This document shows, one piece after another, positions 1 to 64,000 of a stretch of DNA of 64,000 nucleotides. The stretch is from Candidatus Bathyarchaeia archaeon (GTDB lineage: Archaea > Thermoproteota > Bathyarchaeia > Bathyarchaeales > Bathycorpusculaceae). Every line of letters begins with the position of its first letter. The stretch's first letter is position 1. Location of the stretch: positions 128,001 to 192,000 of the forward strand of contig JAVZNC010000001.1 of NCBI GenBank assembly GCA_038882955.1, given 5' to 3'. The translations under genes and the position numbers were made by a program. Under the pieces are notes generated by a model. It worked only from the letters and a program-made list of their open reading frames with translations, had not been told where the DNA came from and searched no databases.

Positions 1-7
1 AGAAATT

Positions 8-805
8 ATGAAGTTGGCGTTGGAGCTTGCAGAACTCAAAGAAGTTCCAGCTGACAGCGCCATTTACGTAAGTGGAAAAAGAGTCAAAAGAGTTCTTTTT
101 GGCATAGACGCGGGAGCCCCAGAGCTTCTACTAGCCAAACAGTTGGGCTGTGACGCTGTAATTGCACATCACCCGCCTGGAGGAAACGCAGCGATAAATT
201 TCCATGAGGTCTTCAAGAGGCACGTCCAACAGATGATTGCTGCTGGAATTCCAAGGCGTGAGGCGGAAAAGGCTGTTGAAAAAAGAATTGAAGAATTGGA
301 GGTTGAGGGGCACATGCGAAACTATGCACATGCAGTTGACGTTGCGAAAATTTTGAAGATGCCATACATGAACATTCACACTCCGTTGGATGAAGTTGGA
401 AGAAGGATTATGGATGAAAAAATAAAGAGCAGAGTTAAGGAAAACTCAAGCGTGAAAGACGTTGTTTCCGCTGTGAAAGAGCTTCCAGAATTTAAGAACG
501 CTATCACCGACATAAAAATTCGCCTTGGAAAACCAGAAAACACTGCTGGAAAAGTCGTGGTTTCACATGGGGCTGGAACAAACGGAGGCTACGAAATCGC
601 AAAAACATATTTCAAGCATAGTATTGGAACAGTGGTTTATATTCACATAAGCCCAGCGGACTTGGCAAAGCTGAAGGCTGACGGTATTGGAAACCTAGTA
701 GTGACTGGACACATCGCAAGCGATTCTGTTGGCATAAACCCGCTAATCGGCAAGCTTGAGGAAAACGGAATTGCCGTAACGACTGTAGGCATTGTCAGAC
801 GCTAA
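8..805 (+). CDS. NIF3-like dinuclear metal-centre protein (5' end probably outside window)
   Basis: Motifs GID, AHHP, NIHTPLD, GH-x-x-SD resemble NIF3/YbgI metal ligands; frame is open to the window edge upstream of the ATG. Confidence 0.6.
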   Translation: MKLALELAELKEVPADSAIYVSGKRVKRVLFGIDAGAPELLLAKQLGCDAVIAHHPPGGNAAINFHEVFKRHVQQMIAAGIPRREAEKAVEKRIEELEVEGHMRNYAHAVDVAKILKMPYMNIHTPLDEVGRRIMDEKIKSRVKENSSVKDVVSAVKELPEFKNAITDIKIRLGKPENTAGKVVVSHGAGTNGGYEIAKTYFKHSIGTVVYIHISPADLAKLKADGIGNLVVTGHIASDSVGINPLIGKLEENGIAVTTVGIVRR

Positions 806-1711
806 ATGGAGGGTTCAGAGATGAAGCTTGTCCGCTATAGTATCGGAGAAGGCGAATCATACGGCGCTTTAATTGGCGACAAAGTGATATGCTTGCCTAA
901 ACTCGCGGAAAAGAAACTTCCAACGAGGCTGGATGAACTTGTAGCCCTAGGTATGGATGGAATCAAAACGACAGAAAAACTGATTAAAAAGGCAAGCGAA
1001 AACGCTGTTAAGGAAGTCTCTTTACCCATAAACCAGGTTAAGCTGTTGGCACCGATAAAATTTCCACCAAAAATAGTCTGTTTAGGCTTAAATTACGTGG
1101 ACCACGCTGCGGAACAGAATGCGCCATTACCGGACGAACCAATAATCTTCTTTAAACCTCGCACGGCAATAATTGGACCTAACGAGAACATTGTAAAGCC
1201 AAGCTTTGTTAAACAGCTTGATTATGAAGCTGAACTAGCCATTGTCATAGGGAGAAGGGCAAAAAACGTCACAGTTTCAGAGGCAAAAACATGCATTTTC
1301 GGTTATACAATAATGAATGACGTTTCAGCAAGAGACATACAGTTCAAAGATAAACAGTGGACAAGAGGGAAGAGCTTCGACACCTTCGCCCCAATTGGAC
1401 CATGCATAACAACCGTAAACCAGATTGAAGATACATCCAATTTGGCGATACGCACATGGGTCAACAACGAACTGCGACAAAACTCAACGACAAAAAACAT
1501 GGTCTTCAATGTGGAAGAGATTATACATCACCTAAGCCGAGTAATGACTTTGGAGCCTTGCGACATCATCGCGACTGGTACTCCGGCGGGTGTGGCTTTT
1601 GCCATGAAGCCAGAGCCTAAATTTCTAAAGGCTGGAGACGTCGTGAAGATACACATTGAAGGAATTGGTATACTAGAAAACAGCGTTATAGAAGAGACTC
1701 ATGCGCATTGA
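806..1711 (+). CDS. Fumarylacetoacetate hydrolase family protein
   Basis: KIVCLGLNYVDH, DYEAEL, NDVSARD, GKSFDTFAPIGP, TGTPAGV are FAH-family motifs; true start may be ATG at 821. Confidence 0.92.
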   Translation: MEGSEMKLVRYSIGEGESYGALIGDKVICLPKLAEKKLPTRLDELVALGMDGIKTTEKLIKKASENAVKEVSLPINQVKLLAPIKFPPKIVCLGLNYVDHAAEQNAPLPDEPIIFFKPRTAIIGPNENIVKPSFVKQLDYEAELAIVIGRRAKNVTVSEAKTCIFGYTIMNDVSARDIQFKDKQWTRGKSFDTFAPIGPCITTVNQIEDTSNLAIRTWVNNELRQNSTTKNMVFNVEEIIHHLSRVMTLEPCDIIATGTPAGVAFAMKPEPKFLKAGDVVKIHIEGIGILENSVIEETHAH

Positions 1712-1721
1712 GCTAGACAAA

Positions 1722-1919
1722 TTATTTTTTAGCTAAAAACGTGTGCCCTCCTTTCATTTTGGCAAATAAAGCATAAATGATTATGGCAATCATTGACATG
1801 AATAATGCTAAAGTGTAGTATCCAAACTTAATGTGCACATCAAGCAGATACAACAAAACAGCAAATATAATTACCAAAACAATTGCTAGTAGAAAAAGTC
1901 TTGTTTTCGGCGACAACAT
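1722..1919 (-). CDS. Small two-helix membrane protein, unknown function
   Basis: 65 aa with two hydrophobic segments; co-directional and 21 bp downstream of rad50. Confidence 0.6.
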   Translation of the reverse strand: MLSPKTRLFLLAIVLVIIFAVLLYLLDVHIKFGYYTLALFMSMIAIIIYALFAKMKGGHTFLAKK

Positions 1920-1940
1920 CTTTTCATCGCCACAACCATG

Positions 1941-4028
1941 CTACTTTTCAACGGAAACCTTGCTTTCGCCAGCCTCCTTCTCAAGCCTAATCACGTGTTC
2001 AGCTTTCTCTGCAAATGCCTCGCTGTGTGTGACAGCAATTATTTGTTCGATGGCTTTTAGACGTGATATTGCCTCTGCTAAACGGTCTATGGAGCCGTCT
2101 TCCCTTCCAAGGCTTTCGGTTGGCTCGTCGAGCAACAACACGCTTAAGCCGTGACCAGCCCTAGACTGCATTATAAGTTGCCCAAGTCCCAGGCGATAAG
2201 CAAAAGCGATAAGCGTTCTTTCCCCACCAGAAAGATTCGAGACTTCCCGTTCAGCACCGCCCTCGCTTTTGACGTATGGCGTGTACGTTTCATCAATAAT
2301 CACGTTTAGAAGTGGCCCCTCCCCACCGACTAGGTTGTCCAGGATTTGTTGCACAAAGTTTCTCAGTATGCTCACGAATTCGCTTCTCAATTTCGGTTGG
2401 ATGCTGCGGTAAGCGTCGCGTATGTTGCTGATAACCTCGATTATTTTTCCAATTTTCTCCACTTGTTCAGTTTTTCGCTGGGCATTGTCTATTCGCTCTT
2501 TAGCATCTTCTAGACGCTCCATTAACTGCCTTTTGCTGTTTTCCTTCGTTTTAAGTTCAGATTCAAGCCTGAAAAATCTCTTGTAGGCTTCGTCTCTCTG
2601 GCTTTTTGCGTTTTCAAGCTGAGATAAGTCAAATTTGCCAATTTCAGTTCTGATGGTTTCCAGTTGAAGGCACAGTTCCTTTTCCAGCTTTTGTTTTTCC
2701 TCAAATTCACGTATAAGCTCAGCCAGAGACGCTTCTTCCCTACTGATGTTTGCCTTCAAGTTTTCTACTTGTAAGTTAAGCGCCTGCAGATTAGAAAAGG
2801 CGTTGTTTGCTATTATTTTTATGCGTTGGAGTTCTTCAATTTCCCGTTGGAGCGTGCTTATGGTTTTTTGCCTTTCAACATTTGCGTTTTGGATTCTCTT
2901 GAGCAAACCGCCTTTGTACTCGTCATTTAAAGGCTGAAGACAAAGTGGACAACGGCTTTCAGTTGAAAGTTCCGAAACCCTCTTCTGGTCTTCCTTCATG
3001 CCCTTTAGGGCAGACTCTTGCTCAACCTTCAAGCTTGAAATTTGGTCGTCAAAATAGGTTAGGTATTGACGCAACTCTTCGATGGATTGATCTGGGGAAA
3101 TCCCAACCTCTTTAAGCTTAGCCTTGTGCACTTCGATTTGGGCTTCTAAAGACGTTAGACGCTTTTTAAGCTCTTCAACTGCAGTTTTTCGCTGTTCAAT
3201 TTTTTCCGCCAGCGTAGCTGACGCATCTTCAACGTTTGCTAGGCTTGTCTGTATTTGCGCTTCCTTTCTTCGATGCTCTTCAACTTGAGTTTTCAGCTCC
3301 TCAAGCCTCTTAAGCCTCGAATCAGCCTCTTCCAACGTTTTTCTTGCCTTTTCCAGCTCCTTGCCCTTCTCTTGAAGTTCAATTTCGATTGTTGACAGTT
3401 CTTCAACCATGCGATTGTATTCTTTGTTAAGCCTTTCAAGTCCAATGACATCTGGATCTTCGGCGTAGGCTTTGCGTTTTCCTTCATATTCTTTCACGTA
3501 GCCCGCGAGGTTACTCCATGCAGTTTCGTAGTCGGATAATCCGAAAAGCTCGTCTAGGCGCTTTTGCCTTTCTCTTGGGGTGATATCCAAGAGTTCTTTT
3601 AGGTGTTCTTGTCTAATCCAGACTATTTCGCGGAAAAGCTCCCTGTCAAAGCCTGTTATCGCCTTCAACTGTTCGGCGACGGCGTCGCTTTTCACGCTTG
3701 CTATTAGAGTTTCATCCTCAAAGAGTTTAAGCTCGTCAAAGTCCTGGCTTATTCCTTTTCCACGCCTCTTTAAACCTCGAATTATCTTGTAGCTTCTGCC
3801 GTTTTGAAAGAACTGTACTTCAACTTTGCCGTTTTCCGCGCCTTCTCTTAAAAGGTAGTCGTAGCCCCTCCCCAATGGCTCTCCGAAAAAGGCGAAGTCT
3901 ATCGCGTATAAAATGCTTGATTTTCCGCAGCCTAAACCGCCAACCAGACAGTTGAAGCCTTTAGCGAATGGCACTGTTGACTTCACATGTGAACGTATAT
4001 TTTCCAACTGTACGATTTCAATTTTCAT
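1941..4028 (-). CDS. rad50: DNA double-strand break repair ATPase Rad50
   Basis: N-terminal Walker A (GGLGCGKSS), long coiled coil with central CPLC zinc hook, LSGGE signature, LLLDEP Walker B, VTH; overlaps mre11. Confidence 0.93.
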   Translation of the reverse strand: MKIEIVQLENIRSHVKSTVPFAKGFNCLVGGLGCGKSSILYAIDFAFFGEPLGRGYDYLLREGAENGKVEVQFFQNGRSYKIIRGLKRRGKGISQDFDELKLFEDETLIASVKSDAVAEQLKAITGFDRELFREIVWIRQEHLKELLDITPRERQKRLDELFGLSDYETAWSNLAGYVKEYEGKRKAYAEDPDVIGLERLNKEYNRMVEELSTIEIELQEKGKELEKARKTLEEADSRLKRLEELKTQVEEHRRKEAQIQTSLANVEDASATLAEKIEQRKTAVEELKKRLTSLEAQIEVHKAKLKEVGISPDQSIEELRQYLTYFDDQISSLKVEQESALKGMKEDQKRVSELSTESRCPLCLQPLNDEYKGGLLKRIQNANVERQKTISTLQREIEELQRIKIIANNAFSNLQALNLQVENLKANISREEASLAELIREFEEKQKLEKELCLQLETIRTEIGKFDLSQLENAKSQRDEAYKRFFRLESELKTKENSKRQLMERLEDAKERIDNAQRKTEQVEKIGKIIEVISNIRDAYRSIQPKLRSEFVSILRNFVQQILDNLVGGEGPLLNVIIDETYTPYVKSEGGAEREVSNLSGGERTLIAFAYRLGLGQLIMQSRAGHGLSVLLLDEPTESLGREDGSIDRLAEAISRLKAIEQIIAVTHSEAFAEKAEHVIRLEKEAGESKVSVEK

Positions 4029-5230
4029 TGGAAAAGCGCCTCTATTGCTTGTTTAACCTTTTCCTCCTGCTTCTTGGTTAGGGGTTCGATTAGGTTGACG
4101 GCTATGTGAGCTATCTTTTCAGCCTCTTCGTGGCTGTAGCGTTCAGAGAAAATTTGCAAGAAATATTCGAAGGATTTGGTTTTCAAATCTTTAAGTTCGC
4201 CTTGAAATATTGAGCGGACAACTTCCTCCGAAACCTCGCTTTCACGCAACAGAACAATCGGGTGAACAAGCAACGCCTTTTCAGCGGCGCTTCTTATTTT
4301 TGTTATGTCGACTTCGGCGCGGCTTGCCTCCGCTGGAAGGGTTCCCTTCAAAATTGGTATAATAATGGCGCCTTCCTTATCCGCATCCTTCACAAGCTGA
4401 ACTGCCAAGTCGGTTATCTTTGACGGGACAAGCCCGCTGAAGTCATGTTCTATAACGATAAACTTGCGTGTTGACTCAAGCTCAATGAATTCCAGCGAAA
4501 CCCTTTTCGCCTCGTCAACCCTAACGTGATAAAAGCCCTTCCTAACTCCAGCCTCATCATAGTTAACTGTTTCCGTGCACCCGCTGTAAACGAGCATTCC
4601 AGATCCAAGTTTTCCTTCGTATGGCAAGTGCACATGTCCCGCAGCATAATATTCGAAGCCTTCTGGCAATAGTTCTGGTGGTGCTTCAGCCTCCATGTAT
4701 GGTGGTTTAACGTTTTGAATGTCTAGTGCCATGTGGAAGACGAAGATGTTGAAGATGGATGGGTCTGGTGTCGGCTTGTTTTGCTCCATAAACGCTGGCA
4801 GTTGTTCTTCTGTTTTGCGCCTTGTCCTAAAGTTTGGCACGCCGTAAACGTAGCAGCATCCTTGTTTTCTCCAACATGCTCCTTCATGCTTTGGCAGGTG
4901 ATAAATCAGCCCAGCGCTGTCAAGGGGATTTAGGATTGTTCCAGTTATTATGTTTGGCGCTGAATCGTGAGAGCCGTCAACCGTTAAAACAGGGATTCCA
5001 GCATCTCGTAGACGGCTAAAGTTTTTTATGGCGGCTTCCAGCGTGGCGTTTGATGGTCTCGCTTGATGAAAAAGGTCTCCGGCGATTATTATGAAATCGG
5101 GTTTTAGCTCGATAGCCTTATCCACCAGCTCGCTAAAGGCTCTATCGAAGTCTTCGCGTCTTTCCTCCAAGCCATACTGTGAATAGCCTAAATGTAAATC
5201 TGCCGTGTGAATGAAACTGAAAGCTTTCAA
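4025..5230 (-). CDS. mre11: DNA double-strand break repair nuclease Mre11
   Basis: Metallophosphoesterase motifs ADLHLG, AGDLF, GSHD, GHVH; directly upstream of rad50. Confidence 0.93.
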   Translation of the reverse strand: MKAFSFIHTADLHLGYSQYGLEERREDFDRAFSELVDKAIELKPDFIIIAGDLFHQARPSNATLEAAIKNFSRLRDAGIPVLTVDGSHDSAPNIITGTILNPLDSAGLIYHLPKHEGACWRKQGCCYVYGVPNFRTRRKTEEQLPAFMEQNKPTPDPSIFNIFVFHMALDIQNVKPPYMEAEAPPELLPEGFEYYAAGHVHLPYEGKLGSGMLVYSGCTETVNYDEAGVRKGFYHVRVDEAKRVSLEFIELESTRKFIVIEHDFSGLVPSKITDLAVQLVKDADKEGAIIIPILKGTLPAEASRAEVDITKIRSAAEKALLVHPIVLLRESEVSEEVVRSIFQGELKDLKTKSFEYFLQIFSERYSHEEAEKIAHIAVNLIEPLTKKQEEKVKQAIEALFQ

Positions 5231-5385
5231 ACGCCATCGCTCTCCTTCTTGCTTTGCCGTTTAAAATTGGTGGAAGCACTATTTTAAAATATACTGGGTT
5301 GTTGCAGAGGCTATTTTCGGCGGAACAGAAACGTATAAACGGTAATCCTACAAACTTTAAGCGTTAAAGAGGAATGTAAAGGCTG

Positions 5386-6210
5386 ATGCAGTGCGAGAAA
5401 TGTAATAAAGAAGTGTTCTTACCATTCAGATGTCCATATTGTGGAGGCTACTTCTGCTCTGAGCATCGCCTACCAGAAAACCATGAATGTCCGCAAATAG
5501 AAAAGGCGCGAACACCAGTGTGGGTAACGTCGCCAACGGTAGTTATCCAAAAACAAGAGCCATATGAGTATTCCGTCACGTACATTTCCGCTGAGCCGCC
5601 GAAGAAGAGAAAAATCTATTTTAGCACAAAGGAAATTCAGCATTTAGCTGTCGCCGCTCTACTCGTTGTGGGCATAGCCCTTTCGTTGGCAATTTCTCCA
5701 GATTTTAGAATAACAATCATGGAACCAACTATACTTACGGTGTTAGCAGCAACGGTAGTTGTATCATTTTTTGCGCATGAATTGGCACACAAAATAACAG
5801 CACAGAAAAGAGGTTATTGGGCGGAGTTCAGACTAACACTTATGGGAGCAATATTAACATTAATCTCAATTATTTCGCCTCTCTTCAAGGTAATATCTCC
5901 TGGCGCCGTTGTTGTTTCCGGGTTTGCAGATAAAGAGGCTTTAGGTAAAGTTTCGATTGCTGGACCGATAACCAACATTGTTTTGTCAACAATGCTTCTA
6001 GTTGCCTATTCTTTCAATTCTCAAGGCGCATTGGCTCCAATATTCCTGTTTGGCGCAGCTTTCAACGCGTGGATAGCTCTATTTAACCTTATTCCATTAG
6101 GGATATTGGACGGCTTCAAAGTGTTTTTGTGGAACAAAAGAGTTTGGATTTCGGCTTTTGCTGTAAGCCTAATTTTAACATGGTACTCCTACACGCTAAT
6201 CTTCCGATAG
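5386..6210 (+). CDS. AN1 zinc finger fused to M50 (site-2) intramembrane metalloprotease
   Basis: N-terminal CEKC..CPYC..CSEHRLPENHEC (AN1-type); membrane region with HELAH, AGP-x-x-N, NLIPLGILDG. Confidence 0.85.
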   Translation: MQCEKCNKEVFLPFRCPYCGGYFCSEHRLPENHECPQIEKARTPVWVTSPTVVIQKQEPYEYSVTYISAEPPKKRKIYFSTKEIQHLAVAALLVVGIALSLAISPDFRITIMEPTILTVLAATVVVSFFAHELAHKITAQKRGYWAEFRLTLMGAILTLISIISPLFKVISPGAVVVSGFADKEALGKVSIAGPITNIVLSTMLLVAYSFNSQGALAPIFLFGAAFNAWIALFNLIPLGILDGFKVFLWNKRVWISAFAVSLILTWYSYTLIFR

Positions 6211-6272
6211 CAGCACATCTAGCTTAAACGTTCGGGAAAAGTTATTTACCGAATTGTGTTTATGATTAAAGC

Positions 6273-6566
6273 GTGAGCAAAATTTTAGTGGAATATGAGA
6301 TGGTTAACAGGGATAGACACGACATAGTGTTCGAGATTCTGAAGAAGGCAGCTTCTGGAAAAAGGAAAACTGAGATTATGAGGGAAGTAGGCTTGTCCTA
6401 CGCTCAGTCAAAACAGTATTTAAATGTGCTTCTCCAGAAAGGCTTGCTGGAAATAGAAAATGACAAGTTTAAGACGACTGATAAAGGCTTAAAATTCATG
6501 GATAAATGCGCCGACTGCTTACTATCCCAATGGAACAAACAGAGAAAGCGCCAACAAAAGCTTTAG
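6273..6566 (+). CDS. Archaeal winged helix-turn-helix transcriptional regulator
   Basis: RDRHDIVFEIL..KTEIMREVGLSY..YLNVLLQKGLL..TTDKG pattern typical of small archaeal wHTH proteins. Confidence 0.8.
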   Translation: MSKILVEYEMVNRDRHDIVFEILKKAASGKRKTEIMREVGLSYAQSKQYLNVLLQKGLLEIENDKFKTTDKGLKFMDKCADCLLSQWNKQRKRQQKL

Positions 6567-6871
6567 GAAAGCTCTATTGTAACGTGAACCTCTTCTGGAA
6601 CGCGAATACGCATTATACGCCTCATAACGTTGCCTTCAGCATCGATGTAAATGACGCGTTTGTGGATACGCATTTCCCACTTATCCCAAGTTGATGTCCC
6701 CTCACCGCATGGGGACTTTAAAACTGGAACACGCAGCCTTTTAGTTGGTAACGGTATTGGACCATTCATTTTGGCGCCTGTTTTCTCGGCGATGGCCTTC
6801 AGTTCCGCACATACCTCTTCAAGTTTTTTGTAGTCTGTGCTTGTTAGGCGTATTCTTGCCATTTTTGCCAT
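6563..6871 (-). CDS. rpsJ: 30S ribosomal protein uS10
   Basis: ARIRL, GPIPLPTK, SPCGEG, WEMRIHKR. Confidence 0.96.
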   Translation of the reverse strand: MAKMARIRLTSTDYKKLEEVCAELKAIAEKTGAKMNGPIPLPTKRLRVPVLKSPCGEGTSTWDKWEMRIHKRVIYIDAEGNVMRRIMRIRVPEEVHVTIELS

Positions 6872-7101
6872 CGCGTCATTCCTTCAACTTTAAGGCTGTT
6901 TTGTTGGTGATTACCTTACAACAACAGACCGAAAATAAAAACTTATCGACGCTCATTTTGGTTTGACCACGCAAGCGCTTGTCCCGCGTCAATTTTTGGA
7001 TTGCCGCAAAACCAAAATTGTAGACCCCCTCTAGATTTTTTAGCGATTAGCAATATGGGCACATGCAAAGTTTTAATGAAGGACTGCGTTAATGATGAGA
7101 A

Positions 7102-7776
7102 ATGCGAAGGATTAGGATGGCGAAGATAAAGCTGAGAGCAAAAGCTATACTTCTAGACTTGGACGGAACAATAGTGGACTCGAGGGAAGCCTACCTTGAA
7201 GCTTTAAAGTCCGCTTTCAAAGCAATCGGAAAAGAATTGGCAGACGAAGAAGTCGCGCTTGAAATTCCAAAGAGGCTTGAGCAGAGCTTGCCGATAAACG
7301 ACTTGATAGGAGGCGTGGATGCGCAAAAATTCTTGGAAGTTTACCTTAAATCCTACTATAGAGTGACAGCCACCAAAACGAAGCTCATGCCTAAACTTTC
7401 GGAAACTTTGGATAAGCTTTCGATGAAGGCAAAGTTGGCTTTGATAACAATGCGCCACGTTCCAAAAGGAAAAGTCATAGCGGAACTTGAGAGACTTGGC
7501 TTATCAAAATATTTTCAGTATGTTGTTACGGCTCTTGACACGCGGGACCCTAAACCTTCTCCAGAGGCTTTAATACGCTGCGCTGAGCAGCTTTGCGTCA
7601 AAACTTGTGAATGTATAGTCGTTGGTGATTCCGTGGCGGACATTAGGGCTGGAAAAAGGGCTGGCGCAAAAACTGTTGCAGTTTTAACTGGAATTTTCTC
7701 CCTAGAAGAATTGGAAGCTGAAAAACCAGACTTAATAATCGAGAACATCGCGAAGCTTCCAGATTTTATTGAATGA
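7102..7776 (+). CDS. HAD-superfamily phosphatase (phosphoglycolate phosphatase-like)
   Basis: DLDGT motif I, KPSP, VGDS-x-x-D motif IV. Confidence 0.9.
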   Translation: MRRIRMAKIKLRAKAILLDLDGTIVDSREAYLEALKSAFKAIGKELADEEVALEIPKRLEQSLPINDLIGGVDAQKFLEVYLKSYYRVTATKTKLMPKLSETLDKLSMKAKLALITMRHVPKGKVIAELERLGLSKYFQYVVTALDTRDPKPSPEALIRCAEQLCVKTCECIVVGDSVADIRAGKRAGAKTVAVLTGIFSLEELEAEKPDLIIENIAKLPDFIE

Positions 7777-7892
7777 GCTCCAGAATTTGTTTAAAATATT
7801 CTGCTATCTGGAATATAGCTGAAAATTACTTAAAAATCTTATAGAAGCAACCACAAATAAAGCTTAATTAAAACCTCAACGCCTAATTTAAC

Positions 7893-8534
7893 ATGGAGAA
7901 GGCTTCGGAGCGAGAGCAAATGAACTTCATAGAAATAATGTTGTCCGAAAGGCTCAAAAACATAAACCCAGCACTGGACATATTCGGTTCAGACCGCAAG
8001 GTACTACAAGTTGCATGCCAAGACCTAACAAACTACTTAAAGGTTCACTGGAACCTTATAGGCAAGGAGGCAAACGAATGCGAAATAGCCGAACGCCTAG
8101 AAAAATTCTTCAACGAAAGCCCAAGAGAGCTTGAAGAATTCTTGGACATTTGGACTCAAATGTGGTTCAAAAAGTGGAAGGAACGCGTGAAACTGCTTAT
8201 CGGAAACGAAAATTCAAAAAGATGGGACAAAGTCACGCGTATATTAAGCGACGCCGAACCAATATGGCGGAGACTTTCAAACCGCCAAGAAATGCAAGAA
8301 GTTGTTGTTTCAACACTTGTTAGAAACGGCGAAATCTGCGGCACAGCCATTTTAGCTGAAAACCTCTTGAAGATGGAGCTTGGAGAGAAAAAGCGCACCT
8401 ACGAAATTGGAAATGCAGAAAGCATTGTAAAGATGGTAAATGCAACATTGAGAAAGGCAAGAGAAATGGCTAGAAGCAGTGGACCGTTAATTTACGTTAA
8501 AATTGATAAGGGCTACTACAATTTGACACGTTAA
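7893..8534 (+). CDS. Hypothetical protein (helical, Trp-rich)
   Basis: 213-aa ORF with normal composition filling the gap between convergent genes; no recognised motif. Confidence 0.75.
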   Translation: MEKASEREQMNFIEIMLSERLKNINPALDIFGSDRKVLQVACQDLTNYLKVHWNLIGKEANECEIAERLEKFFNESPRELEEFLDIWTQMWFKKWKERVKLLIGNENSKRWDKVTRILSDAEPIWRRLSNRQEMQEVVVSTLVRNGEICGTAILAENLLKMELGEKKRTYEIGNAESIVKMVNATLRKAREMARSSGPLIYVKIDKGYYNLTR

Positions 8535-8547
8535 GAGAGCCGAAAAA

Positions 8548-8745
8548 TCAGCGAAGCCTTTCTTTATGGAGATTTCTCGTCTGCCATGAATACTCTCTAA
8601 TGGATTTTGTTTCACCGTAACCGCATGCGGCGCAGCGTTTTTTGGTTACATTGTATGCCCTTCTTCCACAGCGTCTACAACGTATGTGCAAGGTTTTTCC
8701 GGCACGTTTGCCGAATGATGGTGTTCCTTTTCCCAAAAAGTTCAC
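8548..8745 (-). CDS. rpl37e: 50S ribosomal protein eL37
   Basis: KGTPSFGKR, CRRCG..CAACGYG zinc ribbon; follows the Sm gene as is typical in archaea. Confidence 0.96.
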   Translation of the reverse strand: MNFLGKGTPSFGKRAGKTLHIRCRRCGRRAYNVTKKRCAACGYGETKSIREYSWQTRNLHKERLR

Positions 8746-8969
8746 CTTGGTGGCGGCGAAATCAGGACAACATTGTCTCCACGTACAATTATTAAGCCAA
8801 GCTTCTTCACGTTTTCACTATTTGTCGTGTCTTCCGTCTCCTCTAAAACGAGGTTCAAGTGCTGGTCAAAGCCCTTCAATCTTCCACGTAGGCTTTTTCC
8901 GCCCTTCAAGCGGACGAGAACTATTTTCCCGAGGTTTTGCTCAAGGATTTCCGTTGTCATCTCACTCAT
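8742..8969 (-). CDS. Sm-like archaeal protein (SmAP/Lsm)
   Basis: Sm1 (G-x-L-x-GFDQHLNLVL) and Sm2 (IVRGDNV) motifs. Confidence 0.95.
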   Translation of the reverse strand: MSEMTTEILEQNLGKIVLVRLKGGKSLRGRLKGFDQHLNLVLEETEDTTNSENVKKLGLIIVRGDNVVLISPPPR

Positions 8970-9046
8970 TCTGGAACCCTCAGACTACATTTTATGTCTT
9001 TTATACTTAAACTTATACAATTTAAACCTATCTAAGGAGAAAGCCA

Positions 9047-9547
9047 ATGTCTGAAAAATTTAGGAGATACTTCCTAAAAACGAAGGAGATAAAGACGCTC
9101 TCGGATGAGGTTGCTAAGCTTGGCATCGATTTGGAAAAGTTTTTGAAGGAAAAAGCCAAAGTTGAAGTTATCGAGTTTAATGAAACAAAAGTGTACTTGT
9201 TAAACGGTAAGCCGCTTCTGGCGAATGTTAGCGAAAAACTCTTTCCAACACTGCTTTTCATGGAATACTTAGAAAAGGCTCCTAAAGTTGTCGTCGACAT
9301 GGGCGCTGTTCCGCACGTTTGCAACGGGGCAGATGTGATGGCGCCTGGAATCAAACAGTTTATGGGAGATTTCAGAAATGGCGACCTCGTTTTGGTTGTG
9401 GATGAGAAGCATGGCAAGCCTTTGGCTGTTGGTGAGGCGCTTCTTGATAAGGAGGTTGCCGCCGCAACTAGGCATGGCAAGATTATCAGAAACGTTCACT
9501 TTGTTGGCGACAAAGTTTGGAATGCCATAAAGAGAGCTGGCAGTTAA
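9047..9547 (+). CDS. PUA-domain RNA-binding protein (DUF1947/MCT-1-like)
   Basis: VVVDMGAVPHVCNGADVMAPGI, H-F-VGD-K-VW. Confidence 0.88.
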   Translation: MSEKFRRYFLKTKEIKTLSDEVAKLGIDLEKFLKEKAKVEVIEFNETKVYLLNGKPLLANVSEKLFPTLLFMEYLEKAPKVVVDMGAVPHVCNGADVMAPGIKQFMGDFRNGDLVLVVDEKHGKPLAVGEALLDKEVAAATRHGKIIRNVHFVGDKVWNAIKRAGS

Positions 9548-9660
9548 TTAAAATCCAGATTTCAGATTCATAAAGCAATTATCTGTATTAGAAATTTAGA
9601 CGTGGAATTAAGAAACACTTAAACTTTAGAAGAGCAGATAAAGGTTTAGAGAGGAGAAAA

Positions 9661-10020
9661 TTGCCAGGTTTAAGCGGAATACTGCGCAAGTCAAAGAAGG
9701 AAGAAAAAGAGACGGAGCTTAAAGGCGCGTCTGGCAAAACCTACTTGAAGGCTATGCCTCTCCGAGACTTGTCAGACCTAGACAGCATTAAAGCTGAGGT
9801 TAAGTCTGGAAACATACTTATTCTTAGGATAACTCCTCTCGCAAACAAAAGCATAGACGATGTTAAACGCGCCGTGAACGAGTTGTGCGAGTTTGCCGAA
9901 TCTCTTGGCGGAGACATCGCAAGGCTTGGAGAAGAACGCGTCGTCGTTTGCCCACCAAACGTTAGGATTTGGCGCGAGAAAACTCAAGTTTCAAAAGAAA
10001 CCGTGGTTACAGCAGCCTAA
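9661..10020 (+). CDS. sepF: Cell division protein SepF (DUF552)
   Basis: GNILIL, GGDIARLGEERVVVCPPNV typical of archaeal SepF-like proteins. Confidence 0.8.
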   Translation: MPGLSGILRKSKKEEKETELKGASGKTYLKAMPLRDLSDLDSIKAEVKSGNILILRITPLANKSIDDVKRAVNELCEFAESLGGDIARLGEERVVVCPPNVRIWREKTQVSKETVVTAA

Positions 10021-11926
10021 ATGTTTCCATAACAGAAGGCGCGAAAGCCTGCAGTCCCATTCTCTTCTGAAGGAAATTCGCGATGCTCAAGCATTTGGCT
10101 TTTTCGCCATGGCAGACGATAACCCTTTCTGGTTCTGGCTTCAGGTTTGATATGTAATTTAGTATTTGCTTCCTATCAGAATGTCCAGAGAAGCCTTCGA
10201 TTGATTCTACGCGTAGCCTAACTTTTATTACGTCGAGTTTACCCTCGCTGTTTAAAAGCGTAACCTCGTTCAAGCCCTTTTGTACACGTCTTCCTAAAGT
10301 GCCTTCTATCTGGTAGCTGACGAAGATAATAGTGTTTGCCTCACTTTCAGCCAAAGCCTTAAAATATTCTATTACTGGTCCGCCTTCAAGCATCCCAGAA
10401 GTTGCTAAAATAATACATGGTTCGCCGTCGATAATGTTTTGCCTAACATTCGGGTGTTCAACAATTGTGAAGTAGTCTGATTGGAATGGGTTAACGCCTT
10501 CGTGCAGTATGCTGTTGCGCACCTCCCTGCCCAAATATTCTGGGTAAGCCGTGTGTATGGCTGTTGCCTCAGAAATCATGCCTTCAATGAAAACCGGAGC
10601 TTCCTTCATCAACCCACGCTTCATGTAACCATCAAGGATAAGCATAATTTCTTGGGCTCTTCCAACCGCGGGCACAGGTATCAAAACTTTTCCTTTACGC
10701 TCCAAAGTTTCATTTATTATTGCCGTTAGGCGTTCCTCGGCTTCAACACGTGAAGGCATAACGTCTTCTGGACCTCCATAAGTGCATTCGGTTATTACTG
10801 TCTCAACCCTTGGAAACTCTCTTGTCGCCGCTTCAAGAAGCATTGTTCTAGCAAACTTGTAGTCGCCAGTATAAACAATGTTGTGCAGTCCCTCGCCTAT
10901 GTGCAAGTGAACAAGCGAAGAGCCCAAGATGTGTCCAGCATTGTGAAGCGTTAGGCGAATGTCGGGAGCTATGTCTGTAACAACGCCATAACGCAGCGGA
11001 ATTGTATGCAGAACGCATTCTCTAACGTCTTTCTGGTCGTATGGCGGTATAATGCCCTGCTTGCTGGCTACATCAAGATAGTCAAGTTGGAGAAGCGTCA
11101 TTAAGTTGGACGTCGGCGCTGAACAGTAGACTGGTCCGTCATAGCCGTACTTGTAGAGGAACGGCACAAGCCCACAGTGGTCAAGGTGCGCGTGGCTTAC
11201 AACAACAGCGTCTAAAGAGTCAAGCTCAAATTGCGAGTTGTCAAGTCTTGGAAAAGACTCGAAGGGCTTTGAAGAGCCAGGGTTTATGCCGCAGTCAAGG
11301 AGAACACTGCTTTCGCGTGTTTGCACGAGAAAGGCTGACCTTCCAACCTCTTGGGCTCCGCCAAGAACGGTTATTCGTACGTCTCCAACATCGTAAATTT
11401 TTGGTCTGAAAATTCTTTCGCCTATTGTGCGGAGTATACGCTCTCTTTCCTTGCTTTCTGAATGAAGATAATGCCTCATATGCGTAACAATTTTTGAACG
11501 CAATGGTGGACTTCTTAAAACGTGGGGGCGCCACTTGGTCTGCCTTATTATTTCTTGCAGTACAGCACCATTCTTTCCTATGACAAGCCCAGGCTTTTTT
11601 GCTTCAATTATTATTTCGCCTAGGCTTGGGTCGAAGTTTATGTCCGTCACTTCTGCCTCGGCTGGGATTATTGATTTTGCTATTCTTTCAGCTTCATTTT
11701 CTGGAAGTCTCACAGACGGGTCTGAGCGTACAACTATTCTTTTTCTTATCACGTTGACTATGTCTGCGATTAGGCTGCTTTGTTCAACTAGCAGTTCGGG
11801 TCTTTTCGTGTAAACTGCAAGCGTCGAGCCTTCATACTCTATTCTGGTCACTTCAACCTCTTTTGGCACGTGCTCTAGTATGTAGTGGCTTATTTCGATT
11901 TTCTCTCGGTCAGAGTTAGGTGTCAC
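10007..11926 (-). CDS. fttA: Beta-CASP ribonuclease aCPSF1 / transcription termination factor FttA
   Basis: N-terminal KH domains (KKPGLVIGKNG), HAHLDH metallo-beta-lactamase motif, AGHILGS, FSGHSD; next to proteasome beta gene. Confidence 0.95.
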   Translation of the reverse strand: MTPNSDREKIEISHYILEHVPKEVEVTRIEYEGSTLAVYTKRPELLVEQSSLIADIVNVIRKRIVVRSDPSVRLPENEAERIAKSIIPAEAEVTDINFDPSLGEIIIEAKKPGLVIGKNGAVLQEIIRQTKWRPHVLRSPPLRSKIVTHMRHYLHSESKERERILRTIGERIFRPKIYDVGDVRITVLGGAQEVGRSAFLVQTRESSVLLDCGINPGSSKPFESFPRLDNSQFELDSLDAVVVSHAHLDHCGLVPFLYKYGYDGPVYCSAPTSNLMTLLQLDYLDVASKQGIIPPYDQKDVRECVLHTIPLRYGVVTDIAPDIRLTLHNAGHILGSSLVHLHIGEGLHNIVYTGDYKFARTMLLEAATREFPRVETVITECTYGGPEDVMPSRVEAEERLTAIINETLERKGKVLIPVPAVGRAQEIMLILDGYMKRGLMKEAPVFIEGMISEATAIHTAYPEYLGREVRNSILHEGVNPFQSDYFTIVEHPNVRQNIIDGEPCIILATSGMLEGGPVIEYFKALAESEANTIIFVSYQIEGTLGRRVQKGLNEVTLLNSEGKLDVIKVRLRVESIEGFSGHSDRKQILNYISNLKPEPERVIVCHGEKAKCLSIANFLQKRMGLQAFAPSVMETFRLL

Positions 11927-11938
11927 TTCCTAACATCC

Positions 11939-12577
11939 TCAACTTGACAACAGCTTTTTCTTTTCCTTCTCATCTAATTCGCGGTAACCCTTACCATCAA
12001 TAACCGCAATGTTAAAGCTGTCGCCACTCGCAGCATCCCGCTTCATGGCGGAATTAACAGCCTTAACAACGATTGGCAGAAACTCCTCAACAGTCACATC
12101 TTCGCGGTATCTGTCCTCCAAAATTCCATAGGCTATTGGCGAACCAGAACCAGTGGCAACACACTTTTCTTCGGTTAGGCTGCCAAACGGGTCTATAGAA
12201 TAGACATGCGGTCCTTCTTCGTCTACTCCGCCTATCAGAACCTGCGTTAGAAGGGGCAAGTATCTGGCTGAAAATAAGAGGTTAGCGATTAGCCTTGCTC
12301 CAGAGCTTACTGGTATGGGTCTACCCATGTTTATTTTGTATAGCTGCGCGTTTGCCGTTAGTATGTCAACTGTTCTTTGAGCATCTGCAAGCGAACCCGC
12401 AATAGTCATTGCTAAGTGGTCGTCTATTTTGTATATTTTTTTGCCGTGCTTGTGGGCTACATAATAGCCCATGGTTACTCGCGTGTCTGAGGCGAGGATT
12501 ACGCCGTTCTTGCATACCACGCCTATCGTCGTTGTCCCCTTCAATGCCAACTTATCAACTGCGTCTTTACTTATCAT
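11939..12577 (-). CDS. psmB: Proteasome subunit beta
   Basis: Propeptide followed by G/TTT catalytic Thr, ATGSGS, RDAASG. Confidence 0.96.
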   Translation of the reverse strand: MISKDAVDKLALKGTTTIGVVCKNGVILASDTRVTMGYYVAHKHGKKIYKIDDHLAMTIAGSLADAQRTVDILTANAQLYKINMGRPIPVSSGARLIANLLFSARYLPLLTQVLIGGVDEEGPHVYSIDPFGSLTEEKCVATGSGSPIAYGILEDRYREDVTVEEFLPIVVKAVNSAMKRDAASGDSFNIAVIDGKGYRELDEKEKKKLLSS

Positions 12578-12765
12578 CTCATTTTCTCCTAAAACCTAAA
12601 CAGCGCGGGATTAATTCGCTAGGAAACAGCAGCATGTAATCACACCGTGAAGTTTATTAACATTACGGTTAAAGTGGAGAGAAATCAATAGCATTTAAAT
12701 GGCGAAACACCCACTAATCTAGGGTTTAGGCAGCTAGAATTAAAAGACAATAATTAAGGTTCAGC

Positions 12766-13833
12766 GTGGTTGATTTGCCACTAAAACACCATCAAATGCA
12801 GCTTCCAAGAGAAGTAATCGTTGGAAACGGCACCTTAGAGCGCATTCCAGAAATTACCTTGAGGCTGGGGTTCACAAACTCCGCGCTGATAGTTGCTGGC
12901 TCGCGAACTTACGACATCGCTGGAAAAACCGTGAAGGGGCTTCTTGAAAAGGACGGATTAGAAGTCAACACTGTTCTTGTCGAGTCTGCAACTGTTAAAG
13001 ATGTTGAAGTGGTTGAGGAGAAAATTAGGGTTTTAAAGCCGCAAGTTGTTTTTGGAGTGGGTGGCGGAACAAAAATAGATGTTGCAAAGTTAAGTTCAGC
13101 CCGCCAGCAAGTTCCGTTCATAAGCGTTCCAACAACAGCCTCCCATGATGGAATAGCGAGTCCGCTGTCTTCTGTTAAGGGTTTCGAAAAGCCCTATTCG
13201 GTAATGGCTCAGGCGCCAATAGCCATAATCGCGGACACGGACATAATAATGCAGTCGCCTTGGCGCTCCATAACAAGTGGATGTGGAGACGTAATTGCAA
13301 AATTCACCGCGGTGAGAGACTGGAAGCTTGCACATAAAGAGAAAAATGAGTATTATGGAGGTTACGCCGCAAGCCTAGCCCTGATGAGTGCAAAACTCGT
13401 GATTGAAAATGCTGGCATAATTAAGCCAGACAACGAGGAGGGACTGCGCATCCTAATCGAAGCTTTAATAAGCTGTGGGGTGGCGATGAGCATTGCTGGA
13501 AGCAGCCGCCCATGCAGTGGGTCTGAACACCTTTTCAGTCACGCCTTGGACATTATCGCTTCTTCTTCGCATGGATTGCATGGCGAACAATGTGGCGTCG
13601 GTACAATAATTATGGCTTATTTGCATAGAGCAAATTGGAAGCGCATAAGAGACACGTTGAAAAAAATTGGGGCGCCGACAGATGCTAAGGGATTAAACGT
13701 GAAGAACAACGACGTGGTAAGGGCGCTGGAGCTTGCCGCAAACCTGAGACCAGAAAGGTACACGATTCTTAACAAGCTTAATTTGAACAGTGAAGCCTAC
13801 GAGAAGGTTGCAAAAACGACAGAGGTCATGTGA
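12766..13833 (+). CDS. egsA: Glycerol-1-phosphate dehydrogenase
   Basis: GVGGG, PTTASHDGIASP, SRPCSGSEHLFSHALD, LHGEQCG. Confidence 0.95.
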   Translation: MVDLPLKHHQMQLPREVIVGNGTLERIPEITLRLGFTNSALIVAGSRTYDIAGKTVKGLLEKDGLEVNTVLVESATVKDVEVVEEKIRVLKPQVVFGVGGGTKIDVAKLSSARQQVPFISVPTTASHDGIASPLSSVKGFEKPYSVMAQAPIAIIADTDIIMQSPWRSITSGCGDVIAKFTAVRDWKLAHKEKNEYYGGYAASLALMSAKLVIENAGIIKPDNEEGLRILIEALISCGVAMSIAGSSRPCSGSEHLFSHALDIIASSSHGLHGEQCGVGTIIMAYLHRANWKRIRDTLKKIGAPTDAKGLNVKNNDVVRALELAANLRPERYTILNKLNLNSEAYEKVAKTTEVM

Positions 13834-13838
13834 AAGGT

Positions 13839-14570
13839 TTAGGTTGATTTAGCTGGCGCTTCTTCCTTTTTTGGTTCAGCTGCTTTGAACGTCTCGCTGA
13901 ACTTTACAGTGGTTATTTCTGGGAAGAACTTTTGTATGTCAACGGCTATTCCGCGTTTCGCCACTTGGATGCCCTCCAAATAGAAGGCTTCTTCTGGCAT
14001 TTCGATGCTGACGGTTTTCGCCTTAACGGTGAACTTGAATTTGCTGCCTTCAACCGCTGGAATTCTTCTGTGAATGAGCGCTTCTATTTTCTCCTTCACT
14101 GTTTCAAGCTTCTTTTTAACTGTAACCTCGTAAACAAGCGTTTTTCCAGCAAGAGGCGGATTGAAATCCAATAAGACTCTTCCAGCGCCTATAGCACGAA
14201 CTGTGGCAAGTCTTCCATCATATTCCACGCGCATTCCAAGGCTTGGAGTTATTCCCTTATCTGTCAAATGCCTAAGCGGAACACGCCTAACCTTTTCTGG
14301 GTCACGTGCTCCAAAAGCCTTGTCTGGCGGTATTTCAACAACTGATTGTTTGCCGACTTCCATGTTTGCGAAGCTTTCATCTAACGCCTTTAGAACCCAC
14401 CCCTCGCCTACCACGACAAGTTTTGGTTCGTAGATTTCTCCTTCCTTGTATAGACGCTCTTTTTTGGCTACATCCTCTGTCGTCGTGTCGAAAACTTCGC
14501 CTGTCTCCTTAACTTTCGCAGTGTAGTCGATTAGTATGAAGTCTCCTTTTTGTAAAGACATGCGTATCAT
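13839..14570 (-). CDS. FKBP-type peptidyl-prolyl isomerase (long archaeal type)
   Basis: VFDTT, IPPDKAFGARDP, DFNPPLAGKTL plus C-terminal extension. Confidence 0.92.
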   Translation of the reverse strand: MIRMSLQKGDFILIDYTAKVKETGEVFDTTTEDVAKKERLYKEGEIYEPKLVVVGEGWVLKALDESFANMEVGKQSVVEIPPDKAFGARDPEKVRRVPLRHLTDKGITPSLGMRVEYDGRLATVRAIGAGRVLLDFNPPLAGKTLVYEVTVKKKLETVKEKIEALIHRRIPAVEGSKFKFTVKAKTVSIEMPEEAFYLEGIQVAKRGIAVDIQKFFPEITTVKFSETFKAAEPKKEEAPAKST

Positions 14571-14668
14571 TCCTTTTATGGCATTGCATGTAGCTTTGAA
14601 CTCTAATAAAAACTTTCTTCACTTTTCCGCTAAAATTTATTAGACTGTTACGTTCATCATAAACTGCA

Positions 14669-15466
14669 ATGATACGCCTAAACCTAAGCCTAGCAGACTT
14701 GTTCGCGGAAAACCCATACCTAATAACGATGTTGTGGGTCGTTGTCATTGCCGCTGCTGCGCTAATTATTGAAAGAGTTTTCACGAGATGGCTAAGGCAA
14801 GTTACAAGGAAGAAGGAGATTCCGCCAGAAATTGTAAACGGAATTGTGCTAACTGAAAGGATTATAATATTAATAGGCGTCACGATAGCGCTTCTTCACG
14901 TAGGAGGATTTCCATCAGAGACTATCATAAGCTTTTCCGCCATCGGAGGTGCAGCCGTTGGATTTGCGTCTACAAGAACGATTGGAAATATTATGGCTGG
15001 AATTTTCCTCTTTGCAACGCATCCATTCCGTGTAGGCGACTATGTGCGGATAGACGGCATCGAAGGGATAGTCCAAGAAATTACACTGAACTACGCGAAA
15101 ATTTTGACAATTTCAGGGAACATTGTTTCAATAAGCACCCAAAGAATATTGGACAGAGATATAGTCAACTATCGCTTTGTGGAAAGCGAAGAGTCAAATA
15201 TTTACTGTTACGGGTTCGAGTTAGCCTTTGACCACGCTTTGCCAGTCAGCGAACTTGAAAAAGTGTTGGACAAGGTTCTTGGAAAATATGCTGGACAGAT
15301 GCCAAGAAAACCAGACTATCAAGCACTTGGGATAACAGCCTTCGCCAGAAACTATAGGATTTACATTTACGTTGAAGAGGCAAAGGACATTTTCAAGTTT
15401 TATCCTCAAATCACGCGGGAAATAATCCAAGTTTGGGAAGAAGCAAAACGTCAAGCAGCGCAATAA
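14669..15466 (+). CDS. mscS: Small-conductance mechanosensitive channel family protein
   Basis: Three N-terminal TM segments, G-x-A-V-G-F-A, PFRVGDYVRIDGIEGIVQEI. Confidence 0.88.
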   Translation: MIRLNLSLADLFAENPYLITMLWVVVIAAAALIIERVFTRWLRQVTRKKEIPPEIVNGIVLTERIIILIGVTIALLHVGGFPSETIISFSAIGGAAVGFASTRTIGNIMAGIFLFATHPFRVGDYVRIDGIEGIVQEITLNYAKILTISGNIVSISTQRILDRDIVNYRFVESEESNIYCYGFELAFDHALPVSELEKVLDKVLGKYAGQMPRKPDYQALGITAFARNYRIYIYVEEAKDIFKFYPQITREIIQVWEEAKRQAAQ

Positions 15467-15533
15467 AGTGAATCCATTAAATTTAAGTTCTACATAACAA
15501 GAGTGTTTGTAAATCAAACAAGAAGGCTCTATT

Positions 15534-16748
15534 TTGGCTGAAGAGAAGTCAAACACAAATGCCCGCAAGATTGCTTACCTTGGAATTTTATCGCTTGGCA
15601 TAGTAAGCCTAATGGGCGACATAGTTTATGAAGGCTCAAGAGGCATAGTTCCAGATTACTTGACTTTTCTCGGCGCGTCGCTAGCCATAGTAAGCTTCAT
15701 CGGCGGAATCGGCGAATTTCTAGGCTACACAATGAGGCTTTTAGGTGGATACCTAGCGGACACAACGCGAGCCTACTGGATTTTCATGTTTCTAGGCTAC
15801 GGACTGATAGTTTCAATTCCGCTTTTAGGACAGTTAGGCACTTTTGGCTTGGGAACGGTCATAACCCTAATCTTGCTTGAGAGATTTGGCAAAGCCCTAA
15901 GGTCGCCTTCACGCGACACGCTCCTATCGATAATTAGCAAGGATGTTGGCGCTGGAAAAGCCTTCGGCTTACACGAACTTCTAGATCAGATAGGCGCAAT
16001 GATTGGACCAATCATAGTGGCTGCCTTAATGTTTGTAAGCGCCAACAATTATGGCTATACTTTCACTTTTCTATTCCTGCCATTCGCCGCGCTCCTAATT
16101 GTTTTGGCTTACACTTACAAGAGGCTACGCTCAAGAGTGGCTATTACAGAGACGCAGAAGACAAGCGAAAAGGCGAAGCTTGGAAGGGACTTCTACATTT
16201 ACACATTTGCCGTTCTCTTAAACACTGTGGGACTTATCCCATACACAATTATATTGGCCAAAGCCTCGGATGTTCTTCAGCCAATCGGTGAGCAGTGGAT
16301 TGTGCCGTTAATGTACACGTTTATTCAAGGCGTGGACGCGCCATCCGCTCTAATTTCTGGATATACATATGACAAGTTTGGGATAAGGATTCTCGTTGCG
16401 CCTTTTATAATTTCGGTGATTCCATCCGTGCTTGCCATCGCGAGCGGAGAGCTACCTATTTTGTGGGTTGCTGCCGCCTTTTTTGGATTGATTCTTGGAA
16501 TGCACGAGTCAGTTTACCGCGCGGCAGTATCAGAGTTTGCGCCCGTCTCCTCTAGGGGCACGGCTTACGGCATTTTCAACACTGTTTACGGTGTCGGCTT
16601 TCTCATAAGCGGTGGATTATACGGCTTATTCATAGCACTGAAATTCCCATTCACACTAATAATTTGCTATGCGATTATACTTCAAGCAGTGGCAACGTTT
16701 TTGTTGCTTAATGCTTGGCAGCGTAGGCATCAGCCCGAACAAGCGTAA
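15534..16748 (+). CDS. Major facilitator superfamily transporter
   Basis: About 12 hydrophobic segments, GYLAD, ERFGKALRSPSRD, RGTAYG. Confidence 0.9.
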   Translation: MAEEKSNTNARKIAYLGILSLGIVSLMGDIVYEGSRGIVPDYLTFLGASLAIVSFIGGIGEFLGYTMRLLGGYLADTTRAYWIFMFLGYGLIVSIPLLGQLGTFGLGTVITLILLERFGKALRSPSRDTLLSIISKDVGAGKAFGLHELLDQIGAMIGPIIVAALMFVSANNYGYTFTFLFLPFAALLIVLAYTYKRLRSRVAITETQKTSEKAKLGRDFYIYTFAVLLNTVGLIPYTIILAKASDVLQPIGEQWIVPLMYTFIQGVDAPSALISGYTYDKFGIRILVAPFIISVIPSVLAIASGELPILWVAAAFFGLILGMHESVYRAAVSEFAPVSSRGTAYGIFNTVYGVGFLISGGLYGLFIALKFPFTLIICYAIILQAVATFLLLNAWQRRHQPEQA

Positions 16749-17286
16749 CGTACTTTTGTGGGACGTTTTTGCACAAGTAAACCTTATCCGTTGCCTTGAA
16801 AAATTTCAGTCCGTCCCTTCTGGCGGCTTCGGCGTCTATCTCCAAAACGGTTGGCGTGTCGGTTCTGCGCATTCCAACTTCCATTGCAACTTCAATTGTC
16901 GGGGATAAGTGAACCCACTTTCGCTTCATTGGTTTAAGTCCCTCCCTCAAAATTTTTGAAGCCGCGTGGGGCGTTGTCCCATGATAAAGCACTTTTACGG
17001 TCTTATCCTCTTCAAACTCGAGCTTTACTGGAACCGTATGCCCATACAAGGCGCGGATTTTGTTGCCAACAACTTCAAAACGTTTTCTACCACTTTTTTC
17101 AACAACATCCAAAACGAAGAACTTATCAACTTTGAAGCGTTGATTAATTTTTTCTAAAAGTTTGTCTAGATCTACAAAGCCATGCTCATCCATGCCCAAG
17201 CCTTGAGGGTTATGCCTCAACAGATAACTCATGTACCTGCTAACCTTAACTCGCAATTCATCACTCATAAATTTGCACAACCACAA
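16708..17286 (-). CDS. kptA: RNA 2'-phosphotransferase Tpt1/KptA
   Basis: SYLLRH, IRALYGHT, LYHGT, R-x-x-VHLS. Confidence 0.93.
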   Translation of the reverse strand: MWLCKFMSDELRVKVSRYMSYLLRHNPQGLGMDEHGFVDLDKLLEKINQRFKVDKFFVLDVVEKSGRKRFEVVGNKIRALYGHTVPVKLEFEEDKTVKVLYHGTTPHAASKILREGLKPMKRKWVHLSPTIEVAMEVGMRRTDTPTVLEIDAEAARRDGLKFFKATDKVYLCKNVPQKYVTLVRADAYAAKH

Positions 17287-17293
17287 ACGTCAA

Positions 17294-17956
17294 TCAGACT
17301 TTAAAATCAATCTGTGTATTATCGCGTGAATATTTCATCCATTCCTCCAATATTTGCTGAAATCCCAACTTGCTATAAATTTCGTAAAAATCCTCAAACT
17401 TTTCTAGACACCGTTTCAACAGCGGCTCAAGGGCTAATTTTCTTTTCAGTTTCTCCCTTAACGATGTGGCAATGAGCTTTAGCTCTTCTGGAAATTCCTT
17501 TGCGGTTATAGAGTTAGCGTTTATGCCTATGCCAACCACGGCGTAGTTCACATTTTCGCCAGTACTGTTCACTTCTGTGAGTATCCCGCAAACTTTTTTC
17601 CCGTTGAGCAGAACGTCATTAGGCCATTTGGCTTCAACCCTTAAACCGTAATCTTCGCTTAAAACCTTAATAACAGCCAAACCAGCAGCTACAACAATGC
17701 CAACGGCCTCATTAACCTTCATTTTCGGCCTCAAAATTACGGAAAAGTATAGCCCGCCCCTCGGCGAAAACCATTTTCGCCAGTGTCTTCCACGTCCAGC
17801 AGTTTGTTCTTCGGCAATCACAACCGTGCCTTCAGCAGCGCCGTAACGCGCCAGTTTTTTGGCAAAATTGTTTGTGGAATCTACCTTACGCAGCGAAATT
17901 ATTGTTTTTCCAAACTTTTTTGTTTGTAAGCCTTCTTGGATTTTGTCGACTTTCAT
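17294..17956 (-). CDS. birA: Biotin-protein ligase (catalytic domain; C-terminal domain apparently absent)
   Basis: STN, QTAGRGR, KWPND, KKVCGIL, GIGIN. Confidence 0.88.
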   Translation of the reverse strand: MKVDKIQEGLQTKKFGKTIISLRKVDSTNNFAKKLARYGAAEGTVVIAEEQTAGRGRHWRKWFSPRGGLYFSVILRPKMKVNEAVGIVVAAGLAVIKVLSEDYGLRVEAKWPNDVLLNGKKVCGILTEVNSTGENVNYAVVGIGINANSITAKEFPEELKLIATSLREKLKRKLALEPLLKRCLEKFEDFYEIYSKLGFQQILEEWMKYSRDNTQIDFKV

Positions 17957-17971
17957 GAACAGATACTGGTC

Positions 17972-18376
17972 CTAAGGCTTTTCTATAAGCTCTAATAGGA
18001 CGCCTTTTGTGCTTTTCGGGTGAATAAACGTGATTTTTGCTCCTTCAGCGCCATTCCGCGGCTTTTCATCAACAAGTATCACATTTTTACGCTTAAACTC
18101 TTCCAGAGCTTTCTCTATATTTTCGACTTTAACGGCGATGTGATGTATGCCCTCGCCTCGGCTTTCAAGAAACTTTGCAACTGGACTGTCGCTGCCAATT
18201 GGTTCGAGAAGTTCTATTTGTCCCTCACCGCCAGAGGATAAAAATGCAACCTTGACCTTTCGCTCATGTAGAACGTGGATGCCTTCAAGTTTAAAGCCCA
18301 AAGTTTCGCTGTAAACCTTCACAGCATCATCGAGATTTCGTACTGCAACGCCGACATGGTCGATTCCGACAAACAT
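17972..18376 (-). CDS. mce: Methylmalonyl-CoA epimerase (VOC family)
   Basis: [37 protein letters not shown]; start moved to ATG at 18376 (134 aa) to match family length. Confidence 0.9.
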
Positions 18377-18664
18377 TACGCCTAAACTCCATTCGCGGTT
18401 AGACGTTAAAAGCCATATCATATAACGTATAAAAACTTGCTGGAACCTACTCCTTTTTGCGTCGCGCCCTTTCACTCTGCAACAGGAAAATGAAACCTAA
18501 ATCCAGAATACGCTTTTCCCTATGTCTCAACGCTTCCGCTAAAGGTTTATGTGCAAAAATTAGCATTTACGCATTTTGCAAACATTCAGTTGCCAAAATT
18601 TATGGAAAAACTATAAAGGTTGGGTAACAAAATCTAGGTTCTCCCAAAGTGGAGAGACTTTAAA

Positions 18665-20365
18665 ATGGAAAAGTACACGCATGACATTGTTATAGTTGGC
18701 GCTGGACTGGCTGGACTGAGGGCGGCGATTGCCGCTGCGGAAACTAGCAAAAAATTGGACATTGCAGTGATATCGAAACTTCACCCGATACGCTCGCATT
18801 CTGTTTGTGCGCAGGGCGGAACAGCCGCGGTAATGCGCGAAAAAGACTCATTTGACCTTCACGCTTTTGACACCGTTAAGGGCGCGGACTACCTTGCAGA
18901 CCAAGACGCTGTAGAATTTTTTGTAAAGCAAGCGCCTAAGGAAATAATCCTAACAGAGCATTGGGGGTTGCCATGGAGCAGAACACCAGACGGGAAAATA
19001 GACCAACGTCCCTTTGGAGGTCACAGTTTTCCGAGAGCGTGTTTCGCAGCGGACATGACGGGTTTCCACGAGATGCACGCGCTTTATGGTAAAGCCACAT
19101 CCTACAGCAACGTGAAATTCTACGACGAATGGTTCGCCACCTCGCTCATAGTTGAAGATAACACGGCAGTAGGCCTAACAGCCATAGAACTTAAAACTGG
19201 CGAGATGCACACCTTCAAAGCCAAAGCAGTAGTGATGGCAACTGGCGGACACGAACGCATATACGAGTTTACGACGTTCTCCCACACAACAACAGGCGAC
19301 GGAATGGCAATGGCATACCGCGCTGGAGCACCGCTTGAGGACATGGAGTTCGTCCAATTTCACCCCACGGGGCTCGTCCCATCTGGCGTGCTGATAACAG
19401 AAGGCGCAAGAGGAGAAGGCGGATACTTGTTAAACGCTAAGGGCGAACGCTTCATGAAGAATTATGCTCCAGAAAAGATGGAGCTTGCCCCACGAGACGT
19501 CGTTTCAAGGGCGGAGCAAACAGAAATACTTGAAGGAAGGGGCTTCGAGGGGCCATACGGTCCGTACATCGCTTTAGATTTGACACATCTCGGCGAAGAG
19601 AAAATAAACGAGCGCCTGCCGTTAATACGCGAAGTTGCCATAAAACTTGGCGGAGTTGACCCAGTTAAGGAGTATATTCCAATAAGACCAGCAGCGCATT
19701 ACTCCATGGGCGGAATAAAGGCGAACGTTAAAACTGAAACGCCGATTGCTGGTTTGTACGCTGCTGGCGAATGCTCATGCATAAGCATTCACGGAGCAAA
19801 CAGACTTGGCACAAACTCGACTGCTGAATGCCTGGTATTCGGCGCAGTTGCTGGAGGAGAAGCAGCTAAACGCGCCTTGTCAGCAAGCTTCAAAGAGATT
19901 CCAGAAGAAAAACTTGCTTTGGAAGAAAAACGCGTTTATGACGGAATCTTGGGAAGCGAGGGCGACGAGAAGGTTCCAGTTATTAGGGATGAGATGCGCC
20001 GCACAATGAATGAGAAGGTTTGGATTTTCAGAAGTGGAGACCAACTCAAAGATGGGTTGAAGAAGATTAGAGAGCTCAAAGAACGGTTTAAGCGAATAAA
20101 GGTGGAAGATAAACGCGGTCCCTTTAACAGCGGACTCACAGAAGCGCTACAACTCGACTTCATGTTAGACTTGGCAGAAGTCACAATTTACTGTGCACTT
20201 GCCAGAACAGAATCCCGCGGAGCACACACGAGAAGGGACTACCCGAAGAGGGATGACGCAAACTGGCTTAAACACACATTAGCGTACTGCACGAGTGAGG
20301 GACCGAGGCTTGAGTACATTCCAGTTACAATTACGAAATGGCCGCCAGCCGCAAGAACCTACTAG
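18665..20365 (+). CDS. sdhA: Succinate dehydrogenase/fumarate reductase flavoprotein subunit
   Basis: [16 protein letters not shown] (covalent-FAD His), [33 protein letters not shown]. Confidence 0.92.
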
Positions 20366-20380
20366 AAGGAGGAAGCAAAT

Positions 20381-21946
20381 ATGAACGTGAAAGTTGAAAA
20401 AGTTGTTGAGTTTCGTATTCACCGTTACGACCCAGAAGGCAAAAGGCATTACCTGTCCACATACAATGTGCCAATACGGAGAGGCACAACGGTTCTTGAC
20501 GCGTTAAACTATATCAGGGACAACCTTGACAGCACATTAAGCTTCAGGCATTCATGCCGTATGGGCATATGCGGAAGCTGCGGAGTCAACATAAACGGAA
20601 AACCCATGCTTGCTTGTTACACGCAAGTGCTTGATTTAAACGCGGATTCGCTTGAAATTGCTCCGCTATCGAATTTGCCAGTGATAAAGGATTTAGTTGT
20701 TGACATTGAACCGTTCTTTGACACTTTCAAGAAGATTAGAACTGTGCTGATTAAGCCCGAATCTGAACTAGTGAAAATGGTTGAGTTTGTCCAGTCGCCG
20801 CTTGACCTCAAAAAGTACTGGGACTTAACCTTATGCACAAAATGTTCGATATGTTATTCGGCGTGCCCAGCAGCCATAGACGAAAGGTTCCTGGGGCCTT
20901 CAGCCCTAACGGCAAACTACAGATTCATTGCAGACTCAAGAGACGGAGGGGCGGATGAACGCCTAAAGCCAATGGCGGAAAACATATGGCTTTGCACGCA
21001 ATGCAACTCGTGTACGCTCTTCTGTCCAAAACAAGTTGACTGTGCAAACGCCTTGGTTAACGACCACTGTGTGCTTGTTGAGGCTGGAAACATCCCAAGA
21101 ACAGTTAAAGATGTGCTTGAAAGCGTCTACAAACACAATAACCCCATGGGGACACATCAAAGCAAGAGGATGGACTGGGCGAAGGGATTAAACGTTAAAA
21201 CTTATCCAACTGTTACCGAAGCGGAGGTTCTGTTCTTTGTTTGCTGTTCAAACGCTTTTGACACAAGAAACCAAGAAACAGCGCGAATAATGGCTTCAAT
21301 CTTCGACAAACTAAGTGTAAATTATGCAACCTTGGGCTCTGAAGAATGGTGTTGTGGAGACCACATACTGCGTATGGGCGAGCGAGGCCTATTTGAGGTC
21401 CTAGCAGAACACAACATCACCATGTTCAAAAAGTTCAACGCTCAAAAAATCGTAACAATGTCGCCTCACTGCTACAACACGTTTAAGAATGATAAGCCGT
21501 ACAGCGAAGCAAACTTGAACGTTCAGCATTACACGCAGTTTTTGGCAGAAGCCCTAAACTCTGGAAAACTTAAACTTTCAAAAGCTCTCAATAGGCGAGT
21601 AGCCTATCACGACCCATGTTTTCTGGGTAAACGCAACAACATATTCGACGAACCGAGACAGATTTTACAGGCGATAAAAGGCTTGGAACTAGTTGAAATG
21701 AAAAGGACAAGGCAGAGCAGCTTCTGCTGTGGCGGAGGCGCTGGGAGAGTTTGGACCGAAGAGGCACCTGCTGAAAAGAGACCATGCGTTGAGAGGGTTA
21801 AAGAGGCACTAGAATTGAACGTTGACACAATAGCCGTTGCATGTCCATACTGCATCACGACACTTGAAGACGCAATAAAAGTGTTGGATGTTGAAGGCAA
21901 AGTCGCCGTTAAGGATATCCTCGAACTCGTGAAAGAGGCGCTTTAG
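20381..21946 (+). CDS. SdhB/FrdB Fe-S subunit fused to two CCG (HdrD-like) domains; thiol:fumarate reductase TfrB-like
   Basis: SCRMGICGSC [2Fe-2S], two CxxCxxCxxxCP motifs, then WCCG..SPHC and YHDPC..FCCGGG..ACPYC CCG domains. Confidence 0.85.
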   Translation: MNVKVEKVVEFRIHRYDPEGKRHYLSTYNVPIRRGTTVLDALNYIRDNLDSTLSFRHSCRMGICGSCGVNINGKPMLACYTQVLDLNADSLEIAPLSNLPVIKDLVVDIEPFFDTFKKIRTVLIKPESELVKMVEFVQSPLDLKKYWDLTLCTKCSICYSACPAAIDERFLGPSALTANYRFIADSRDGGADERLKPMAENIWLCTQCNSCTLFCPKQVDCANALVNDHCVLVEAGNIPRTVKDVLESVYKHNNPMGTHQSKRMDWAKGLNVKTYPTVTEAEVLFFVCCSNAFDTRNQETARIMASIFDKLSVNYATLGSEEWCCGDHILRMGERGLFEVLAEHNITMFKKFNAQKIVTMSPHCYNTFKNDKPYSEANLNVQHYTQFLAEALNSGKLKLSKALNRRVAYHDPCFLGKRNNIFDEPRQILQAIKGLELVEMKRTRQSSFCCGGGAGRVWTEEAPAEKRPCVERVKEALELNVDTIAVACPYCITTLEDAIKVLDVEGKVAVKDILELVKEAL

Positions 21947-22076
21947 CGCTAACTGCACTCTCCCTTTTTAATTGCCAATTTTATTCTTTAAAGTTTGCAA
22001 AAAGTTAGAGATACATTAATATAACTTATCACGTAAATTATATGACTCTATTTAAGCTAAGTTTGGAGGAAAAATC

Positions 22077-23939
22077 GTGTACGGCTATGCTGGTCGAGTA
22101 CTCCACATAGATTTAACAACAGGAAAAACTCACGTTGAACCATTAAACGAAGACTACGCAAAAAAATATATCGGCGGAATAGGCCTAGGCATGCGCCTCT
22201 GGCTTGACCACTCACAAGCGGGAGTAGACCCGTTAAGTCCAGAAAATCCGCTGATTCTCACAACAGGTCCAGTTTCAGGCACGGTCTGGCCAACTGGCGG
22301 AAACGGCCACGCTTTTGTGGCGAAATCTCCTCAAAGCTACGGTGTGGGCGAAGCTAAATCGCACGGTTCGTTTGGAACGGAGCTGAAGAGGGCTGGATAC
22401 GACGCCGTGATTTTAAAGGGGAGGGCGGAAAAGCCCGTTTACGTTTGGATTGACGATGATTCTGTTCAGCTATTAAGCGCTTCACATTTAATGGGAAAGT
22501 CACCAGCTGACACCGAAGACGCGATAAAAGAGGAACTTGGCGACTACTACATTCGCGTAGCGGCAATAGGTCCAGCTGGAGAAAAACTCGTTCGAATAGC
22601 ATGCATAATAAATGAAAAGACCAGGGCTGCTGGAAGAACTGGGCTAGGCGCCGTTATGGGTTCAAAGAACCTTAAGGCAATCGCTGTCCGCGGAACCCAC
22701 GACATCACTGTGGCAAAACCAGACGAGTTCATGGAGTTCGTCAAAGAATTTCACGAAAGAATGAAGGGACCAGCCACGCAGAAATATAGAACTTTAGGCA
22801 CGCCAGAAAACGTCTTGGTACACAACGCCTTGCACTGTATGCCCACAAGAAACTATAACAACGCGTATTTTGAGGCAGCTGAGAAAGTGAGCGGAGAGGC
22901 ATTAAACGAGCGATACGTCGCAAAAATAATTGGATGCAGCTCATGTGCAATGCGATGTGAGCACGTTTGCGTAGTAACAGAGGGACCATACAAGGGTGCC
23001 ATGACACGGATGGAGTATGAGCCGCTTTGGGCTATGGGACCGTACTGCGGCGTTGACCGCCTGGACGCCATAATAAAGGGCATGGACTTGTGCAACTATT
23101 ATGGGATAGATGCCATCAGCGCTGGAGTGATTGTTGGCTTCGCAATGGACTGTTACGAAAATGGAATTTTAACGCAGAAGGACATGGACGGACTGGATGC
23201 ACGTTTTGGCAATCATGAAGCACTGGTTCAGCTTATAGAGAAAATGGGCAAACGCGAGGGGATAGGCGACATTCTCGCAGAAGGCGTAAAAGTTGCTGGA
23301 GAAAAAATAGGCAAGGGCGCAGAAAAACTCGCCCAACACATCAAGGGCGTCGAAGTTACGGGATACGACTTAAGATGCTTAAAAACAGCTGCCTTGGGCT
23401 TCGCAGTCTCCTTCAGAGGGGCAGACCATAATAGGCACGGCGCTTACGCTTTCGACGTGAAGGGAAAAGTTAACCGTTTGGTTGCCGAGAAGGGAAGAGG
23501 AAAAATGGTTAAGGACATGGAGGACATGTACACCATAATTGATTCGATGATAGTCTGCAAGTTCTCAAGGGGAACATACTACAAGGAAGCAGAAGACCTT
23601 GCGAAGCTTTACACTTTGGTGACTGGAATTGAGATGACGCCGGAAGAAATACGTCGTTGCGGCGAAAGAATAAACAATGTAGCAAGAGTTTTCAATGTCA
23701 GAGAAGGCTTAAGCAGAAAAGACGACACGTTACCATGGAAGGTCATGCACCAGCCAATCCAAGATGAGGGACCAGCCAAAGGCGCCTACGTTTCACAGGC
23801 GGAGCTGGACTTGCTTTTGGATGATTATTACGAGGCGCGTGGATGGACAAGGGAGGGCATACCAAAAGTAGAGAAGCTTAAGGAGTTAGGCATAGACGAC
23901 TTAATTCACATAGTTGAAGGAAAAATAAAAGGAGCGTAG
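22077..23939 (+). CDS. aor: Tungsten aldehyde:ferredoxin oxidoreductase family protein
   Basis: KSP, AAGRTGLGAVMGSKNLKAI, CSSCAMRC, EYE, DSMIVCKF, YYEARGW. Confidence 0.92.
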   Translation: MYGYAGRVLHIDLTTGKTHVEPLNEDYAKKYIGGIGLGMRLWLDHSQAGVDPLSPENPLILTTGPVSGTVWPTGGNGHAFVAKSPQSYGVGEAKSHGSFGTELKRAGYDAVILKGRAEKPVYVWIDDDSVQLLSASHLMGKSPADTEDAIKEELGDYYIRVAAIGPAGEKLVRIACIINEKTRAAGRTGLGAVMGSKNLKAIAVRGTHDITVAKPDEFMEFVKEFHERMKGPATQKYRTLGTPENVLVHNALHCMPTRNYNNAYFEAAEKVSGEALNERYVAKIIGCSSCAMRCEHVCVVTEGPYKGAMTRMEYEPLWAMGPYCGVDRLDAIIKGMDLCNYYGIDAISAGVIVGFAMDCYENGILTQKDMDGLDARFGNHEALVQLIEKMGKREGIGDILAEGVKVAGEKIGKGAEKLAQHIKGVEVTGYDLRCLKTAALGFAVSFRGADHNRHGAYAFDVKGKVNRLVAEKGRGKMVKDMEDMYTIIDSMIVCKFSRGTYYKEAEDLAKLYTLVTGIEMTPEEIRRCGERINNVARVFNVREGLSRKDDTLPWKVMHQPIQDEGPAKGAYVSQAELDLLLDDYYEARGWTREGIPKVEKLKELGIDDLIHIVEGKIKGA

Positions 23940-23943
23940 CATT

Positions 23944-24450
23944 ATGGTTAAGATTCACGAGAGAAAATTCGTCACAGCAGACCCAGACAAGTGTGTAGGA
24001 TGCCAAGTATGTGAATACGTCTGCTCTTTTACGAAGGAGAAGTCTTTCAACCCTTTAAAGTCGAGAATACGCGTTGTGCGGTTGAACCCGCTTGTAAACA
24101 TTTCAATCTCATGTAGGCTATGCGAAGACCCGCCATGCGTTGCCGCTTGCCCGAGAGACGCCCTTTCGCAGTCTGAAGAAAACGGCATAATAATAGTTGA
24201 CGAGGACAAATGCAATGGATGCGGATGGTGCATTGAGGCATGCGATTACGGCGCGATAATGATACACCCAGAAAAGAAGACGGTGTTTGTCTGCGACCTC
24301 TGCAAGGACAAAGGCGAACCACAATGCGTTAAATGGTGCCCAGAAGAAGCCTTAGACCTAGTAACAAGCGACGTCCTAGCGCAGAAGGCAAGGATTGCAG
24401 CTACAAAGAAGCTTTTCCAAGAAGCAATGAAAGTAACCGCTGGAACCTAA
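23944..24450 (+). CDS. 4x[4Fe-4S] electron transfer protein (DmsB/HydN-like), AOR partner
   Basis: CVGCQVCEYVC, CRLCEDPPCVAACP, CNGCGWCIEAC, CDLC..PQCVKWCP; 4 bp after aor. Confidence 0.9.
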   Translation: MVKIHERKFVTADPDKCVGCQVCEYVCSFTKEKSFNPLKSRIRVVRLNPLVNISISCRLCEDPPCVAACPRDALSQSEENGIIIVDEDKCNGCGWCIEACDYGAIMIHPEKKTVFVCDLCKDKGEPQCVKWCPEEALDLVTSDVLAQKARIAATKKLFQEAMKVTAGT

Positions 24451-24497
24451 CCGCCATCTCCATTTTTCTTTATTCGCGTTCACGTTCAAACCGTCGA

Positions 24498-24998
24498 TTA
24501 TGGGAGGACCTCCAAAAGCAGATTAACAATTTTTGTGGCTGAAGCTGCAACCTCTCTTGTTAAGCCTTCGCTGAACTCTGCACTTTTCGGTTGTATGAGC
24601 AGCAAGGCAATTTTCGCCTCCAAAGTTTTGGATAGGTACTCACAAAACAAGCGCAGCGGAAGCATGTGCGTTGAAAACGCTGAAGAAAACGCCAAATCCT
24701 CTGGATAAACAAGCCTTGCCTCTCCTGGCTTCAGCCCCAGAACTGCAGCGTCAATTAGTAAGACATGTGTTGGGTTGAAATCTATTATCTGTTGTATGAA
24801 ACTTTCTGGGACGGTTTCGCATTCAATCAGAAAAACCTTCGCGGAGACTTTTCCGCGGAGGTCTTGGACAATCTTGACTCCGACAAAGTCGTCCATTCTT
24901 ATTGGGTTTCCGATTCCGGCGATAACAACTTTTTTTGCGTTAGAAAGCCAGTTCTTTAAATCTTTTTTTAGCTTTTGATTAACCAAAAAATTCGCCAT
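24498..24998 (-). CDS. hycI: [NiFe]-hydrogenase maturation endopeptidase (HycI-like)
   Basis: GIGNPIRMDDFVG, ETVPE, IDAA, STH-x-LP; follows mvhA. Confidence 0.9.
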   Translation of the reverse strand: MANFLVNQKLKKDLKNWLSNAKKVVIAGIGNPIRMDDFVGVKIVQDLRGKVSAKVFLIECETVPESFIQQIIDFNPTHVLLIDAAVLGLKPGEARLVYPEDLAFSSAFSTHMLPLRLFCEYLSKTLEAKIALLLIQPKSAEFSEGLTREVAASATKIVNLLLEVLP

Positions 24999-25017
24999 AA
25001 ATAAAGTGGGGGGATGT

Positions 25018-26472
25018 TTATCTTTGCAATGTTTTTATTAGTTTCTTTTCGTTGTTGAAGATTTCTATTGTTAGCGGCATCTGTCCAAAAGCGAAGTGGG
25101 TGGCACATCCAAAGCACGGGTCATACGCCCTAAAAGCCATTTCAACCATATTCAAAATGCCATGGTCAACTTTGTCGCCGTGTATCAAGCCTTTAGCGGC
25201 ATTCCGAACAGACATGTTTATTGATGGACTGTTGTTGACCGTCGCAACTATTAGGTTAACGTCTCTTATCAGTGCATTTTCATCCAAAACGTAATGGTGA
25301 ATAAGCGTTCCCCTAGCTGCTTCAACAACGCCCACGCCTTCTCCCGGCGCGCCTGGCTTGTTGCGCACATCCTTGCTCGTTATTTCTGGGTCTCTGCTTA
25401 GTTCAAAAGCTCTTTCAGCAGCATAGAGTAGTTCTATTAGCCTAGCCCAGTGATAGGCAAGCGTTGAGTGAACTGGTTTTCCGCCAAGCGTCTTATACAT
25501 AAACTCGTACTCTTCCTGCGCCAGTGGCGTTGCCATCCCGTCTGCAGCGTTAAGTCTTCCAAGCGGTCCAACACGATATGCTCCGCTTTCTGGACCGTCA
25601 ACAAAGCCTTTCCATCCAATTTTCTTTAGGTATGGGAATTTCACGTAAGTCCACTCTTCAACGTGTTCTGCAATGTGGTCAAGGTAGTTTTTGGCTTCGA
25701 ACTTCACGAATTCTTTGCCGTTGGGGTCTACAACGCGGATTTTGCCGTCGTAAAAGTTCACTTTGTTGTTTTCGTCAACTAAGCCCATATAGTAAGTTCG
25801 AAGAGTGTAAGCGTCGCTCTTAATCAAGTCGACGTATTTGCTGTTTCCAAGAACAATGTCATGGAAAAGTTTCAGCGAAAACTTGGCGAAGTTCACGGCT
25901 GAAGAAGCCATCTTCTCAATTTCGCTCCGCTCTTCTTCGCTTAATGGTTTGGAGATTCCGCCTGGAATTCCGCAGACTGGATGTGTGGCTTTTCCGCCGA
26001 TTATTTCGGTTATCCTCTGCCCATAGGCTCTGTGCTTTATGACTTCTTTGCCGATTTCGAGTCCAGCCTTTTCGATGACGCCTATGACGTTTCTTTTTTC
26101 TGGTGGGGCGTCTGGTCCTACGACGAAGTCTGGTCCGCCCAAATAATAGAAGTGTAGTGTATGGTCGTAAATGTAGTAGCCGCAGTACATTAGTTCGCGG
26201 AGTTTTTTGGCTGCTGATGGCGGTTCAACGTTGAACGCTGCGTCCAAAGCTTTTGTTCCAGCCATGTGATGCGCAACTGGGCAAACGCCGCAAATCCTAC
26301 TCGTCAAAAGCGGCATGTCCTCAGCCTTTCTTCCAACACAAAACTTTTCAAAACCCCTGAGTTCTGGAATCTGTAGGTAGGCGTTTTCCACTTCGCCCGC
26401 ATCGTTTAGAAATATGGCTATTTTTCCGTGTCCCTCAAGCCTCGTTATCGGGTCAATAACAACCTTCCTCAT
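25018..26472 (-). CDS. mvhA: Group 3c [NiFe]-hydrogenase large subunit (copy 1)
   Basis: TRLEGHG, L1 RICGVCP, L2 RAYDPCFGCATH plus cleavable C-terminal extension; context mvhG/hdr. Confidence 0.93.
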   Translation of the reverse strand: MRKVVIDPITRLEGHGKIAIFLNDAGEVENAYLQIPELRGFEKFCVGRKAEDMPLLTSRICGVCPVAHHMAGTKALDAAFNVEPPSAAKKLRELMYCGYYIYDHTLHFYYLGGPDFVVGPDAPPEKRNVIGVIEKAGLEIGKEVIKHRAYGQRITEIIGGKATHPVCGIPGGISKPLSEEERSEIEKMASSAVNFAKFSLKLFHDIVLGNSKYVDLIKSDAYTLRTYYMGLVDENNKVNFYDGKIRVVDPNGKEFVKFEAKNYLDHIAEHVEEWTYVKFPYLKKIGWKGFVDGPESGAYRVGPLGRLNAADGMATPLAQEEYEFMYKTLGGKPVHSTLAYHWARLIELLYAAERAFELSRDPEITSKDVRNKPGAPGEGVGVVEAARGTLIHHYVLDENALIRDVNLIVATVNNSPSINMSVRNAAKGLIHGDKVDHGILNMVEMAFRAYDPCFGCATHFAFGQMPLTIEIFNNEKKLIKTLQR

Positions 26473-27461
26473 TTTTGCATAATCCTCCTACGCAAAATTG
26501 AAGCTGGCAAAGCGTACATGTAAAAAGTGCCAATCGGATCCTTTATTTGGCTAACCAGTTTCTCCACTTCCTCTTCCGTGTATTTTTCCTTCTCCTCTTC
26601 CAAGCCAAGTATAGATGCAAGCGCACTTATCATGGCTGCTCCTTGTTCTGGCGAGTTCGGACACGGTCCACCGCATCCCGTGCACGGCATGTCTGCCTTT
26701 AAGCATCTTGCTCCGCATCCGCCTCTTGTGGCGGGTCCCATGCAGATTATTCCCTGTTCCAGTAGGCATTTTTCTGGTTCTGGAGCCTTCTCGTAAACGC
26801 GGTATACACGCGATATCTTCTTGTTCTCCTTCTTTCTTGGACATTCATCGCAAACAGACTTTAGCGGCGCAAGCACAGAGCCTTTCGGCGGCAATTCGCC
26901 TTTGGCTATGACTTCCAAAGCGTATAAAGTGCGTTCAACCGCTGGTGGACAGCCAGGAACATAATAATCCACATCCACGGTCTGGTCAAGCGTTCTAACA
27001 GTGTCATAGAACTCTGGAATGTCTAATTCGCCCTCCTTAACCGCAACTTTCGGCTTTGGCACAGTCTTGTTTGGGTTTGCAGTTGAAAATGTCTCAGCAT
27101 AAACCTTCTCGAAAATTTCTTCGCGGTTAGTCAAGTTCGCAAGTCCTGGAACCCCGCCGAGGTGCGCACAGGCGCCATAGGCAACGAGTATTTTTGATTT
27201 TTGCCTCAAAAGTTTAGCCATGTGCTCCTGCTCGCTGTTGCGGATCCCACCATTAAAGAAACACACGTCAATATACTTGTCAGGCATCGCCTCAACATCT
27301 TTGTATTTTATGTCTATGGCCACTGGCCAAAAGACGATATCGGCTATTTGCAGTACATCCAGTATTTTTTCGTTTATGTCGAGAACGGCGATTTCGCAGC
27401 CACCACAACTCGCAGCCCAATAAAACGCAAATTTCAGCTTATTCTTACTCATTTTATGCAC
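26469..27461 (-). CDS. mvhG: Group 3c [NiFe]-hydrogenase small subunit (copy 1)
   Basis: SCGGC, GACA, PGCPP, VCDECP, CLLEQGIICMGPAT, CTGCGG. Confidence 0.92.
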   Translation of the reverse strand: MHKMSKNKLKFAFYWAASCGGCEIAVLDINEKILDVLQIADIVFWPVAIDIKYKDVEAMPDKYIDVCFFNGGIRNSEQEHMAKLLRQKSKILVAYGACAHLGGVPGLANLTNREEIFEKVYAETFSTANPNKTVPKPKVAVKEGELDIPEFYDTVRTLDQTVDVDYYVPGCPPAVERTLYALEVIAKGELPPKGSVLAPLKSVCDECPRKKENKKISRVYRVYEKAPEPEKCLLEQGIICMGPATRGGCGARCLKADMPCTGCGGPCPNSPEQGAAMISALASILGLEEEKEKYTEEEVEKLVSQIKDPIGTFYMYALPASILRRRIMQK

Positions 27462-28359
27462 CTTCCAACGCTGTTTTCAATATTTTTGAGGCATCAACCC
27501 TAAGCTCGTTGAAGGCAAGCTCTTCTGGTGGTATTCCCATCGCCAAGCCGAGCAACTGCGTATAATGCAGTATAGGTATGCCGTAGGTTTCGTTGAACAT
27601 TTTTTCTATGCGCAACTCGTTAGTGTCATACATTATGTGGCAGAATGGACATATCGTGATCATGGCTTGGGCGCCAACCATCTTTATGTGATTAAGCTTG
27701 TCCCGTGCAAGCTGAAGTGCAATCTTGTCGTTCACGCCCACGCTTGGAGCACCACAACACTCTGTCTCGTCGAGATAGTCTAGGCATGTGGCGCCAGTAG
27801 CCTCCACAAGCCTCTTAAGCGTCTGCGGGTCTTCTGGGTCGTCAAATCCAATGTATTCTTTCGGTCTCAAAATGTGGCAGCCGTTATGTTCTGCAACCCT
27901 AAGCGCCGTTAAAGGCTTTACAATCGCATTCTTTATCCGTTCCAAGCCAACATCCTCGATGAGCACCTGCATCAAGTGCTTTGCGTCTATTGTTCCTTTA
28001 AACTCTAAACCAGTTTCTTTCAAGTGTTTGTTTATTTCTTCGCGCAGTACCTTGTCTTCCTTCAACATCTTATTAACTTTCTTAAGCGTGCCAGCACAGC
28101 CAGGACAAAGTGTTAAAATGTTTAGTCCCTCACGCTCTGCCAGAGCGAGGTTTCTCGCCGCCAAAATGAGCATCATTTCGTGGCTTACTGGGTCCATTGG
28201 CAAGCCGCAGCAGTTGAATTCTGGCATCTCAACGAGTTCTACGCCTAATTTTTGAAGCACTTTCCGCGCTGAGATTTCGTAGGCTGAAACCCTGTAGGGT
28301 ATTGCGCATCCGAGGAAGATTAGGAATTTATTTTGTGGCACTTTTCTCACCTTCAACAA
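27454..28359 (-). CDS. hdrB: Heterodisulfide reductase subunit B (copy 1)
   Basis: Two CCG domains: GC..NCCG..CPGC and GCH..ECCG..CPFC. Confidence 0.92.
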   Translation of the reverse strand: MLKVRKVPQNKFLIFLGCAIPYRVSAYEISARKVLQKLGVELVEMPEFNCCGLPMDPVSHEMMLILAARNLALAEREGLNILTLCPGCAGTLKKVNKMLKEDKVLREEINKHLKETGLEFKGTIDAKHLMQVLIEDVGLERIKNAIVKPLTALRVAEHNGCHILRPKEYIGFDDPEDPQTLKRLVEATGATCLDYLDETECCGAPSVGVNDKIALQLARDKLNHIKMVGAQAMITICPFCHIMYDTNELRIEKMFNETYGIPILHYTQLLGLAMGIPPEELAFNELRVDASKILKTALEGA

Positions 28360-28861
28360 ACTTTAGGAAGCCTACGCCGTGGAGACTCTTTCTAATGCTT
28401 TCGGGGTTTCCACGCGGCAAGGGCGGCAAACCCAGACTTTCCCTCTTCTTTATTCGCAGGTCTGGGATTTTGTAGGCGTATCCAGACTCTAGGATGCTTG
28501 ACGCTTGCTCCTTGAAAACTTGCGGTATATAGCCTCTTTCAGCTGCCAAATTACGGAGCACGCGTATGACGCTTGCAACTTCAACGTCTTGTGGACATCT
28601 GTCCGTGCACGTAAAACACGAGGCGCAAAGCCACAACGTGTCGCTACTCAAAACTCTTTCACGTAAACCAAGCTGCGTCATGCGTATAATCTGCCTAGGT
28701 CTATAAGTGTCGCTGAACTTTGCTATGGGACAGTCGGAAGTGCATGTGCCGCACTGGAAGCAGAGCATGAGTTTTTCTCCGCCTGGCAGCTTCGCAATTT
28801 CATATTTAAATTTGGGGTCAATTTCAGAAGCCTTTATGGGTTCTTTTTCTGCTTGCGACAT
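28328..28861 (-). CDS. hdrC: Heterodisulfide reductase subunit C (copy 1)
   Basis: CFQCGTCTSDCP and LWLCASCFTCTDRCP. Confidence 0.92.
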   Translation of the reverse strand: MSQAEKEPIKASEIDPKFKYEIAKLPGGEKLMLCFQCGTCTSDCPIAKFSDTYRPRQIIRMTQLGLRERVLSSDTLWLCASCFTCTDRCPQDVEVASVIRVLRNLAAERGYIPQVFKEQASSILESGYAYKIPDLRIKKRESLGLPPLPRGNPESIRKSLHGVGFLKFVEGEKSATK

Positions 28862-29298
28862 TAAGTTTTAACCTCCATTTTCTTTAGGGGGCTTGGACCA
28901 AGCTTTTTTATTTCTTCAACCATTTCGCGTACTATGGCTGCGAAACGGTCTCCTTCGCTTGCGGAAACCCATTCCAGCCGCAGACGTTCTGGTTCGATTC
29001 CAAATTCTTTCAGAATTTTCCTTAATAATGTTACCCTTCTCAAAGCCTTAAAGTTTCCACTAATATAGTGGCAATCTGATGGCAGGTGGCATCCAGCCAC
29101 TAGCACGCCGTCGGCTCCGTTTTTGAATGCTTCCAAGATGAAGATTGGGTCGATTCTGCCGCTGCACATGACGCGTACAATCCTAATGTTTGGCGGATAT
29201 TGGATTCGGCTTACGCCTGCTAGGTCTGCGCCTGCGTAGCTGCACCAGTTGCATAGGAAACCGATTATTTTTGGTTCAAAATTCTCTTTTTCTGTCAT
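28861..29298 (-). CDS. mvhD: Hydrogenase-associated [2Fe-2S] subunit MvhD
   Basis: [36 protein letters not shown]. Confidence 0.95.
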
Positions 29299-32200
29299 GT
29301 TGCCGCCTCCACCAATGCGGCTCTAACTTGGGCAAGTATTTCTTCTGTTGTGAAGTGCCCCATGATGATGGCTTTTGTTGGACATGCTGTTCCGCAAGCG
29401 CCGCAGCCCTTGCATAAAGCTTCAATTACGTGTGCCGTAAGTTTGCCGTCTTTCTCTTTCATCTCTATTGCCCCATATGGGCATAGATATTCACAAATCC
29501 TACATCCGCTACATAAATCTTCGTTCACGTTTGCCACAATTCCCTCCATCTCAAGCGTGGATTTCGAAAGTATCGTTGCGGCTCTCGCGGCTGCAGCACA
29601 GGCTTGCGCTATGCTTTCGTCAATGTATTTTGGTGAGTGCGCCATCCCGCATAGGAACACGCCTTCAGTTGCGAAGTCAACTGGTCTAAGTTTCATGTGT
29701 GCTTCTAGGAAGAAGCCGTCCTTTGTTAGTGGGACTTTGAGCATTTCTGCCACGCGTTTGTTGTCTGGGTTTGGAATTGTTGCCGCGCTTAAAACGACAA
29801 GATCTGGTTCGATTTCGATTTCTTCTTTTAGCACTGGCTCCCAGAACCGCACTTTAAGTTTAGCGCCTTCATTAACGACTTGTGGTTTCCTTTCATCCTC
29901 ATAGTTTATGAAGAGCACGCCTTTTGTTGCGGCTTCGCGGTAATAATCCTCCTTAAAGCCGTAAGCCCTAACATCCTTGTATAACACGTAAACTTCTGTT
30001 TGTGGGCTTAACTCCTTAATTTTTAGGGCGTTCTTTATTGCTTGTCCGCAGCATATCCTCGCGCAGTTTGGTCTCTCTTCGTTTCTTGCTCCAACGCATT
30101 GCACCATGACCACGGTTTTTGCTTTGAAGTTGCCTTTTGCAAGTTTTTCTTCAAGCTCCCTTTGGGTAAGCACCCTCGGGTCTGTGCCGTAAAGATATTC
30201 TCTGGGTTTGTATTCTGTTGCTCCAGTAGCCACAATTATTATGCCATTTTCAACTTCCACTTCTCCGCCGTTGTGCCGCTTTATCTTAGTTTTGAAGTTG
30301 CCGACGAATCCTTCTATGTTGACAACTTCAGAGTTCAAGTGAACGTGTATTTTGCTGTTCGCCATGACCTCGTTTACTAGGGCTTTCAGCTTTTCTTGCG
30401 GGTCTTCATCGCCTTCAAGCAGATAGTGTATGTGGCGCAGATGCCCGCCGAGTTCTTTCTCTCTTTCCACTAGGTGAACCTCAAAGCCTTGCTTTGCGAG
30501 TTCTAGGGCTGCGGTCATGCCAGAAACTCCACCGCCTATGACCAAACCTACTGGAGTAACGGTTATTTGCGGTTTCTTTAACGGTTGTAGAAGCCTTGCT
30601 TTCGCGACAACTGAGCGCACAAGGTCTTTTGCTTTTTCTGTTGCTGCTTTCGGTTCGTGCATGTGCACCCAACTGCATTGATCACGTATGTTTGCCATCT
30701 CGAAAAGGTATGGGTTTAATCCCGCCTCTTGAACCGTTTCTCTGAACAGCGGCTCGTGAGTGCGTGGAGTGCAAGAGGCTACGACAACACGGTTTAGCTT
30801 GTATTGTTGGATTTTTTCTCTGATTAGTTTCTGCGTGTCTTGCGAGCACGTATAGAGGTTTGCTTCTGCGTAAACCACGTTTGGCAATTTTTTAGCGTAC
30901 TCAACAACTTCTGGAACGTTTACGACGCCGCCTATGTTGATTCCACAGTGGCAGACGAAAACGCCTATTCGCGGTTCTTCTTGGCTTATGTCCCTTTCCT
31001 GCGGGTACTCCTTAACCGTTACAAGTTTGCCCCTTTCGTTTGCGATTATGCTCATGGCTTTTGCCGCTGCACCGCTTGCTTGGGCAACGCTTTCTGGAAT
31101 ATCTTTTGGCGCGCTGAATGCGCCGCAGACGAAAACGCCAGATCTTGAAGTTTCTAACGGCGTGAAAGTGTTTGTTTTGCAGAACTTGTACTTGTTAAGT
31201 TCTATTCCAAGCGCTTCTGCAAGTTTTTCAACACTTTTTGGCGGTTGCATGCCGATGGAGAGCACAACCATGTCAAATTCTTCTGTTTTCGGCGTTTCAT
31301 TCTCAACATAATGCACGATGAGGTTTCCAGTCAGAGGGTCTTCGGACACGCCTGCAACCCTTGACCTTACAAATCTTATTCCCCACTCTTCTTTGGCGCG
31401 GTTGTAGTAGGCGTCAAACTCTTTTCCGTAAGCGCGCAAATCCATAAAGAATATTGTGGCGTCAAGCTTTGTTGGCGTATGCTCCTTGGCTATGACAGCT
31501 TCTTTCATTCCGTACATGCAACACGCTGCGGAGCAATAGTTGTTTCCAAGCTGGGCATCACGAGAACCAACACACTGGATGAAGGCTATTTTCTTTGGGA
31601 TTTCGCCGTCAGAAGGTCTCAAAACGACGCCGCCGTAGGGTCCAGAAGCACTTAGTATGCGCTCAAACTCTATGCTTGTCACAACATTCGCGTAGCGCCC
31701 ATAGCCGTACTCGCTTTTCAGCCGAGCATCGAATGTTTCGAAACCTGGTGCAAGTATTATTGCACCTACTTTTAGCACTGCTTCGCTGTCTTGTTGGTCG
31801 TAAGCCACAGCTTTTGCTTTGCATATTTCGTAGCATGTTCCGCAGCCGATGCACTTTTCGCGGTCAATCTTGTACTTGAGTGGAACCGCTTGCGGATAGT
31901 CAACGTAGATTGCGCTTCTGTTGCTTAAGCCTTCGTTGTAAATGTCTATGGCTTCAATTGGACATTTTTGTGCGCATAAGCCGCAGCCGTTGCATTTATC
32001 TTCGATTATGTAACGGGCGCGTTTTCGAAGTTTAACTTCGAAGTTTCCGGCTTCGCCTTCCACGCCTAAAATTTCCGTGTTAGTCAAAATTGTTATGTTC
32101 GGATGCCTACCGGTAGCCACAAGTTTAGGCGAGAGAATGCACATTGAACAATCGTTTGTCGGAAAAGTCTTGTCAAGCTGAGCCATTACGCCGCCGATGC

Positions 32201-32324
32201 TTGCGCCCTCGTCGATAAGGTACACTTTGAAGCCAGAATCAGCCAAGTCCAAGGAAGCTTGGATTCCAGCAACTCCTCCGCCGACAACGAGAACTGCGCC
32301 AACTTTTTGGTTCTTGTCTGCCAT
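29295..32324 (-). CDS. hdrA: Heterodisulfide reductase subunit A, large two-FAD-module form (1009 aa)
   Basis: [17 protein letters not shown], ferredoxin insert, QCVGSRD..CSAACC; second module CHCG..CTP..GGGVSG..QCVGAR..CARICC; C-terminal 2x[4Fe-4S]. Confidence 0.92.
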
Positions 32325-32325
32325 C

Positions 32326-33069
32326 CTACTTCACCTCCAACGCCTTATAAAGGGGCGTTGTCTTCACAAAACGTTCTATCGTTATCATGTTCTTCCTACG
32401 CATGTTCACAATCTGCTTAAGAACATCTGCAGGCTTAATTCCAAGCGCTTTAGCCAAATCTTTAACCGAAAGCGGCTTTGTCTTGGTCAGCAAGTGGATT
32501 TTGTGGCGTAGGAAATCTTCCTTAACGATTTCGTCCATCAAAAAGTCGAATTCCTCTTGCGAGATTTTTTCTCCATAAACGTTTATGCTTTCCGTAAGCT
32601 CTTTTTCCCTTCCAAGCAAAACTCTAAGCCTAAAGTCAGAAGCCGCGTTTTTAGCAGCCAAAATGTTTAGCATAAGTTCTGATTCTGGAGACGCTTTTAT
32701 TGGAGATTCTCCAAGCCCAGTTATAACGGTGTTAAACTCTTTCAAGTGTTGGATGAAGCTTTCTCCTTCTAGCGGTGTGTACCATTCAAGCTTTACGCGT
32801 TCCGGCTCCAAACCAGCAAGTGCAACAAGCTTCTTTAGAAGTTTAACGGCTCTTTCCGCATGAAGATTTCCTTCAATATAGTGGCAGTCTGGCGGTTTAC
32901 AACCAACCATTAAAACGCCGTCAGCGCCATTAGCAAGCACGTCAAGAACAATGGCTGGGTCGAGCCTTCCAATGCACATTACACGGGCGACGTTAACGTT
33001 TTTTGGAATTTCCATTTCTTCTAGGCAGAAAGCCCAATTACACATGAAACAAACAATTTTTGCGCTCAT
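32326..33069 (-). CDS. MvhD-like [2Fe-2S] protein with C-terminal winged-HTH-like extension
   Basis: CNW, RVMCIGR, GCKPPDCHY in first about 120 aa; tail PLSVKDLAKALGIKPADVLKQIVNMRRKNMI resembles an HTH. Confidence 0.8.
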   Translation of the reverse strand: MSAKIVCFMCNWAFCLEEMEIPKNVNVARVMCIGRLDPAIVLDVLANGADGVLMVGCKPPDCHYIEGNLHAERAVKLLKKLVALAGLEPERVKLEWYTPLEGESFIQHLKEFNTVITGLGESPIKASPESELMLNILAAKNAASDFRLRVLLGREKELTESINVYGEKISQEEFDFLMDEIVKEDFLRHKIHLLTKTKPLSVKDLAKALGIKPADVLKQIVNMRRKNMITIERFVKTTPLYKALEVK

Positions 33070-34823
33070 GTTCTCGCCTCCTCAACTTGCAAGGCAAGGC
33101 TTAATATGCGTTCATTCGAAAACTTCTTCATCGAAATTGCTTGTTCTGGACACCGCGCAGCACATATTCCGCAGCCCTTGCAAAGCTCCTCGTTAACTTG
33201 TGCAATTTCCTTCTCGTTCTTTTTTATCGCTCCGAATGGGCATACAACAGCGCAGACATTGCATCCAACGCACAAGTTTTCGTCAACGACAGCCTTGTCG
33301 CCCTCGCATAAGTCCAGCTCTGCTAAGCATTCTGCGCATGGTCCGCAGCCTAGACAGCGAAAAGCCTCAAAAACTGCCTCACGTTTTAACTTTTCAAGGT
33401 AAACTTTAGCCTCTTCAAAGCTTAGGTGAGGCTTTTCTAACGGAGGCTCGTATCTGCGCTCCTTCTTTTTGATGTAGCCCCAATTCTTAACCCAAGTCGT
33501 TTCCTCAATTTTTTCTTCTCTTGCGCTTCTCGGGTCCTGTCCGCGAAGGTAAAGGTGAATTGAAACTGCCGCTTTTTTGCCTGCCCCAACAGCCTCAATT
33601 ATGCTTGCCGGTCCAGTAGCCATGTCGCCGCCAGCAAAAACGCCTTTCACACTTGTTTCCATAGTTGCGAAGTCAACTTTTATTGATGGCGTTCTTGCCT
33701 CTTTGTCTAAAAGTTCTGGCGGCACGCATGACAATTCTAGGACTTGCCCAAGCGCGGGTATAACCATGTCAACCTCGTATTGATGCTCTGAAAAGCTTAT
33801 TGGGATAGGCTTTCTTCTTCCACTCTCGTCTGGTTCTCCGAGACGCATCCTTATACATTCAACAGCCTTAACCTTGCCATTTTCGCCTATTATCTGCTTT
33901 GGAGCGACCAAAAAGTAGAATTTAACTCCGTCTTTTTCTGCTTCCGCCACCTCGTGCGGCAGTGCGGGCATCTCTTCGCGTGAACGCCTATACAATATCA
34001 TTACTTCTTTTGCGCCAAGCTTCTTTGCGGTTCTAGCCGCGTCTATGGCTGTGTTCCCGCCGCCTATCACGGCGACTCTTTCACCAACTTTTATAGGTTC
34101 GCCCAGCGATATAGCCCTCAAAAAGTCAACAGCATTTATTACGCCTTCAAGCTCCTCGCCTGGAACGTTCAGCTTCATGCCCTTCTGCGTTCCGATTGCG
34201 AGGAAAATTGCCTTATACCCATCTTTGCGCAGGCTCTCAAGCGTTATATCCTTTCCAAATTCCACGCCAGTCTTTATTTCCACGCCCAAATCCTTTATGT
34301 AGGCGATTTCGTTTGCCACAACAAACTTTTCGAGGCGGAAGTTTGGTATGCAGTAGCGCATCATTCCGCCAGGCTCACTCATTCGCTCAAAAACGGTTAC
34401 TGGATAACCAAGTTTCGCAAGTTCGTAGGCTGCCGTTAAACCCGCTGGTCCAGCACCTATTATGGCGACTTTTTCGCTGTACTTCTTTGGGATTGGTTCT
34501 GGTTTCACGCGTCCCTGCTCTCTTTCAATGTCTGCGACAAGCCTTTTTAGTGCGCGTATTGCCACGGCTTGGTCAACGTTTGTTCTTGCACATGCATCTT
34601 CGCATGGGCTGAAGCACACGCGTCCGCAGATGGCAGGGAATGGCATGTCCTTGCGGATTATTTCAACTGCTTCTTTGAATTTGCCTCTTTGAAGCAATGC
34701 GACATATCCTTGAACGTTGACGTGTGCTGGGCATGCGGAGCGGCATGGCGGTAGTTTCTTTACTTTTGTTTGGTTATTCTTTGTCATTGTCAAACCAGCT
34801 TGAGAATTAATCTTATGAAACAC
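33066..34823 (-). CDS. GltD/NfnB-like FAD- and NAD(P)-binding Fe-S oxidoreductase with C-terminal ferredoxin
   Basis: [50 protein letters not shown], then two CxxCxxCxxxCP motifs; start may be ATG at 34787. Confidence 0.88.
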   Translation of the reverse strand: MFHKINSQAGLTMTKNNQTKVKKLPPCRSACPAHVNVQGYVALLQRGKFKEAVEIIRKDMPFPAICGRVCFSPCEDACARTNVDQAVAIRALKRLVADIEREQGRVKPEPIPKKYSEKVAIIGAGPAGLTAAYELAKLGYPVTVFERMSEPGGMMRYCIPNFRLEKFVVANEIAYIKDLGVEIKTGVEFGKDITLESLRKDGYKAIFLAIGTQKGMKLNVPGEELEGVINAVDFLRAISLGEPIKVGERVAVIGGGNTAIDAARTAKKLGAKEVMILYRRSREEMPALPHEVAEAEKDGVKFYFLVAPKQIIGENGKVKAVECIRMRLGEPDESGRRKPIPISFSEHQYEVDMVIPALGQVLELSCVPPELLDKEARTPSIKVDFATMETSVKGVFAGGDMATGPASIIEAVGAGKKAAVSIHLYLRGQDPRSAREEKIEETTWVKNWGYIKKKERRYEPPLEKPHLSFEEAKVYLEKLKREAVFEAFRCLGCGPCAECLAELDLCEGDKAVVDENLCVGCNVCAVVCPFGAIKKNEKEIAQVNEELCKGCGICAARCPEQAISMKKFSNERILSLALQVEEART

Positions 34824-34844
34824 ATCGGATATATTAGTGCATTC

Positions 34845-34860
34845 GCGTTAAGTTTAACGC
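34845..34860. promoter_or_regulatory. Perfect inverted repeat GCGTTAA-gt-TTAACGC, candidate operator
   Basis: 7-bp arms with 2-bp spacer, just upstream of the GltD-like/hdr/mvh run. Confidence 0.5.
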
Positions 34861-34896
34861 AAAAATAACATAAAGGTAAAGAAAAGGGGAAATAAT
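34861..34896 (-). terminator. U-rich tract downstream of the RHH-GcvH gene (archaeal-type terminator candidate)
   Basis: Minus strand reads attatttccccttttctttacctttatgttattttt immediately after the stop. Confidence 0.4.
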
Positions 34897-35487
34897 TTAT
34901 TCGCGCAGTCTACCTTCAAGCTTGCTTACCCACTTGTTGTATTCGCGGGCGCTCAACAACTTCTTAAGTTCCTGCTCTAAAGTTAACGAGTTGTTCGGCT
35001 TAATCTCCACAATCCAGCCTTCGCCGTATGGGTCTTCGTTAACGAGGTTTGGCTCGTTCTTCAGCTTCTCGTTTACTTTGACTATTTTGCCGCTTACTGG
35101 CGCGTACAAGTCGAACATGAACATCCATGTTTCCGCGACGCCGAATGGCTCCATGTGGCTTATTTCTTTTCCAACTGGTTCGGTCATTATGTTTGCTATG
35201 CCCTTCAAATGCCTTTGGGCATAGTCTGAAACGCCGACGCGGATGTTCCCTTCAGGTGTTACTTGTGCCCATGTGTGTTTTGGCGTGTAGAGGAGAAGTT
35301 CAGGTGTTAGGAGCAATTCCTTGCGTTTTTCTGCAGGTATGCCTTCTGCGCGCATTAGATCTTCGAGGCGTAGGCGGATGGCTTCTGAGACGAATTCTGA
35401 TATGCTTCTGTAGCGCCCTGTTTTGATTGCTTCTTCAATCTGTTTTATTAGTTCTTGTCTTATGCTTACGGTTTTCCATTCAGACAT
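34897..35487 (-). CDS. Ribbon-helix-helix (CopG/MetJ-like) domain fused to GcvH-like domain lacking the lipoyl lysine
   Basis: N-term KTVSIRQELIKQIEEAIKTGRYRSISEFVSEAIRLRL; C-term YTPKHTW, VGVSDYAQ, DLYAPVSGKIVKVN, VNEDPYGEGWIVEI; ESVK replaced by ETWM. Confidence 0.85.
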   Translation of the reverse strand: MSEWKTVSIRQELIKQIEEAIKTGRYRSISEFVSEAIRLRLEDLMRAEGIPAEKRKELLLTPELLLYTPKHTWAQVTPEGNIRVGVSDYAQRHLKGIANIMTEPVGKEISHMEPFGVAETWMFMFDLYAPVSGKIVKVNEKLKNEPNLVNEDPYGEGWIVEIKPNNSLTLEQELKKLLSAREYNKWVSKLEGRLRE

Positions 35488-35565
35488 TTTCCATCAACCT
35501 CCTTTACATCTGAAGCATATATAACATAAACCAAAGATATATACTTGATGCATATATTTTACGCA

Positions 35566-35582
35566 ATAGTAAATACCATATA
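35566..35582. repeat. 17-bp direct repeat copy 1 (ATAGTAAATACCATATA), candidate operator
   Basis: Identical to 35905-35921; core ATAGTA-AA-TACCAT is an imperfect palindrome. Confidence 0.7.
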
Positions 35583-35591
35583 TAAAATCGC

Positions 35592-35804
35592 TTAATGCTT
35601 CAACTCTCTCCCAAACCCCAGCAAGTTCCAAACGCGCTCATGAAAATAATAAACAACAGTCTTCAAAACAAGCTCTGACATTCCAACAACCCCGCCTAAA
35701 CTCCAATCGCCCTTACTAAATATTACGACCAACAAGATTGTTGTTAAAGTTGCAACAATTCGCCAAGAAATCGCCTTCACCAAACTTCTAATTGGTTTCT
35801 CCAA
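35592..35804 (-). CDS. DUF2061-like small membrane protein
   Basis: RSLVKAISWRIVATLTT ... YYFHERVW pattern. Confidence 0.8.
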   Translation of the reverse strand: MEKPIRSLVKAISWRIVATLTTILLVVIFSKGDWSLGGVVGMSELVLKTVVYYFHERVWNLLGFGRELKH

Positions 35805-35904
35805 ACCAGAATCTCTCCTCTATTCAAATAGAATGCAAAACTACAATTAAGGCTTGTTATCGACAGAAACGGAAAAATATAGGCTATGCGTTAAACTGGC
35901 GTGT

Positions 35905-35921
35905 ATAGTAAATACCATATA
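35905..35921. repeat. 17-bp direct repeat copy 2 (ATAGTAAATACCATATA), candidate operator
   Basis: Identical to 35566-35582; ends 4 bp before the GTG of the AbrB-PhoU regulator. Confidence 0.7.
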
Positions 35922-35925
35922 GACG

Positions 35926-37008
35926 GTGAAGCTTTTGGAAAGTAGAAAAGTGCAAAAAGTTGGCTACTCAACGCTGACTGTTTCACTTCCAAGCGAATGG
36001 ACAAAACAAAACAACATAAACCCTGGAGACCTAGTTTTCCTAATGCCAGAAAGAGACGGCACACTAAAGATTATGCCAAGCCACTTCGCCCTAAAAGAGG
36101 AAGCAGAAGAATATATCATTAACGCCGATGCCTGCGACGAGAAGGGCATGCTCGAGAGGATAATCGTCGGAAGCTACATGCTTGGAAGGGACGTTTTAAG
36201 GGTTGTATCCACAACAAGAATAAGCAAGGAACATGTTGACGAGATTAGGCGGATAGTTCCAAAACTAATTGGTCTCGGAATACTTGAAGAAACACCAAAA
36301 AACATACTACTCCAATGCTCAGTAGACCCGTCAAAATTCAAACTTGACATGCTTGTTAGACGCTTGTCGCTAATCGCATCAACAATACTTTTAGAGGCGA
36401 TGCAGGCGTTCCAAGAAAATAACGAAGATTTAGCTATAGAAGCCATCAGCCGCGAGGATGAGGCTGACACCATTTATTATCTTGCTGTTCGCTTGCTTCT
36501 TTCTGCGCAAGTTAAACCCGAAATTGCTGAGCAGATAGGCGCGACGGATGTGCTCTTTATACCAGCTACGAGGCTGATACTTCAATATTTAGAGTTGATT
36601 GCGGACTATTCAGAAGATATAGCCAAAAAAATCGTTGAGTTAAAGGTTTATCGCAACCGGATTCCATCAGACGTTGTGCAGAGAATTTTCCACATGGGCG
36701 AGTTAGCCCAAACCATATTCCAGAAAGCCCTAGACTGCATTTTCACAAGAGACCTTCGCGTGGCTAATGGCGTATTAGAAATGAAGGAAGTTCTCGAAAG
36801 GGAAGCTGAAAGACTGATGCGTGAAGCCCCAGAAATTCCGTATTTAAGGGCTTACATTTCATGCCTAACCAAAATTGCGGATAAGGGAGCGACAATTGCT
36901 GACATAGCCATAAACAGAGCATTGGAACAGCCCAAAAAAGAGGTTGAAGACATTGTCCGCGTGGTAAAGCATGTGCGGTCTATCCCATTAACTGCAAAGA
37001 ACGCTTGA
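35926..37008 (+). CDS. phoU: Archaeal AbrB/PhoU-domain transcriptional regulator
   Basis: N-terminal RKVQKVGYSTLTVSLP-x-x-W..GD (AbrB/SpoVT-type) followed by two PhoU-like helical repeats (EDEADTIY, LELIADY). Confidence 0.85.
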   Translation: MKLLESRKVQKVGYSTLTVSLPSEWTKQNNINPGDLVFLMPERDGTLKIMPSHFALKEEAEEYIINADACDEKGMLERIIVGSYMLGRDVLRVVSTTRISKEHVDEIRRIVPKLIGLGILEETPKNILLQCSVDPSKFKLDMLVRRLSLIASTILLEAMQAFQENNEDLAIEAISREDEADTIYYLAVRLLLSAQVKPEIAEQIGATDVLFIPATRLILQYLELIADYSEDIAKKIVELKVYRNRIPSDVVQRIFHMGELAQTIFQKALDCIFTRDLRVANGVLEMKEVLEREAERLMREAPEIPYLRAYISCLTKIADKGATIADIAINRALEQPKKEVEDIVRVVKHVRSIPLTAKNA

Positions 37009-37100
37009 TTTCTTGCTTCAAATGTGATTTAGTTTTAATTTAAGAAGCTTTAAATCGTTCAAAGTAAATATTGTAAATATGAGGAAGAGGCTTGAGGTAA

Positions 37101-37571
37101 ATGAGCAGTTTTGAGGAAGCCCTCCGAAACATAGATGTTTTCTGCAAGGTTCTGGTAAAGAAGCTTATTGAAAACGAAGCGGAAGAAATAAGCGACGTTG
37201 TTGTGGAGCCCATGGAGAAACTCATTTATAAAAAATACGTAATCAGCGAGCAAATAGAGCCAAGTCCTGTTAAGCATTTAATTCCATTACCACAGCTTGA
37301 AGAGCCCTTGATAGACGTGTTTGAGGACGAGAATTATGTAAGAATCCTTATACAGTGCAAATGCAAAGACCAAAAAATAACTGTTCACACGGACGTGGAT
37401 GGCATAGAAATATGCAACAAAGTCTGCTACAAGAAGGATGATGGAAATGAGGTTTGCGTTGACGAGTGCCGAAAGGTAACTCTTCCAGTTGATCACTTGA
37501 AAATTGAAAACATGGTTACGAAATGCAACAACAATGAGGCGCTTGAAATAGAGATTCCAAAAGAAAACTGA
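37101..37571 (+). CDS. Hsp20/alpha-crystallin-like protein, Cys-rich
   Basis: EEPLIDVFED..VRI, R-K-V-T-LP, NN-x-x-LEIEIPK resemble archaeal sHSP strands. Confidence 0.5.
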   Translation: MSSFEEALRNIDVFCKVLVKKLIENEAEEISDVVVEPMEKLIYKKYVISEQIEPSPVKHLIPLPQLEEPLIDVFEDENYVRILIQCKCKDQKITVHTDVDGIEICNKVCYKKDDGNEVCVDECRKVTLPVDHLKIENMVTKCNNNEALEIEIPKEN

Positions 37572-37576
37572 CCCAT

Positions 37577-37777
37577 TTACGATTCGCTTGCCTCTCGACG
37601 TTTTATCCTAATTTTGCACCTCTCTTCATCGCTACATTTTATGCAGGTGTAAATAACGTCGAATTCGCTTTTACTTGGGTCAGATGGATTCACGAAAAAG
37701 GCGAAGCACTCCTCACCGCGCTTTATTGGTGCTCCACAACAGAAGCACTTGTGCTCTTTTAGGGCGGTCACCTTCAT
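37577..37777 (-). CDS. Small zinc-finger-like protein
   Basis: 66 aa with CFCCGAPIKRGE and YTCIKC; preceded by GGAGTGG RBS-like sequence. Confidence 0.65.
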   Translation of the reverse strand: MKVTALKEHKCFCCGAPIKRGEECFAFFVNPSDPSKSEFDVIYTCIKCSDEERCKIRIKRREASES

Positions 37778-37874
37778 ATGCCACTCCCAAAACTGTGATA
37801 GTGCAATTCAAACTATTAACGCTTATCTAGCAAGCTTCAAAAATAAAAATGATAAAAAGGGAAAGGAAAACGTT

Positions 37875-38750
37875 CTAGCCTATTTTGCTTAGTACTGGGT
37901 CCAATTTTACCTTGTGGAAATCGAGTGCAAGCTCTTTTGGGTCTACTCCTAGGCTTACGCTCAAAAGTTCAGCGTAATGAATTACTGGTATGTTGTATTC
38001 TTCCTTGTATGTGGTTTTTATTAGCATTTGCCCAAGGTCCAGTGTTAGGAAGCAGAATGGACAGAGCGTTGATATGCAGTCTGCGCCAGCCTTTGAAGCG
38101 TTTACTATTTTGTCTCTTGCTATGGCTAAAGCCACGTCGTCAGCGTAGCCCCGCAGTAAACCGCCACAACACTTCAACTTATTCCTATACCAAATGCTTT
38201 TGGCGCCCAACACTTCAATCAAATCGTCAAAGATTTTCGGTCGTTCTGGATCATCAAACCTCAAGAGCGCGCTTGGTCTAAGCAGGTGGCAACCAGAAAA
38301 GGCTGCTACTTTAAGCTTGCTCAGCGGTTTTGCAACGCTTTTCTTTAGGTTGTTCAAACCGACATCGTTCATCAAAACTTGAAGGTAATGCCGAACTTCC
38401 CTGTTTCCCTTAAACTCTTTCCCAACAGATGCGAGAATCTTGTTAACCCTTTCCCTAAGCTCATTTTTTTCCTTCAGAAGGGTGTTAGCCATGGCAAGCG
38501 ATTCGAAGCACCCAGTGCACAACGTGACTATGTTTAGGTCCGCTTCTTCGGCTAGGCAGATGTTGTACGCGGCGATGGCAAGGCTTGTTTCCAAGTCTAT
38601 TGACTGCAGTGGCGGCGGGGCGCAGCACGTCATGTTCTCCAAGTCGATAAGTTCTATTCCAAGTTTTGTTAGGGCTTTACGCGCCGCCAACTCATAGTGT
38701 GGTTGCCGCGCGGGTATGGTGCATCCTAAAAACAGGGCGTAACTTGTCAT
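37875..38750 (-). CDS. hdrB: Heterodisulfide reductase subunit B (copy 2)
   Basis: FLGCTIP, TCCAP, CTGC, GCHLLRP, KCCGG, CPFC. Confidence 0.92.
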   Translation of the reverse strand: MTSYALFLGCTIPARQPHYELAARKALTKLGIELIDLENMTCCAPPPLQSIDLETSLAIAAYNICLAEEADLNIVTLCTGCFESLAMANTLLKEKNELRERVNKILASVGKEFKGNREVRHYLQVLMNDVGLNNLKKSVAKPLSKLKVAAFSGCHLLRPSALLRFDDPERPKIFDDLIEVLGAKSIWYRNKLKCCGGLLRGYADDVALAIARDKIVNASKAGADCISTLCPFCFLTLDLGQMLIKTTYKEEYNIPVIHYAELLSVSLGVDPKELALDFHKVKLDPVLSKIG

Positions 38751-39265
38751 TGCGCTTCACTCTTCTTAAACTGGATTTTGTCGAATCCCGTTGCCGAGAG
38801 AATACGCCTAACAGCTTCGACATTTGCTGGCTTGAGTTGCGGCAAACCGTATTCGGCGCGCTTTTTCTCGAGAAACTTTGATATTGGGACTATGCGTCCT
38901 TCGTTCATTAGTCCAGCTGCAAATTCTGCGTAAATGTTTGGCACGTTTCCCTCGCGGATGGCAATGTTCCTCAAGGCGTAGATTACGTCGGCTATCTCGA
39001 CTTTCTGTGGACAACGTTCTTGACAGTTGTAGCACGAGGAACAAAGCCAGATGGCGCCGCCAGATAATACATCATCTCTTAATCCAAGCAGCGCAAGCCT
39101 AATAATTTCTCTCGGATTATATTTATCAGTAATTTTTGCCACTGGGCAGCTTGCAGCGCATGTTCCACACTGGTAGCATAGCGTTATTGTTTCTCCGCCG
39201 AGCCTGCTGGTTATTTCCTTGGCGAATCCCTTTGTCGACACTTTCTTTTGTGCTTCCTCAGCCAT
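38747..39265 (-). CDS. hdrC: Heterodisulfide reductase subunit C (copy 2)
   Basis: CYQCGTCAASCP, IWLCSSCYNCQERCP. Confidence 0.92.
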   Translation of the reverse strand: MAEEAQKKVSTKGFAKEITSRLGGETITLCYQCGTCAASCPVAKITDKYNPREIIRLALLGLRDDVLSGGAIWLCSSCYNCQERCPQKVEIADVIYALRNIAIREGNVPNIYAEFAAGLMNEGRIVPISKFLEKKRAEYGLPQLKPANVEAVRRILSATGFDKIQFKKSEAQ

Positions 39266-39288
39266 GGGATTACCGTCCTTTTCTTGGT

Positions 39289-41709
39289 TTAGGCTAGTTG
39301 GAGTGCGCCAAGCCTCTCCACTTTTTCAGTCATAGCCTTTGCGGCTTCGGCGAACTTGTCGCCTTCTATGTAAACCATGTTGAACATTTCGAGACGTTCT
39401 GGTTCAATGCCATACTCTCTTAGCAAAACCTTTGCAAGCTCCACCTTCTTCTGTGCCTTCTGGCTTCCAACCTCGTAGTGGCAACCGTCTGGCTTACATC
39501 CGACAACCATGACTCCTTGAGCGCCAGCCTTGAAAGCTTCGAGTATGTGCTGTACTTGCAGTACGCCAGTGCATGGCACACGCAGCACGCGAACGTTTGC
39601 TGGATAATCCAACATAGCCATTCCAGAAGAGTCAACAGCGGCGTGACCACACTCCGAACAGCAGAAAGCCAAAACAAGCGGTTTTGATGCTCCATTAACG
39701 GACAGCAGCGCTTTCATCTGGGCTGAAATTTGGCTTGGCTTCAAGTGGCGAAGCTCAATTGCTCCGACGGGGCATGTGCCAACGCAGACGCCGCAGCCCT
39801 CGCATAAGAGGTCATCCACATGAGCAACCATGTGTCCGTCAGCCTTTTCCGTTAGTGTTATCGCCCCGTATGGGCATATGACCGGGCAGAATTCGCAGTC
39901 TCCGCAATAATCCTCGTTTACGTAGGCTGTTTTTTGGTCTTTGACGATTTTGCCGTTCAATAGAAACTTGGCAGCCTTAACAGCGGCCGAATGAGCATGA
40001 AGCGAAGTTGTAGGCGCATCTTTGGGAAATATTGCTCCACCGCAAATGAATATACCTCGCTTCTTTGTTTCTGTAGGTCTAAGTTTGGCATTGTATTCCT
40101 TAAAGAAGCCGTCCTTGTCCAGTTCTAAGCCGAGCAAATCTGCAAGCTGCTTTGCGTCTTCAACTGGCACCATTGCGGGCGATAAGACGACAAGGTCTGC
40201 TTCTAGTTCCAAGAACCTTCTTAAAAGTTCATCTTCAACATCGACGATTAGCAGGTTTGCTTCTGGGTCGTGCAAGATTTCTGTTGGTCTCCCCTTCACA
40301 AATTTTATTCCCATCTCACGTGCGCGTTCATAATAGTATTCGTGTTCCCTTCCAGTGGTTCTTATGTCAATGTAGCATATTGTTACGTCAGCATCTGGAA
40401 AAGCCGACTTAATCAGTGTGGCATGCTTCAGCGATATCATGCAGCATATGCTTGAACAGTACGGGTTCCAGCGTCTATCTCTAGAACCAACGCATTGAAT
40501 GAAAACTATCCTTTTTGCTGGTTTCTTGTCTGATGGCCGTATTATCATGCCCTTTGTTGGACCGAAAGCATCAATCATCCTTGCAAGTTCAAGCTGCGTT
40601 ATCACGTCTGGATACTCGCCGTAATGATACTCCTTTATCACGCTTGGGTCGTACTCCCTAAAACCAGTGGCAACAATTATGCTGCCCACATTAAGCGTAA
40701 CCTTCTTGCTCTTCTGGTTCAGCTCAATCGCCTTTGTCGGACAAGCTTCAACACACTTGCCGCACTCAGCGAATTTGCATGCATCAGCGTCTATGACGTA
40801 CACTGGCGGATAAACAAGCGGCGTGTTAATGTAAATCGCCTTCCTATTCTTCAGCCTCGCGTTATATTCATCTGGAACTTCAACTGGACAAACAGAAGCA
40901 CACAAATCGCATGCAACACACTTTTCCTCATTAACGTACCTAGGCTTTCTTTCAACTGTCACCTTGTAGTTTCCAGGCGCGCCATCGACTTTCACAACTC
41001 TAGAGTTTGTCAGCACGTTTAGGTTTGGAATTTCTGAGAAGCCAGAACGGTAAACGCATTTCCGCGAAGTATGCGTTATTGTCTTCACATCTGAAGCTGG
41101 CGACTGAATGCATATTGCACAGTCATCCGTCGGGAAAAACCGCCCAGCCTTCGCAGCTAACCCGCCGAGAAACGGCTCCTTCTCGACGAGGTAAACCTCA
41201 AAGCCCATGTCCGCTAGGTCTTCTGCAGCCTGCATTCCCGCAAGTCCGCCGCCTATAACGAGAACAGATTTTACGGCTGGAAACTCCAGTTTCTCAATCG
41301 GCTCTGCAAGTTTTACGCGCTCTATCGCAGCCAAAAGCATTGCCTTTGCCTTTTCCGTGGCTTCTTTAGGCGCGTCACGGTGTGGCCATGCGCAGTTATC
41401 CTTTATGTCTATGACTTCAACGAAGTTGGGGTTAAGTCCAACAGCTTCCAGAGATTCTGCGATGTTTATTTCACCGATTTTTGGTATGCTTTCCGCAACG
41501 ACTACACGGTCTATTTTGCCGCTTTTCACGGCTTCAACTACCGTTTTTAATCCTTGACCTCGCCAGAATTCGCTTCCGACAGCCACAAGAGAAACTTGTG
41601 GAACAATTTTCAGATGGTTCGCTATTTCCTCGAAGTTTAGAATTGCGGATAGCTGTTTTCCGCAGTCGGATAGGAATACTCCAATTTTTGCCTCTTCCAT
41701 TTCCGTCAC
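39289..41709 (-). CDS. hdrA: HdrA-MvhD fusion (copy 2), degenerate N-terminal domain
   Basis: GGGLAG, FPTDDCAIC, ferredoxin insert, QCVGSRD..CSSICC, C-terminal ferredoxin, then MvhD (FCCSEC, VPCTG, GCKPDGCHY). Confidence 0.9.
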   Translation of the reverse strand: MTEMEEAKIGVFLSDCGKQLSAILNFEEIANHLKIVPQVSLVAVGSEFWRGQGLKTVVEAVKSGKIDRVVVAESIPKIGEINIAESLEAVGLNPNFVEVIDIKDNCAWPHRDAPKEATEKAKAMLLAAIERVKLAEPIEKLEFPAVKSVLVIGGGLAGMQAAEDLADMGFEVYLVEKEPFLGGLAAKAGRFFPTDDCAICIQSPASDVKTITHTSRKCVYRSGFSEIPNLNVLTNSRVVKVDGAPGNYKVTVERKPRYVNEEKCVACDLCASVCPVEVPDEYNARLKNRKAIYINTPLVYPPVYVIDADACKFAECGKCVEACPTKAIELNQKSKKVTLNVGSIIVATGFREYDPSVIKEYHYGEYPDVITQLELARMIDAFGPTKGMIIRPSDKKPAKRIVFIQCVGSRDRRWNPYCSSICCMISLKHATLIKSAFPDADVTICYIDIRTTGREHEYYYERAREMGIKFVKGRPTEILHDPEANLLIVDVEDELLRRFLELEADLVVLSPAMVPVEDAKQLADLLGLELDKDGFFKEYNAKLRPTETKKRGIFICGGAIFPKDAPTTSLHAHSAAVKAAKFLLNGKIVKDQKTAYVNEDYCGDCEFCPVICPYGAITLTEKADGHMVAHVDDLLCEGCGVCVGTCPVGAIELRHLKPSQISAQMKALLSVNGASKPLVLAFCCSECGHAAVDSSGMAMLDYPANVRVLRVPCTGVLQVQHILEAFKAGAQGVMVVGCKPDGCHYEVGSQKAQKKVELAKVLLREYGIEPERLEMFNMVYIEGDKFAEAAKAMTEKVERLGALQLA

Positions 41710-43163
41710 CTTTCAATTTTCTTTATTAACTGCCTCTCGGAATTGTAAATTTCAACTTGCAACGGCATTTGCCCAACTGCAAAGTGTGTGGCACACGCGA
41801 AACACGGGTCATACGCCCTAAAAGCCATCTCAACCATATTCAAAATGCCATCGTTAACCCTGCCATTTTTTATCAGCGCCTTCGCGGCGTCTTTTATTGA
41901 TATGCATATGCTCGGCGCATTATGCGTCGTAGCCACGATGAGGTTGACTTTTTTGGCTAATGCCTTCTCGTCAAGTATGTAATGGTGTATAAGCGTTCCA
42001 CGTGCAGCTTCAACTATGCCAACGCCCTCGCCTGGTTTTTCTGGCTTATTCCGAATATCCTTGCTTGTTATTTCTGGGTCTGTTACTAGTTCTAGTGCGC
42101 GTTCAGCCGCATACAAAAGTTCTATTAGCCTAGCCCAGTGATACGCCAAAGTATTGTGGACTGGTTTTCCGCCAAGCGTCTTATACATTCTTTCATATTC
42201 AGCCTGCGCTAGGGCTGTTGCCATCCCGTCTGCAGCGTTAAGCCTTCCAAGCGGTCCAACACGGTATAGTCCACTTTGGGGTCCGCCGACCAAGCCTTTC
42301 CATCCAACCTTCTTTAGGTATGGCAGCTTCACGTATGTCCATGGTTCCACATGCTCTTCAATCACGTCCAAGTATTCTTTTGGCTTGAATTTGACGAACT
42401 CTTTTCCGTTTGGGTCTACAACGCGTACGTCGCCATCATAGAAGTTCACGTGGTTGTTTTTGTCAACCAAGCCCATGTAATAGGTTGGGAGCGTGTATGC
42501 TTCGCTTTTTATTAGGTTGACGTAGTCCGTGTTTTTCAACACTATGTCGTCGAAGAGTTTTAGGCTGAATTTCGCGAATTCAAGGCAGCTTCTCGCCATC
42601 TTCTCGATTTCGCGTCGCTCTTCTTCTGAAAGTGGTTTTGAAACGCCCCCGGGTATGCACGCGCTAACTGGATGTGTCGCCTTTCCGCCCAAAATCTCCG
42701 TTATCTTTTGCCCGTAAGCCCTATGTTTTATGACTCCCTTGCCTATTTCGAGTCCAGCTTTTTCAATGACTCCTATAACGTTTCTTTTTTCTGGTGGAGC
42801 ATCGGGTCCAACGACGAAGTCTGGACCGCCAAGGTAGTAGAAGTGTAATGTGTGGTCGTAGAGGTAATAGCCGCAATACATTAGTTCGCGAAGTTTTTTG
42901 GCGGTTTCTGTTGGTTCAACGTTAAACGCTGCGTCAAGCGCCTTTGCGCCTGCCATGTGATGTGCAACTGGGCAGACGCCGCAAATTCTCGTTGTTATTA
43001 TTGGTAGGTCTTCGGCTCTTCTTCCTTCGCAGAATCTTTCGAAGCCTCGCAGTTCTGGGACTTGGAAGTAGGCTTCTTCCACATTTCCAGCTTCGTTTAG
43101 GAATATTGTTATTTTTCCGTGTCCCTCAAGCCTCGTTATTGGGTTTATGACTATTTCCTTCAT
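41706..43163 (-). CDS. mvhA: Group 3c [NiFe]-hydrogenase large subunit (copy 2)
   Basis: TRLEGHG, RICGVCP, RAYDPCFACATH plus C-terminal extension. Confidence 0.93.
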   Translation of the reverse strand: MKEIVINPITRLEGHGKITIFLNEAGNVEEAYFQVPELRGFERFCEGRRAEDLPIITTRICGVCPVAHHMAGAKALDAAFNVEPTETAKKLRELMYCGYYLYDHTLHFYYLGGPDFVVGPDAPPEKRNVIGVIEKAGLEIGKGVIKHRAYGQKITEILGGKATHPVSACIPGGVSKPLSEEERREIEKMARSCLEFAKFSLKLFDDIVLKNTDYVNLIKSEAYTLPTYYMGLVDKNNHVNFYDGDVRVVDPNGKEFVKFKPKEYLDVIEEHVEPWTYVKLPYLKKVGWKGLVGGPQSGLYRVGPLGRLNAADGMATALAQAEYERMYKTLGGKPVHNTLAYHWARLIELLYAAERALELVTDPEITSKDIRNKPEKPGEGVGIVEAARGTLIHHYILDEKALAKKVNLIVATTHNAPSICISIKDAAKALIKNGRVNDGILNMVEMAFRAYDPCFACATHFAVGQMPLQVEIYNSERQLIKKIER

Positions 43164-44099
43164 CTAGCGCACCTTCCTTTTTAGGATGGAGTTTGCAAGA
43201 GAATACTTGTAGAAGGTTCCAACTGGGTCAACGATTTGTTCGATAACGCTTGGGTCCGCGGCTATCGACGCGAAGGCGCTTATCATGGCTGCGCCTTGGT
43301 CTGTTACTCTCGGCGTTGGTCCACCGCATCCCGTGCATGGCACATTAGCCTTTAAGCATTGGGCGCCGCATCCGCCTCTTGTGGCTGGTCCCATGCAGAC
43401 GACGCCTTGGTCTAGGAAGCATGTTTTGAAGTCGTCTTCTATCTCGTAGATTCTCTTTACTTGTGTGATTTTTCTGTCCTTTTTCTCTCTTGGGCATTCG
43501 TCGCATATCGACTTGTTCAGTAGGAAACTCGCGCCCTTTGGCGGCAGTTTTCCGCTTACTATTGCCTCTAAAGCTTCTATTATGTGTGGAACAGGTGGCG
43601 GACAGCCCGAAATGAAATAGTCAACATCAACCGTTTGGGCTAGGGTTTTAACAGTGTCGTAAAACTCTGGAAGTTCAAGCTCGCCTTCCTTAACTTTTAG
43701 GCGTGGTTGGGGAGTAACACCCTGCGGGTTTTTCGTTGAAGGCGTTTCGAAGTAGGCTCTCTCAAAGATTTTCTGCCTATCCCAGAGGTTCCCAAGTCCT
43801 ATGACGCAGCCATCGCATGCGCATGAACCGAAAGCCACAAGAACCTTTGACTTTTGCCTTAACAGTTTAGCCATATATTCCTGTTCGCTGTTACGAATTG
43901 CGCCGTTGAAGAAGCACACGTCTATGCTCTTGTCTGGCATTGCCTCAACGTCTTTGTATTTTATGTCCATTGCTACTGGCCAAAAGACGATGTCGGCTTT
44001 GGCTATGACGTCTAGGATTTTCTCGTTTATATCCAGAACGGCGATTTCGCAGCCGCCACAACTCGCAGCCCAATAAAACGCAAACTTTAGCTTCTCCAT
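43164..44099 (-). CDS. mvhG: Group 3c [NiFe]-hydrogenase small subunit (copy 2)
   Basis: SCGGC, GSCA, SGCPP, ICDECP, CMGPAT, CTGCGG. Confidence 0.92.
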   Translation of the reverse strand: MEKLKFAFYWAASCGGCEIAVLDINEKILDVIAKADIVFWPVAMDIKYKDVEAMPDKSIDVCFFNGAIRNSEQEYMAKLLRQKSKVLVAFGSCACDGCVIGLGNLWDRQKIFERAYFETPSTKNPQGVTPQPRLKVKEGELELPEFYDTVKTLAQTVDVDYFISGCPPPVPHIIEALEAIVSGKLPPKGASFLLNKSICDECPREKKDRKITQVKRIYEIEDDFKTCFLDQGVVCMGPATRGGCGAQCLKANVPCTGCGGPTPRVTDQGAAMISAFASIAADPSVIEQIVDPVGTFYKYSLANSILKRKVR

Positions 44100-44220
44100 C
44101 TCCGCACCAGCTTGTTTTAATGGAAAGTTGATAATTGCACTTCTGTGATTTAAATTTAGCCATAGTAAATAGAGAAAAAACTACGTGCATTATATTTGAT
44201 TTAAATGTAGCATATAAATG

Positions 44221-47019
44221 CTAGGCGCCAATGGCTTCTGCTTCTCGATGTTCTTCCCTTTTGGGACTTAACGCTGAACTCTCCGCTTCTTGAAAGTTCT
44301 TAGTTTCTTGGCATTGCGCCGCAGACTCTTCCTCTTTCAGGTTTAGGGTGCCCTTGACTGTGCCGTCCTCTTGATATTTAAGCGTAAAGCCCATCTTTCT
44401 CGTTAGGTTTATAGCCCGATAATTGTCTGGAAGCATTATAGCGTAAAGCATTTCCACGCCCATGTCCTTGCAAACCTCAATTGTGTAATCCACCATTTTT
44501 GTGCCTAAACCCAAGCCTTGCCACGGGTCAGCAACTATGAAGGCTATTTCGCCTGATTTTCTATCTGGTTCTAGGCTTACGCGGGCAACTCCCAATATTC
44601 GCCTTTGTCCATTCTCGTTTAATTCGGCTACGATGGCTATTTCTCTGTCATAGTCGATGTTGCAGTAGCGCACACGCACCTCATGCGGCGTGTCCTTGAT
44701 TATTTGGAAGAACCTGTAGCGTATGGATTCTTCTGAGAAGTTTTTGAACATTTCAAGCCACAGGGGCTCGTCTTCAGGCTTTATCGGCCTCAGTAAGACT
44801 GTTCGCCCATCGCGCATACGCCATAGCGTCTCGTATTTCTTCGGGTATGGGCTTATGACTAAGTGCTGGTGAGGCTCAAGCCTTTGGAAGACAAGCTCTT
44901 TATCAATTACGATTCGAGCGTCAAGCGCGCAAGCATCTTTATCGTTAATCAAAAGCGGGTTTATGTCGACTTCCTTAAACTGTGGGAAATCAACGAGCAA
45001 CTGCGAGAAGCGCAAAATTACCTCTTCAAGAAGTTTAGTGTTTGCTGGAGGCACGTTCCTATAGCCCTTCAAAAGCTGGTAAACCTTTGTTTCTTCCATT
45101 AAGCGTCTAACCAATGTTTGGTTTAATGGTGGGAGCCCTATGGAAAAGTCTTTGAAAAGTTCAACTCCAACGCCGCCCATGCCGAAGAGTATTACTGGTC
45201 CGAAAAGCGGGTCTTTCTTTGCTCCAAGTATAACCTCGTATCCTTTCTTCTTAATCATGGGCTGAACAGTGACGCCGAGAATCTCCGCTTGTGGATTATA
45301 GCTTTTCGCGTTACGCATAATCTGTTCAAATGCCTCCCTAACTTCAGTCTCATTTTTTAGGTCTAGGAAGACTCCGCCAGCATCCGTCTTGTGAACAATT
45401 TGCGGAGACAAAATTTTAAGCACAACTGGGTAGCCAATCTGTGAAGCACATGCTACTGCTTCATCCGCCGTTGTTGCCACTAGGGTTTTGGTAACTGGGA
45501 AACCGTAATATTCAAGCAGTTTTTTTGCTTCGGCTTCTGTTAGAAGCTCGCGGTTTTCTAGGGCTGCGTTTCGCATTATGACTTGTATTGGACGCTTTGG
45601 CGGGGCAGCGTCAACTGGAAGCTCTTCTGGAGTTTCATAAAGCAGTTCGAGGTTGCGCTTGTACTGGTACATGTAAAGATAAGTCTTTATGGCTTGTTCG
45701 GGAGTTGCGTATGTTGGAATGCCATTTTCGTTAAATATGCGGTTGGCTTCTTCAACGGCACCATAACCCATGAACGATGTTAACACTGTCTTATTCTGGT
45801 ACGCCATGCCTTTATAGACTTCAACTATGCCCTTCGCGATTTCAACTGGCTCGGCAACCGCCTGCGCAGTGTAAATTATTAATATGCCGTCAACATTCTC
45901 GTCTTTTAAACAGGCTTCGAGAACAGCCTTATAGCGGTCAGCTCTTGCGTCGCCCAAAATGTCTATTGGGTTACCGCGACTCCAATAATGCGGCAGTATG
46001 CCGTTAAGAAACTCCATTGTTTTTGGACTGAGTTTGGCTAGTTTTCCGCCTCTTGCTATGAGCGCGTCAGTAGCCATAACTCCTGGACCACCAGCATTTG
46101 TTATTATGGCGAGGTTTGGACCTTTGGGAAGCGGTTGTAAGCCCAAAACTTCGGCACAGTTGAATAAGTCGGCTATTTCTTCTACGCGTACTATGCCCGC
46201 ACGTTTGAACGCAGCGTCGTAAACGTCATCTTCGCCAGTCATCGAACCAGTGTGTGAGGCTGCCGCTTTTGCGCTTTCTCCGAATTTTCCAGCCTTAACA
46301 ACTATTATTGGCTTTGTTCTTGCGAAGTGGCGGGCTGCGCTCATGAATTTTCTCGCGTTTGTTATTCCCTCGATATACATGAGGATGCTTCTTGTTTTTG
46401 GATCTGTTCCAAAATAGTCTATTAAATCGCCGAAATCAACATCTATCATTGAACCAACAGAGACGAAGTTGCTGAAGCCAATGTTTTCATACATAGCCCA
46501 GTCGAGAATCGCCGAGCCCAAAGCGCCGCTTTGGCTTATGAAGGCTATATTCCCCTCTTTAGGCATCTTGTTTAGGAATGTTGCGTTCAGCTTGTTGCTT
46601 GGGCGGATTATTCCCAAACAGTTCGGTCCAACAATACGCAAACCATACTTGCTTTTTATTTCTAGGATTTTGTCTTCTAGGGCTTTGCCCTCTGGACCAA
46701 CCTCTTTGAAGCCAGCGCTTATGATTATTATGCCCTTTATCCCAGCCTTTCCGCATTGTTCAACAATGTCTGGAACGGTTTTGGCTGGAGTTGCAATCAC
46801 CGCCAAATCAACAGTTTCTGGAATCTGCTCAACTGACGGGTAAGCTTTTAAACCCAAAATCTCGTTTTTGCGAATGTTAACTGGGTAAACTCTACCCTTA
46901 AAACCAAAATCCAAGAAATTCTTCATAAGCGCGTATCCAACGCTTCCTTCTTCGTCGCTTGCGCCGATTACTGCGATGCTTTTTGGATTGAAAATTTTGT
47001 CAAGATATGTGGTAACCAA
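44221..47019 (-). CDS. ADP-forming acyl-CoA synthetase (alpha-beta fusion) with C-terminal GNAT acetyltransferase (Pat/PatZ architecture)
   Basis: IAVIGAS, GPNCLG, SQSGA, AASHTGS, NPIDILG, ATP-grasp HKTDAGGV..DINPL, then LRPIKPED..RYRFF..WQGLGLG GNAT. Confidence 0.9.
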   Translation of the reverse strand: MVTTYLDKIFNPKSIAVIGASDEEGSVGYALMKNFLDFGFKGRVYPVNIRKNEILGLKAYPSVEQIPETVDLAVIATPAKTVPDIVEQCGKAGIKGIIIISAGFKEVGPEGKALEDKILEIKSKYGLRIVGPNCLGIIRPSNKLNATFLNKMPKEGNIAFISQSGALGSAILDWAMYENIGFSNFVSVGSMIDVDFGDLIDYFGTDPKTRSILMYIEGITNARKFMSAARHFARTKPIIVVKAGKFGESAKAAASHTGSMTGEDDVYDAAFKRAGIVRVEEIADLFNCAEVLGLQPLPKGPNLAIITNAGGPGVMATDALIARGGKLAKLSPKTMEFLNGILPHYWSRGNPIDILGDARADRYKAVLEACLKDENVDGILIIYTAQAVAEPVEIAKGIVEVYKGMAYQNKTVLTSFMGYGAVEEANRIFNENGIPTYATPEQAIKTYLYMYQYKRNLELLYETPEELPVDAAPPKRPIQVIMRNAALENRELLTEAEAKKLLEYYGFPVTKTLVATTADEAVACASQIGYPVVLKILSPQIVHKTDAGGVFLDLKNETEVREAFEQIMRNAKSYNPQAEILGVTVQPMIKKKGYEVILGAKKDPLFGPVILFGMGGVGVELFKDFSIGLPPLNQTLVRRLMEETKVYQLLKGYRNVPPANTKLLEEVILRFSQLLVDFPQFKEVDINPLLINDKDACALDARIVIDKELVFQRLEPHQHLVISPYPKKYETLWRMRDGRTVLLRPIKPEDEPLWLEMFKNFSEESIRYRFFQIIKDTPHEVRVRYCNIDYDREIAIVAELNENGQRRILGVARVSLEPDRKSGEIAFIVADPWQGLGLGTKMVDYTIEVCKDMGVEMLYAIMLPDNYRAINLTRKMGFTLKYQEDGTVKGTLNLKEEESAAQCQETKNFQEAESSALSPKREEHREAEAIGA

Positions 47020-47212
47020 AGCAGATGACCATCCCCTAGTTAGATGTGGATGTGGACGTGCGCGGAAATTAAAACTTTATGTTGTGTAAATCAAATTTCG
47101 CTTGAACGCACCAGAAATACTAGAGGAAAGAAGCCGCTATTGGCTTTTTCCCAAACCAAAAAACGTAGATAGGGTATCCATTTTATGATTTAGCAGACGC
47201 CTAAATTTGACA

Positions 47213-49451
<2,239 letters not shown>

Positions 49452-50690
49452 TTACTTTGCCTCCGCAACCTCAAGTCTCAATGGCGGCATAGCTGCAATT
49501 TTTTTGAAGAACTCCTCAAATTTCTGGTTGAAATCGCCTACACAGCGAGGGGAAACCGTGAAAAGCTCGAAACGCTCGAGCAAACCATTCTTTTTAAGAT
49601 AATCTTTAAGGACTTCCATGTTTCTTTCAGCTGCTTCCCTTCCCTCTTGAAGTTTGCAGTCTTCAGCTGAGCAGACAACAGCCATGACGCCGTCGAAGCC
49701 GCCGTGTAGGGCTTCAACAACATGAACGGGGTCAAGAGCCTTGAAACATGGGATTTCCATGGCTACGGCTTTCTTCTTGAAAAGTAGGCATTCTGGGTCG
49801 TCTAGGCAAGAGAATTCTGACCATTGACAGCAAAAGACAAGTATTGACGGAAAGCTGGCTTCGCCCTTCATTTTCCTTGCGGCTTCTCCATAAAGTCTAA
49901 CAAGTTTACTGATATTTTCAAACTCGAAACCCTTAACCTGTATTGCCAAGTGTGGACAAACCAAGGCGCACGCTCCACAGCCCATGCACGCTTCTTGGAT
50001 TATCCGTGGCGTTGCGAACTCTTCGGCTTCTATTGCGCCGTAGGGGCATATGAAAACGCACTTGTCGCAACCAACGCACTTTTCTGTGTCGTAAACAGCT
50101 TTATGCGAATACTTTATCACTTGTAGGGCGTCTTTGCTGAAGCCCAACTGCTCCAGAACGGCTTTTCCAAGCATAAGCCTCCTAGTGTTAATTTTTGTTC
50201 CCCTTTTGAAGCGACAAAACTCATCCTCGCATTGAATTGAAATCACGTTTTTGATGCCGGAATTCAAAGCCTTGAAAACAAATTCTGTTGGCACACGACC
50301 AGAACACGGAATCCGCAAAGGAATATAATCCTTCACGTTCAAGCCTTGAACCTTCAAGATTTCTTCAATCTCGCAAGTTGCGGGAGAATTGCCACGACAC
50401 ATCAAAACAAGCGTTTCGCTCTTGTTTCTCTCGCGCATACACTCCAAATATTCCATCAAATTTTCGTAGTTGTAGTAGACAATTTCTATGGCTAATGATG
50501 GGCAAGCGCTGTAACATATCCCGCAGACTTGGCACTTTTGAATGTCAATCTCGAAATTGCCGCTTTCTGGATCCCGCTTTATAGCCTCGTAGGGACAAAC
50601 AGCATAGCAAACCGCACATTTGCTGCAATAATCCTGATTTATGCGCACTGCGGCGGCGCATGCAGCTTCATTCATGCACCATTTCTCCAC
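49452..50690 (-). CDS. Tandem (2x[4Fe-4S] ferredoxin + MvhD-like)x2 Fe-S protein
   Basis: Fd (CSKCAVCYAVCP, CQVCGICYSACP), MvhD-like (MCR..IPCSGR..QCEDEFC), Fd (CVGCDKCVFICP, CMGCGACALVCP), MvhD-like (CCQW..IPCF..VCSAEDC). Confidence 0.82.
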   Translation of the reverse strand: MEKWCMNEAACAAAVRINQDYCSKCAVCYAVCPYEAIKRDPESGNFEIDIQKCQVCGICYSACPSLAIEIVYYNYENLMEYLECMRERNKSETLVLMCRGNSPATCEIEEILKVQGLNVKDYIPLRIPCSGRVPTEFVFKALNSGIKNVISIQCEDEFCRFKRGTKINTRRLMLGKAVLEQLGFSKDALQVIKYSHKAVYDTEKCVGCDKCVFICPYGAIEAEEFATPRIIQEACMGCGACALVCPHLAIQVKGFEFENISKLVRLYGEAARKMKGEASFPSILVFCCQWSEFSCLDDPECLLFKKKAVAMEIPCFKALDPVHVVEALHGGFDGVMAVVCSAEDCKLQEGREAAERNMEVLKDYLKKNGLLERFELFTVSPRCVGDFNQKFEEFFKKIAAMPPLRLEVAEAK

Positions 50691-50779
50691 TGTCTAGCGT
50701 AAACTTGCCTCACGCCTAACGCGAGGGTTAGAAGATTTTTGATGACAGTTCCAATAATATAATGGTTTTGGAGCATAAC

Positions 50780-51715
50780 CTAGGGTTTGTAATAGTAAGG
50801 TCTGCGGATATAACCATAAGCCTCAAGTGCAGCGGTTATGCCCTGCCCAACAGCCGTTCCAACCTGCTTCACCGGATGGTTTGTGACATCTCCAGCCGCG
50901 TAAACCCCTGTAATGTTTGTTCTCTGGCGGATGTCAATTGTTATGTAGCCTTCCTCGTTTACGGCTACGCCTGCTTCTTTGGCTAGTTGGCTGTTTGGGT
51001 CTTCGCCAACTTGTATGAATACGCCATCTACAGGCAACTCGCTGGTTTCGTTAGTTTTGTTGTTGAAAATCACAGCCTTGTTCACGAGTTTTTCGCCTAT
51101 AATCTCCTTAACCTCAGTGTTCCACAAAATTTCCACGTTGGCTTTTTCCTTCAATGCCTTAACGAGCGCTTCCTCAGCCCTAAAAGCGTCTCGCCTATGA
51201 GAAACCTTGACCTCGCCAGCAATTTCAGCCATATACAAAGCTGTTACAACAGCGGAATTGCCGCCACCAACGACAAGGACACGCTTGCCTTTAAATAATG
51301 GTCCATCGCAGATGCCGCAGTAGCTTACGCCTCTTCCACGAAACTCTTTTTCGCCTGGAACACCTAATTCGCGATAATGCGAACCAGACGCAATTATGAC
51401 CGCTTTAGCTTCATAGGTGGCTTTGTTTGTCTTTATCAGCTTGACTTCGCCTTTTAAGTTCATGCTTAAAACTTTTTCAAATTCGCGTATTGTAACGCCA
51501 ACTTTTCTGCAGTGCGCCGCCATTTTCTGGGCTAGCTCAATGCCACTTATGCTTTTGAATCCTGGATAATTTTCAATTAGCGGGGCGTCAGCCGTTGTGC
51601 CCCCAGCCATTTTCTCCTCTAAAACCAGCGTTTTTAGTCCACTTCTTGCGCCGTAGATTCCAGCCGCTAAACCAGCGGCGCCTCCGCCTATAATAATTAG
51701 GTCCCAATTTTCCAT
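50780..51715 (-). CDS. trxB: Thioredoxin-disulfide reductase
   Basis: GGGAAG, IENYPG, GRGVSYCGICDG, GGGNSA, HRRD-x-FRA, AAGD; start set at ATG 51715 after GAGGA RBS. Confidence 0.93.
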   Translation of the reverse strand: MENWDLIIIGGGAAGLAAGIYGARSGLKTLVLEEKMAGGTTADAPLIENYPGFKSISGIELAQKMAAHCRKVGVTIREFEKVLSMNLKGEVKLIKTNKATYEAKAVIIASGSHYRELGVPGEKEFRGRGVSYCGICDGPLFKGKRVLVVGGGNSAVVTALYMAEIAGEVKVSHRRDAFRAEEALVKALKEKANVEILWNTEVKEIIGEKLVNKAVIFNNKTNETSELPVDGVFIQVGEDPNSQLAKEAGVAVNEEGYITIDIRQRTNITGVYAAGDVTNHPVKQVGTAVGQGITAALEAYGYIRRPYYYKP

Positions 51716-51772
51716 GGCGACATCCTCTTCTTTAGTATTCTGTTGCCTAGTTCTTATCAAGTTTGCATATGT

Positions 51773-51919
51773 TTAATCATCTTCGTCAATTTCGAAGTCA
51801 AGTTCGCTTATTTCCATTTCGTAGCATTCTTGGCATAAGCCATCAAAAAGTTCGTATTCCTCCTGTGAGATTTGCTTTCCGCATAGTAGGCATCTGTAAA
51901 CTTCTGCTTCATCGCCCAT
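51773..51919 (-). CDS. 48-aa acidic CxxC/CxxC micro-protein (not in ORF track)
   Basis: Hand translation MGDEAEVYRCLLCGKQISQEEYELFDGLCQECYEMEISELDFEIDEDD*; ATG directly follows the TGA of the paralogous upstream ORF. Confidence 0.8.
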   Translation of the reverse strand: MGDEAEVYRCLLCGKQISQEEYELFDGLCQECYEMEISELDFEIDEDD

Positions 51920-52111
51920 TCACATGACATCTCCAAACATGTCTTCGGATTCTTCTGTCATCTGATCGTCCCAGCACTCCCAACACATACCATCAAAATT
52001 CTCGTACTCGTCCTCGTCAATTTCGCAACCGCAAACCTCACAGTAAAACTTCTTTTCGCTTTCCTCTCCAGAAGCCTTACGCTTCTTTTTCTGTTTCTTC
52101 AAGCAGATCAC
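51920..52111 (-). CDS. Acidic CxxC/CxxC micro-protein with basic N-terminal tail
   Basis: KKQKKKRK..FYCEVCGCEIDEDEYENFDGMCWECWDDQM; start GTG 52111 or TTG 52102 (ORF track extends to 52156). Confidence 0.75.
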   Translation of the reverse strand: MICLKKQKKKRKASGEESEKKFYCEVCGCEIDEDEYENFDGMCWECWDDQMTEESEDMFGDVM

Positions 52112-52173
52112 TAAATAATTTAACTGTCGCGTTGATGTAAAAACATTTTGAAGCACAAATCAATAAAAGTTCG

Positions 52174-53295
52174 CTAGATTGCTTGAGCAACGAGCTCAGC
52201 AATGTCTAAAACTTGGATTTTACCCTCATTACCAGTTGTTTTAACAGCATCCTCAATCGTTAATAGACAGAATGGGCAAGCAACAGCCAAAATTTCAGCG
52301 CCAGCGGCAACAGCGTCTTTAACGCGCATCTCAGCCAGTCTTGGTCCTGGAATATCAACCCACATTCTTCCGCCTCCTCCTTCGCAGCATAGGCTTCTGG
52401 CTCTTGAACGGTCAAACTCCAGAAGCGTTACGCCTGGAATGCTCTCAATTATTTTGCGCGGTTCTTCGTATATGCTGTTTTGTTTGCCCAAGAAGCATGG
52501 ATCATGATAAATTACTTTCTTTTTTACTTCTTTTGTAAACGTCAGTTTTTTCTCATCTACGAGTTTGGCTAGCAGTTGCGTGTGGTGGAGTGGCTCAAAG
52601 CTTGTTTGGTTGTAGCGGTTTTTGAAGGCGTGGAAGCCGTGTGGACAGTTTGTTACGGCTTGTTTGATGGCGTATTTGTTGAAGATTTTCATGTTCTCCT
52701 CAACTAGGAACTCGAACAGTCCTTTCTCGCCCATGCCGTAAACTTCGCTTCCGCAGCAGTTTTCCTCTTCGCCTAAAACGCCGAAGTTCACTCCAGCCTT
52801 TTGAAGGCATAAAACGAGGCTTTTTGCTACGCTTTGGACGCGGGGGTCGTAAGCCGATGTGCAGCCAACATAGTAGAGGATTTCGGCGCCTTGTGAAATA
52901 TGTTTGACGTTTAAGCCTTGGCTCCATTCAGTGCGTTTGCTTCGGATTCTAGCCCACGGGTTCCCATTCTTAAATATGCTTTCAAGCGCATCGCGTATCG
53001 TAGGCGCTATCTGCCCTTCTTCAACAGCCATACTTCTAATGTCAATTAGAAACTCGTAAGGGTTCAAGTCTTTTGGGCAGCGGACACCGCATGTGGAGCA
53101 TGTTGTGCAGCTCCATAACTCGTTTTGCGGGTGGATTGCTAACCGTCCAAGTGCGGAGACCTCGCGCATGTAACGTCTAATGTTTAGGTTGGCTTTTTTC
53201 GCTACTGGGCAGCTGCCCGTGCACATTCCGCATTGTATGCATTCGAGAAGCTTGTGTTTTTGGATTAGTTCTTGAACGTTCATTTTAGATGTCAC
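52174..53295 (-). CDS. Soluble HdrD/GlpC-like Fe-S oxidoreductase (2x[4Fe-4S] + two CCG domains)
   Basis: CIQCGMCTGSCP, WSCTTCSTCGVRCP, YVGC..NCCG..NCPH, YHDPC..LCCEGG..ACPFC; no TM segments. Confidence 0.88.
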   Translation of the reverse strand: MTSKMNVQELIQKHKLLECIQCGMCTGSCPVAKKANLNIRRYMREVSALGRLAIHPQNELWSCTTCSTCGVRCPKDLNPYEFLIDIRSMAVEEGQIAPTIRDALESIFKNGNPWARIRSKRTEWSQGLNVKHISQGAEILYYVGCTSAYDPRVQSVAKSLVLCLQKAGVNFGVLGEEENCCGSEVYGMGEKGLFEFLVEENMKIFNKYAIKQAVTNCPHGFHAFKNRYNQTSFEPLHHTQLLAKLVDEKKLTFTKEVKKKVIYHDPCFLGKQNSIYEEPRKIIESIPGVTLLEFDRSRARSLCCEGGGGRMWVDIPGPRLAEMRVKDAVAAGAEILAVACPFCLLTIEDAVKTTGNEGKIQVLDIAELVAQAI

Positions 53296-53383
53296 TTTGA
53301 CTGATTTCTGGGAGTAAGATTTTTAATAAGTGTTTTCCCTTCTATGAGTCAAAACATACATTGGAGAACGGAGATTACTCGTC

Positions 53384-55750
53384 ATGGAAAAGAAAACGCC
53401 GAGAATCGGAATTTTTGTCTGCGAATGCGGCGGAAACATAGGCGACGTGGTGGATGTTAAAGCTGTTGTTGACGCTGTTAAAAATTGGGAAGGCGTCGTC
53501 GTAGCCAAACAACACAAGTACCTTTGCTCAAAACCAGCACAAGAGATGATAATTGAAGCCGTAAAAAAGAACAACCTTGACCGAGTTATCGTCGCAAGTT
53601 GTACGCCGCGCATGCACTTACCAACATTTCAAAGTGTTTTGGAAAGGGCTGGACTGAACCCCCACATGCTTGAGTTTGTAAATATCCGCGAACAAAGCTC
53701 ATGGGTTCATGGTCCACACGCCTCGGCGGAAGCCACAAAGAAAGCCATAAGCCTAATCCGAGGCGGTTATGAAAGAAGCTTTGAGCTTGAACCTTTAGAA
53801 ACTATAAGTGAGAAAGGCTCAAGGGAAATACTAATAGTCGGCGGCGGCATCGCCGGAATAACAGCCGCTCTTGAGCTTGGATATTTAGGTTATAAGGTGC
53901 ACCTTGTAGAGCGAAAGCCAAGCATAGGCGGCAACATGGCAAAACTCACAAAAGTTTTTCCAACATTGGACTGCGCCCAATGCATTTTGACACCTAGGAT
54001 GGCGGAGGTGGGAAGAAACCCAAACGTGAACTTGCTGACGTATGCTGAAGTGCAAGAGGTAAGTGGAAGACCAGGCAATTACAAGGTTAAGGTCTTCATG
54101 AAGCCTAGAGGCGTGGACGTTGAAAAGTGCAGAAGCTGTGGCGTATGCGCTAAAGTTTGTCCAATAACTGTTCCAGACGAGTTTAATGAAAGCTTAATGC
54201 AGCGAAAAGCCGCATACATCGAGTTTCCACAGGCGGTTCCATCAGCCTACGTTATAGATTTTAACGCTTGCAATAAATGCCGAAAATGCGAGCAGCTTTG
54301 CCCAGCAAAAGCCATAAACATAGATGACGCTGGCAAGGTTGTTGAATTGAACGTTGGCGCGATAATTCTGGCTACGGGATACCAGCTTTACGACGCGCGA
54401 AAACTGGAGATTTATGGTTATGGCACATACAAAGACGTAATAACAATGATGGAGCTGGAGAGGCTAACGTCAGCAACTGGACCAACAGGCGGTTTTGTTA
54501 AAAGGGCTGACGGAAACGATGTCAGGAAAATAGCAATTGTCCTCTGCGCTGGCTCACGCGACAAAAATTACATCCCATACTGTAGCCGCATCTGCTGCAT
54601 GTACTCGCTAAAGCAAGCGTTTGTGCTAAAGAAGATGCTTGGAATAGACGTAACCATCTACTACATCGACATTAGGGCAACTGGAAAGGGCTATGAAGAC
54701 TTGTACTGGCGCGACCAAGAGGCAGGCGTAGTCTTCATCAAGGGCAAAGTTGCTGAAATCTACAAGAACAACGCAAATGGCAAGCTTGTGGTTCTGGCTG
54801 AAGACACTTTGACTGGCGAAATGCGAGAAGACGAGTATGACATGGTTGCTTTGGCTACACCCATGGTTCCGCCAGCAGGACTTAAGGAACTTGCCGAAAA
54901 AATGAAGGTGGCAATTGGCGAAGACGGCTTCATAACGGAGAAGCATCCGAAACTTGACCCCGTAGACTCGCTTGTGACTGGAATTTTCGCTTGCGGATGT
55001 ACCCTAAGCCCGAAAGACGTTAGGGATACGGTTTCAGACGGTTTGGGCGCAGCGGCAAGAGCGGCGCTTTTCCTCAAAAGCGAATATGTCACCACAAGCC
55101 CAGAAAAAGCTTATGTCATCGCGGACTTGTGCAATGGCTGTCAAGCATGTGTGCCAATTTGTCCCGTAAACGCTATAACAATGGTTGAAGGAAAAGCGAA
55201 AATAGACCCGTTCCAATGCGTCGGATGCGGGGCATGCATACCAGCGTGCCCACAAGAAGCTATAGACTTTAAGAATGCTACGACAAAGCAGATTCTCGCG
55301 ACGTTGAGGGGCGTTCTGGCGGAAAAACAAGCTGGAGAAGTAAGGATAGTAGCTTTTGTTGACAAGAATGTTGGTTACACTGGAATAGACTTTTTGGGAT
55401 TAGACAGAACAAACTATCCAGAAAATGTGCGTATAGTTGCCGTGCCATCAACGGCAATCTTGGGATTAAAACATATTCTCTACGCTTTTGCTTATGGCGC
55501 GGACGGTATACTAGTGATTGAAGGTTCAGAGGAGATAGACGAGAAGTTCACGAAGAAACGCATGATTGACATGGGAAGAGACCTAGCAAAATACGGCGTA
55601 GAATCGATGCGCTTGCGCTATAGTTATGTTCCACTGCCAGTTTACAAGAAGGCAGCAGAACTTTTCACAATGTTCACGGACAGAATAAAGAAGTTTGGAC
55701 CCCTCGCAGAGGAGAAAAGAACCAACATAAAGCAGCAACTAAAAATTTAG
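53384..55750 (+). CDS. hdrA: HdrA (copy 3) fused to a cysteine-less MvhD-like domain
   Basis: CECGGNI, YLCS, SCTP, GGGIAG, FPTLDCAQC, LCAGSRD..CSRICC, C-terminal ferredoxin, then YPENVRIVAVPST..GADGILV without Cys. Confidence 0.9.
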   Translation: MEKKTPRIGIFVCECGGNIGDVVDVKAVVDAVKNWEGVVVAKQHKYLCSKPAQEMIIEAVKKNNLDRVIVASCTPRMHLPTFQSVLERAGLNPHMLEFVNIREQSSWVHGPHASAEATKKAISLIRGGYERSFELEPLETISEKGSREILIVGGGIAGITAALELGYLGYKVHLVERKPSIGGNMAKLTKVFPTLDCAQCILTPRMAEVGRNPNVNLLTYAEVQEVSGRPGNYKVKVFMKPRGVDVEKCRSCGVCAKVCPITVPDEFNESLMQRKAAYIEFPQAVPSAYVIDFNACNKCRKCEQLCPAKAINIDDAGKVVELNVGAIILATGYQLYDARKLEIYGYGTYKDVITMMELERLTSATGPTGGFVKRADGNDVRKIAIVLCAGSRDKNYIPYCSRICCMYSLKQAFVLKKMLGIDVTIYYIDIRATGKGYEDLYWRDQEAGVVFIKGKVAEIYKNNANGKLVVLAEDTLTGEMREDEYDMVALATPMVPPAGLKELAEKMKVAIGEDGFITEKHPKLDPVDSLVTGIFACGCTLSPKDVRDTVSDGLGAAARAALFLKSEYVTTSPEKAYVIADLCNGCQACVPICPVNAITMVEGKAKIDPFQCVGCGACIPACPQEAIDFKNATTKQILATLRGVLAEKQAGEVRIVAFVDKNVGYTGIDFLGLDRTNYPENVRIVAVPSTAILGLKHILYAFAYGADGILVIEGSEEIDEKFTKKRMIDMGRDLAKYGVESMRLRYSYVPLPVYKKAAELFTMFTDRIKKFGPLAEEKRTNIKQQLKI

Positions 55751-55884
55751 GCTTTCAGAAACTGCTAAATTCGATACTCCCCTCTAGTTTTTTGGCAGCT
55801 AATGTTTGAAATGCAGCAGAAACAAGCAAAAGTTATATGAAAACGGTTTGTTATCAACTCTTCACAATTTGAGAGGGAAAAACT

Positions 55885-56673
55885 TTGGACATTATTGTTT
55901 GTGTTAAGCATGTTCCAGAAACCGCAGAGGCGGAACTGAAAATCCACGCAAGCGGAAAAGCCATAGAAAAAACGGGATTGGTCTTTGACATCAACGAGTG
56001 GGACGACTACGCACTTGAGGAGGCGGTGCGCATAAAAGAGAAGCTCGGCGGAACAGTCACAGCCATAACCGTAGGCGCAGAAGATTCTGACAGCACACTG
56101 CGAAAGTGCCTAGCACGAGGCGCAGACAAAGCCATACGCGTTTCAGACCCAAAATTTGAAGGTTCAGACGGCTATGCAACAGCAAAAATCCTACACAGCA
56201 TAATCAAAAACCTGCATTACGACTTGATTTTGACTGGTTTTCAGGCTGGGGATGACGGCTACTCGATGGTTGGTCCAATACTGGCTGAAATGCTTGGGAT
56301 ACCGCACGCAGCACTTGTTAAGAAAATTGAGTTGGGAGCTGGAACAGCGCGAGTTAACCGTGAACTTGAAGGCGGAATAGAAGAAGTCTTGGAAGTTAGG
56401 CTTCCAGCGCTTTTTGCAGTGCAAACAGGCATAAACGAGCCACGCTACGTTTCAATAATGGGCATACGCAAGGCAATGCAAAAGGAGATAAAAGTCGTAA
56501 GCTTGGCGGAAACTGGACTGAGCGAGGCGGATGTCGGCGAAGCAGGCTCATGGCTTAGAATAGAGAAGCTTTACGTGCCGCCAGTAGAAAAGCAAGCGGA
56601 ATTCCTCAAGGGAAGCCCAGACGAGGTTGCAGCGAAAATTGTTGAAATTCTCAAGTCGAGGGGGCTGATATAA
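55885..56673 (+). CDS. etfB: Electron transfer flavoprotein beta subunit
   Basis: IIVCVKHVP, INEWDDYALEEA, ARGADKA, NEPRY. Confidence 0.94.
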   Translation: MDIIVCVKHVPETAEAELKIHASGKAIEKTGLVFDINEWDDYALEEAVRIKEKLGGTVTAITVGAEDSDSTLRKCLARGADKAIRVSDPKFEGSDGYATAKILHSIIKNLHYDLILTGFQAGDDGYSMVGPILAEMLGIPHAALVKKIELGAGTARVNRELEGGIEEVLEVRLPALFAVQTGINEPRYVSIMGIRKAMQKEIKVVSLAETGLSEADVGEAGSWLRIEKLYVPPVEKQAEFLKGSPDEVAAKIVEILKSRGLI

Positions 56674-57663
56674 ATGGCGGGAATATTCGTTTTAGCAGAG
56701 CATAGGCAAGGGCAAATACGGGACATAACGTATGAGATGCTGACAAAGGGTAAGGAAATAGCCGAAAAGGCGAATGCTGAACTGACAGCCATCCTACTAG
56801 GCAAGGACATTAGAGAAAAGGCGAAGACGCTTTCAGAGTATGCTAAAAAAGTTTTGGTGGTAGGAGACGCGAAGCTTGAAAACTTCAATTCAGAAGCCTA
56901 CCAGAAAGTGCTCTCAAGCCTAATCAAGGAAGAGAAGCCACTACTGACGATGGTTGGACACACTTCTTGCGGTGTGGAGCTTGCGCCTAGGCTTGCCGCC
57001 GCGTTGGGCATCCCGCTCGCAACAGATTGCATAGACCTGTCCTTTGAAAGCGAAAACCTAACGGTGACGAGGCAAATGTACGGCGGCAAAGTCAACGTCA
57101 AAGCTTCGCTTAAAAAGGCAGAAAGCTACATGGTCACGGTGCGCCAAGCAGCCTTCACAGCCAAAAAGCCAGAACCACCATTAAACGGAGAAATAATAGA
57201 AAAACCATCGCCACTAGCCGAAGAAATAACAACAAAACGATTCATAGAATATGTTTTGCCGCCGCCAGGAGGAGTGGACATAACAGCAGCAGAAAAGCTC
57301 GTTGGCATAGGAAGGGGCATAAAAGACCAGGCGAACATGCCGTTGATGGAGGAATTCGCAAAAACGTTGGGCGCAGTTCTCGCCTGTTCAAGACCAGTTG
57401 TGGATAAGGGTTGGCTTCCAAGCGACCGCCAAGTTGGCAGTTCGGGAAAAACAGTTAAGCCTAAACTTTACATTGCAGTTGGCATAAGCGGCGCCTTCCA
57501 ACACGTGCTGGGAATGAAGAACTCCGACCTAATCATAGCAATAAACAAGGACCCGAACGCGCCGATATTCAGCTTTTCAGACTACGGCGTGGTTGACGAC
57601 TTGTTCAAAGTTGTGCCAGCCTTAAAGAACAAGATAGCAGAGTTAAAAGGACAAAAGACGTAA
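56674..57663 (+). CDS. etfA: Electron transfer flavoprotein alpha subunit
   Basis: TRQMYGG, GRG, SRPVVD, QVGSSGKTV, GISGAFQH, AINKDPNAPIF. Confidence 0.95.
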   Translation: MAGIFVLAEHRQGQIRDITYEMLTKGKEIAEKANAELTAILLGKDIREKAKTLSEYAKKVLVVGDAKLENFNSEAYQKVLSSLIKEEKPLLTMVGHTSCGVELAPRLAAALGIPLATDCIDLSFESENLTVTRQMYGGKVNVKASLKKAESYMVTVRQAAFTAKKPEPPLNGEIIEKPSPLAEEITTKRFIEYVLPPPGGVDITAAEKLVGIGRGIKDQANMPLMEEFAKTLGAVLACSRPVVDKGWLPSDRQVGSSGKTVKPKLYIAVGISGAFQHVLGMKNSDLIIAINKDPNAPIFSFSDYGVVDDLFKVVPALKNKIAELKGQKT

Positions 57664-57686
57664 AATCACTGGAGGAGAAAGCCAAA

Positions 57687-58841
57687 ATGGAATTTAAACT
57701 AACAGCGGAACAGCTTGAAATAAAGAAGGCAGCACGCGAGTTCGCAGAAAAAGAGTTCACGCCGGAACTCGCCTTGGAATACGACCAGAAAGAAGAGTTT
57801 CCAATGGCGCTGTACAAGAAGGCTGCACACCTCGGATTTACAGGCATGCGCATTCCACAAGAATACGGCGGACAAGGCTACGGCGTACTAGAAGAATGCA
57901 TTGTCGTTGAAGAATTTTGCCGAGTAGACCCGGGTTTGGGCGTGGCAGTGTCCCTAGGCAACCTTATGGTTCCAGACGTGCTGCTGAAACACGGCACGGA
58001 ACAGCAGAAAGAAAAGTATATTCCGCCGCTGGCGAAAGGCGAAAAAATAGCCGCTGCAGCCTTCACAGAACCAGAACATGGAAGCGACATAACACGCATG
58101 AACACAACAGCGGTGAAAAGCGGAAACGAATGGATAATAAATGGCGACAAACAGTTCATTACAAACGCGCCGATAGCAGACACGTTCATAATACTGTGCC
58201 AAACAGACCCCAACGCGCAGCCGCCACACCGCGGACAAAGCCTATTCCTAGTGGAAAAGGGCACGCCGGGGCTGGACGCAACAAAACTGCATGGAAAAAT
58301 GGGCATAAAACCATGCATTACGGGTTCACTTGCACTTTCCGACTTAAAAGTGCCAGAAACAAACCTTATAGGCGAATTGAACAAGGGCTTCTATTACGCT
58401 TTGGAACTTTTCGATGGAACACGCATAACTGTTGCAGCCCAAGCAGTCGGAATGGCTCAAGGAGCATTTGAACGCGCATTAAACTATGCGAAAACGCGAA
58501 AACAGTTTGGTCAACCAATAATAAACTTCCAAGGCGTAGCATTCAAACTGGCTGAAATGGCAATGAAGATTGAGGCAGCGCGCCTAATGACGTATAAGGC
58601 AGCTTGGCTTTACGACAAAGAAAAGCCGAACCCCGCGGCAACTTCGATGGCTAAAGCCTACGCTAGTCGCGTGGCAATGGAGGTTACCGACGACGCTATA
58701 CAGATTCTCGGCGGATACGGTTATTTAGCGGACTATCATGTGGAGCGTTTCCACCGCTGCGCGAAGATAACGGAAATCTATGAAGGAACAACCGAGGTTC
58801 AGAAACTCACTATAGTAAACTTCTTACAGAAACAGGCATAA
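57687..58841 (+). CDS. Acyl-CoA dehydrogenase (copy 1)
   Basis: FTEPEHGSD, NGDKQFITN, RKQFGQPI, QILGGYGY, IYEGT. Confidence 0.94.
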   Translation: MEFKLTAEQLEIKKAAREFAEKEFTPELALEYDQKEEFPMALYKKAAHLGFTGMRIPQEYGGQGYGVLEECIVVEEFCRVDPGLGVAVSLGNLMVPDVLLKHGTEQQKEKYIPPLAKGEKIAAAAFTEPEHGSDITRMNTTAVKSGNEWIINGDKQFITNAPIADTFIILCQTDPNAQPPHRGQSLFLVEKGTPGLDATKLHGKMGIKPCITGSLALSDLKVPETNLIGELNKGFYYALELFDGTRITVAAQAVGMAQGAFERALNYAKTRKQFGQPIINFQGVAFKLAEMAMKIEAARLMTYKAAWLYDKEKPNPAATSMAKAYASRVAMEVTDDAIQILGGYGYLADYHVERFHRCAKITEIYEGTTEVQKLTIVNFLQKQA

Positions 58842-58947
58842 CCAAATTTCGCCTTTTTCTCTTTTAATCCATAATTAGGCGCGTAATTTCAAAGCTTTTA
58901 TACGCTCTCAACGCATTATTCTATATTCTCTAAAAGGAGGAAGTATT

Positions 58948-60138
58948 TTGTCTATCGGAAAAATTCAAAAAGCGGCTGTTATCGGTTCTGGGGCGATGGG
59001 ACATGGAATTACACAGCTTTTAGCCATGACTGGACACACGGTTACAATGGTTGACGTAAGCGATGATTTTCTCCAAAAGGGGATGGAAAAAATCAGGTGG
59101 AGTCTAGAAAAATTTGTTGAAAAGAAAAGAGTTAGACGGGAAGATGCTGACGCTGCGCTGGCAAGGATAAGCACAACAACAAGTTACGAGCAAGCCGCGG
59201 GGGATATAGACCTAGCAATAGAGGCGGTTCCAGAAAACATTGACTTAAAAAAGAAAGTTTTCGCAACGCTGGACTCCATAGCGCCACCGCATGCAATTTT
59301 GGCATCAAATACATCAACGCTGAGCATAACGGAGATGGGAAGGGCCACAAAACGTCCAGACAAAGTTGCTGGAATGCACTTCTTCAACCCGCCGCAACTC
59401 ATGGCGCTGGTGGAAGTGATAAAAGGCGAAGAAACAAGCCAAGAGACGCTAAACACGCTTATAGAACTCGCCAAAAAACTTGGAAAAACACCAGTAACAG
59501 TACGAAAAGACGTTAGAGGCTTCATAGTAAACAGAATTTTAGGCGCAGTCTTTAATGAGGCGTTCTGGGCTTATCACAGAGGCGAAACAACAAAGGAGGG
59601 AATAGACGCTTCGGTGAAATATACGGGCGGTTTTCCAATGGGATGGTTCGAACTCGCAGACTTCGTCGGGCTAGACATAGCCTACGAAGTAGGAAAAATA
59701 TTGTACGAGGCTTATGGCGAAAGAATGAAGCCATGCATAGAAGTAATAGAACCACTAATAAAGGAACGCAAATTCGGACAAAAGACAGGCGTAGGCTTCT
59801 ATGACTGGACGAAAGGGAGACCACGCATACCATTCAACCTACTCGAAGAATACGACGTCGAAAGGTCATGGGCAGTAGCAGCAAACGAAGCAGCATGGCT
59901 AGTCCACGACGACGCAGCAAACCCAGAAGACATAGACACTGGAATGAAACTTGGCACATATTGGCCTTCAGGACCATGCGAATACGCTGACAGAGTCGGC
60001 TTAGACGTTATAGTTGGCAAGTTGAAGGAGTTACACGCAAAATATAACATGGAAATGTATAAGCCATGTCCACTCCTAGAAGATTACGTTAGCAAAGGTT
60101 GGACGGGTAAAAAGGCTGGAAGGGGGTTCTACCATTGA
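58948..60138 (+). CDS. 3-hydroxyacyl-CoA dehydrogenase (duplicated C-terminal domain)
   Basis: GSGAMGHGI, EAVPE, SNTS, GMHFFNP, GFIVNR, two D-x-VGLD..G-x-K-x-G-x-GFY repeats. Confidence 0.93.
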   Translation: MSIGKIQKAAVIGSGAMGHGITQLLAMTGHTVTMVDVSDDFLQKGMEKIRWSLEKFVEKKRVRREDADAALARISTTTSYEQAAGDIDLAIEAVPENIDLKKKVFATLDSIAPPHAILASNTSTLSITEMGRATKRPDKVAGMHFFNPPQLMALVEVIKGEETSQETLNTLIELAKKLGKTPVTVRKDVRGFIVNRILGAVFNEAFWAYHRGETTKEGIDASVKYTGGFPMGWFELADFVGLDIAYEVGKILYEAYGERMKPCIEVIEPLIKERKFGQKTGVGFYDWTKGRPRIPFNLLEEYDVERSWAVAANEAAWLVHDDAANPEDIDTGMKLGTYWPSGPCEYADRVGLDVIVGKLKELHAKYNMEMYKPCPLLEDYVSKGWTGKKAGRGFYH

Positions 60139-61289
60139 AGTTTGAGCTGACAGAAGAACAAATTGGAATTGTGAACGCGGTTAGGGAGTTCTGCCAAAAA
60201 GAGTTCAAACCAGAAATAGCCCTAGAACTCGACAGAAAAGAAGAGTATCCAATGGAAATATACAAGAAAGCAGCACAGCTAGGATTCACAAGCATGTTCT
60301 TCCCACAAGAGTACGGCGGACAGGGCTATGGGTTGCTTGAAACATGCCTCGTCATCGAAGAAATGTGCAGGGCAGACTCGTCGCTTGGCGTAGCAGTTTC
60401 AAGCGGAAACTTTGGAAGCGAGCTAATACTCGCGTATGGAACAAAGGAGCAGAAGGAAAAATATTTGCCGCCAATTTGCAAGGGCGATTTTACATCAGCA
60501 GCAGCGTTCACAGAGCCGAACGTCAGCGGAAGCGACATAACGCGTATGGAAACGACAGCTACAAAATATGGAAACGAATGGTGGATAAACGGAACAAAAA
60601 CCTTCATAACAAACGCAACAATCGCCAACTTCATAGTCGTACTAACACAAACAGACACCAAAGTGAGACCAACATACAGAGGCGAAACGCTTTTCGTGGT
60701 GGACAAAGGCACGCCGGGACTAGAAACAACAAAGCTTCACGACAAGATGGGAATCAGATGCTCCGTCACAGGCGAAGTAAAATTTGACAACGTGAAAGTG
60801 ACAGACGCAAACATAGTAGGCGAACTGAATAGGGGATTCTACTACTCAATGGAGTTCTTCGACAAAACAAGAGTTGGCGTAGCAGCCCAAGCAGTTGGAA
60901 TGGCACAAGGCGCATGGGAAATAGCATTCAAATATGCAAAACAAAGGGAAGCCTTCGGACAGCCAATACTACAGCATGAGCTGATAGGATGCGGGCTAGC
61001 AGAAGCCATGACAAAAATCGAGGCGGCAAGATGGCTAACGTATAGGGCAGCATGGCTCATAGACGCTGGAAAAATGGACCCGATGGCAACAGCCATGGCG
61101 AAACAATACGCAAGCCGCGTGGCAATGGAAGTCACAGACTTTGCAATACAAACACTTGGCGGATACGGCTACTTAGGCGATTACCGCGTTGAACGTTATC
61201 ACCGAGACGCGAAAATAACCGAAATCTACGAGGGGACAAGCGAAATTCAGAAACTCACGGTGTTAAAGTATCTGCTGCGGAAGTTCTAG
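60135..61289 (+). CDS. Acyl-CoA dehydrogenase (copy 2)
   Basis: FTEP..GSD, NGTKTFITN, REAFGQPI, QTLGGYGY, IYEGT. Confidence 0.94.
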   Translation: MKFELTEEQIGIVNAVREFCQKEFKPEIALELDRKEEYPMEIYKKAAQLGFTSMFFPQEYGGQGYGLLETCLVIEEMCRADSSLGVAVSSGNFGSELILAYGTKEQKEKYLPPICKGDFTSAAAFTEPNVSGSDITRMETTATKYGNEWWINGTKTFITNATIANFIVVLTQTDTKVRPTYRGETLFVVDKGTPGLETTKLHDKMGIRCSVTGEVKFDNVKVTDANIVGELNRGFYYSMEFFDKTRVGVAAQAVGMAQGAWEIAFKYAKQREAFGQPILQHELIGCGLAEAMTKIEAARWLTYRAAWLIDAGKMDPMATAMAKQYASRVAMEVTDFAIQTLGGYGYLGDYRVERYHRDAKITEIYEGTSEIQKLTVLKYLLRKF

Positions 61290-61328
61290 AACTATGAAAA
61301 ATGATAATAATTATGCGCAACAAAATGT

Positions 61329-62132
61329 GTGCGTGGTGAAAATATGAGTAAAGCGTATGAAACGATAAAAGTGGAAAGAGAACAAAGCGTGTTGTGGATA
61401 ATACTGAACAGGGCGCATAGGCTTAACGCCTTCAACGACGTTATGCTTGAAGAACTTGGCGACGTATTAGATACTGCAGAAAAAGACCCATCAGTCAAGT
61501 GCATAGTAATAACCGGTGAGGGCGACAGGGCTTTCAGCGCGGGCGCAGATGTTACAATGTTTCCTAAGGCAACGCCAGCGAAAGCCGAAGAATTCTCAAG
61601 ATTTGGACAGAAAATCTTCGGAAAAATAGAGGAAATGTCAAAGCCAGTAATCGCGGCGATAAACGGCTTCGCCCTAGGCGGAGGACTAGAACTGGCATTA
61701 GCATGCGACTTCAGAGTGGCAGCAGAACATGCAGAACTCGGAAGCCCAGAAATAGCCCTGGGTTTAATTCCAGGATGGGGCGGAACACAGCGGCTTGTTA
61801 GAATCGTTGGTTTAGCCAAAGCCAAAGAAATGGTTATGCTTGGCGTGCGCGTCAAGGCAGAAGAAGCCCTAAAAATAGGTTTAGTCCACAAGGTTGTGCA
61901 CTTTGACAAGTTACGGGACGAGGTTAGAGCCTTAGCGAACACGCTTGCGGAAGGACCGCCAATAGCGATGAAATATGCGAAACACGCCTTAAACTTTGGG
62001 ACACAAGTGCCGTTGGAGGTTGGCTTGCGCCTAGAATCTGGACTTATGGGCTTGGCGTTCTCAACTGAAGACTTAAAAGAAGGCGTGGAAGCGTTCATGT
62101 CGAGACGCAAGGCTGAATTCAAAGGCAAATAA
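61329..62132 (+). CDS. Enoyl-CoA hydratase (crotonase)
   Basis: AFSAGAD, NGFALGGGLELALACD, PE-x-x-LGLIPGWGGTQRL; start may be ATG at 61344. Confidence 0.94.
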   Translation: MRGENMSKAYETIKVEREQSVLWIILNRAHRLNAFNDVMLEELGDVLDTAEKDPSVKCIVITGEGDRAFSAGADVTMFPKATPAKAEEFSRFGQKIFGKIEEMSKPVIAAINGFALGGGLELALACDFRVAAEHAELGSPEIALGLIPGWGGTQRLVRIVGLAKAKEMVMLGVRVKAEEALKIGLVHKVVHFDKLRDEVRALANTLAEGPPIAMKYAKHALNFGTQVPLEVGLRLESGLMGLAFSTEDLKEGVEAFMSRRKAEFKGK

Positions 62133-62206
62133 AGCGGACAGCTAATCTCTTTTCCCATCTTTTTTCACACATCAAAATTCGCTTCAAAATTGAGTGTGGT
62201 GTCAAA

Positions 62207-63379
62207 ATGAGAAAAGTCGCAATTATAGGTGTTGGAAACTCAAAATTTGGAGTTAGAAACGACGTGAATATTGCTGAACTAGCATTTGAAGCAGTTAAGC
62301 CATCACTTGAAGATGCGGAAATAACCGCCAAAGACGTAAAGTTTGTAGCCCTAGGCTCTGTCGGCGCCGGCGCATGGTATGAAGAGCTTCTTCCAGCAGT
62401 TGTCACAGCGGAATATTGCGGTTTAACAAAAGCTGGTTTGGTTCGCTGTGAAGCAGCATGCGCAAGTGGCAGCGCCGCTTTTTTCACGGCTTATTCGGCT
62501 GTTGCCAGCGGTCAAGTGGAAATAGCCATGGCTTTGGGTGTTGAGAAAATGCGTGAAATTGATACGCCTACAGCCATGGAGTGGATTGGAAGGGCTGGCT
62601 ACTACCTTTGGGAGTTCCACAATTTCGGAATGACTTTTCCCGCATATTATGCGTTACATGCCACGGCGCACATGGCAAAGTTCGGAACAACAGAAGAAGA
62701 CCTGGCTTTAGTCGCCGTCAAAAACCACAAGTACGCTTCCATGAACCCTCTTGCGCACCTGCGAAACCAAATAACAGTTGACGACGTGTTATCGTCAATG
62801 GTTATCGCTTCGCCGCTTAAACTATTTGACTGTTGCCCAATGACGGATGGCGCTGCAGCGATAATTCTCGCCTCAGAAGAAAAGGTTAGGCAATTAGGCG
62901 TTGATACGCCAGTTTGGGTTGCTGGAATAGGCTATTCTTCTGGCACAGCAAACCTAAGCAGAAGGCTAGACTATGTGGGTTTAGAGGCAAGTGTTTACGC
63001 TGCGCAGATGGCATACAAGATTGCTGAGGTAACGCCAAACCAAATTGACTTCGCAGTGGTTCATGACTGTTTCACAATAGCCGAATTAATGGCTTACGAA
63101 GACCTTGGGTTCTGTAGCAAGGGCGAAGGAGCAAAACTAATACGCGAAGGACAAACGGAAATAGGCGGAAAAATCCCGGTAAACGTGGACGGAGGCTTAA
63201 AGGCGAAGGGACACCCAATAGGCACGACGGGATGCTCAATGATATACGAAGTTACGAAACAGCTCAGGGAAGAAGCCGTTGAAAAAAGTAGGCAAGTGCC
63301 ACTGAAAAACTACGTTGGACTGGCACATAACGTCGGCGGAACCGGACACTACTGTTATGTAACAATTTTGAGGAGGTAG
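62207..63379 (+). CDS. Archaeal (SCP-x-type) acetyl-CoA acyltransferase / thiolase
   Basis: EAACASG, DGAAA, HDCFT, GGLKAKGHPIG, HNVGG. Confidence 0.92.
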   Translation: MRKVAIIGVGNSKFGVRNDVNIAELAFEAVKPSLEDAEITAKDVKFVALGSVGAGAWYEELLPAVVTAEYCGLTKAGLVRCEAACASGSAAFFTAYSAVASGQVEIAMALGVEKMREIDTPTAMEWIGRAGYYLWEFHNFGMTFPAYYALHATAHMAKFGTTEEDLALVAVKNHKYASMNPLAHLRNQITVDDVLSSMVIASPLKLFDCCPMTDGAAAIILASEEKVRQLGVDTPVWVAGIGYSSGTANLSRRLDYVGLEASVYAAQMAYKIAEVTPNQIDFAVVHDCFTIAELMAYEDLGFCSKGEGAKLIREGQTEIGGKIPVNVDGGLKAKGHPIGTTGCSMIYEVTKQLREEAVEKSRQVPLKNYVGLAHNVGGTGHYCYVTILRR

Positions 63380-63383
63380 GTGC

Positions 63384-63812
63384 ATGTCAGCCATGCCATC
63401 AATAAAATCGAGGGAAATCAAAATTGTCCAAGAAATACCAATAGGCAAAACGCTGAAGTTCTGGGAAGGCTTGAAAGAAGGAAAAGTTTACGCATCAAGA
63501 TGCACAAAATGTGGAAAAATATATTTTCCACCAGTAGCGGACTGCCCAGAATGCCTAACATCAAACATGGAATGGACAGAACTAAGCAACGAGGCGGAAA
63601 TCGAAACTTTTACGCATGTTGTTGTTAGACCAACATCCTTCCAGCAGAACAAACCATACACTGTAGCTATTGGAAGACTCAAGGAAGGCGTTAAGGTGCT
63701 CGCTTGGCTTACGGGATTTAAGCTCTCACAAGTCAAAGTTGGCATGAAAGTTAAGCTTACGGCTAAAGTTACGCCAGAAGGAAACCTAACATACGAGTTT
63801 GTCCCACTGTAA
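63384..63812 (+). CDS. DUF35 Zn-ribbon/OB-fold thiolase partner
   Basis: FWEGL, CTKCG..FPP..CPEC, OB-fold tail; follows thiolase. Confidence 0.92.
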   Translation: MSAMPSIKSREIKIVQEIPIGKTLKFWEGLKEGKVYASRCTKCGKIYFPPVADCPECLTSNMEWTELSNEAEIETFTHVVVRPTSFQQNKPYTVAIGRLKEGVKVLAWLTGFKLSQVKVGMKVKLTAKVTPEGNLTYEFVPL

Positions 63813-63926
63813 TAAAAACGTGCACTTTTATCCATCGCATCTCACCACCCTCGCTTTTCAAACATGTTCGCTTATGGAAAGTGTTATTACAACCTTTAGT
63901 TGCATATTGGAAATGGTTGAAAAGGC

Positions 63927-64000
63927 ATGTCTCCGAGAAAGAAGAAGGAGAAAGAGAAAGAAGCCGAGAAGCCCTTGGAAAAGCCTTGGTTGAAGGTTTG
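63927..64000 (+). CDS. Partial gene, probably long-chain acyl-CoA synthetase N-terminus
   Basis: Hand translation MSPRKKKEKEKEAEKPLEKPWLKV.. runs off the window; KPWLK resembles FadD N-termini and fits beta-oxidation context. Confidence 0.45.
   Translation, partial: MSPRKKKEKEKEAEKPLEKPWLKV

Follow-up and report, generated by a model that had tools for sequence, protein, structure and literature searches.

The window, a stretch of 64,000 nt from a Candidatus Bathyarchaeia archaeon (contig JAVZNC010000001.1), carries a gene for a 196-aa protein in which a ribbon-helix-helix (RHH) module precedes a glycine cleavage H-protein (GcvH) fold that has lost its lipoyl-lysine. This architecture, together with the loss of the lysine, is conserved across homologues, and the gene tracks that of a GltD-like NAD(P)H flavoprotein or, in one genus, a TauE-HoxEFUYH cluster. 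We think it reasonably likely that the product regulates transcription in the manner of NikR, with its pseudo-H-protein domain sensing a signal or binding a partner. The gene and the parts of its product are as follows.

34897..35487, minus strand: RHH-GcvH (Lys-less) gene, type A, 196 aa, stop codon within these coordinates (ORF listing; Pfam GCV_H and RHH_1)
35347..35487, minus strand: RHH module, residues 1-47, with a putative strand at about 4-10 and helices at 9-22 and 29-47 (Pfam RHH_1; family profile against NikR; AF2 model)
35296..35346, minus strand: linker, residues 48-64, with a short helix at 52-59 (AF2 model, block pLDDT 74-87)
34924..35295, minus strand: GcvH-fold domain, residues 65-188 (Pfam GCV_H; Foldseek)
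35110..35133, minus strand: former lipoylation hairpin E-T-W-M-F-M-F-D, residues 119-126 (alignment to 3ift; pLDDT 95-98)

The C-terminal domain displays the full fold of GcvH. Pfam GCV_H (PF01597) matches residues 65-188 of the 196-aa protein with E=1e-31, and the AF2 monomer model (pLDDT 87), which forms helices at residues 9-22 and 29-47 and then the GcvH fold, finds solved GcvH structures in Foldseek at 30-40% identity and TMt values of up to 0.94 (3ab9, TMt 0.94, rmsd 1.3; 3a8j_E, TMt 0.91). The motifs HTW, VGVSDYAQ, DLYAPVSG and NEDPYGEGW, from which the initial annotation had read this fold, are all found in the translation. Family alignments show the HxW, G85, P130, G133, N139 and W158 residues of GcvH to be conserved, with the linker being the most variable region of the protein. 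In the ESM Atlas the only matches were ordinary GcvH and members of the protein's own family; from ordinary GcvH the protein differs by the added N-terminal RHH, the replaced lipoyl-lysine and the lack of linkage to gcvT or gcvP. The absence of these two genes from the window, as previously noted, agrees with a whole-genome search that places GcvT on contigs C2 and C19 and GcvP on C4 and C30, alongside two ligase-family genes elsewhere and a canonical GcvH with VESVKAVSD on contig C5.

Alignment to the solved GcvH 3ift sets E-T-W-M-F-M-F-D opposite E-S-T-K-S-V-S-D, confirming the proposal that Met122 (codon 35122-35124, 'cat' on the plus strand) stands in place of the lipoyl-lysine. The window protein has more than 1352 homologues; the best 120, which are 86-99% identical to it and were the closest set examined, all contain ETWMF[MVLI]FDL[YH], and in 114 of these the hairpin motif is identical to that of the window. 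Lysine occupies the lipoyl site in 0/120 of the best-matching homologues and in 0/32 diverse full-length relatives, with Met, Trp, Leu or Phe found there in the family and the flanking residues being hydrophobic. As the Lys-less hairpin is conserved across relatives, an assembly error is excluded, as is the single-base error already judged unlikely from the one sequence. Trp121, in place of Val, is kept in 28 of the 32 diverse relatives. A Met/Trp copper site in the hairpin was also considered, and was rejected because Trp121 alone of these residues is conserved family-wide.

The same residues bear on the name under which homologues are stored in databases, 'glycine cleavage system protein GcvH'. 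A working GcvH or lipoyl carrier, or else an LbpA-like carrier of lipoate or sulfur serving HdrB, would agree with that name and with the looser subfamily model NF002270, the cut-off of which is passed (123.2 against 117). For Culexarchaeia, moreover, a GcvH within an Hdr cluster is proposed as a possible disulfide carrier in the accessible portion of PMC9723716. Set against this, the equivalog model TIGR00527 scores under its cut-off (103.7 against 115.85), the genome already has its canonical GcvH, and the window protein has zero Cys as well as no Lys at the site. Some members of type A, the paralogue type to which the window protein belongs, have Lys or Arg two residues past the lipoyl site (WMFKFD, WMFRFD), an alternation that argues against modification. 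LbpA, which the initial annotation had offered as an analogy, is likewise a GcvH-fold protein encoded next to hdr genes; as far as the accessible text of PMC6067878 goes, however, Lys is strictly conserved in LbpA proteins, which usually also have two Cys; neither feature is present here, and so the analogy fails. The neighbours also differ, being of the HdrABC-MvhADG type with a GltD-like flavoprotein, rather than an sHdr set with lipoate-maturation genes. Without the Lys and without Cys, both carrier roles are rejected as very improbable.

For the N-terminal part, the CopG/MetJ-type RHH proposed from the sequence was recovered, if barely, by Pfam RHH_1, which matches residues 6-42 (E=4.2e-4) with 20.6 bits against a gathering cut-off of 20.5. 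This makes the assignment statistically weak for a single sequence, which counts against a regulator. Amongst 32 diverse family members, RHH_1 matches 14 at E<=0.01, whilst 18 fall short of that value. A profile of the family matches the RHH of H. pylori NikR (q6-57, E=0.0047), this being the best match outside lipoyl proteins, and a search of the PDB with the N-terminal 60 aa alone gives 14 weak matches, nine of which are ParD/CopG antitoxins or NikR (E 0.15-1.1). The NCBIfam NikR models themselves score 12.8-14.8 bits against cut-offs of 83-119. Conserved in both paralogue types are the strand positions W4, K/R5, T6, V/I7, V/I9 and R/K10 and, in helix 2, S30-E-F-V-x-E-x-I. The AF2 monomer places both helices at the expected sites and leaves residues 1-8 as coil, with no N-terminal strand; the strand of RHH proteins forms in the dimer only. 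Prediction of a two-copy complex scored 0.22 against a mark of 0.42.

In its overall build, with an N-terminal RHH followed by a folded sensor or oligomerisation domain in one small protein, the product resembles NikR. The C-terminal domain of NikR, however, is ACT-like and binds nickel, whilst the one described here is a GcvH fold (barrel-sandwich hybrid) with no conserved metal-ligand pattern. There is also a likeness to ParD, CopG and MetJ, in that G-R-Y-R-S-I-S-E-F-V-S-E-A-I-R resembles the helix-2 region of ParD, and the ParD model TIGR02606 matches with E=1.1e-5. One could imagine an antitoxin-like protein of the ParD/CopG type, working in a toxin-antitoxin system or a comparable module of two genes, which the PDB matches to ParD would also suit. 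Yet TIGR02606 remains under its cut-off (25.4 against 46.2), and ParD, CopG and MetJ proteins are of 45-100 aa with short tails, whereas here a folded, enzyme-derived GcvH domain of 125 aa takes the place of a short toxin-binding tail. No toxin-like neighbour gene was seen in 80 loci, the neighbours in 80/80 being redox enzymes, TauE and AbrB-PhoU. An antitoxin is hence scarcely credible.

Nearly all of the family falls within one order of Bathyarchaeia, although one cluster is named Baldrarchaeota, and the protein is conserved in Bathyarchaeia of hot springs. The family comprises two paralogue types, A and B, which occur as tandem B-A pairs in 10/80 loci and once as a natural B-A fusion protein (P0121); such pairing is consistent with RHH dimers. 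The AF2 model of this fusion has a mean pLDDT of 64.5, which drops under 50 in each of the RHH parts, from an alignment in which MAFFT put every single-module relative on the second half. A quick tree, from which three rows with fewer than 90 residues in the domain were left out, gathers 34/34 RHH-bearing Lys-less rows and four Lys-less rows without RHH on one side of a branch with an SH-aLRT of 87, under the mark of 95. No paper describing the combination of RHH with a Lys-less GcvH was found in the literature searched, in keeping with the earlier statement that no regulator of this architecture had been described.

The gene heads a same-strand run, as the initial annotation had it, and its surroundings contain the following.

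33066..34823, minus strand: GltD/NfnB-like NAD(P)-binding Fe-S flavoprotein with a C-terminal 2x[4Fe-4S] domain (Pfam Pyr_redox_2, Fer4_20, Fer4_21)
32326..33069, minus strand: MvhD (FlpD) domain with a C-terminal part of about 120 aa, the MvhD-fusion (Pfam FlpD, E=7.7e-34)
24498..32324, minus strand: HdrA (1009 aa), MvhD, HdrC, HdrB, MvhG, MvhA and HycI (Pfam and NCBIfam)
35592..35804, minus strand: DUF2061 small membrane protein, between the RHH-GcvH and AbrB-PhoU genes (Pfam, E=2.7e-19)
35926..37008, plus strand: divergent AbrB/SpoVT-PhoU protein, a putative second regulator (Pfam MazE_antitoxin, AbrB-type, and PhoU)

The GltD-like protein scores 527 bits with NCBIfam PRK12771, over the cut-off of 516, and from the conserved context of the codon its true start is likely the ATG at 34787 (MTKNNQ...). 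In the MvhD-fusion protein a PF0610-like match is weak (E=7e-4) and under cut-off. The DUF2061 gene is an insertion, found in only part of the related loci, whilst the AbrB-PhoU gene is the steadiest neighbour of the RHH-GcvH gene, lying divergently in 19/20 and in 71/80 loci.

Linkage was assessed at loci chosen by another gene, that of the MvhD-fusion. The RHH-GcvH gene lies directly upstream in 22/22 assessable clusters headed by the GltD-like gene, and in 0/8 of those with an HdrA-like gene in its place. The linkage to hdr/mvh that had been proposed therefore needs qualification: the gene does head an Hdr-Mvh locus here, but it is missing from related Hdr/Mvh clusters in which a second HdrA takes the lead position, and so its occurrence does not follow hdr/mvh in themselves. 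In genus g24 the gene instead stands at the front of TauE-HoxEFUYH. Of five genomes with this arrangement, four have a GltD paralogue of 47-50% that is without the ferredoxin part and one has none that was found; a search with the window query found no orthologous GltD-like-ferredoxin protein in the five.

That presence follows the GltD-like gene speaks against a regulator. It suits a protein that binds no DNA and instead assists the GltD-like NAD(P)H flavoprotein module as an accessory subunit, adaptor or assembly factor. L protein, which is of the Pyr_redox type, is a docking partner of H protein, and the pseudo-H domain could dock on the flavoprotein in like manner, with the hairpin replacing the lipoyl arm and the RHH serving only to dimerise. 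Such a role is possible, albeit on the doubtful side. The bulky hydrophobic hairpin, with its near-invariant Trp121, is as expected of a buried interface. Conservation points the same way: at locus L037 the values are 90% for the RHH-GcvH protein, 87% for HdrA, 84% for the GltD-like protein and 78% for AbrB-PhoU, such that the protein is conserved like the catalytic subunits and more than AbrB-PhoU, which one would seldom see in a regulator and which suits a subunit of a complex. On the other hand, strand positions of the RHH are conserved across paralogues more than dimerisation alone requires, and the g24 genomes, in which no orthologous GltD-like-ferredoxin protein was found with this query, retain the gene at the head of TauE-HoxEFUYH.

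Further evidence on whether the protein acts upon DNA or upon an enzyme comes from the intergenic sequences, in which the following elements were located.

35517..35543, minus strand: two TATATAT boxes with starts 20 bp apart, upstream of the RHH-GcvH gene, candidate TATA plus operator or second TATA (shared between the window and 16 related loci)
35498..35502, minus strand: GGAGG, Shine-Dalgarno-like, 10-14 nt ahead of the ATG (read from the sequence)
35569..35576, minus strand: GTAWWTAC box, GTATTTAC in gene orientation, candidate operator, 82 nt upstream of the start (genome motif search)
35908..35915, plus strand: second GTAWWTAC box, GTAAATAC, 11 nt ahead of the AbrB-PhoU ORF (genome motif search)
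34878..34889, minus strand: C/T-rich tract, CCCCTTTTCTTT in gene orientation, just past the stop, candidate archaeal terminator (similar tracts in relatives)
34845..34860, no strand assigned: palindrome GCGTTAA-AC-TTAACGC, between the RHH-GcvH and GltD-like genes (sequence search)
34829..34837, minus strand: TTAATATAT-type TATA box ahead of the GltD-like gene (TAATATA in 11/14 loci compared)

The arrangement TATATAT-N13-15-TATATAT occurs at this locus only in the 1.54-Mb genome, and may represent a TATA box plus an operator or second TATA. GGAGG is retained in 17 aligned upstream regions, with a one-base change in some loci. Exact intergenic GTAWWTAC boxes number 13 in the whole genome, those of the window included. 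Across relatives, 40 of 69 distinct AbrB-PhoU/RHH intergenic regions have at least one such box, against a mean of 2.6 in shuffles, and where DUF2061 splits the divergent promoter region one box lies beside each gene. Short conserved palindromic boxes upstream are a further likeness to MetJ, for which tandem boxes are known; no exact tandem GTAWWTAC pairs occur in the window's own genome. The boxes could equally belong to the AbrB-PhoU protein. A whole-genome motif search found no operator common to the RHH-GcvH promoter and that of the GltD-like or other genes; both points weigh against a regulator. RYGYTAW-N4-RYGYTAW occurs six times in the genome, about chance by rough estimate, with the other five looking intragenic or not promoter-like.

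Downstream of the gene, oligo-T tracts like that at 34878..34889 also lie past the stop in related loci of family f1, and archaeal transcription terminates at oligo-T. Together with the TATA box ahead of the GltD-like gene, at the frequency given above, this provides signs that the gene is its own transcription unit, which counts against an accessory subunit. TAATATA is absent from the matching site in L053, L054 and L056. Families f4 and f5 have just a short gap, without the TATA motif, between the gene and that of the GltD-like protein, such that co-transcription is possible there, as an accessory subunit would favour. The core of the palindrome, GTTAA-N2-TTAAC, has no second copy in the window or elsewhere in the genome, and L042 has TCAA-AC-TTGA at this place. 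A search of sequencing runs listed none of RNA for this locus. Two runs labelled metatranscriptomic, flagged as 'probably DNA' and with small shares only, give in their contigs a summed word depth over the gene of 300-3000 against 30-150 for its neighbours, a depth that cannot rank genes; the high DNA conservation of this gene would also draw more relatives. One contig from these runs spans 34585-34941, covering two genes, which does not amount to a single transcript.

A regulatory role is nonetheless the best-supported reading, judged from the RHH match, the promoter- and terminator-like signals and the conserved flanking boxes. It also accords with a gene that is not tied to one enzyme, as its place ahead of TauE-HoxEFUYH demonstrates. 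The earlier proposal of a regulator for the hdr/mvh genes is accordingly retained as to regulation and amended as to target, since the gene tracks the GltD-like gene or TauE-HoxEFUYH. The protein would be a transcription regulator particular to this lineage, with the build of NikR or of a ParD/CopG-type repressor and with an N-terminal RHH module that dimerises and reads DNA. Its C-terminal domain would derive from a duplicated glycine cleavage H-protein that lost the lipoyl-lysine and gained a bulky, hydrophobic hairpin tip; carrying no lipoate, it may receive a signal, bind a partner or oligomerise. Placed in front of NAD(P)H-linked redox operons (GltD-like-MvhD-HdrA-MvhD-HdrCB-MvhGA here, TauE-HoxEFUYH in g24), the protein probably represses or tunes the operon promoters, and its own, through the GTAWWTAC/TATATAT boxes. 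DNA binding, operator, direction of regulation and signal are all putative. The functional analogy would be to Rex, the redox-sensing repressor of NAD(P)H-linked hydrogenase and fermentation operons, given a regulator at operons of this kind; in sequence and fold the two are unrelated, the RHH-GcvH protein having no Rossmann fold.

A more elaborate form of this regulation, which we consider rather unlikely, is that the hairpin mimics a lipoyl arm, an idea raised in the initial annotation, and plugs into the GltD-like NAD(P)H flavoprotein, which we take to be a relative of L protein. Depending on its redox state or occupancy, the flavoprotein would thereby titrate the RHH repressor, setting the levels of the NAD(P)H-linked electron-bifurcating Hdr/hydrogenase complexes, and heterodimers of types A and B would add a second layer of control.

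Bathyarchaeia are amongst the most abundant archaea of anoxic sediments and hot springs, and we know of no account of the regulation of the electron-bifurcating Hdr/Mvh complexes and NAD(P)H-linked hydrogenase complexes in them. The label 'glycine cleavage system protein GcvH' inflates calls of glycine cleavage in metabolic reconstructions, and invites the wrong notion of a lipoate carrier for HdrB. If the protein instead belongs to the GltD-like module as a subunit, this would suggest docking of the H-protein/L-protein kind within a flavin-based electron-bifurcating complex. Should the lipoyl-arm mimic hold true, it would amount to a 'trigger-enzyme' circuit, and redox-sensing transcription factors of archaea would gain a new class. 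If the protein is a regulator, as we favour, it would offer a clean case in which a transcription factor took its sensor domain from an enzyme shuttle protein and, being small and soluble with defined candidate operators, a testable handle on how these operons are regulated.

The protein under study, RHH-GcvH, combines a ribbon-helix-helix (RHH) module with a GcvH fold and is encoded as follows.

34897..35487, minus strand: RHH-GcvH ORF, 196 aa

Pfam assigns GCV_H to residues 65–188 (E=1e-31) and RHH_1 to residues 6–42 (E=4.2e-4; 20.6 bits, just above the gathering score of 20.5). Among solved structures, M. tuberculosis GcvH is the closest relative (3ift, E=3e-24), and the alignment sets E-T-W-M-F-M-F-D opposite E-S-T-K-S-V-S-D, with Met122 (35122–35124) at the lipoyl-lysine position. 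The initial annotation's reading of an RHH module joined to a non-lipoylatable GcvH, with Met122 in place of Lys, is thus borne out. With NCBIfam, the protein scores 123.2 for the subfamily NF002270 (cut-off 117) and 103.7 for the equivalog TIGR00527, under its cut-off of 115.85, whilst the N-terminus matches a ParD-type RHH model at E=1.1e-5, below cut-off, and NikR models weakly. The 196-aa sequence contains no cysteine.

An AlphaFold2 model from a 90-row alignment (mean pLDDT 87) comprises helices at 9–22 and 29–47, a short linker helix at 52–59 and then a GcvH-like domain, which Foldseek matches to the solved H proteins 3ab9 (TMt 0.94, rmsd 1.3 Å) and 3a8j_E (TMt 0.91); pLDDT reaches 95–98 in the hairpin region, and the N-terminal strand is not formed in this monomer model. 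RHH_1 matches 14 of 32 diverse members at E≤0.01, and the best match of the family profile to a solved structure, other than lipoyl proteins, is the RHH of H. pylori NikR (q6–57, E=0.0047). When the first 60 residues are searched alone, 9 of 14 weak matches are ParD/CopG antitoxins and NikR (E 0.15–1.1). Conservation across the family covers strand positions W4, K/R5, T6, V/I7, V/I9 and R/K10, as well as S-E-F-V-x-E-x-I in helix 2.

Homologues number at least 1352 among 5.8 billion proteins. The best 120 of these display 86–99% identity over 196–202 aa, come from Bathyarchaeia/Bathyarchaeota where the source gives a name, and are labelled mostly 'glycine cleavage system protein GcvH' and in a few cases 'ribbon-helix-helix protein, CopG family'. 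None of these 120 carries Lys at the lipoylation site, 114 share the exact ETWMFMFDLY, and Lys is likewise found in 0 of 32 diverse full-length members at the aligned position, which excludes an assembly or single-base error, the latter already deemed unlikely in the initial annotation. The residue in these 32 is Met in 19, Trp in 6, Phe in 2, Leu in 2 and others in the remainder, with Trp121 retained in 28. Some members of type A (defined below) have Lys or Arg two residues past the site (WMFKFD, WMFRFD), and because the two alternate there, a modification site is disfavoured. An exhaustive HMMER search of cluster representatives adds about a dozen more distant full-length relatives (33–70% identity).

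Two paralogue types are apparent: A, ETWMF[MKR]FD, to which RHH-GcvH belongs, and B, E[ST]WWFTYD. They form separate groups in a quick tree of GcvH-like domains (support 86 and 98, the latter starred), in which all 34 RHH-bearing Lys-less rows, together with four Lys-less rows without RHH, lie on one side of a branch with SH-aLRT 87, below the star mark of 95. Of 80 loci, 10 contain B–A tandem pairs, and these are mirrored by P0121, a 417-aa single-chain B–A fusion of two RHH-GcvH units from the same HMMER search; the fusion suggests that the two types act as partners. A GcvH-type match of some kind is present in 281 of 301 genomes of the class, and matches to the whole query (from residue 1–3) in only 23, which belong without exception to four families within the order of the window itself. 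Scanning 185,579 species genomes gave 80 loci, with record titles naming Bathyarchaeia/Bathyarchaeota/Bathyarchaeales (77), 'uncultured archaeon' (2) and 'Thermoproteota archaeon' (1); one distant cluster contains a protein named Baldrarchaeota.

RHH-GcvH is not needed by the genome for glycine cleavage. The 1.54 Mb assembly (95.6% complete) has, on contig C5, a canonical GcvH of 136 aa that contains VESVKAVSD, and a genome search located GcvT on C2 and C19 and GcvP on C4 and C30. There are two BPL_LplA_LipB-family genes, one on C8 and the other in the window.

17294–17956, minus strand: BPL_LplA_LipB-family gene, 220 aa, single-domain, 17 kb from the Lys-less GcvH paralogue

Readings of the protein as a carrier, whether GcvH or LbpA, fail on the defining residue. 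According to a passage in PMC6067878, the Lys of LbpA is strictly conserved and two Cys are usual, whereas RHH-GcvH has neither, and the analogy drawn in the initial annotation fails. With the carrier readings rejected, two remain: a regulator or an accessory subunit.

32326–33069, minus strand: MvhD/FlpD-domain fusion (Pfam), 247 aa, C-terminal part about 120 aa
35926–37008, plus strand: AbrB/SpoVT-PhoU fusion gene (AbrB-PhoU), the most constant RHH-GcvH neighbour
37101–37571, plus strand: small ORF, 156 aa, no Pfam match, synteny conserved
37577–37777, minus strand: small Cys-rich ORF, 66 aa, no Pfam match, synteny conserved

RHH-GcvH is followed on its own strand by a GltD/NfnB-like Fe-S flavoprotein that is NAD(P)-binding and bears a ferredoxin tail (GltD-like), the MvhD fusion, a 1009-aa HdrA, and then MvhD, HdrC, HdrB, MvhG, MvhA and HycI. 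On its upstream side come a DUF2061 gene, the divergent AbrB-PhoU and a second Hdr/Mvh cluster, with the two small ORFs between the latter two. Every related cluster keeps the MvhD fusion, flanked by HdrA on one side and by the GltD-like (or HdrA-like) gene on the other, and its C-terminal part has a weak, sub-threshold PF0610-like (winged-helix) match (E=7e-4).

Across 20 loci from 19 related genomes, RHH-GcvH is directly 5′ of the GltD-like gene in 16, three with an insert of ~1.1 kb, and adjoins AbrB-PhoU in 19. In the 80 scanned loci, which overlap these in part, 67 have GltD-like as the following gene on the same strand (one after a 629-bp gap) and 11 have TauE, with a convergent hydrogenase gene and a contig end accounting for one each. 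TauE is followed by a HoxEFUYH-type NAD-linked hydrogenase in three loci, GltD-like in two and a mixed arrangement in two, and in four the stretch ends within one further match. On the divergent side, 71 of the 80 have AbrB-PhoU, the others having a contig end (4), none (3) or another gene (2). An extra gene separates RHH-GcvH from GltD-like in L050–L052, L122 and L125. It is TauE in L125 and in L122, which is the same stretch as L052; in L050–L052 it has a membrane-protein-like start.

In a less biased retest, loci were chosen by the MvhD-fusion gene (35 full-length matches, ≥42% identity, 121 genomes of the order). RHH-GcvH lies upstream in 22 of 22 assessable GltD-headed clusters and in 0 of 8 where an HdrA-like gene replaces GltD-like (two with <0.8 kb of upstream sequence), a pattern rather than a statistic, because kin are not independent. 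Of the other loci, one copy is internal to a GltD-headed cluster, three end at contig ends, and one has only a GltD fragment and lacks RHH-GcvH. A second HdrA-like gene occupies exactly the GltD-like position in sister clusters L137–L140, L147, L149, L156 and L159, which suggests that the HdrA-MvhD-HdrCB-MvhGA operon has swappable electron-input modules at its head. Five genomes of one genus in which RHH-GcvH heads TauE were searched with GltD-like, yielding a 47–50% paralogue without the ferredoxin part in four and none in one, against 73–74% identity for same-genus orthologues; in two of the five (L046, L047) Hox genes follow within the 9 kb examined. In this genus (L046 3961–8910; L105, L113, L120), RHH-GcvH precedes an exporter of the TauE/SafE family; next come a 124-aa ORF with no Pfam match and NAD-linked [NiFe]-hydrogenase genes of HoxE/F/U/Y/H type.

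The close co-occurrence of RHH-GcvH with the GltD-like gene is what would be anticipated of an accessory subunit, as is conservation as high as that of catalytic subunits (90% in the related locus L037, versus 87% for HdrA, 84% for GltD-like and 78% for AbrB-PhoU), and the hydrophobic hairpin looks like a buried interface; nevertheless, we regard this role as rather unlikely. A regulator is the somewhat more probable reading. Such a role would accord with an RHH module with conserved strand positions, a constant pairing with another putative regulator, AbrB-PhoU, and a position in front of more than one enzyme set (GltD-Hdr-Mvh or TauE-Hox). Apparent promoter and terminator signals belonging to the gene itself, and conserved boxes, would also fit a regulator. 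The proposal that it controls the hdr/mvh genes stands in part, as the best-placed reading, but the gene also heads TauE-Hox and none of the eight HdrA-headed clusters. A combined model, in which a repressor would be titrated by the flavoprotein via the lipoyl-arm-like hairpin, seems less probable still.

The flanking DNA contains the following elements.

34845–34860: perfect palindrome GCGTTAA-AC-TTAACGC, between RHH-GcvH and GltD-like, upstream of the GltD-like TATA box, unique in the genome
35569–35576: GTAWWTAC box, candidate operator
35908–35915: GTAWWTAC box, candidate operator

Common to the window and 16 related loci upstream of RHH-GcvH are GGAGG, a proximal YTATATATC and a distal TATATAT ~20 bp further up, a pair found once in the genome, and a C/T-rich tract is conserved after the stop codon. 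In front of the GltD-like gene, 11 of 14 loci have a TTAATATAT-type box; the three loci of families f4 and f5 have no such box, and short gaps. At the palindrome position, L042 reads TCAA-AC-TTGA, with both arms changed. In deeper lineages, one or two GTAWWTAC 8-bp boxes, in either orientation, lie near the AbrB-PhoU start in the AbrB-PhoU/RHH intergenic region, and regions split by DUF2061 have one beside each gene. At least one exact box occurs in 40 of 69 distinct regions (200 mononucleotide shuffles average 2.6 such regions and never exceed 9), and the window's two are among only 13 intergenic boxes in the genome. As candidate operators, these may be targets either of the RHH protein or of AbrB-PhoU, which may be a co-regulator or their true binder. 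Two hot-spring sequencing runs (X1, X2; 34876–35519), labelled metatranscriptomic and flagged 'probably DNA', give a summed contig word depth of 300–3000 in the three main bins of RHH-GcvH (35037–35519) versus about 30–150 for its neighbours, a difference that is not interpretable.

Background for these readings comes from the domain structure of NikR, MetJ boxes, termination at oligo-T, docking of H protein on L protein, Rex and trigger enzymes. No paper on an RHH-GcvH fusion or Lys-less GcvH in Bathyarchaeia was found in full-text searches of main texts. A passage of PMC9723716 places GcvH inside the Culexarchaeia Ehe/HdrA2B2C2 cluster as a proposed disulfide carrier, and part of 10.1101/2023.11.21.568159 mentions, for Asgard archaea, a putative gcvH close to methyltransferase genes; the main text of one further paper contains no GcvH, 'glycine cleavage' or 'regulator'.

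Two further features lie beyond the operon.

18665–21946, plus strand: SdhA/FrdA-like flavoprotein, then a 2Fe-2S/4Fe-4S protein fused to two CCG (HdrB-type) domains
22077–24450, plus strand: aldehyde:ferredoxin oxidoreductase (620 aa) and 4Fe-4S dicluster protein, just past the HycI end of the operon

The former layout resembles thiol:fumarate reductase (TfrAB), and bears on which thiol/disulfide these Hdr complexes use. RHH-GcvH itself is a putative RHH regulator whose H-protein domain is novel, enzyme-derived and non-lipoylatable.

Follow-up and report, generated by a model that had tools for sequence, protein, structure and literature searches.

The 64-kb window, the whole stretch of archaeal DNA that we analyzed, carries a gene for an HdrD-like iron-sulfur protein divergent from a string that opens with hdrA and runs through etfBA into genes of beta-oxidation (Table 1). 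Open reading frames and Pfam matches confirm the positions that the original prediction gives for all ten genes, for the divergent gap of 88 bp and for the motif in EtfB. From hdrA onward every gene lies on the plus strand, and neighbors are spaced by -4 to 134 bp. The gap between hdrA and etfB measures 134 bp and counts against co-transcription; the co-transcribed unit is only putative. The last member of the co-directional string is an acyl-CoA synthetase gene, which begins 114 bp after the DUF35 gene and extends beyond the window end (G000:C1:191927-193672 in the genome sequence). Its place at the end of the putative operon favors a catabolic use. The best NCBIfam match of acyl-CoA dehydrogenase 1 is AcrC, with 416 bits, under the cut-off. 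AcrC is the best match for the acyl-CoA dehydrogenases in general. The window also contains two more complete Hdr sets, together with Mvh hydrogenases and Nfn, TrxR, AOR and Sdh/Tfr-like genes.

Table 1. Features of the HdrD-like/HdrA/ETF locus and its neighboring module.
Feature	Coordinates	Strand	Basis
NfnB/GltD-like	47213..48631	-	Pfam, NCBIfam
NfnA/SudB-like	48612..49451	-	Pfam, NCBIfam
(ferredoxin-MvhD)x2 protein, 412 aa	49452..50690	-	Pfam, NCBIfam
thioredoxin reductase	50780..51760	-	Pfam, NCBIfam
HdrD-like Fe-S protein, 373 aa	52174..53295	-	two 4Fe-4S dicluster motifs and two CCG domains (Pfam)
divergent hdrD-like/hdrA intergenic region, 88 bp	53296..53383	.	read from sequence
HdrA with fused C-terminal MvhD/FlpD domain, 788 aa	53384..55750	+	Pfam
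EtfB, 262 aa	55885..56673	+	Pfam
EtfA, 329 aa	56674..57663	+	Pfam
acyl-CoA dehydrogenase 1, 384 aa	57687..58841	+	Pfam, NCBIfam
3-hydroxyacyl-CoA dehydrogenase, 396 aa	58948..60138	+	Pfam, NCBIfam
acyl-CoA dehydrogenase 2, 384 aa	60135..61289	+	Pfam, NCBIfam
enoyl-CoA hydratase (crotonase), 267 aa	61329..62132	+	Pfam
thiolase, 390 aa	62207..63379	+	Pfam, NCBIfam
DUF35/ChsH2-type zinc-ribbon and OB-fold protein, 142 aa (thiolase partner)	63384..63812	+	Pfam
AMP-forming acyl-CoA synthetase, 581 aa, start only	63927..64000	+	PF00501 match

Both divergent promoters, putative as they are, presumably lie within the intergenic region. Its length is counted from a GTG start of hdrD-like; an ATG four codons further in would give a gap of 100 bp and a protein of 369 aa, a length common among relatives. 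An A/T-rich TTTTTAATAA box is found ~55 nt upstream of the hdrA ATG. On the other side, the string of thioredoxin reductase, (Fd-MvhD)x2, NfnA and NfnB genes (47213..51760) lies downstream of hdrD-like. Of the 12 Bathyarchaeial loci that resemble this one most (L083-L094), which belong to the window's family, eight have the same four genes after hdrD-like and two more have part of the string; this module may be associated with the HdrD-like complex. Two 4-Cys mini-proteins are encoded together with the thioredoxin reductase just downstream of hdrD-like.

The HdrD-like protein combines cubane 4Fe-4S motifs at Cys19/22/25/29 and Cys63/66/69/73 with two CCG (non-cubane cluster) domains. Hydropathy reveals no N-terminal membrane part, and the single hydrophobic 19-mer, at residues 329-347, coincides with the core, itself conserved, of the second CCG domain. 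A sequence search of the PDB matches residues 58-371 to Mycobacterium smegmatis EtfD (9ojn) with 201 bits (E 2.5e-58), whereas HdrC reaches 66.6 bits and HdrB 23.6 bits. Likewise, Foldseek aligns it with EtfD at E 6e-25 and TMq 0.77 (34% identity), and with HdrB at TMq ~0.5. Among the 150 nearest 50%-cluster representatives, 90 have the EMO/EtfD architecture (at least 590 aa, at least three N-terminal hydrophobic segments) and 31 are short soluble forms. Trees place the protein within a soluble clade having HdrA and/or ETF neighbors (34 rows, FastTree support 95; 24 rows, SH-aLRT 97), apart from the membrane EMO-type clades and from the BamD clade, which includes a Geobacter locus (L077) ordered AOR-Fd-HdrDl-double HdrA...NuoF. 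By these comparisons, the protein classifies as a soluble, anchor-less HdrBC-fusion iron-sulfur protein of the EtfD/EMO/BamD group.

The product of hdrA comprises a full-length canonical HdrA (residues 4-647; 646 bits to PDB 8rvu_a over 4-647) and an MvhD domain at residues 652-775, delimited by matches to PDB MvhD chains. It is HdrA2-like, scoring 851 bits with the NCBIfam HdrA2 model, under the 1100 cut-off. Identity reaches 59-88% with the HdrAs adjoining orthologues of the HdrD-like protein, versus 37% with the Mvh-linked paralogue of the window; on these comparisons, the HdrA of the module is classed as a conserved orthologous line of its own.

EtfB residues 118-131 read GFQAGDDGYSMVGP. 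The motif LTGFQAGDDGYSMVGP departs from the bifurcating-ETF consensus DGDTAQVGP at five of nine positions and is unlike CGRQAIDGDTAQVG of solved bifurcating ETFs. The best match of EtfB is the AMP-containing Methylophilus ETF, with 200 bits versus at most 132 bits for bifurcating ETFs; the title of one reference describes the W3A1 ETF as holding AMP. Furthermore, the LTG..DDG motif is common to six of eight EtfBs (48-52% identical) whose genes adjoin those of membrane EMO-type proteins; the literature describes the ETFs of such proteins as non-bifurcating. EtfB is probably of the AMP type and non-bifurcating, in agreement with the original prediction. EtfA scores best against LctC, CarE, Clostridioides difficile EtfA, FixB and A. 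fermentans EtfA (219-192 bits, versus 177 bits for Methylophilus), and the non-bifurcating assignment of the ETF as a whole is therefore no more than likely; the ETF may have a second FAD.

The etfBA genes encode the sole ETF pair of the source genome, which is 95.6% complete. Within that 95.6% all five CCG proteins are unanchored, no ETF-QO/FixCX was found (the only ETF-QO-type match is a small ferredoxin), and searches for a NarI/HdrE-like gene and for MqnA/D gave none; one UbiA-family gene is present. The genome search, finding neither a membrane ETF reductase nor a NarI-like anchor nor MqnA/D, agrees with the quinone-free reading proposed earlier. MCR was not found in the genome either, so CoM-S-S-CoB is not expected. 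The earlier suggestion of a disulfide as electron outlet gains no support.

The linkage recurs beyond this genome. In a set of 54 Bathyarchaeial loci whose HdrD-like protein is at least 52% identical, HdrA adjoins the HdrD-like protein in 32, 26 have etfBA next to the HdrD-like protein or to the adjoining HdrA, and 33 have ETF anywhere in the stretch. Nine loci have neither neighbor, several of these lying at contig ends. The module linkage is also found in Chloroflexota, Thermodesulfobacteriota and Bacillota. Bacterial loci with the genes in one uninterrupted run include ECH-HCDH-Thl-ACAD-ACAD-HdrDl-EtfB-EtfA-HdrA-MvhD (L012), HdrA::GltD-HdrDl-HdrA-EtfBA (L013) and HdrDl-EtfBA-HdrA (L020), and the appearance of the linkage across phyla in varied orders indicates that the arrangement exceeds chance. 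ETF is present in all 52 Bathyarchaeial genomes bearing an orthologue (E <= 1e-125) versus 159 of 248 others, in a sample of 300 related, non-independent genomes. Of 48 genomes from the window's family, again kin, 14 encode the orthologue, all of them together with ETF, 2 encode ETF alone and 32 neither. A Sifarchaeum MAG of unstated completeness encodes a 58%-identical partial orthologue and gave no ETF match. In two Asgard genomes (G342 and G351), ETF and acyl-CoA dehydrogenases lie 3-6 kb from the HdrD-like gene, with no HdrA within 19 kb. The three-way linkage is loose, not fixed.

From the genes present, the homology with proven partners of ETF, the recurrent linkage and a genome in which no membrane alternative was found, we favor, with moderate confidence, a reading in which the HdrD-like protein and HdrA-MvhD form a cytoplasmic, quinone-independent Hdr-type bifurcation/confurcation complex, linked to ETF and using ferredoxin as low-potential partner. 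We infer physical complex formation, the third partner and the direction of flow. The acyl-CoA/enoyl-CoA couple would be joined to ETF through the two acyl-CoA dehydrogenases. Electron exchange would take place between the non-cubane clusters of the HdrD-like protein and the alpha-FAD of the ETF, which is most likely non-bifurcating; the cubane clusters of the HdrD-like protein would link it with the bifurcating FAD of HdrA-MvhD, its divergent neighbor. The mid-potential partner, reached through the MvhD domain, may be H2, by way of one of the window's MvhAG hydrogenases, or NAD(P)H, by way of the neighboring (Fd-MvhD)x2-NfnAB.

An ordinary disulfide reductase is an unlikely reading of the same genes. 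HdrA-MvhD and the HdrD-like protein would then correspond to HdrA2B2C2 with a B-C fusion, acting on a thiol/disulfide couple or a protein disulfide, with ETF re-oxidized otherwise and adjacent merely because it sits in a 64-kb island of redox genes, where adjacency is cheap. Twelve of the 54 loci, including the closest same-family relatives, do have HdrA and the HdrD-like protein without ETF in the fetched stretch; ETF is encoded elsewhere in the genome in five of five tested. The HdrA2-like HdrA and the thioredoxin reductase and mini-proteins downstream fit such an enzyme. Unlike mycobacterial EtfD, which has Cys-Thr at this place, the HdrD-like protein keeps both Cys-Cys pairs of the HdrB-type CCG motifs, so that disulfide chemistry would be feasible; however, its first motif reads CPHG and lacks the last Cys of CXXC. 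Also against this reading, the protein resembles EtfD and BamD far more than HdrB or HdrC, its clade-mates in unrelated bacterial phyla lie between acyl-CoA dehydrogenases, etfBA and hdrA in other orders, each of the 52 sampled Bathyarchaeial genomes with an orthologue encodes ETF, CoM-S-S-CoB is not expected, and the single ETF would be left with no acceptor.

It is likewise improbable that the functional unit is the HdrD-like protein and ETF alone, a plain electron adaptor with no dedicated bifurcation at the module's HdrA, whose electrons would go to any available Fe-S partner: a ferredoxin, a different HdrA paralogue, or (Fd-MvhD)x2-NfnAB, the module found in 8 of the 12 loci noted above. 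In 10 of the 54 loci the HdrD-like gene directly adjoins etfBA and HdrA is absent, as it is near the Asgard genes. The best HdrA match in five genomes with such loci is just 43-52% identical, and G028 and G031 retain ~100 nt of intergenic region plus the hdrA start, an apparent hdrA deletion scar. HdrA is thus dispensable in some lineages. Yet it is adjacent in most Bathyarchaeial loci and most bacterial clade-mates, as a distinct conserved line, and ETF electrons at ~0 mV are too high in potential to reduce ferredoxin, NAD(P)+ or protons unless energy is coupled, so that in the absence of a quinone a bifurcating or confurcating site is needed. The predicted path from ETF through the HdrD-like protein to HdrA, free of quinone, is supported in part: it withstands the recurrence, membrane-reductase and ETF-type comparisons, and HdrA is not an obligate neighbor. 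It is very unlikely that the ETF is instead a Bcd/EtfAB-type enzyme with two FADs, coupling NADH, crotonyl-CoA-type substrates and ferredoxin with the acyl-CoA dehydrogenases independently of the Hdr pair: the EtfA scores, the AcrC matches of the acyl-CoA dehydrogenases, the retained VGP of the motif and an Asp aligned with A. fermentans Asp93' speak for it, but the EtfB scores and motif do not, and the N-terminal ferredoxin domain seen in CarE and LctC is missing from EtfA.

For the Hdr-type complex, there is nearly an even chance that it works oxidatively, in beta-oxidation of activated fatty acids, with reduced ETF and reduced ferredoxin together yielding 2 H2 or 2 NAD(P)H. Either 2-oxoacid oxidoreductases would supply this reduced ferredoxin, or the group-4 membrane hydrogenase would regenerate it. 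With NAD(P)+ as acceptor, arithmetic at standard potentials, drawing in part on -10 mV for crotonyl-CoA, makes this direction uphill. The reductive direction, in which H2 or NAD(P)H would reduce enoyl-CoA and ferredoxin as Bcd/EtfAB does, is a tentative possibility of somewhat less than even standing, and a small share is left for both directions or another. If the proposal is true, an uncultured sediment archaeon handles the electrons of fatty-acid oxidation free of quinone and coupled to ferredoxin.

EtfD/EMO, which accept electrons from ETF, and BamD are the two iron-sulfur proteins for which electron exchange with ETF has been demonstrated. In bacteria ETF electrons are taken by a membrane-bound iron-sulfur protein, whereas here a membrane-less copy lies beside the ETF genes. 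The nearest known system is the BamDE-ETF branch of class II benzoyl-CoA reductase. As shown in a 2026 preprint by cryo-ET and assays, the HdrA-like BamE sends the high-potential electron via the soluble HdrD-like BamD to a non-bifurcating ETF, BamOP, with a potential of +16 mV. In the complex proposed here, ETF would take the place held by CoM-S-S-CoB in methanogens.

Electrons released by beta-oxidation lie at about 0 mV and, unaided, are out of reach of protons, NAD(P)+ and ferredoxin. Bathyarchaeia are abundant in sediments and carry many Hdr genes without methanogenesis. The bacterial answer, as set out in PMC8805022 and bioRxiv 10.64898/2026.08.18.745454, is the membrane-anchored oxidoreductase EMO/EtfD acting with (methyl)menaquinone. 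The locus described here offers a testable answer to where Bathyarchaeial ETF electrons go and to the purpose of HdrA in a non-methanogen.

The window spans G000:C1:128001-192000, and its genome, G000, is an assembly of 1.54 Mb in 31 contigs (95.6% complete, 6.1% contaminated). Proteins most closely related to its own carry the names Candidatus Bathyarchaeia / Bathycorpusculaceae. ORF listing and Pfam searches recovered every gene that the original prediction had named, each in its place, and the gap between the divergent hdrD-like and hdrA genes is indeed 88 bp, counted with a GTG start. The string continues 114 bp past DUF35 with an AMP-forming acyl-CoA synthetase (581 aa) that runs beyond the window edge, indicating that the locus encodes activation and all four beta-oxidation steps. 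The window's etfBA is the only ETF pair in G000. The HdrD-like protein is encoded together with etfBA and acyl-CoA dehydrogenases (ACADs), a trait of EMO/EtfD. As a soluble HdrBC-fusion protein it also adjoins, divergently, the HdrA-like flavoprotein HdrA-MvhD, a trait of BamD, the HdrD-like part of class II benzoyl-CoA reductase (BCRII). Two hot-spring sequencing runs gave short contigs only, mostly 90-95% alike (relatives). The reads are flagged as probably DNA, and the one contig that spans the hdrD-like/hdrA intergenic region is hence silent on transcription.

The surroundings of the pair hold further redox genes. The gaps in the string of the 412-aa (Fd-MvhD)x2 protein, NfnA and NfnB are 0 and -20 bp. 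Both halves of the 412-aa protein are similar to HdrA2 in its C-terminal third, and the protein may serve as an MvhD-type adaptor docking Nfn onto HdrA. Among the 12 most similar Bathyarchaeial loci, eight have TrxR and this string after hdrD-like, and two more have part of it. Between TrxR and hdrD-like lie two tandem small acidic ORFs, which share the four-Cys pattern C..C ... FDG.C.EC and have no Pfam match. Just past the window, after the acyl-CoA synthetase, come hydrogenase maturation genes named from sequence features.

Positions of the features discussed, in window coordinates unless a contig of G000 or a locus is named
Feature	Position	Strand	Content or basis
HdrD-like	52174-53295	(-)	Two di-cluster motifs and two CCG domains (Pfam Fer4_8/Fer4_17 and 2x CCG)
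HdrA with fused MvhD	53384-55750	(+)	ORF and Pfam
EtfB, EtfA, ACAD, 3-hydroxyacyl-CoA dehydrogenase, second ACAD, crotonase, thiolase, DUF35 (in that order)		(+)	ORF and Pfam
SdhA/FrdA flavoprotein, then 521-aa SdhB-CCG fusion	18665-21946	(+)	Fusion: Fer2_3, Fer4 and 2x CCG; TfrB-like
Second Hdr island	24498-35487	(-)	HycI, MvhA, MvhG, HdrB, HdrC, MvhD, 1009-aa double HdrA-like protein, MvhD-like protein; also GltD-like protein with ferredoxin tail, GcvH-like protein with N-terminal ribbon-helix-helix domain
(Fd-MvhD)x2 protein with NfnA/NfnB	47213-50690	(-)	412-aa protein of two (2x[4Fe-4S] ferredoxin + MvhD) repeats, abutting a genuine NfnA/NfnB pair
Small acidic ORF, 48 aa	51773-51919	(-)	
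Small acidic ORF, up to 78 aa	51920-52156	(-)	
HypF, HypD, HypE	G000:C1:193992-199835		Hydrogenase maturation
Group-4 [NiFe] hydrogenase cluster	G000:C5:117488-124852 and G000:C3:188656-191505		NuoCD-type large subunit (RICGICxxxH, DPCFSCTDR), NuoH/I/J/K, three antiporter-like subunits
Dicluster ferredoxin	C4:38114-38350		104 aa, between EF-1alpha and superoxide dismutase
Fifth CCG protein of G000	C5:9502-10650		GlcF/lactate-dehydrogenase-like
hdrA-like remnant of genome G028	L099 10221-10323		About 100 nt within the hdrD-like/etfB spacer

Judged by its sequence, the HdrD-like protein is not a typical HdrD. Its best solved match is EtfD of M. smegmatis (9ojn; E 2.5e-58 over residues 58-371), whereas solved HdrC and HdrB score 66.6 and 23.6 bits. 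Likewise, an AlphaFold2 model (pLDDT 79, pTM 0.78) has EtfD as its top Foldseek match (E 6e-25, TMq 0.77, 34% identity), followed by HdrB at TMq ~0.5. NCBIfam offers no equivalog; TfrB, the best family, scores 176 bits where its cut-off is 385. We surveyed its relatives through the best 150 representatives of 50%-identity clusters. Ninety of these have the EMO/EtfD architecture (at least 590 aa and at least 3 N-terminal hydrophobic segments), with a NarI-like domain in the long proteins scanned; 15 are mid-length, those scanned being SdhB-CCG fusions, and 31 are short soluble proteins. The first cubane motif opens the window's protein (373 aa), which contains neither an N-terminal hydrophobic segment nor a membrane part. 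Its nearest paralogue in the genome is the window's own SdhB-CCG fusion (42% identity), after which AOR and ferredoxin genes follow.

The cubane motifs are Cys19/22/25/29 and Cys63/66/69/73. In the first CCG domain C145, C180-C181 and C217 are followed by the invariant His219, with Gly in place of EtfD's fourth Cys, and in the second the motif is complete (C267, C303-C304, C340, C343). The formula for HdrB is two complete CX31-39CCX35-36CXXC motifs. The HdrD-like protein departs from it in the first motif, which ends in CPHG rather than CXXC; relatives have SPHC. Alignment to 9ojn places a retained Cys-Cys, as in Hdr, opposite Cys538-Thr of EtfD, whose cluster ligands are taken from PMC13083937.

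Two trees were built to place this protein. The FastTree phylogeny has 101 rows (the query, 80 species-genome loci, 23 of the 58 Bathyarchaeial loci and the window's SdhB-CCG protein) with the GlcF-like protein of G000 as outgroup; the near-duplicate loci L004-L006 and the remaining Bathyarchaeial rows were omitted for size. The second, made with IQ-TREE in 'quick' mode, has 57 rows. Both give the same four groups, namely a query clade, a BamD clade, membrane-form clades and an SdhB-CCG clade, and neither fixes the order among them. The query clade consists of soluble proteins (34 rows, support 95, in FastTree; 24 rows, SH-aLRT 97, in IQ-TREE), a Bathyarchaeial sub-clade together with sequences labelled Chloroflexota, Thermodesulfobacteriota, Bacillota and Myxococcota. 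The BamD clade, also soluble (40 and 15 rows, support 96), includes the Geobacter locus L077, AOR-Fd-HdrDl-1037-aa double HdrA...NuoF (HdrDl, HdrD-like), whose AOR-family, ferredoxin, double HdrA and NuoF-like neighbours identify it as a bam cluster. In one tree the membrane forms make up two clades, of 11 rows (support 98) and 3 rows (100), and in the other two of 7 (97) and 2 rows (100); etfBA adjoins in all of them. The position of the HdrD-like protein, apart from the BamD and membrane clades, indicates a third, soluble branch beside two branches of proven ETF partners. A BamD-like subclade (loci L023, L052, L136, L137 and L143, from Chloroflexota, another Bathyarchaeial family and one Asgard genome) shows HdrA-HdrA-HdrDl-EtfA-EtfB strings. 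Its EtfB reads CGEESSDG(A/S)TGQVPP, near the bifurcating motif, and it may represent a different, doubly bifurcating design.

Tblastn of the window proteins against species genomes showed that the linkage occurs outside G000. Bacterial loci of the query clade hold the same genes in other orders: crotonase-HCDH-thiolase-ACAD-ACAD-HdrDl-EtfB-EtfA-HdrA-MvhD in L012 (by Pfam; HCDH, 3-hydroxyacyl-CoA dehydrogenase), HdrA::GltD chimera-HdrDl-HdrA-EtfB-EtfA in L013 and HdrDl-EtfB-EtfA-HdrA in L020. Loci L017 and L021 read HdrDl-EtfBA-GltD-like. We also sampled 301 Bathyarchaeial genomes and took 58 places: those that scored best, to a limit of about E 1e-136, and four with weaker scores. Linkage counts rest on the 54 with HdrD-like identity of at least 52%. 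HdrA adjoins HdrD-like in 32 of these 54, and is divergent from it wherever HdrA is at least 59% identical. The etfBA genes lie next to HdrD-like or to its HdrA in 26 loci, and ETF is found anywhere in the fetched stretch in 33. Ten loci have etfBA without HdrA, and nine, several of them at contig ends, have neither HdrA nor ETF. All 52 sampled Bathyarchaeial genomes with an orthologue (E <= 1e-125) have ETF, vs 159 of 248 others; within the window's family 14 genomes have both, 2 ETF only and 32 neither. The sampled genomes are kin, so this phyletic pattern is suggestive and not a statistic. Co-occurrence was also examined in Asgard genomes, as the original prediction had suggested. An orthologue of at least 53% identity was present in only 3 of 201 sampled genomes. 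In two of these, EtfA and a pair of ACADs lie 3-6 kb from HdrD-like, with no HdrA; the third locus ends at a contig end, in a MAG where no ETF was found. Three holders are too few to say much.

The HdrA beside the HdrD-like protein is a complete one. The 788-aa protein is colinear with full methanogen HdrA (8rvu_a; 646 bits over 4-647) and contains the N-terminal, TrxR, inserted and C-terminal ferredoxin domains of a full HdrA, plus, as in HdrA2, an MvhD domain (652-775). HdrA2 (NF040770) is its top NCBIfam rank, at 851 bits and under the cut-off of 1100. It is 59-88% identical to HdrAs adjoining Bathyarchaeial HdrD-like orthologues vs 37% to the Mvh-linked HdrA-MvhD in the window, indicating a separate orthologous line. 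This line is absent where HdrD-like adjoins etfBA alone, the best match in five such genomes being 43-52%. Genomes G028 (locus L099) and G031 (locus L098) have an 800-bp hdrD-like/etfB spacer in which about 100 nt are similar to the intergenic region of the window together with the first hdrA codons (71% identity, E 1e-6), with no close HdrA orthologue elsewhere in either genome; the remnant looks like a deletion of hdrA. HdrA is the usual, not an obligate, partner of the HdrD-like protein. An HdrD-like/ETF pair with no need for an adjoining HdrA could operate in the loci that have etfBA alone; as an account of the module, set against the 32 loci where HdrA adjoins, we judge it improbable. A second Hdr island in the window includes a double HdrA-like protein with two FAD domains, built like the 1037-aa BamE-type protein of L077.

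The original prediction had anticipated a route independent of quinones, and the genes looked for that would speak against it did not turn up in G000: no EMO-like anchored protein, ETF-QO or MqnA/D was found, within the bounds that 95.6% completeness sets on all absences stated for this genome. Five CCG proteins are encoded, four of them in the window, and none is membrane-anchored. The fifth adjoins a GlcD-type FAD oxidase and was rejected as an ETF partner. The search for ETF-QO/FixCX in the 95.6%-complete genome gave one PF05187 match, which is a small ferredoxin and was set aside. No NarI/HdrE-like gene was detected in G000. The quinone search covered MqnA/D and the UbiA family. It found one UbiA-family gene in G000 and no MqnA/D, either there or in any of the 301 sampled Bathyarchaeia, so that this marker does not separate holders of the soluble form from those of the membrane form. 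MCR alpha was likewise not found in G000, and a CoM-S-S-CoB heterodisulfide is therefore not expected in this organism. This bears on the reading of HdrA and the HdrD-like protein as a disulfide-reducing Hdr unrelated to ETF. Twelve of the 54 loci have HdrA but no ETF in the fetched stretch, among them those nearest to the window within its family; ETF lay elsewhere in the genome for all five of those examined. We consider this reading improbable. Besides the two MvhAG-Hdr sets, ADP-forming acetyl-CoA synthetase and NfnAB of the window, G000 encodes CODH/ACS, a 2-oxoacid:ferredoxin oxidoreductase (named from its sequence) and a group-4 [NiFe] hydrogenase whose membrane subunits are Nuo-like. 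The cluster of the latter, split over two contig ends, is likely a ferredoxin:H+ ion pump.

We examined whether the ETF itself belongs to the bifurcating type. EtfB scores 200 bits against the ETF of Methylophilus W3A1, which contains AMP according to the title of a reference, vs 132 (A. fermentans), 129 (CarD), 125 (C. difficile), 115 (T. maritima FixA) and 110 bits (LctB) against bifurcating ETFs. Residues 118-131, read directly in the window, are GFQAGDDGYSMVGP. In the alignment, three solved bifurcating chains (4kpu_B, 6fah_B, 5ol2_B) have CGRQAIDGDTAQVG where the window has TGFQAGDDGYSMVG; the motif reads DGDTAQVG(P/S) in these chains and DDGYSMVGP in the window, which bears out the departure from DGDTAQVGP in the original prediction. 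Among EtfBs adjoining membrane EMO-type proteins, six of eight share LTG..(D/N)DG with the window and are 48-52% identical to its EtfB, and in the same alignment those of the BamD-like 'AE' subclade read CGEESSDG(A/S)TGQV. EtfA is nearer to bifurcating ETFs (219-192 bits) than to Methylophilus (177 bits), and a second FAD in EtfB is thus still conceivable. Two residue markers were dropped as non-diagnostic. The Asp aligned with EtfB Asp93' (A. fermentans numbering) occurs in the AMP-type ETF of Methylophilus as well. For EtfA Arg146 (A. fermentans), the comparison covered the bifurcating LctC, whose aligned Arg is matched in the window EtfA. On these motifs and scores the window's ETF is quite likely non-bifurcating, and a self-sufficient bifurcating Bcd/EtfAB, for which the EtfA scores would speak, is very improbable.

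Together, gene content and motifs somewhat favour a wiring of ETF, HdrD-like protein and HdrA. ETF would occupy the position of the heterodisulfide in an Hdr complex. The path would run from ACAD over the ETF alpha-FAD, the non-cubane clusters and then the cubane clusters of the HdrD-like protein to the HdrA FAD, with ferredoxin on the low-potential arm and a mid-potential carrier behind MvhD. GltD/Nfn-type neighbours recur, in the NfnAB string of the window and in 5 of 11 bacterial clade-mates; with the MvhD fusion, this makes H2 and NAD(P)H both possible third partners.

The direction of flow can be considered from the potentials. The crotonyl-CoA/butyryl-CoA couple lies at -10 mV. H2 is at -414 mV, NADH at -320 mV and the heterodisulfide at -140 mV; for the ETF BamOP, bioRxiv 10.64898/2026.04.10.717634 gives about +16 mV. 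By arithmetic from these values the reductive direction, from H2 or NAD(P)H to enoyl-CoA and ferredoxin, is downhill. For oxidation, reduced ferredoxin must act as co-donor, and either H2 must be low (a few Pa) or the NAD(P) pool oxidised. Oxidation is favoured by the catabolic nature of the gene set and by the presence of an acyl-CoA synthetase in the operon, and we regard the two directions as about evenly split. The oxidative scheme in full would be a quinone-free, syntroph-type reverse electron transport in Bathyarchaeia and scattered anaerobic bacteria. Reduced ETF and reduced ferredoxin would be confurcated at HdrA, via the soluble EMO-like protein, to H2 (MvhD to MvhAG), with the group-4 [NiFe] hydrogenase spending the ion gradient to remake reduced ferredoxin. 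We hold this full scheme to be doubtful. If true, quinone-less archaea would gain a complete route of syntrophic fatty-acid oxidation, and 'Hdr without methane' would become a general ETF-coupled bifurcation device.

Among known systems, EMO of S. aciditrophicus and mycobacterial EtfD pass electrons from ETF to (methyl)menaquinone (PMC8805022; PMC13083937; bioRxiv 10.64898/2026.08.18.745454). The last of these describes a cryo-EM complex of EMO and ETF with the ETF flavin at the non-cubane clusters, and reports EMO in fatty-acid users containing MK or MMK. The cytoplasmic part is homologous to the HdrD-like protein over its whole 373 aa, with two cubane clusters and two CCG/NCB (non-cubane cluster) domains. 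Unlike EMO/EtfD, the HdrD-like protein lacks the five-helix haem-b membrane domain and the quinone site, with no separate NarI/HdrE-like gene to supply them, and is paired with HdrA; it has Cys-Cys for the Cys-Thr of EtfD and CPHG for CPHC. The methanogen complexes MvhADG-HdrABC and HdrA2B2C2 share with the window a full-length HdrA, with MvhD fused as in HdrA2. The HdrD-like protein corresponds to HdrC and HdrB in one chain, and bifurcation to ferredoxin would be expected as in HdrABC. The window's system differs in that no MCR was found in G000, in that its B/C part is nearer to ETF-binding relatives, and in NCBIfam scores under the HdrA2 and TfrB/HdrC cut-offs. Bcd/EtfAB is a functional analogue only. 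The net cytoplasmic chemistry would likewise connect the acyl-CoA/enoyl-CoA couple with ferredoxin and with a carrier of mid potential, but the bifurcating flavin would be that of HdrA and not of EtfB, which lacks the motif of the solved bifurcating chains.

The closest parallel is BamD-BamE-ETF of Geobacter metallireducens. For BCRII, bioRxiv 10.64898/2026.04.10.717634 describes HdrA-type bifurcation by BamE, with the high-potential electron passing via BamD, 'a fusion of HdrBC or HdrD', to a non-bifurcating ETF placed beside the BamD non-cubane clusters by cryo-ET and enzyme assays. Both systems are cytoplasmic, and in both a soluble HdrBC fusion stands, in the window by prediction, between an HdrA-type flavoprotein and a non-bifurcating ETF; ETF as the high-potential partner replacing the heterodisulfide is our proposal for the window. 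Identity with the window protein is 36-41%, and the latter falls in a separate clade from BamD. BamD has a degraded distal non-cubane site (Cys to Ser, giving [3Fe-4S]); of the window's two CCG domains, either of which may correspond to that site, the second has a complete motif and the first has Gly at the last CXXC position. Unlike BCRII, the window's pair adjoins neither the BamBC tungsten enzyme nor BamGHI NuoEFG-type input. Its neighbours are ETF and beta-oxidation genes rather than a bamBCDEFGHI cluster, and its HdrA is a single canonical protein with fused MvhD, not a double of ~1040 aa like BamE. The partner enzymes of its ETF are the ACADs of the operon, and the membrane EMO with menaquinone that re-oxidises the BCRII ETF has no counterpart found in G000.

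We found no publication that describes the stand-alone module, although the NCB and BamD trees supplementing the two bioRxiv preprints may include such sequences. Literature on Culexarchaeia, D. multivorans, syntrophic BCFA degraders and AD consortia mentions ETF and Hdr, and the module is absent from it. The component families are already known, as is, from class II benzoyl-CoA reductase, the path from HdrA-like over HdrD-like protein to ETF. The novelty lies in a version that stands alone with a beta-oxidation operon, forms a separate branch of the EtfD/EMO/BamD group and occurs both in quinone-poor archaea and in several phyla of bacteria. With the wiring predicted here, it would take the BamE-BamD-ETF path beyond one specialised reductase of aromatic rings and make it a widespread, free-standing module.
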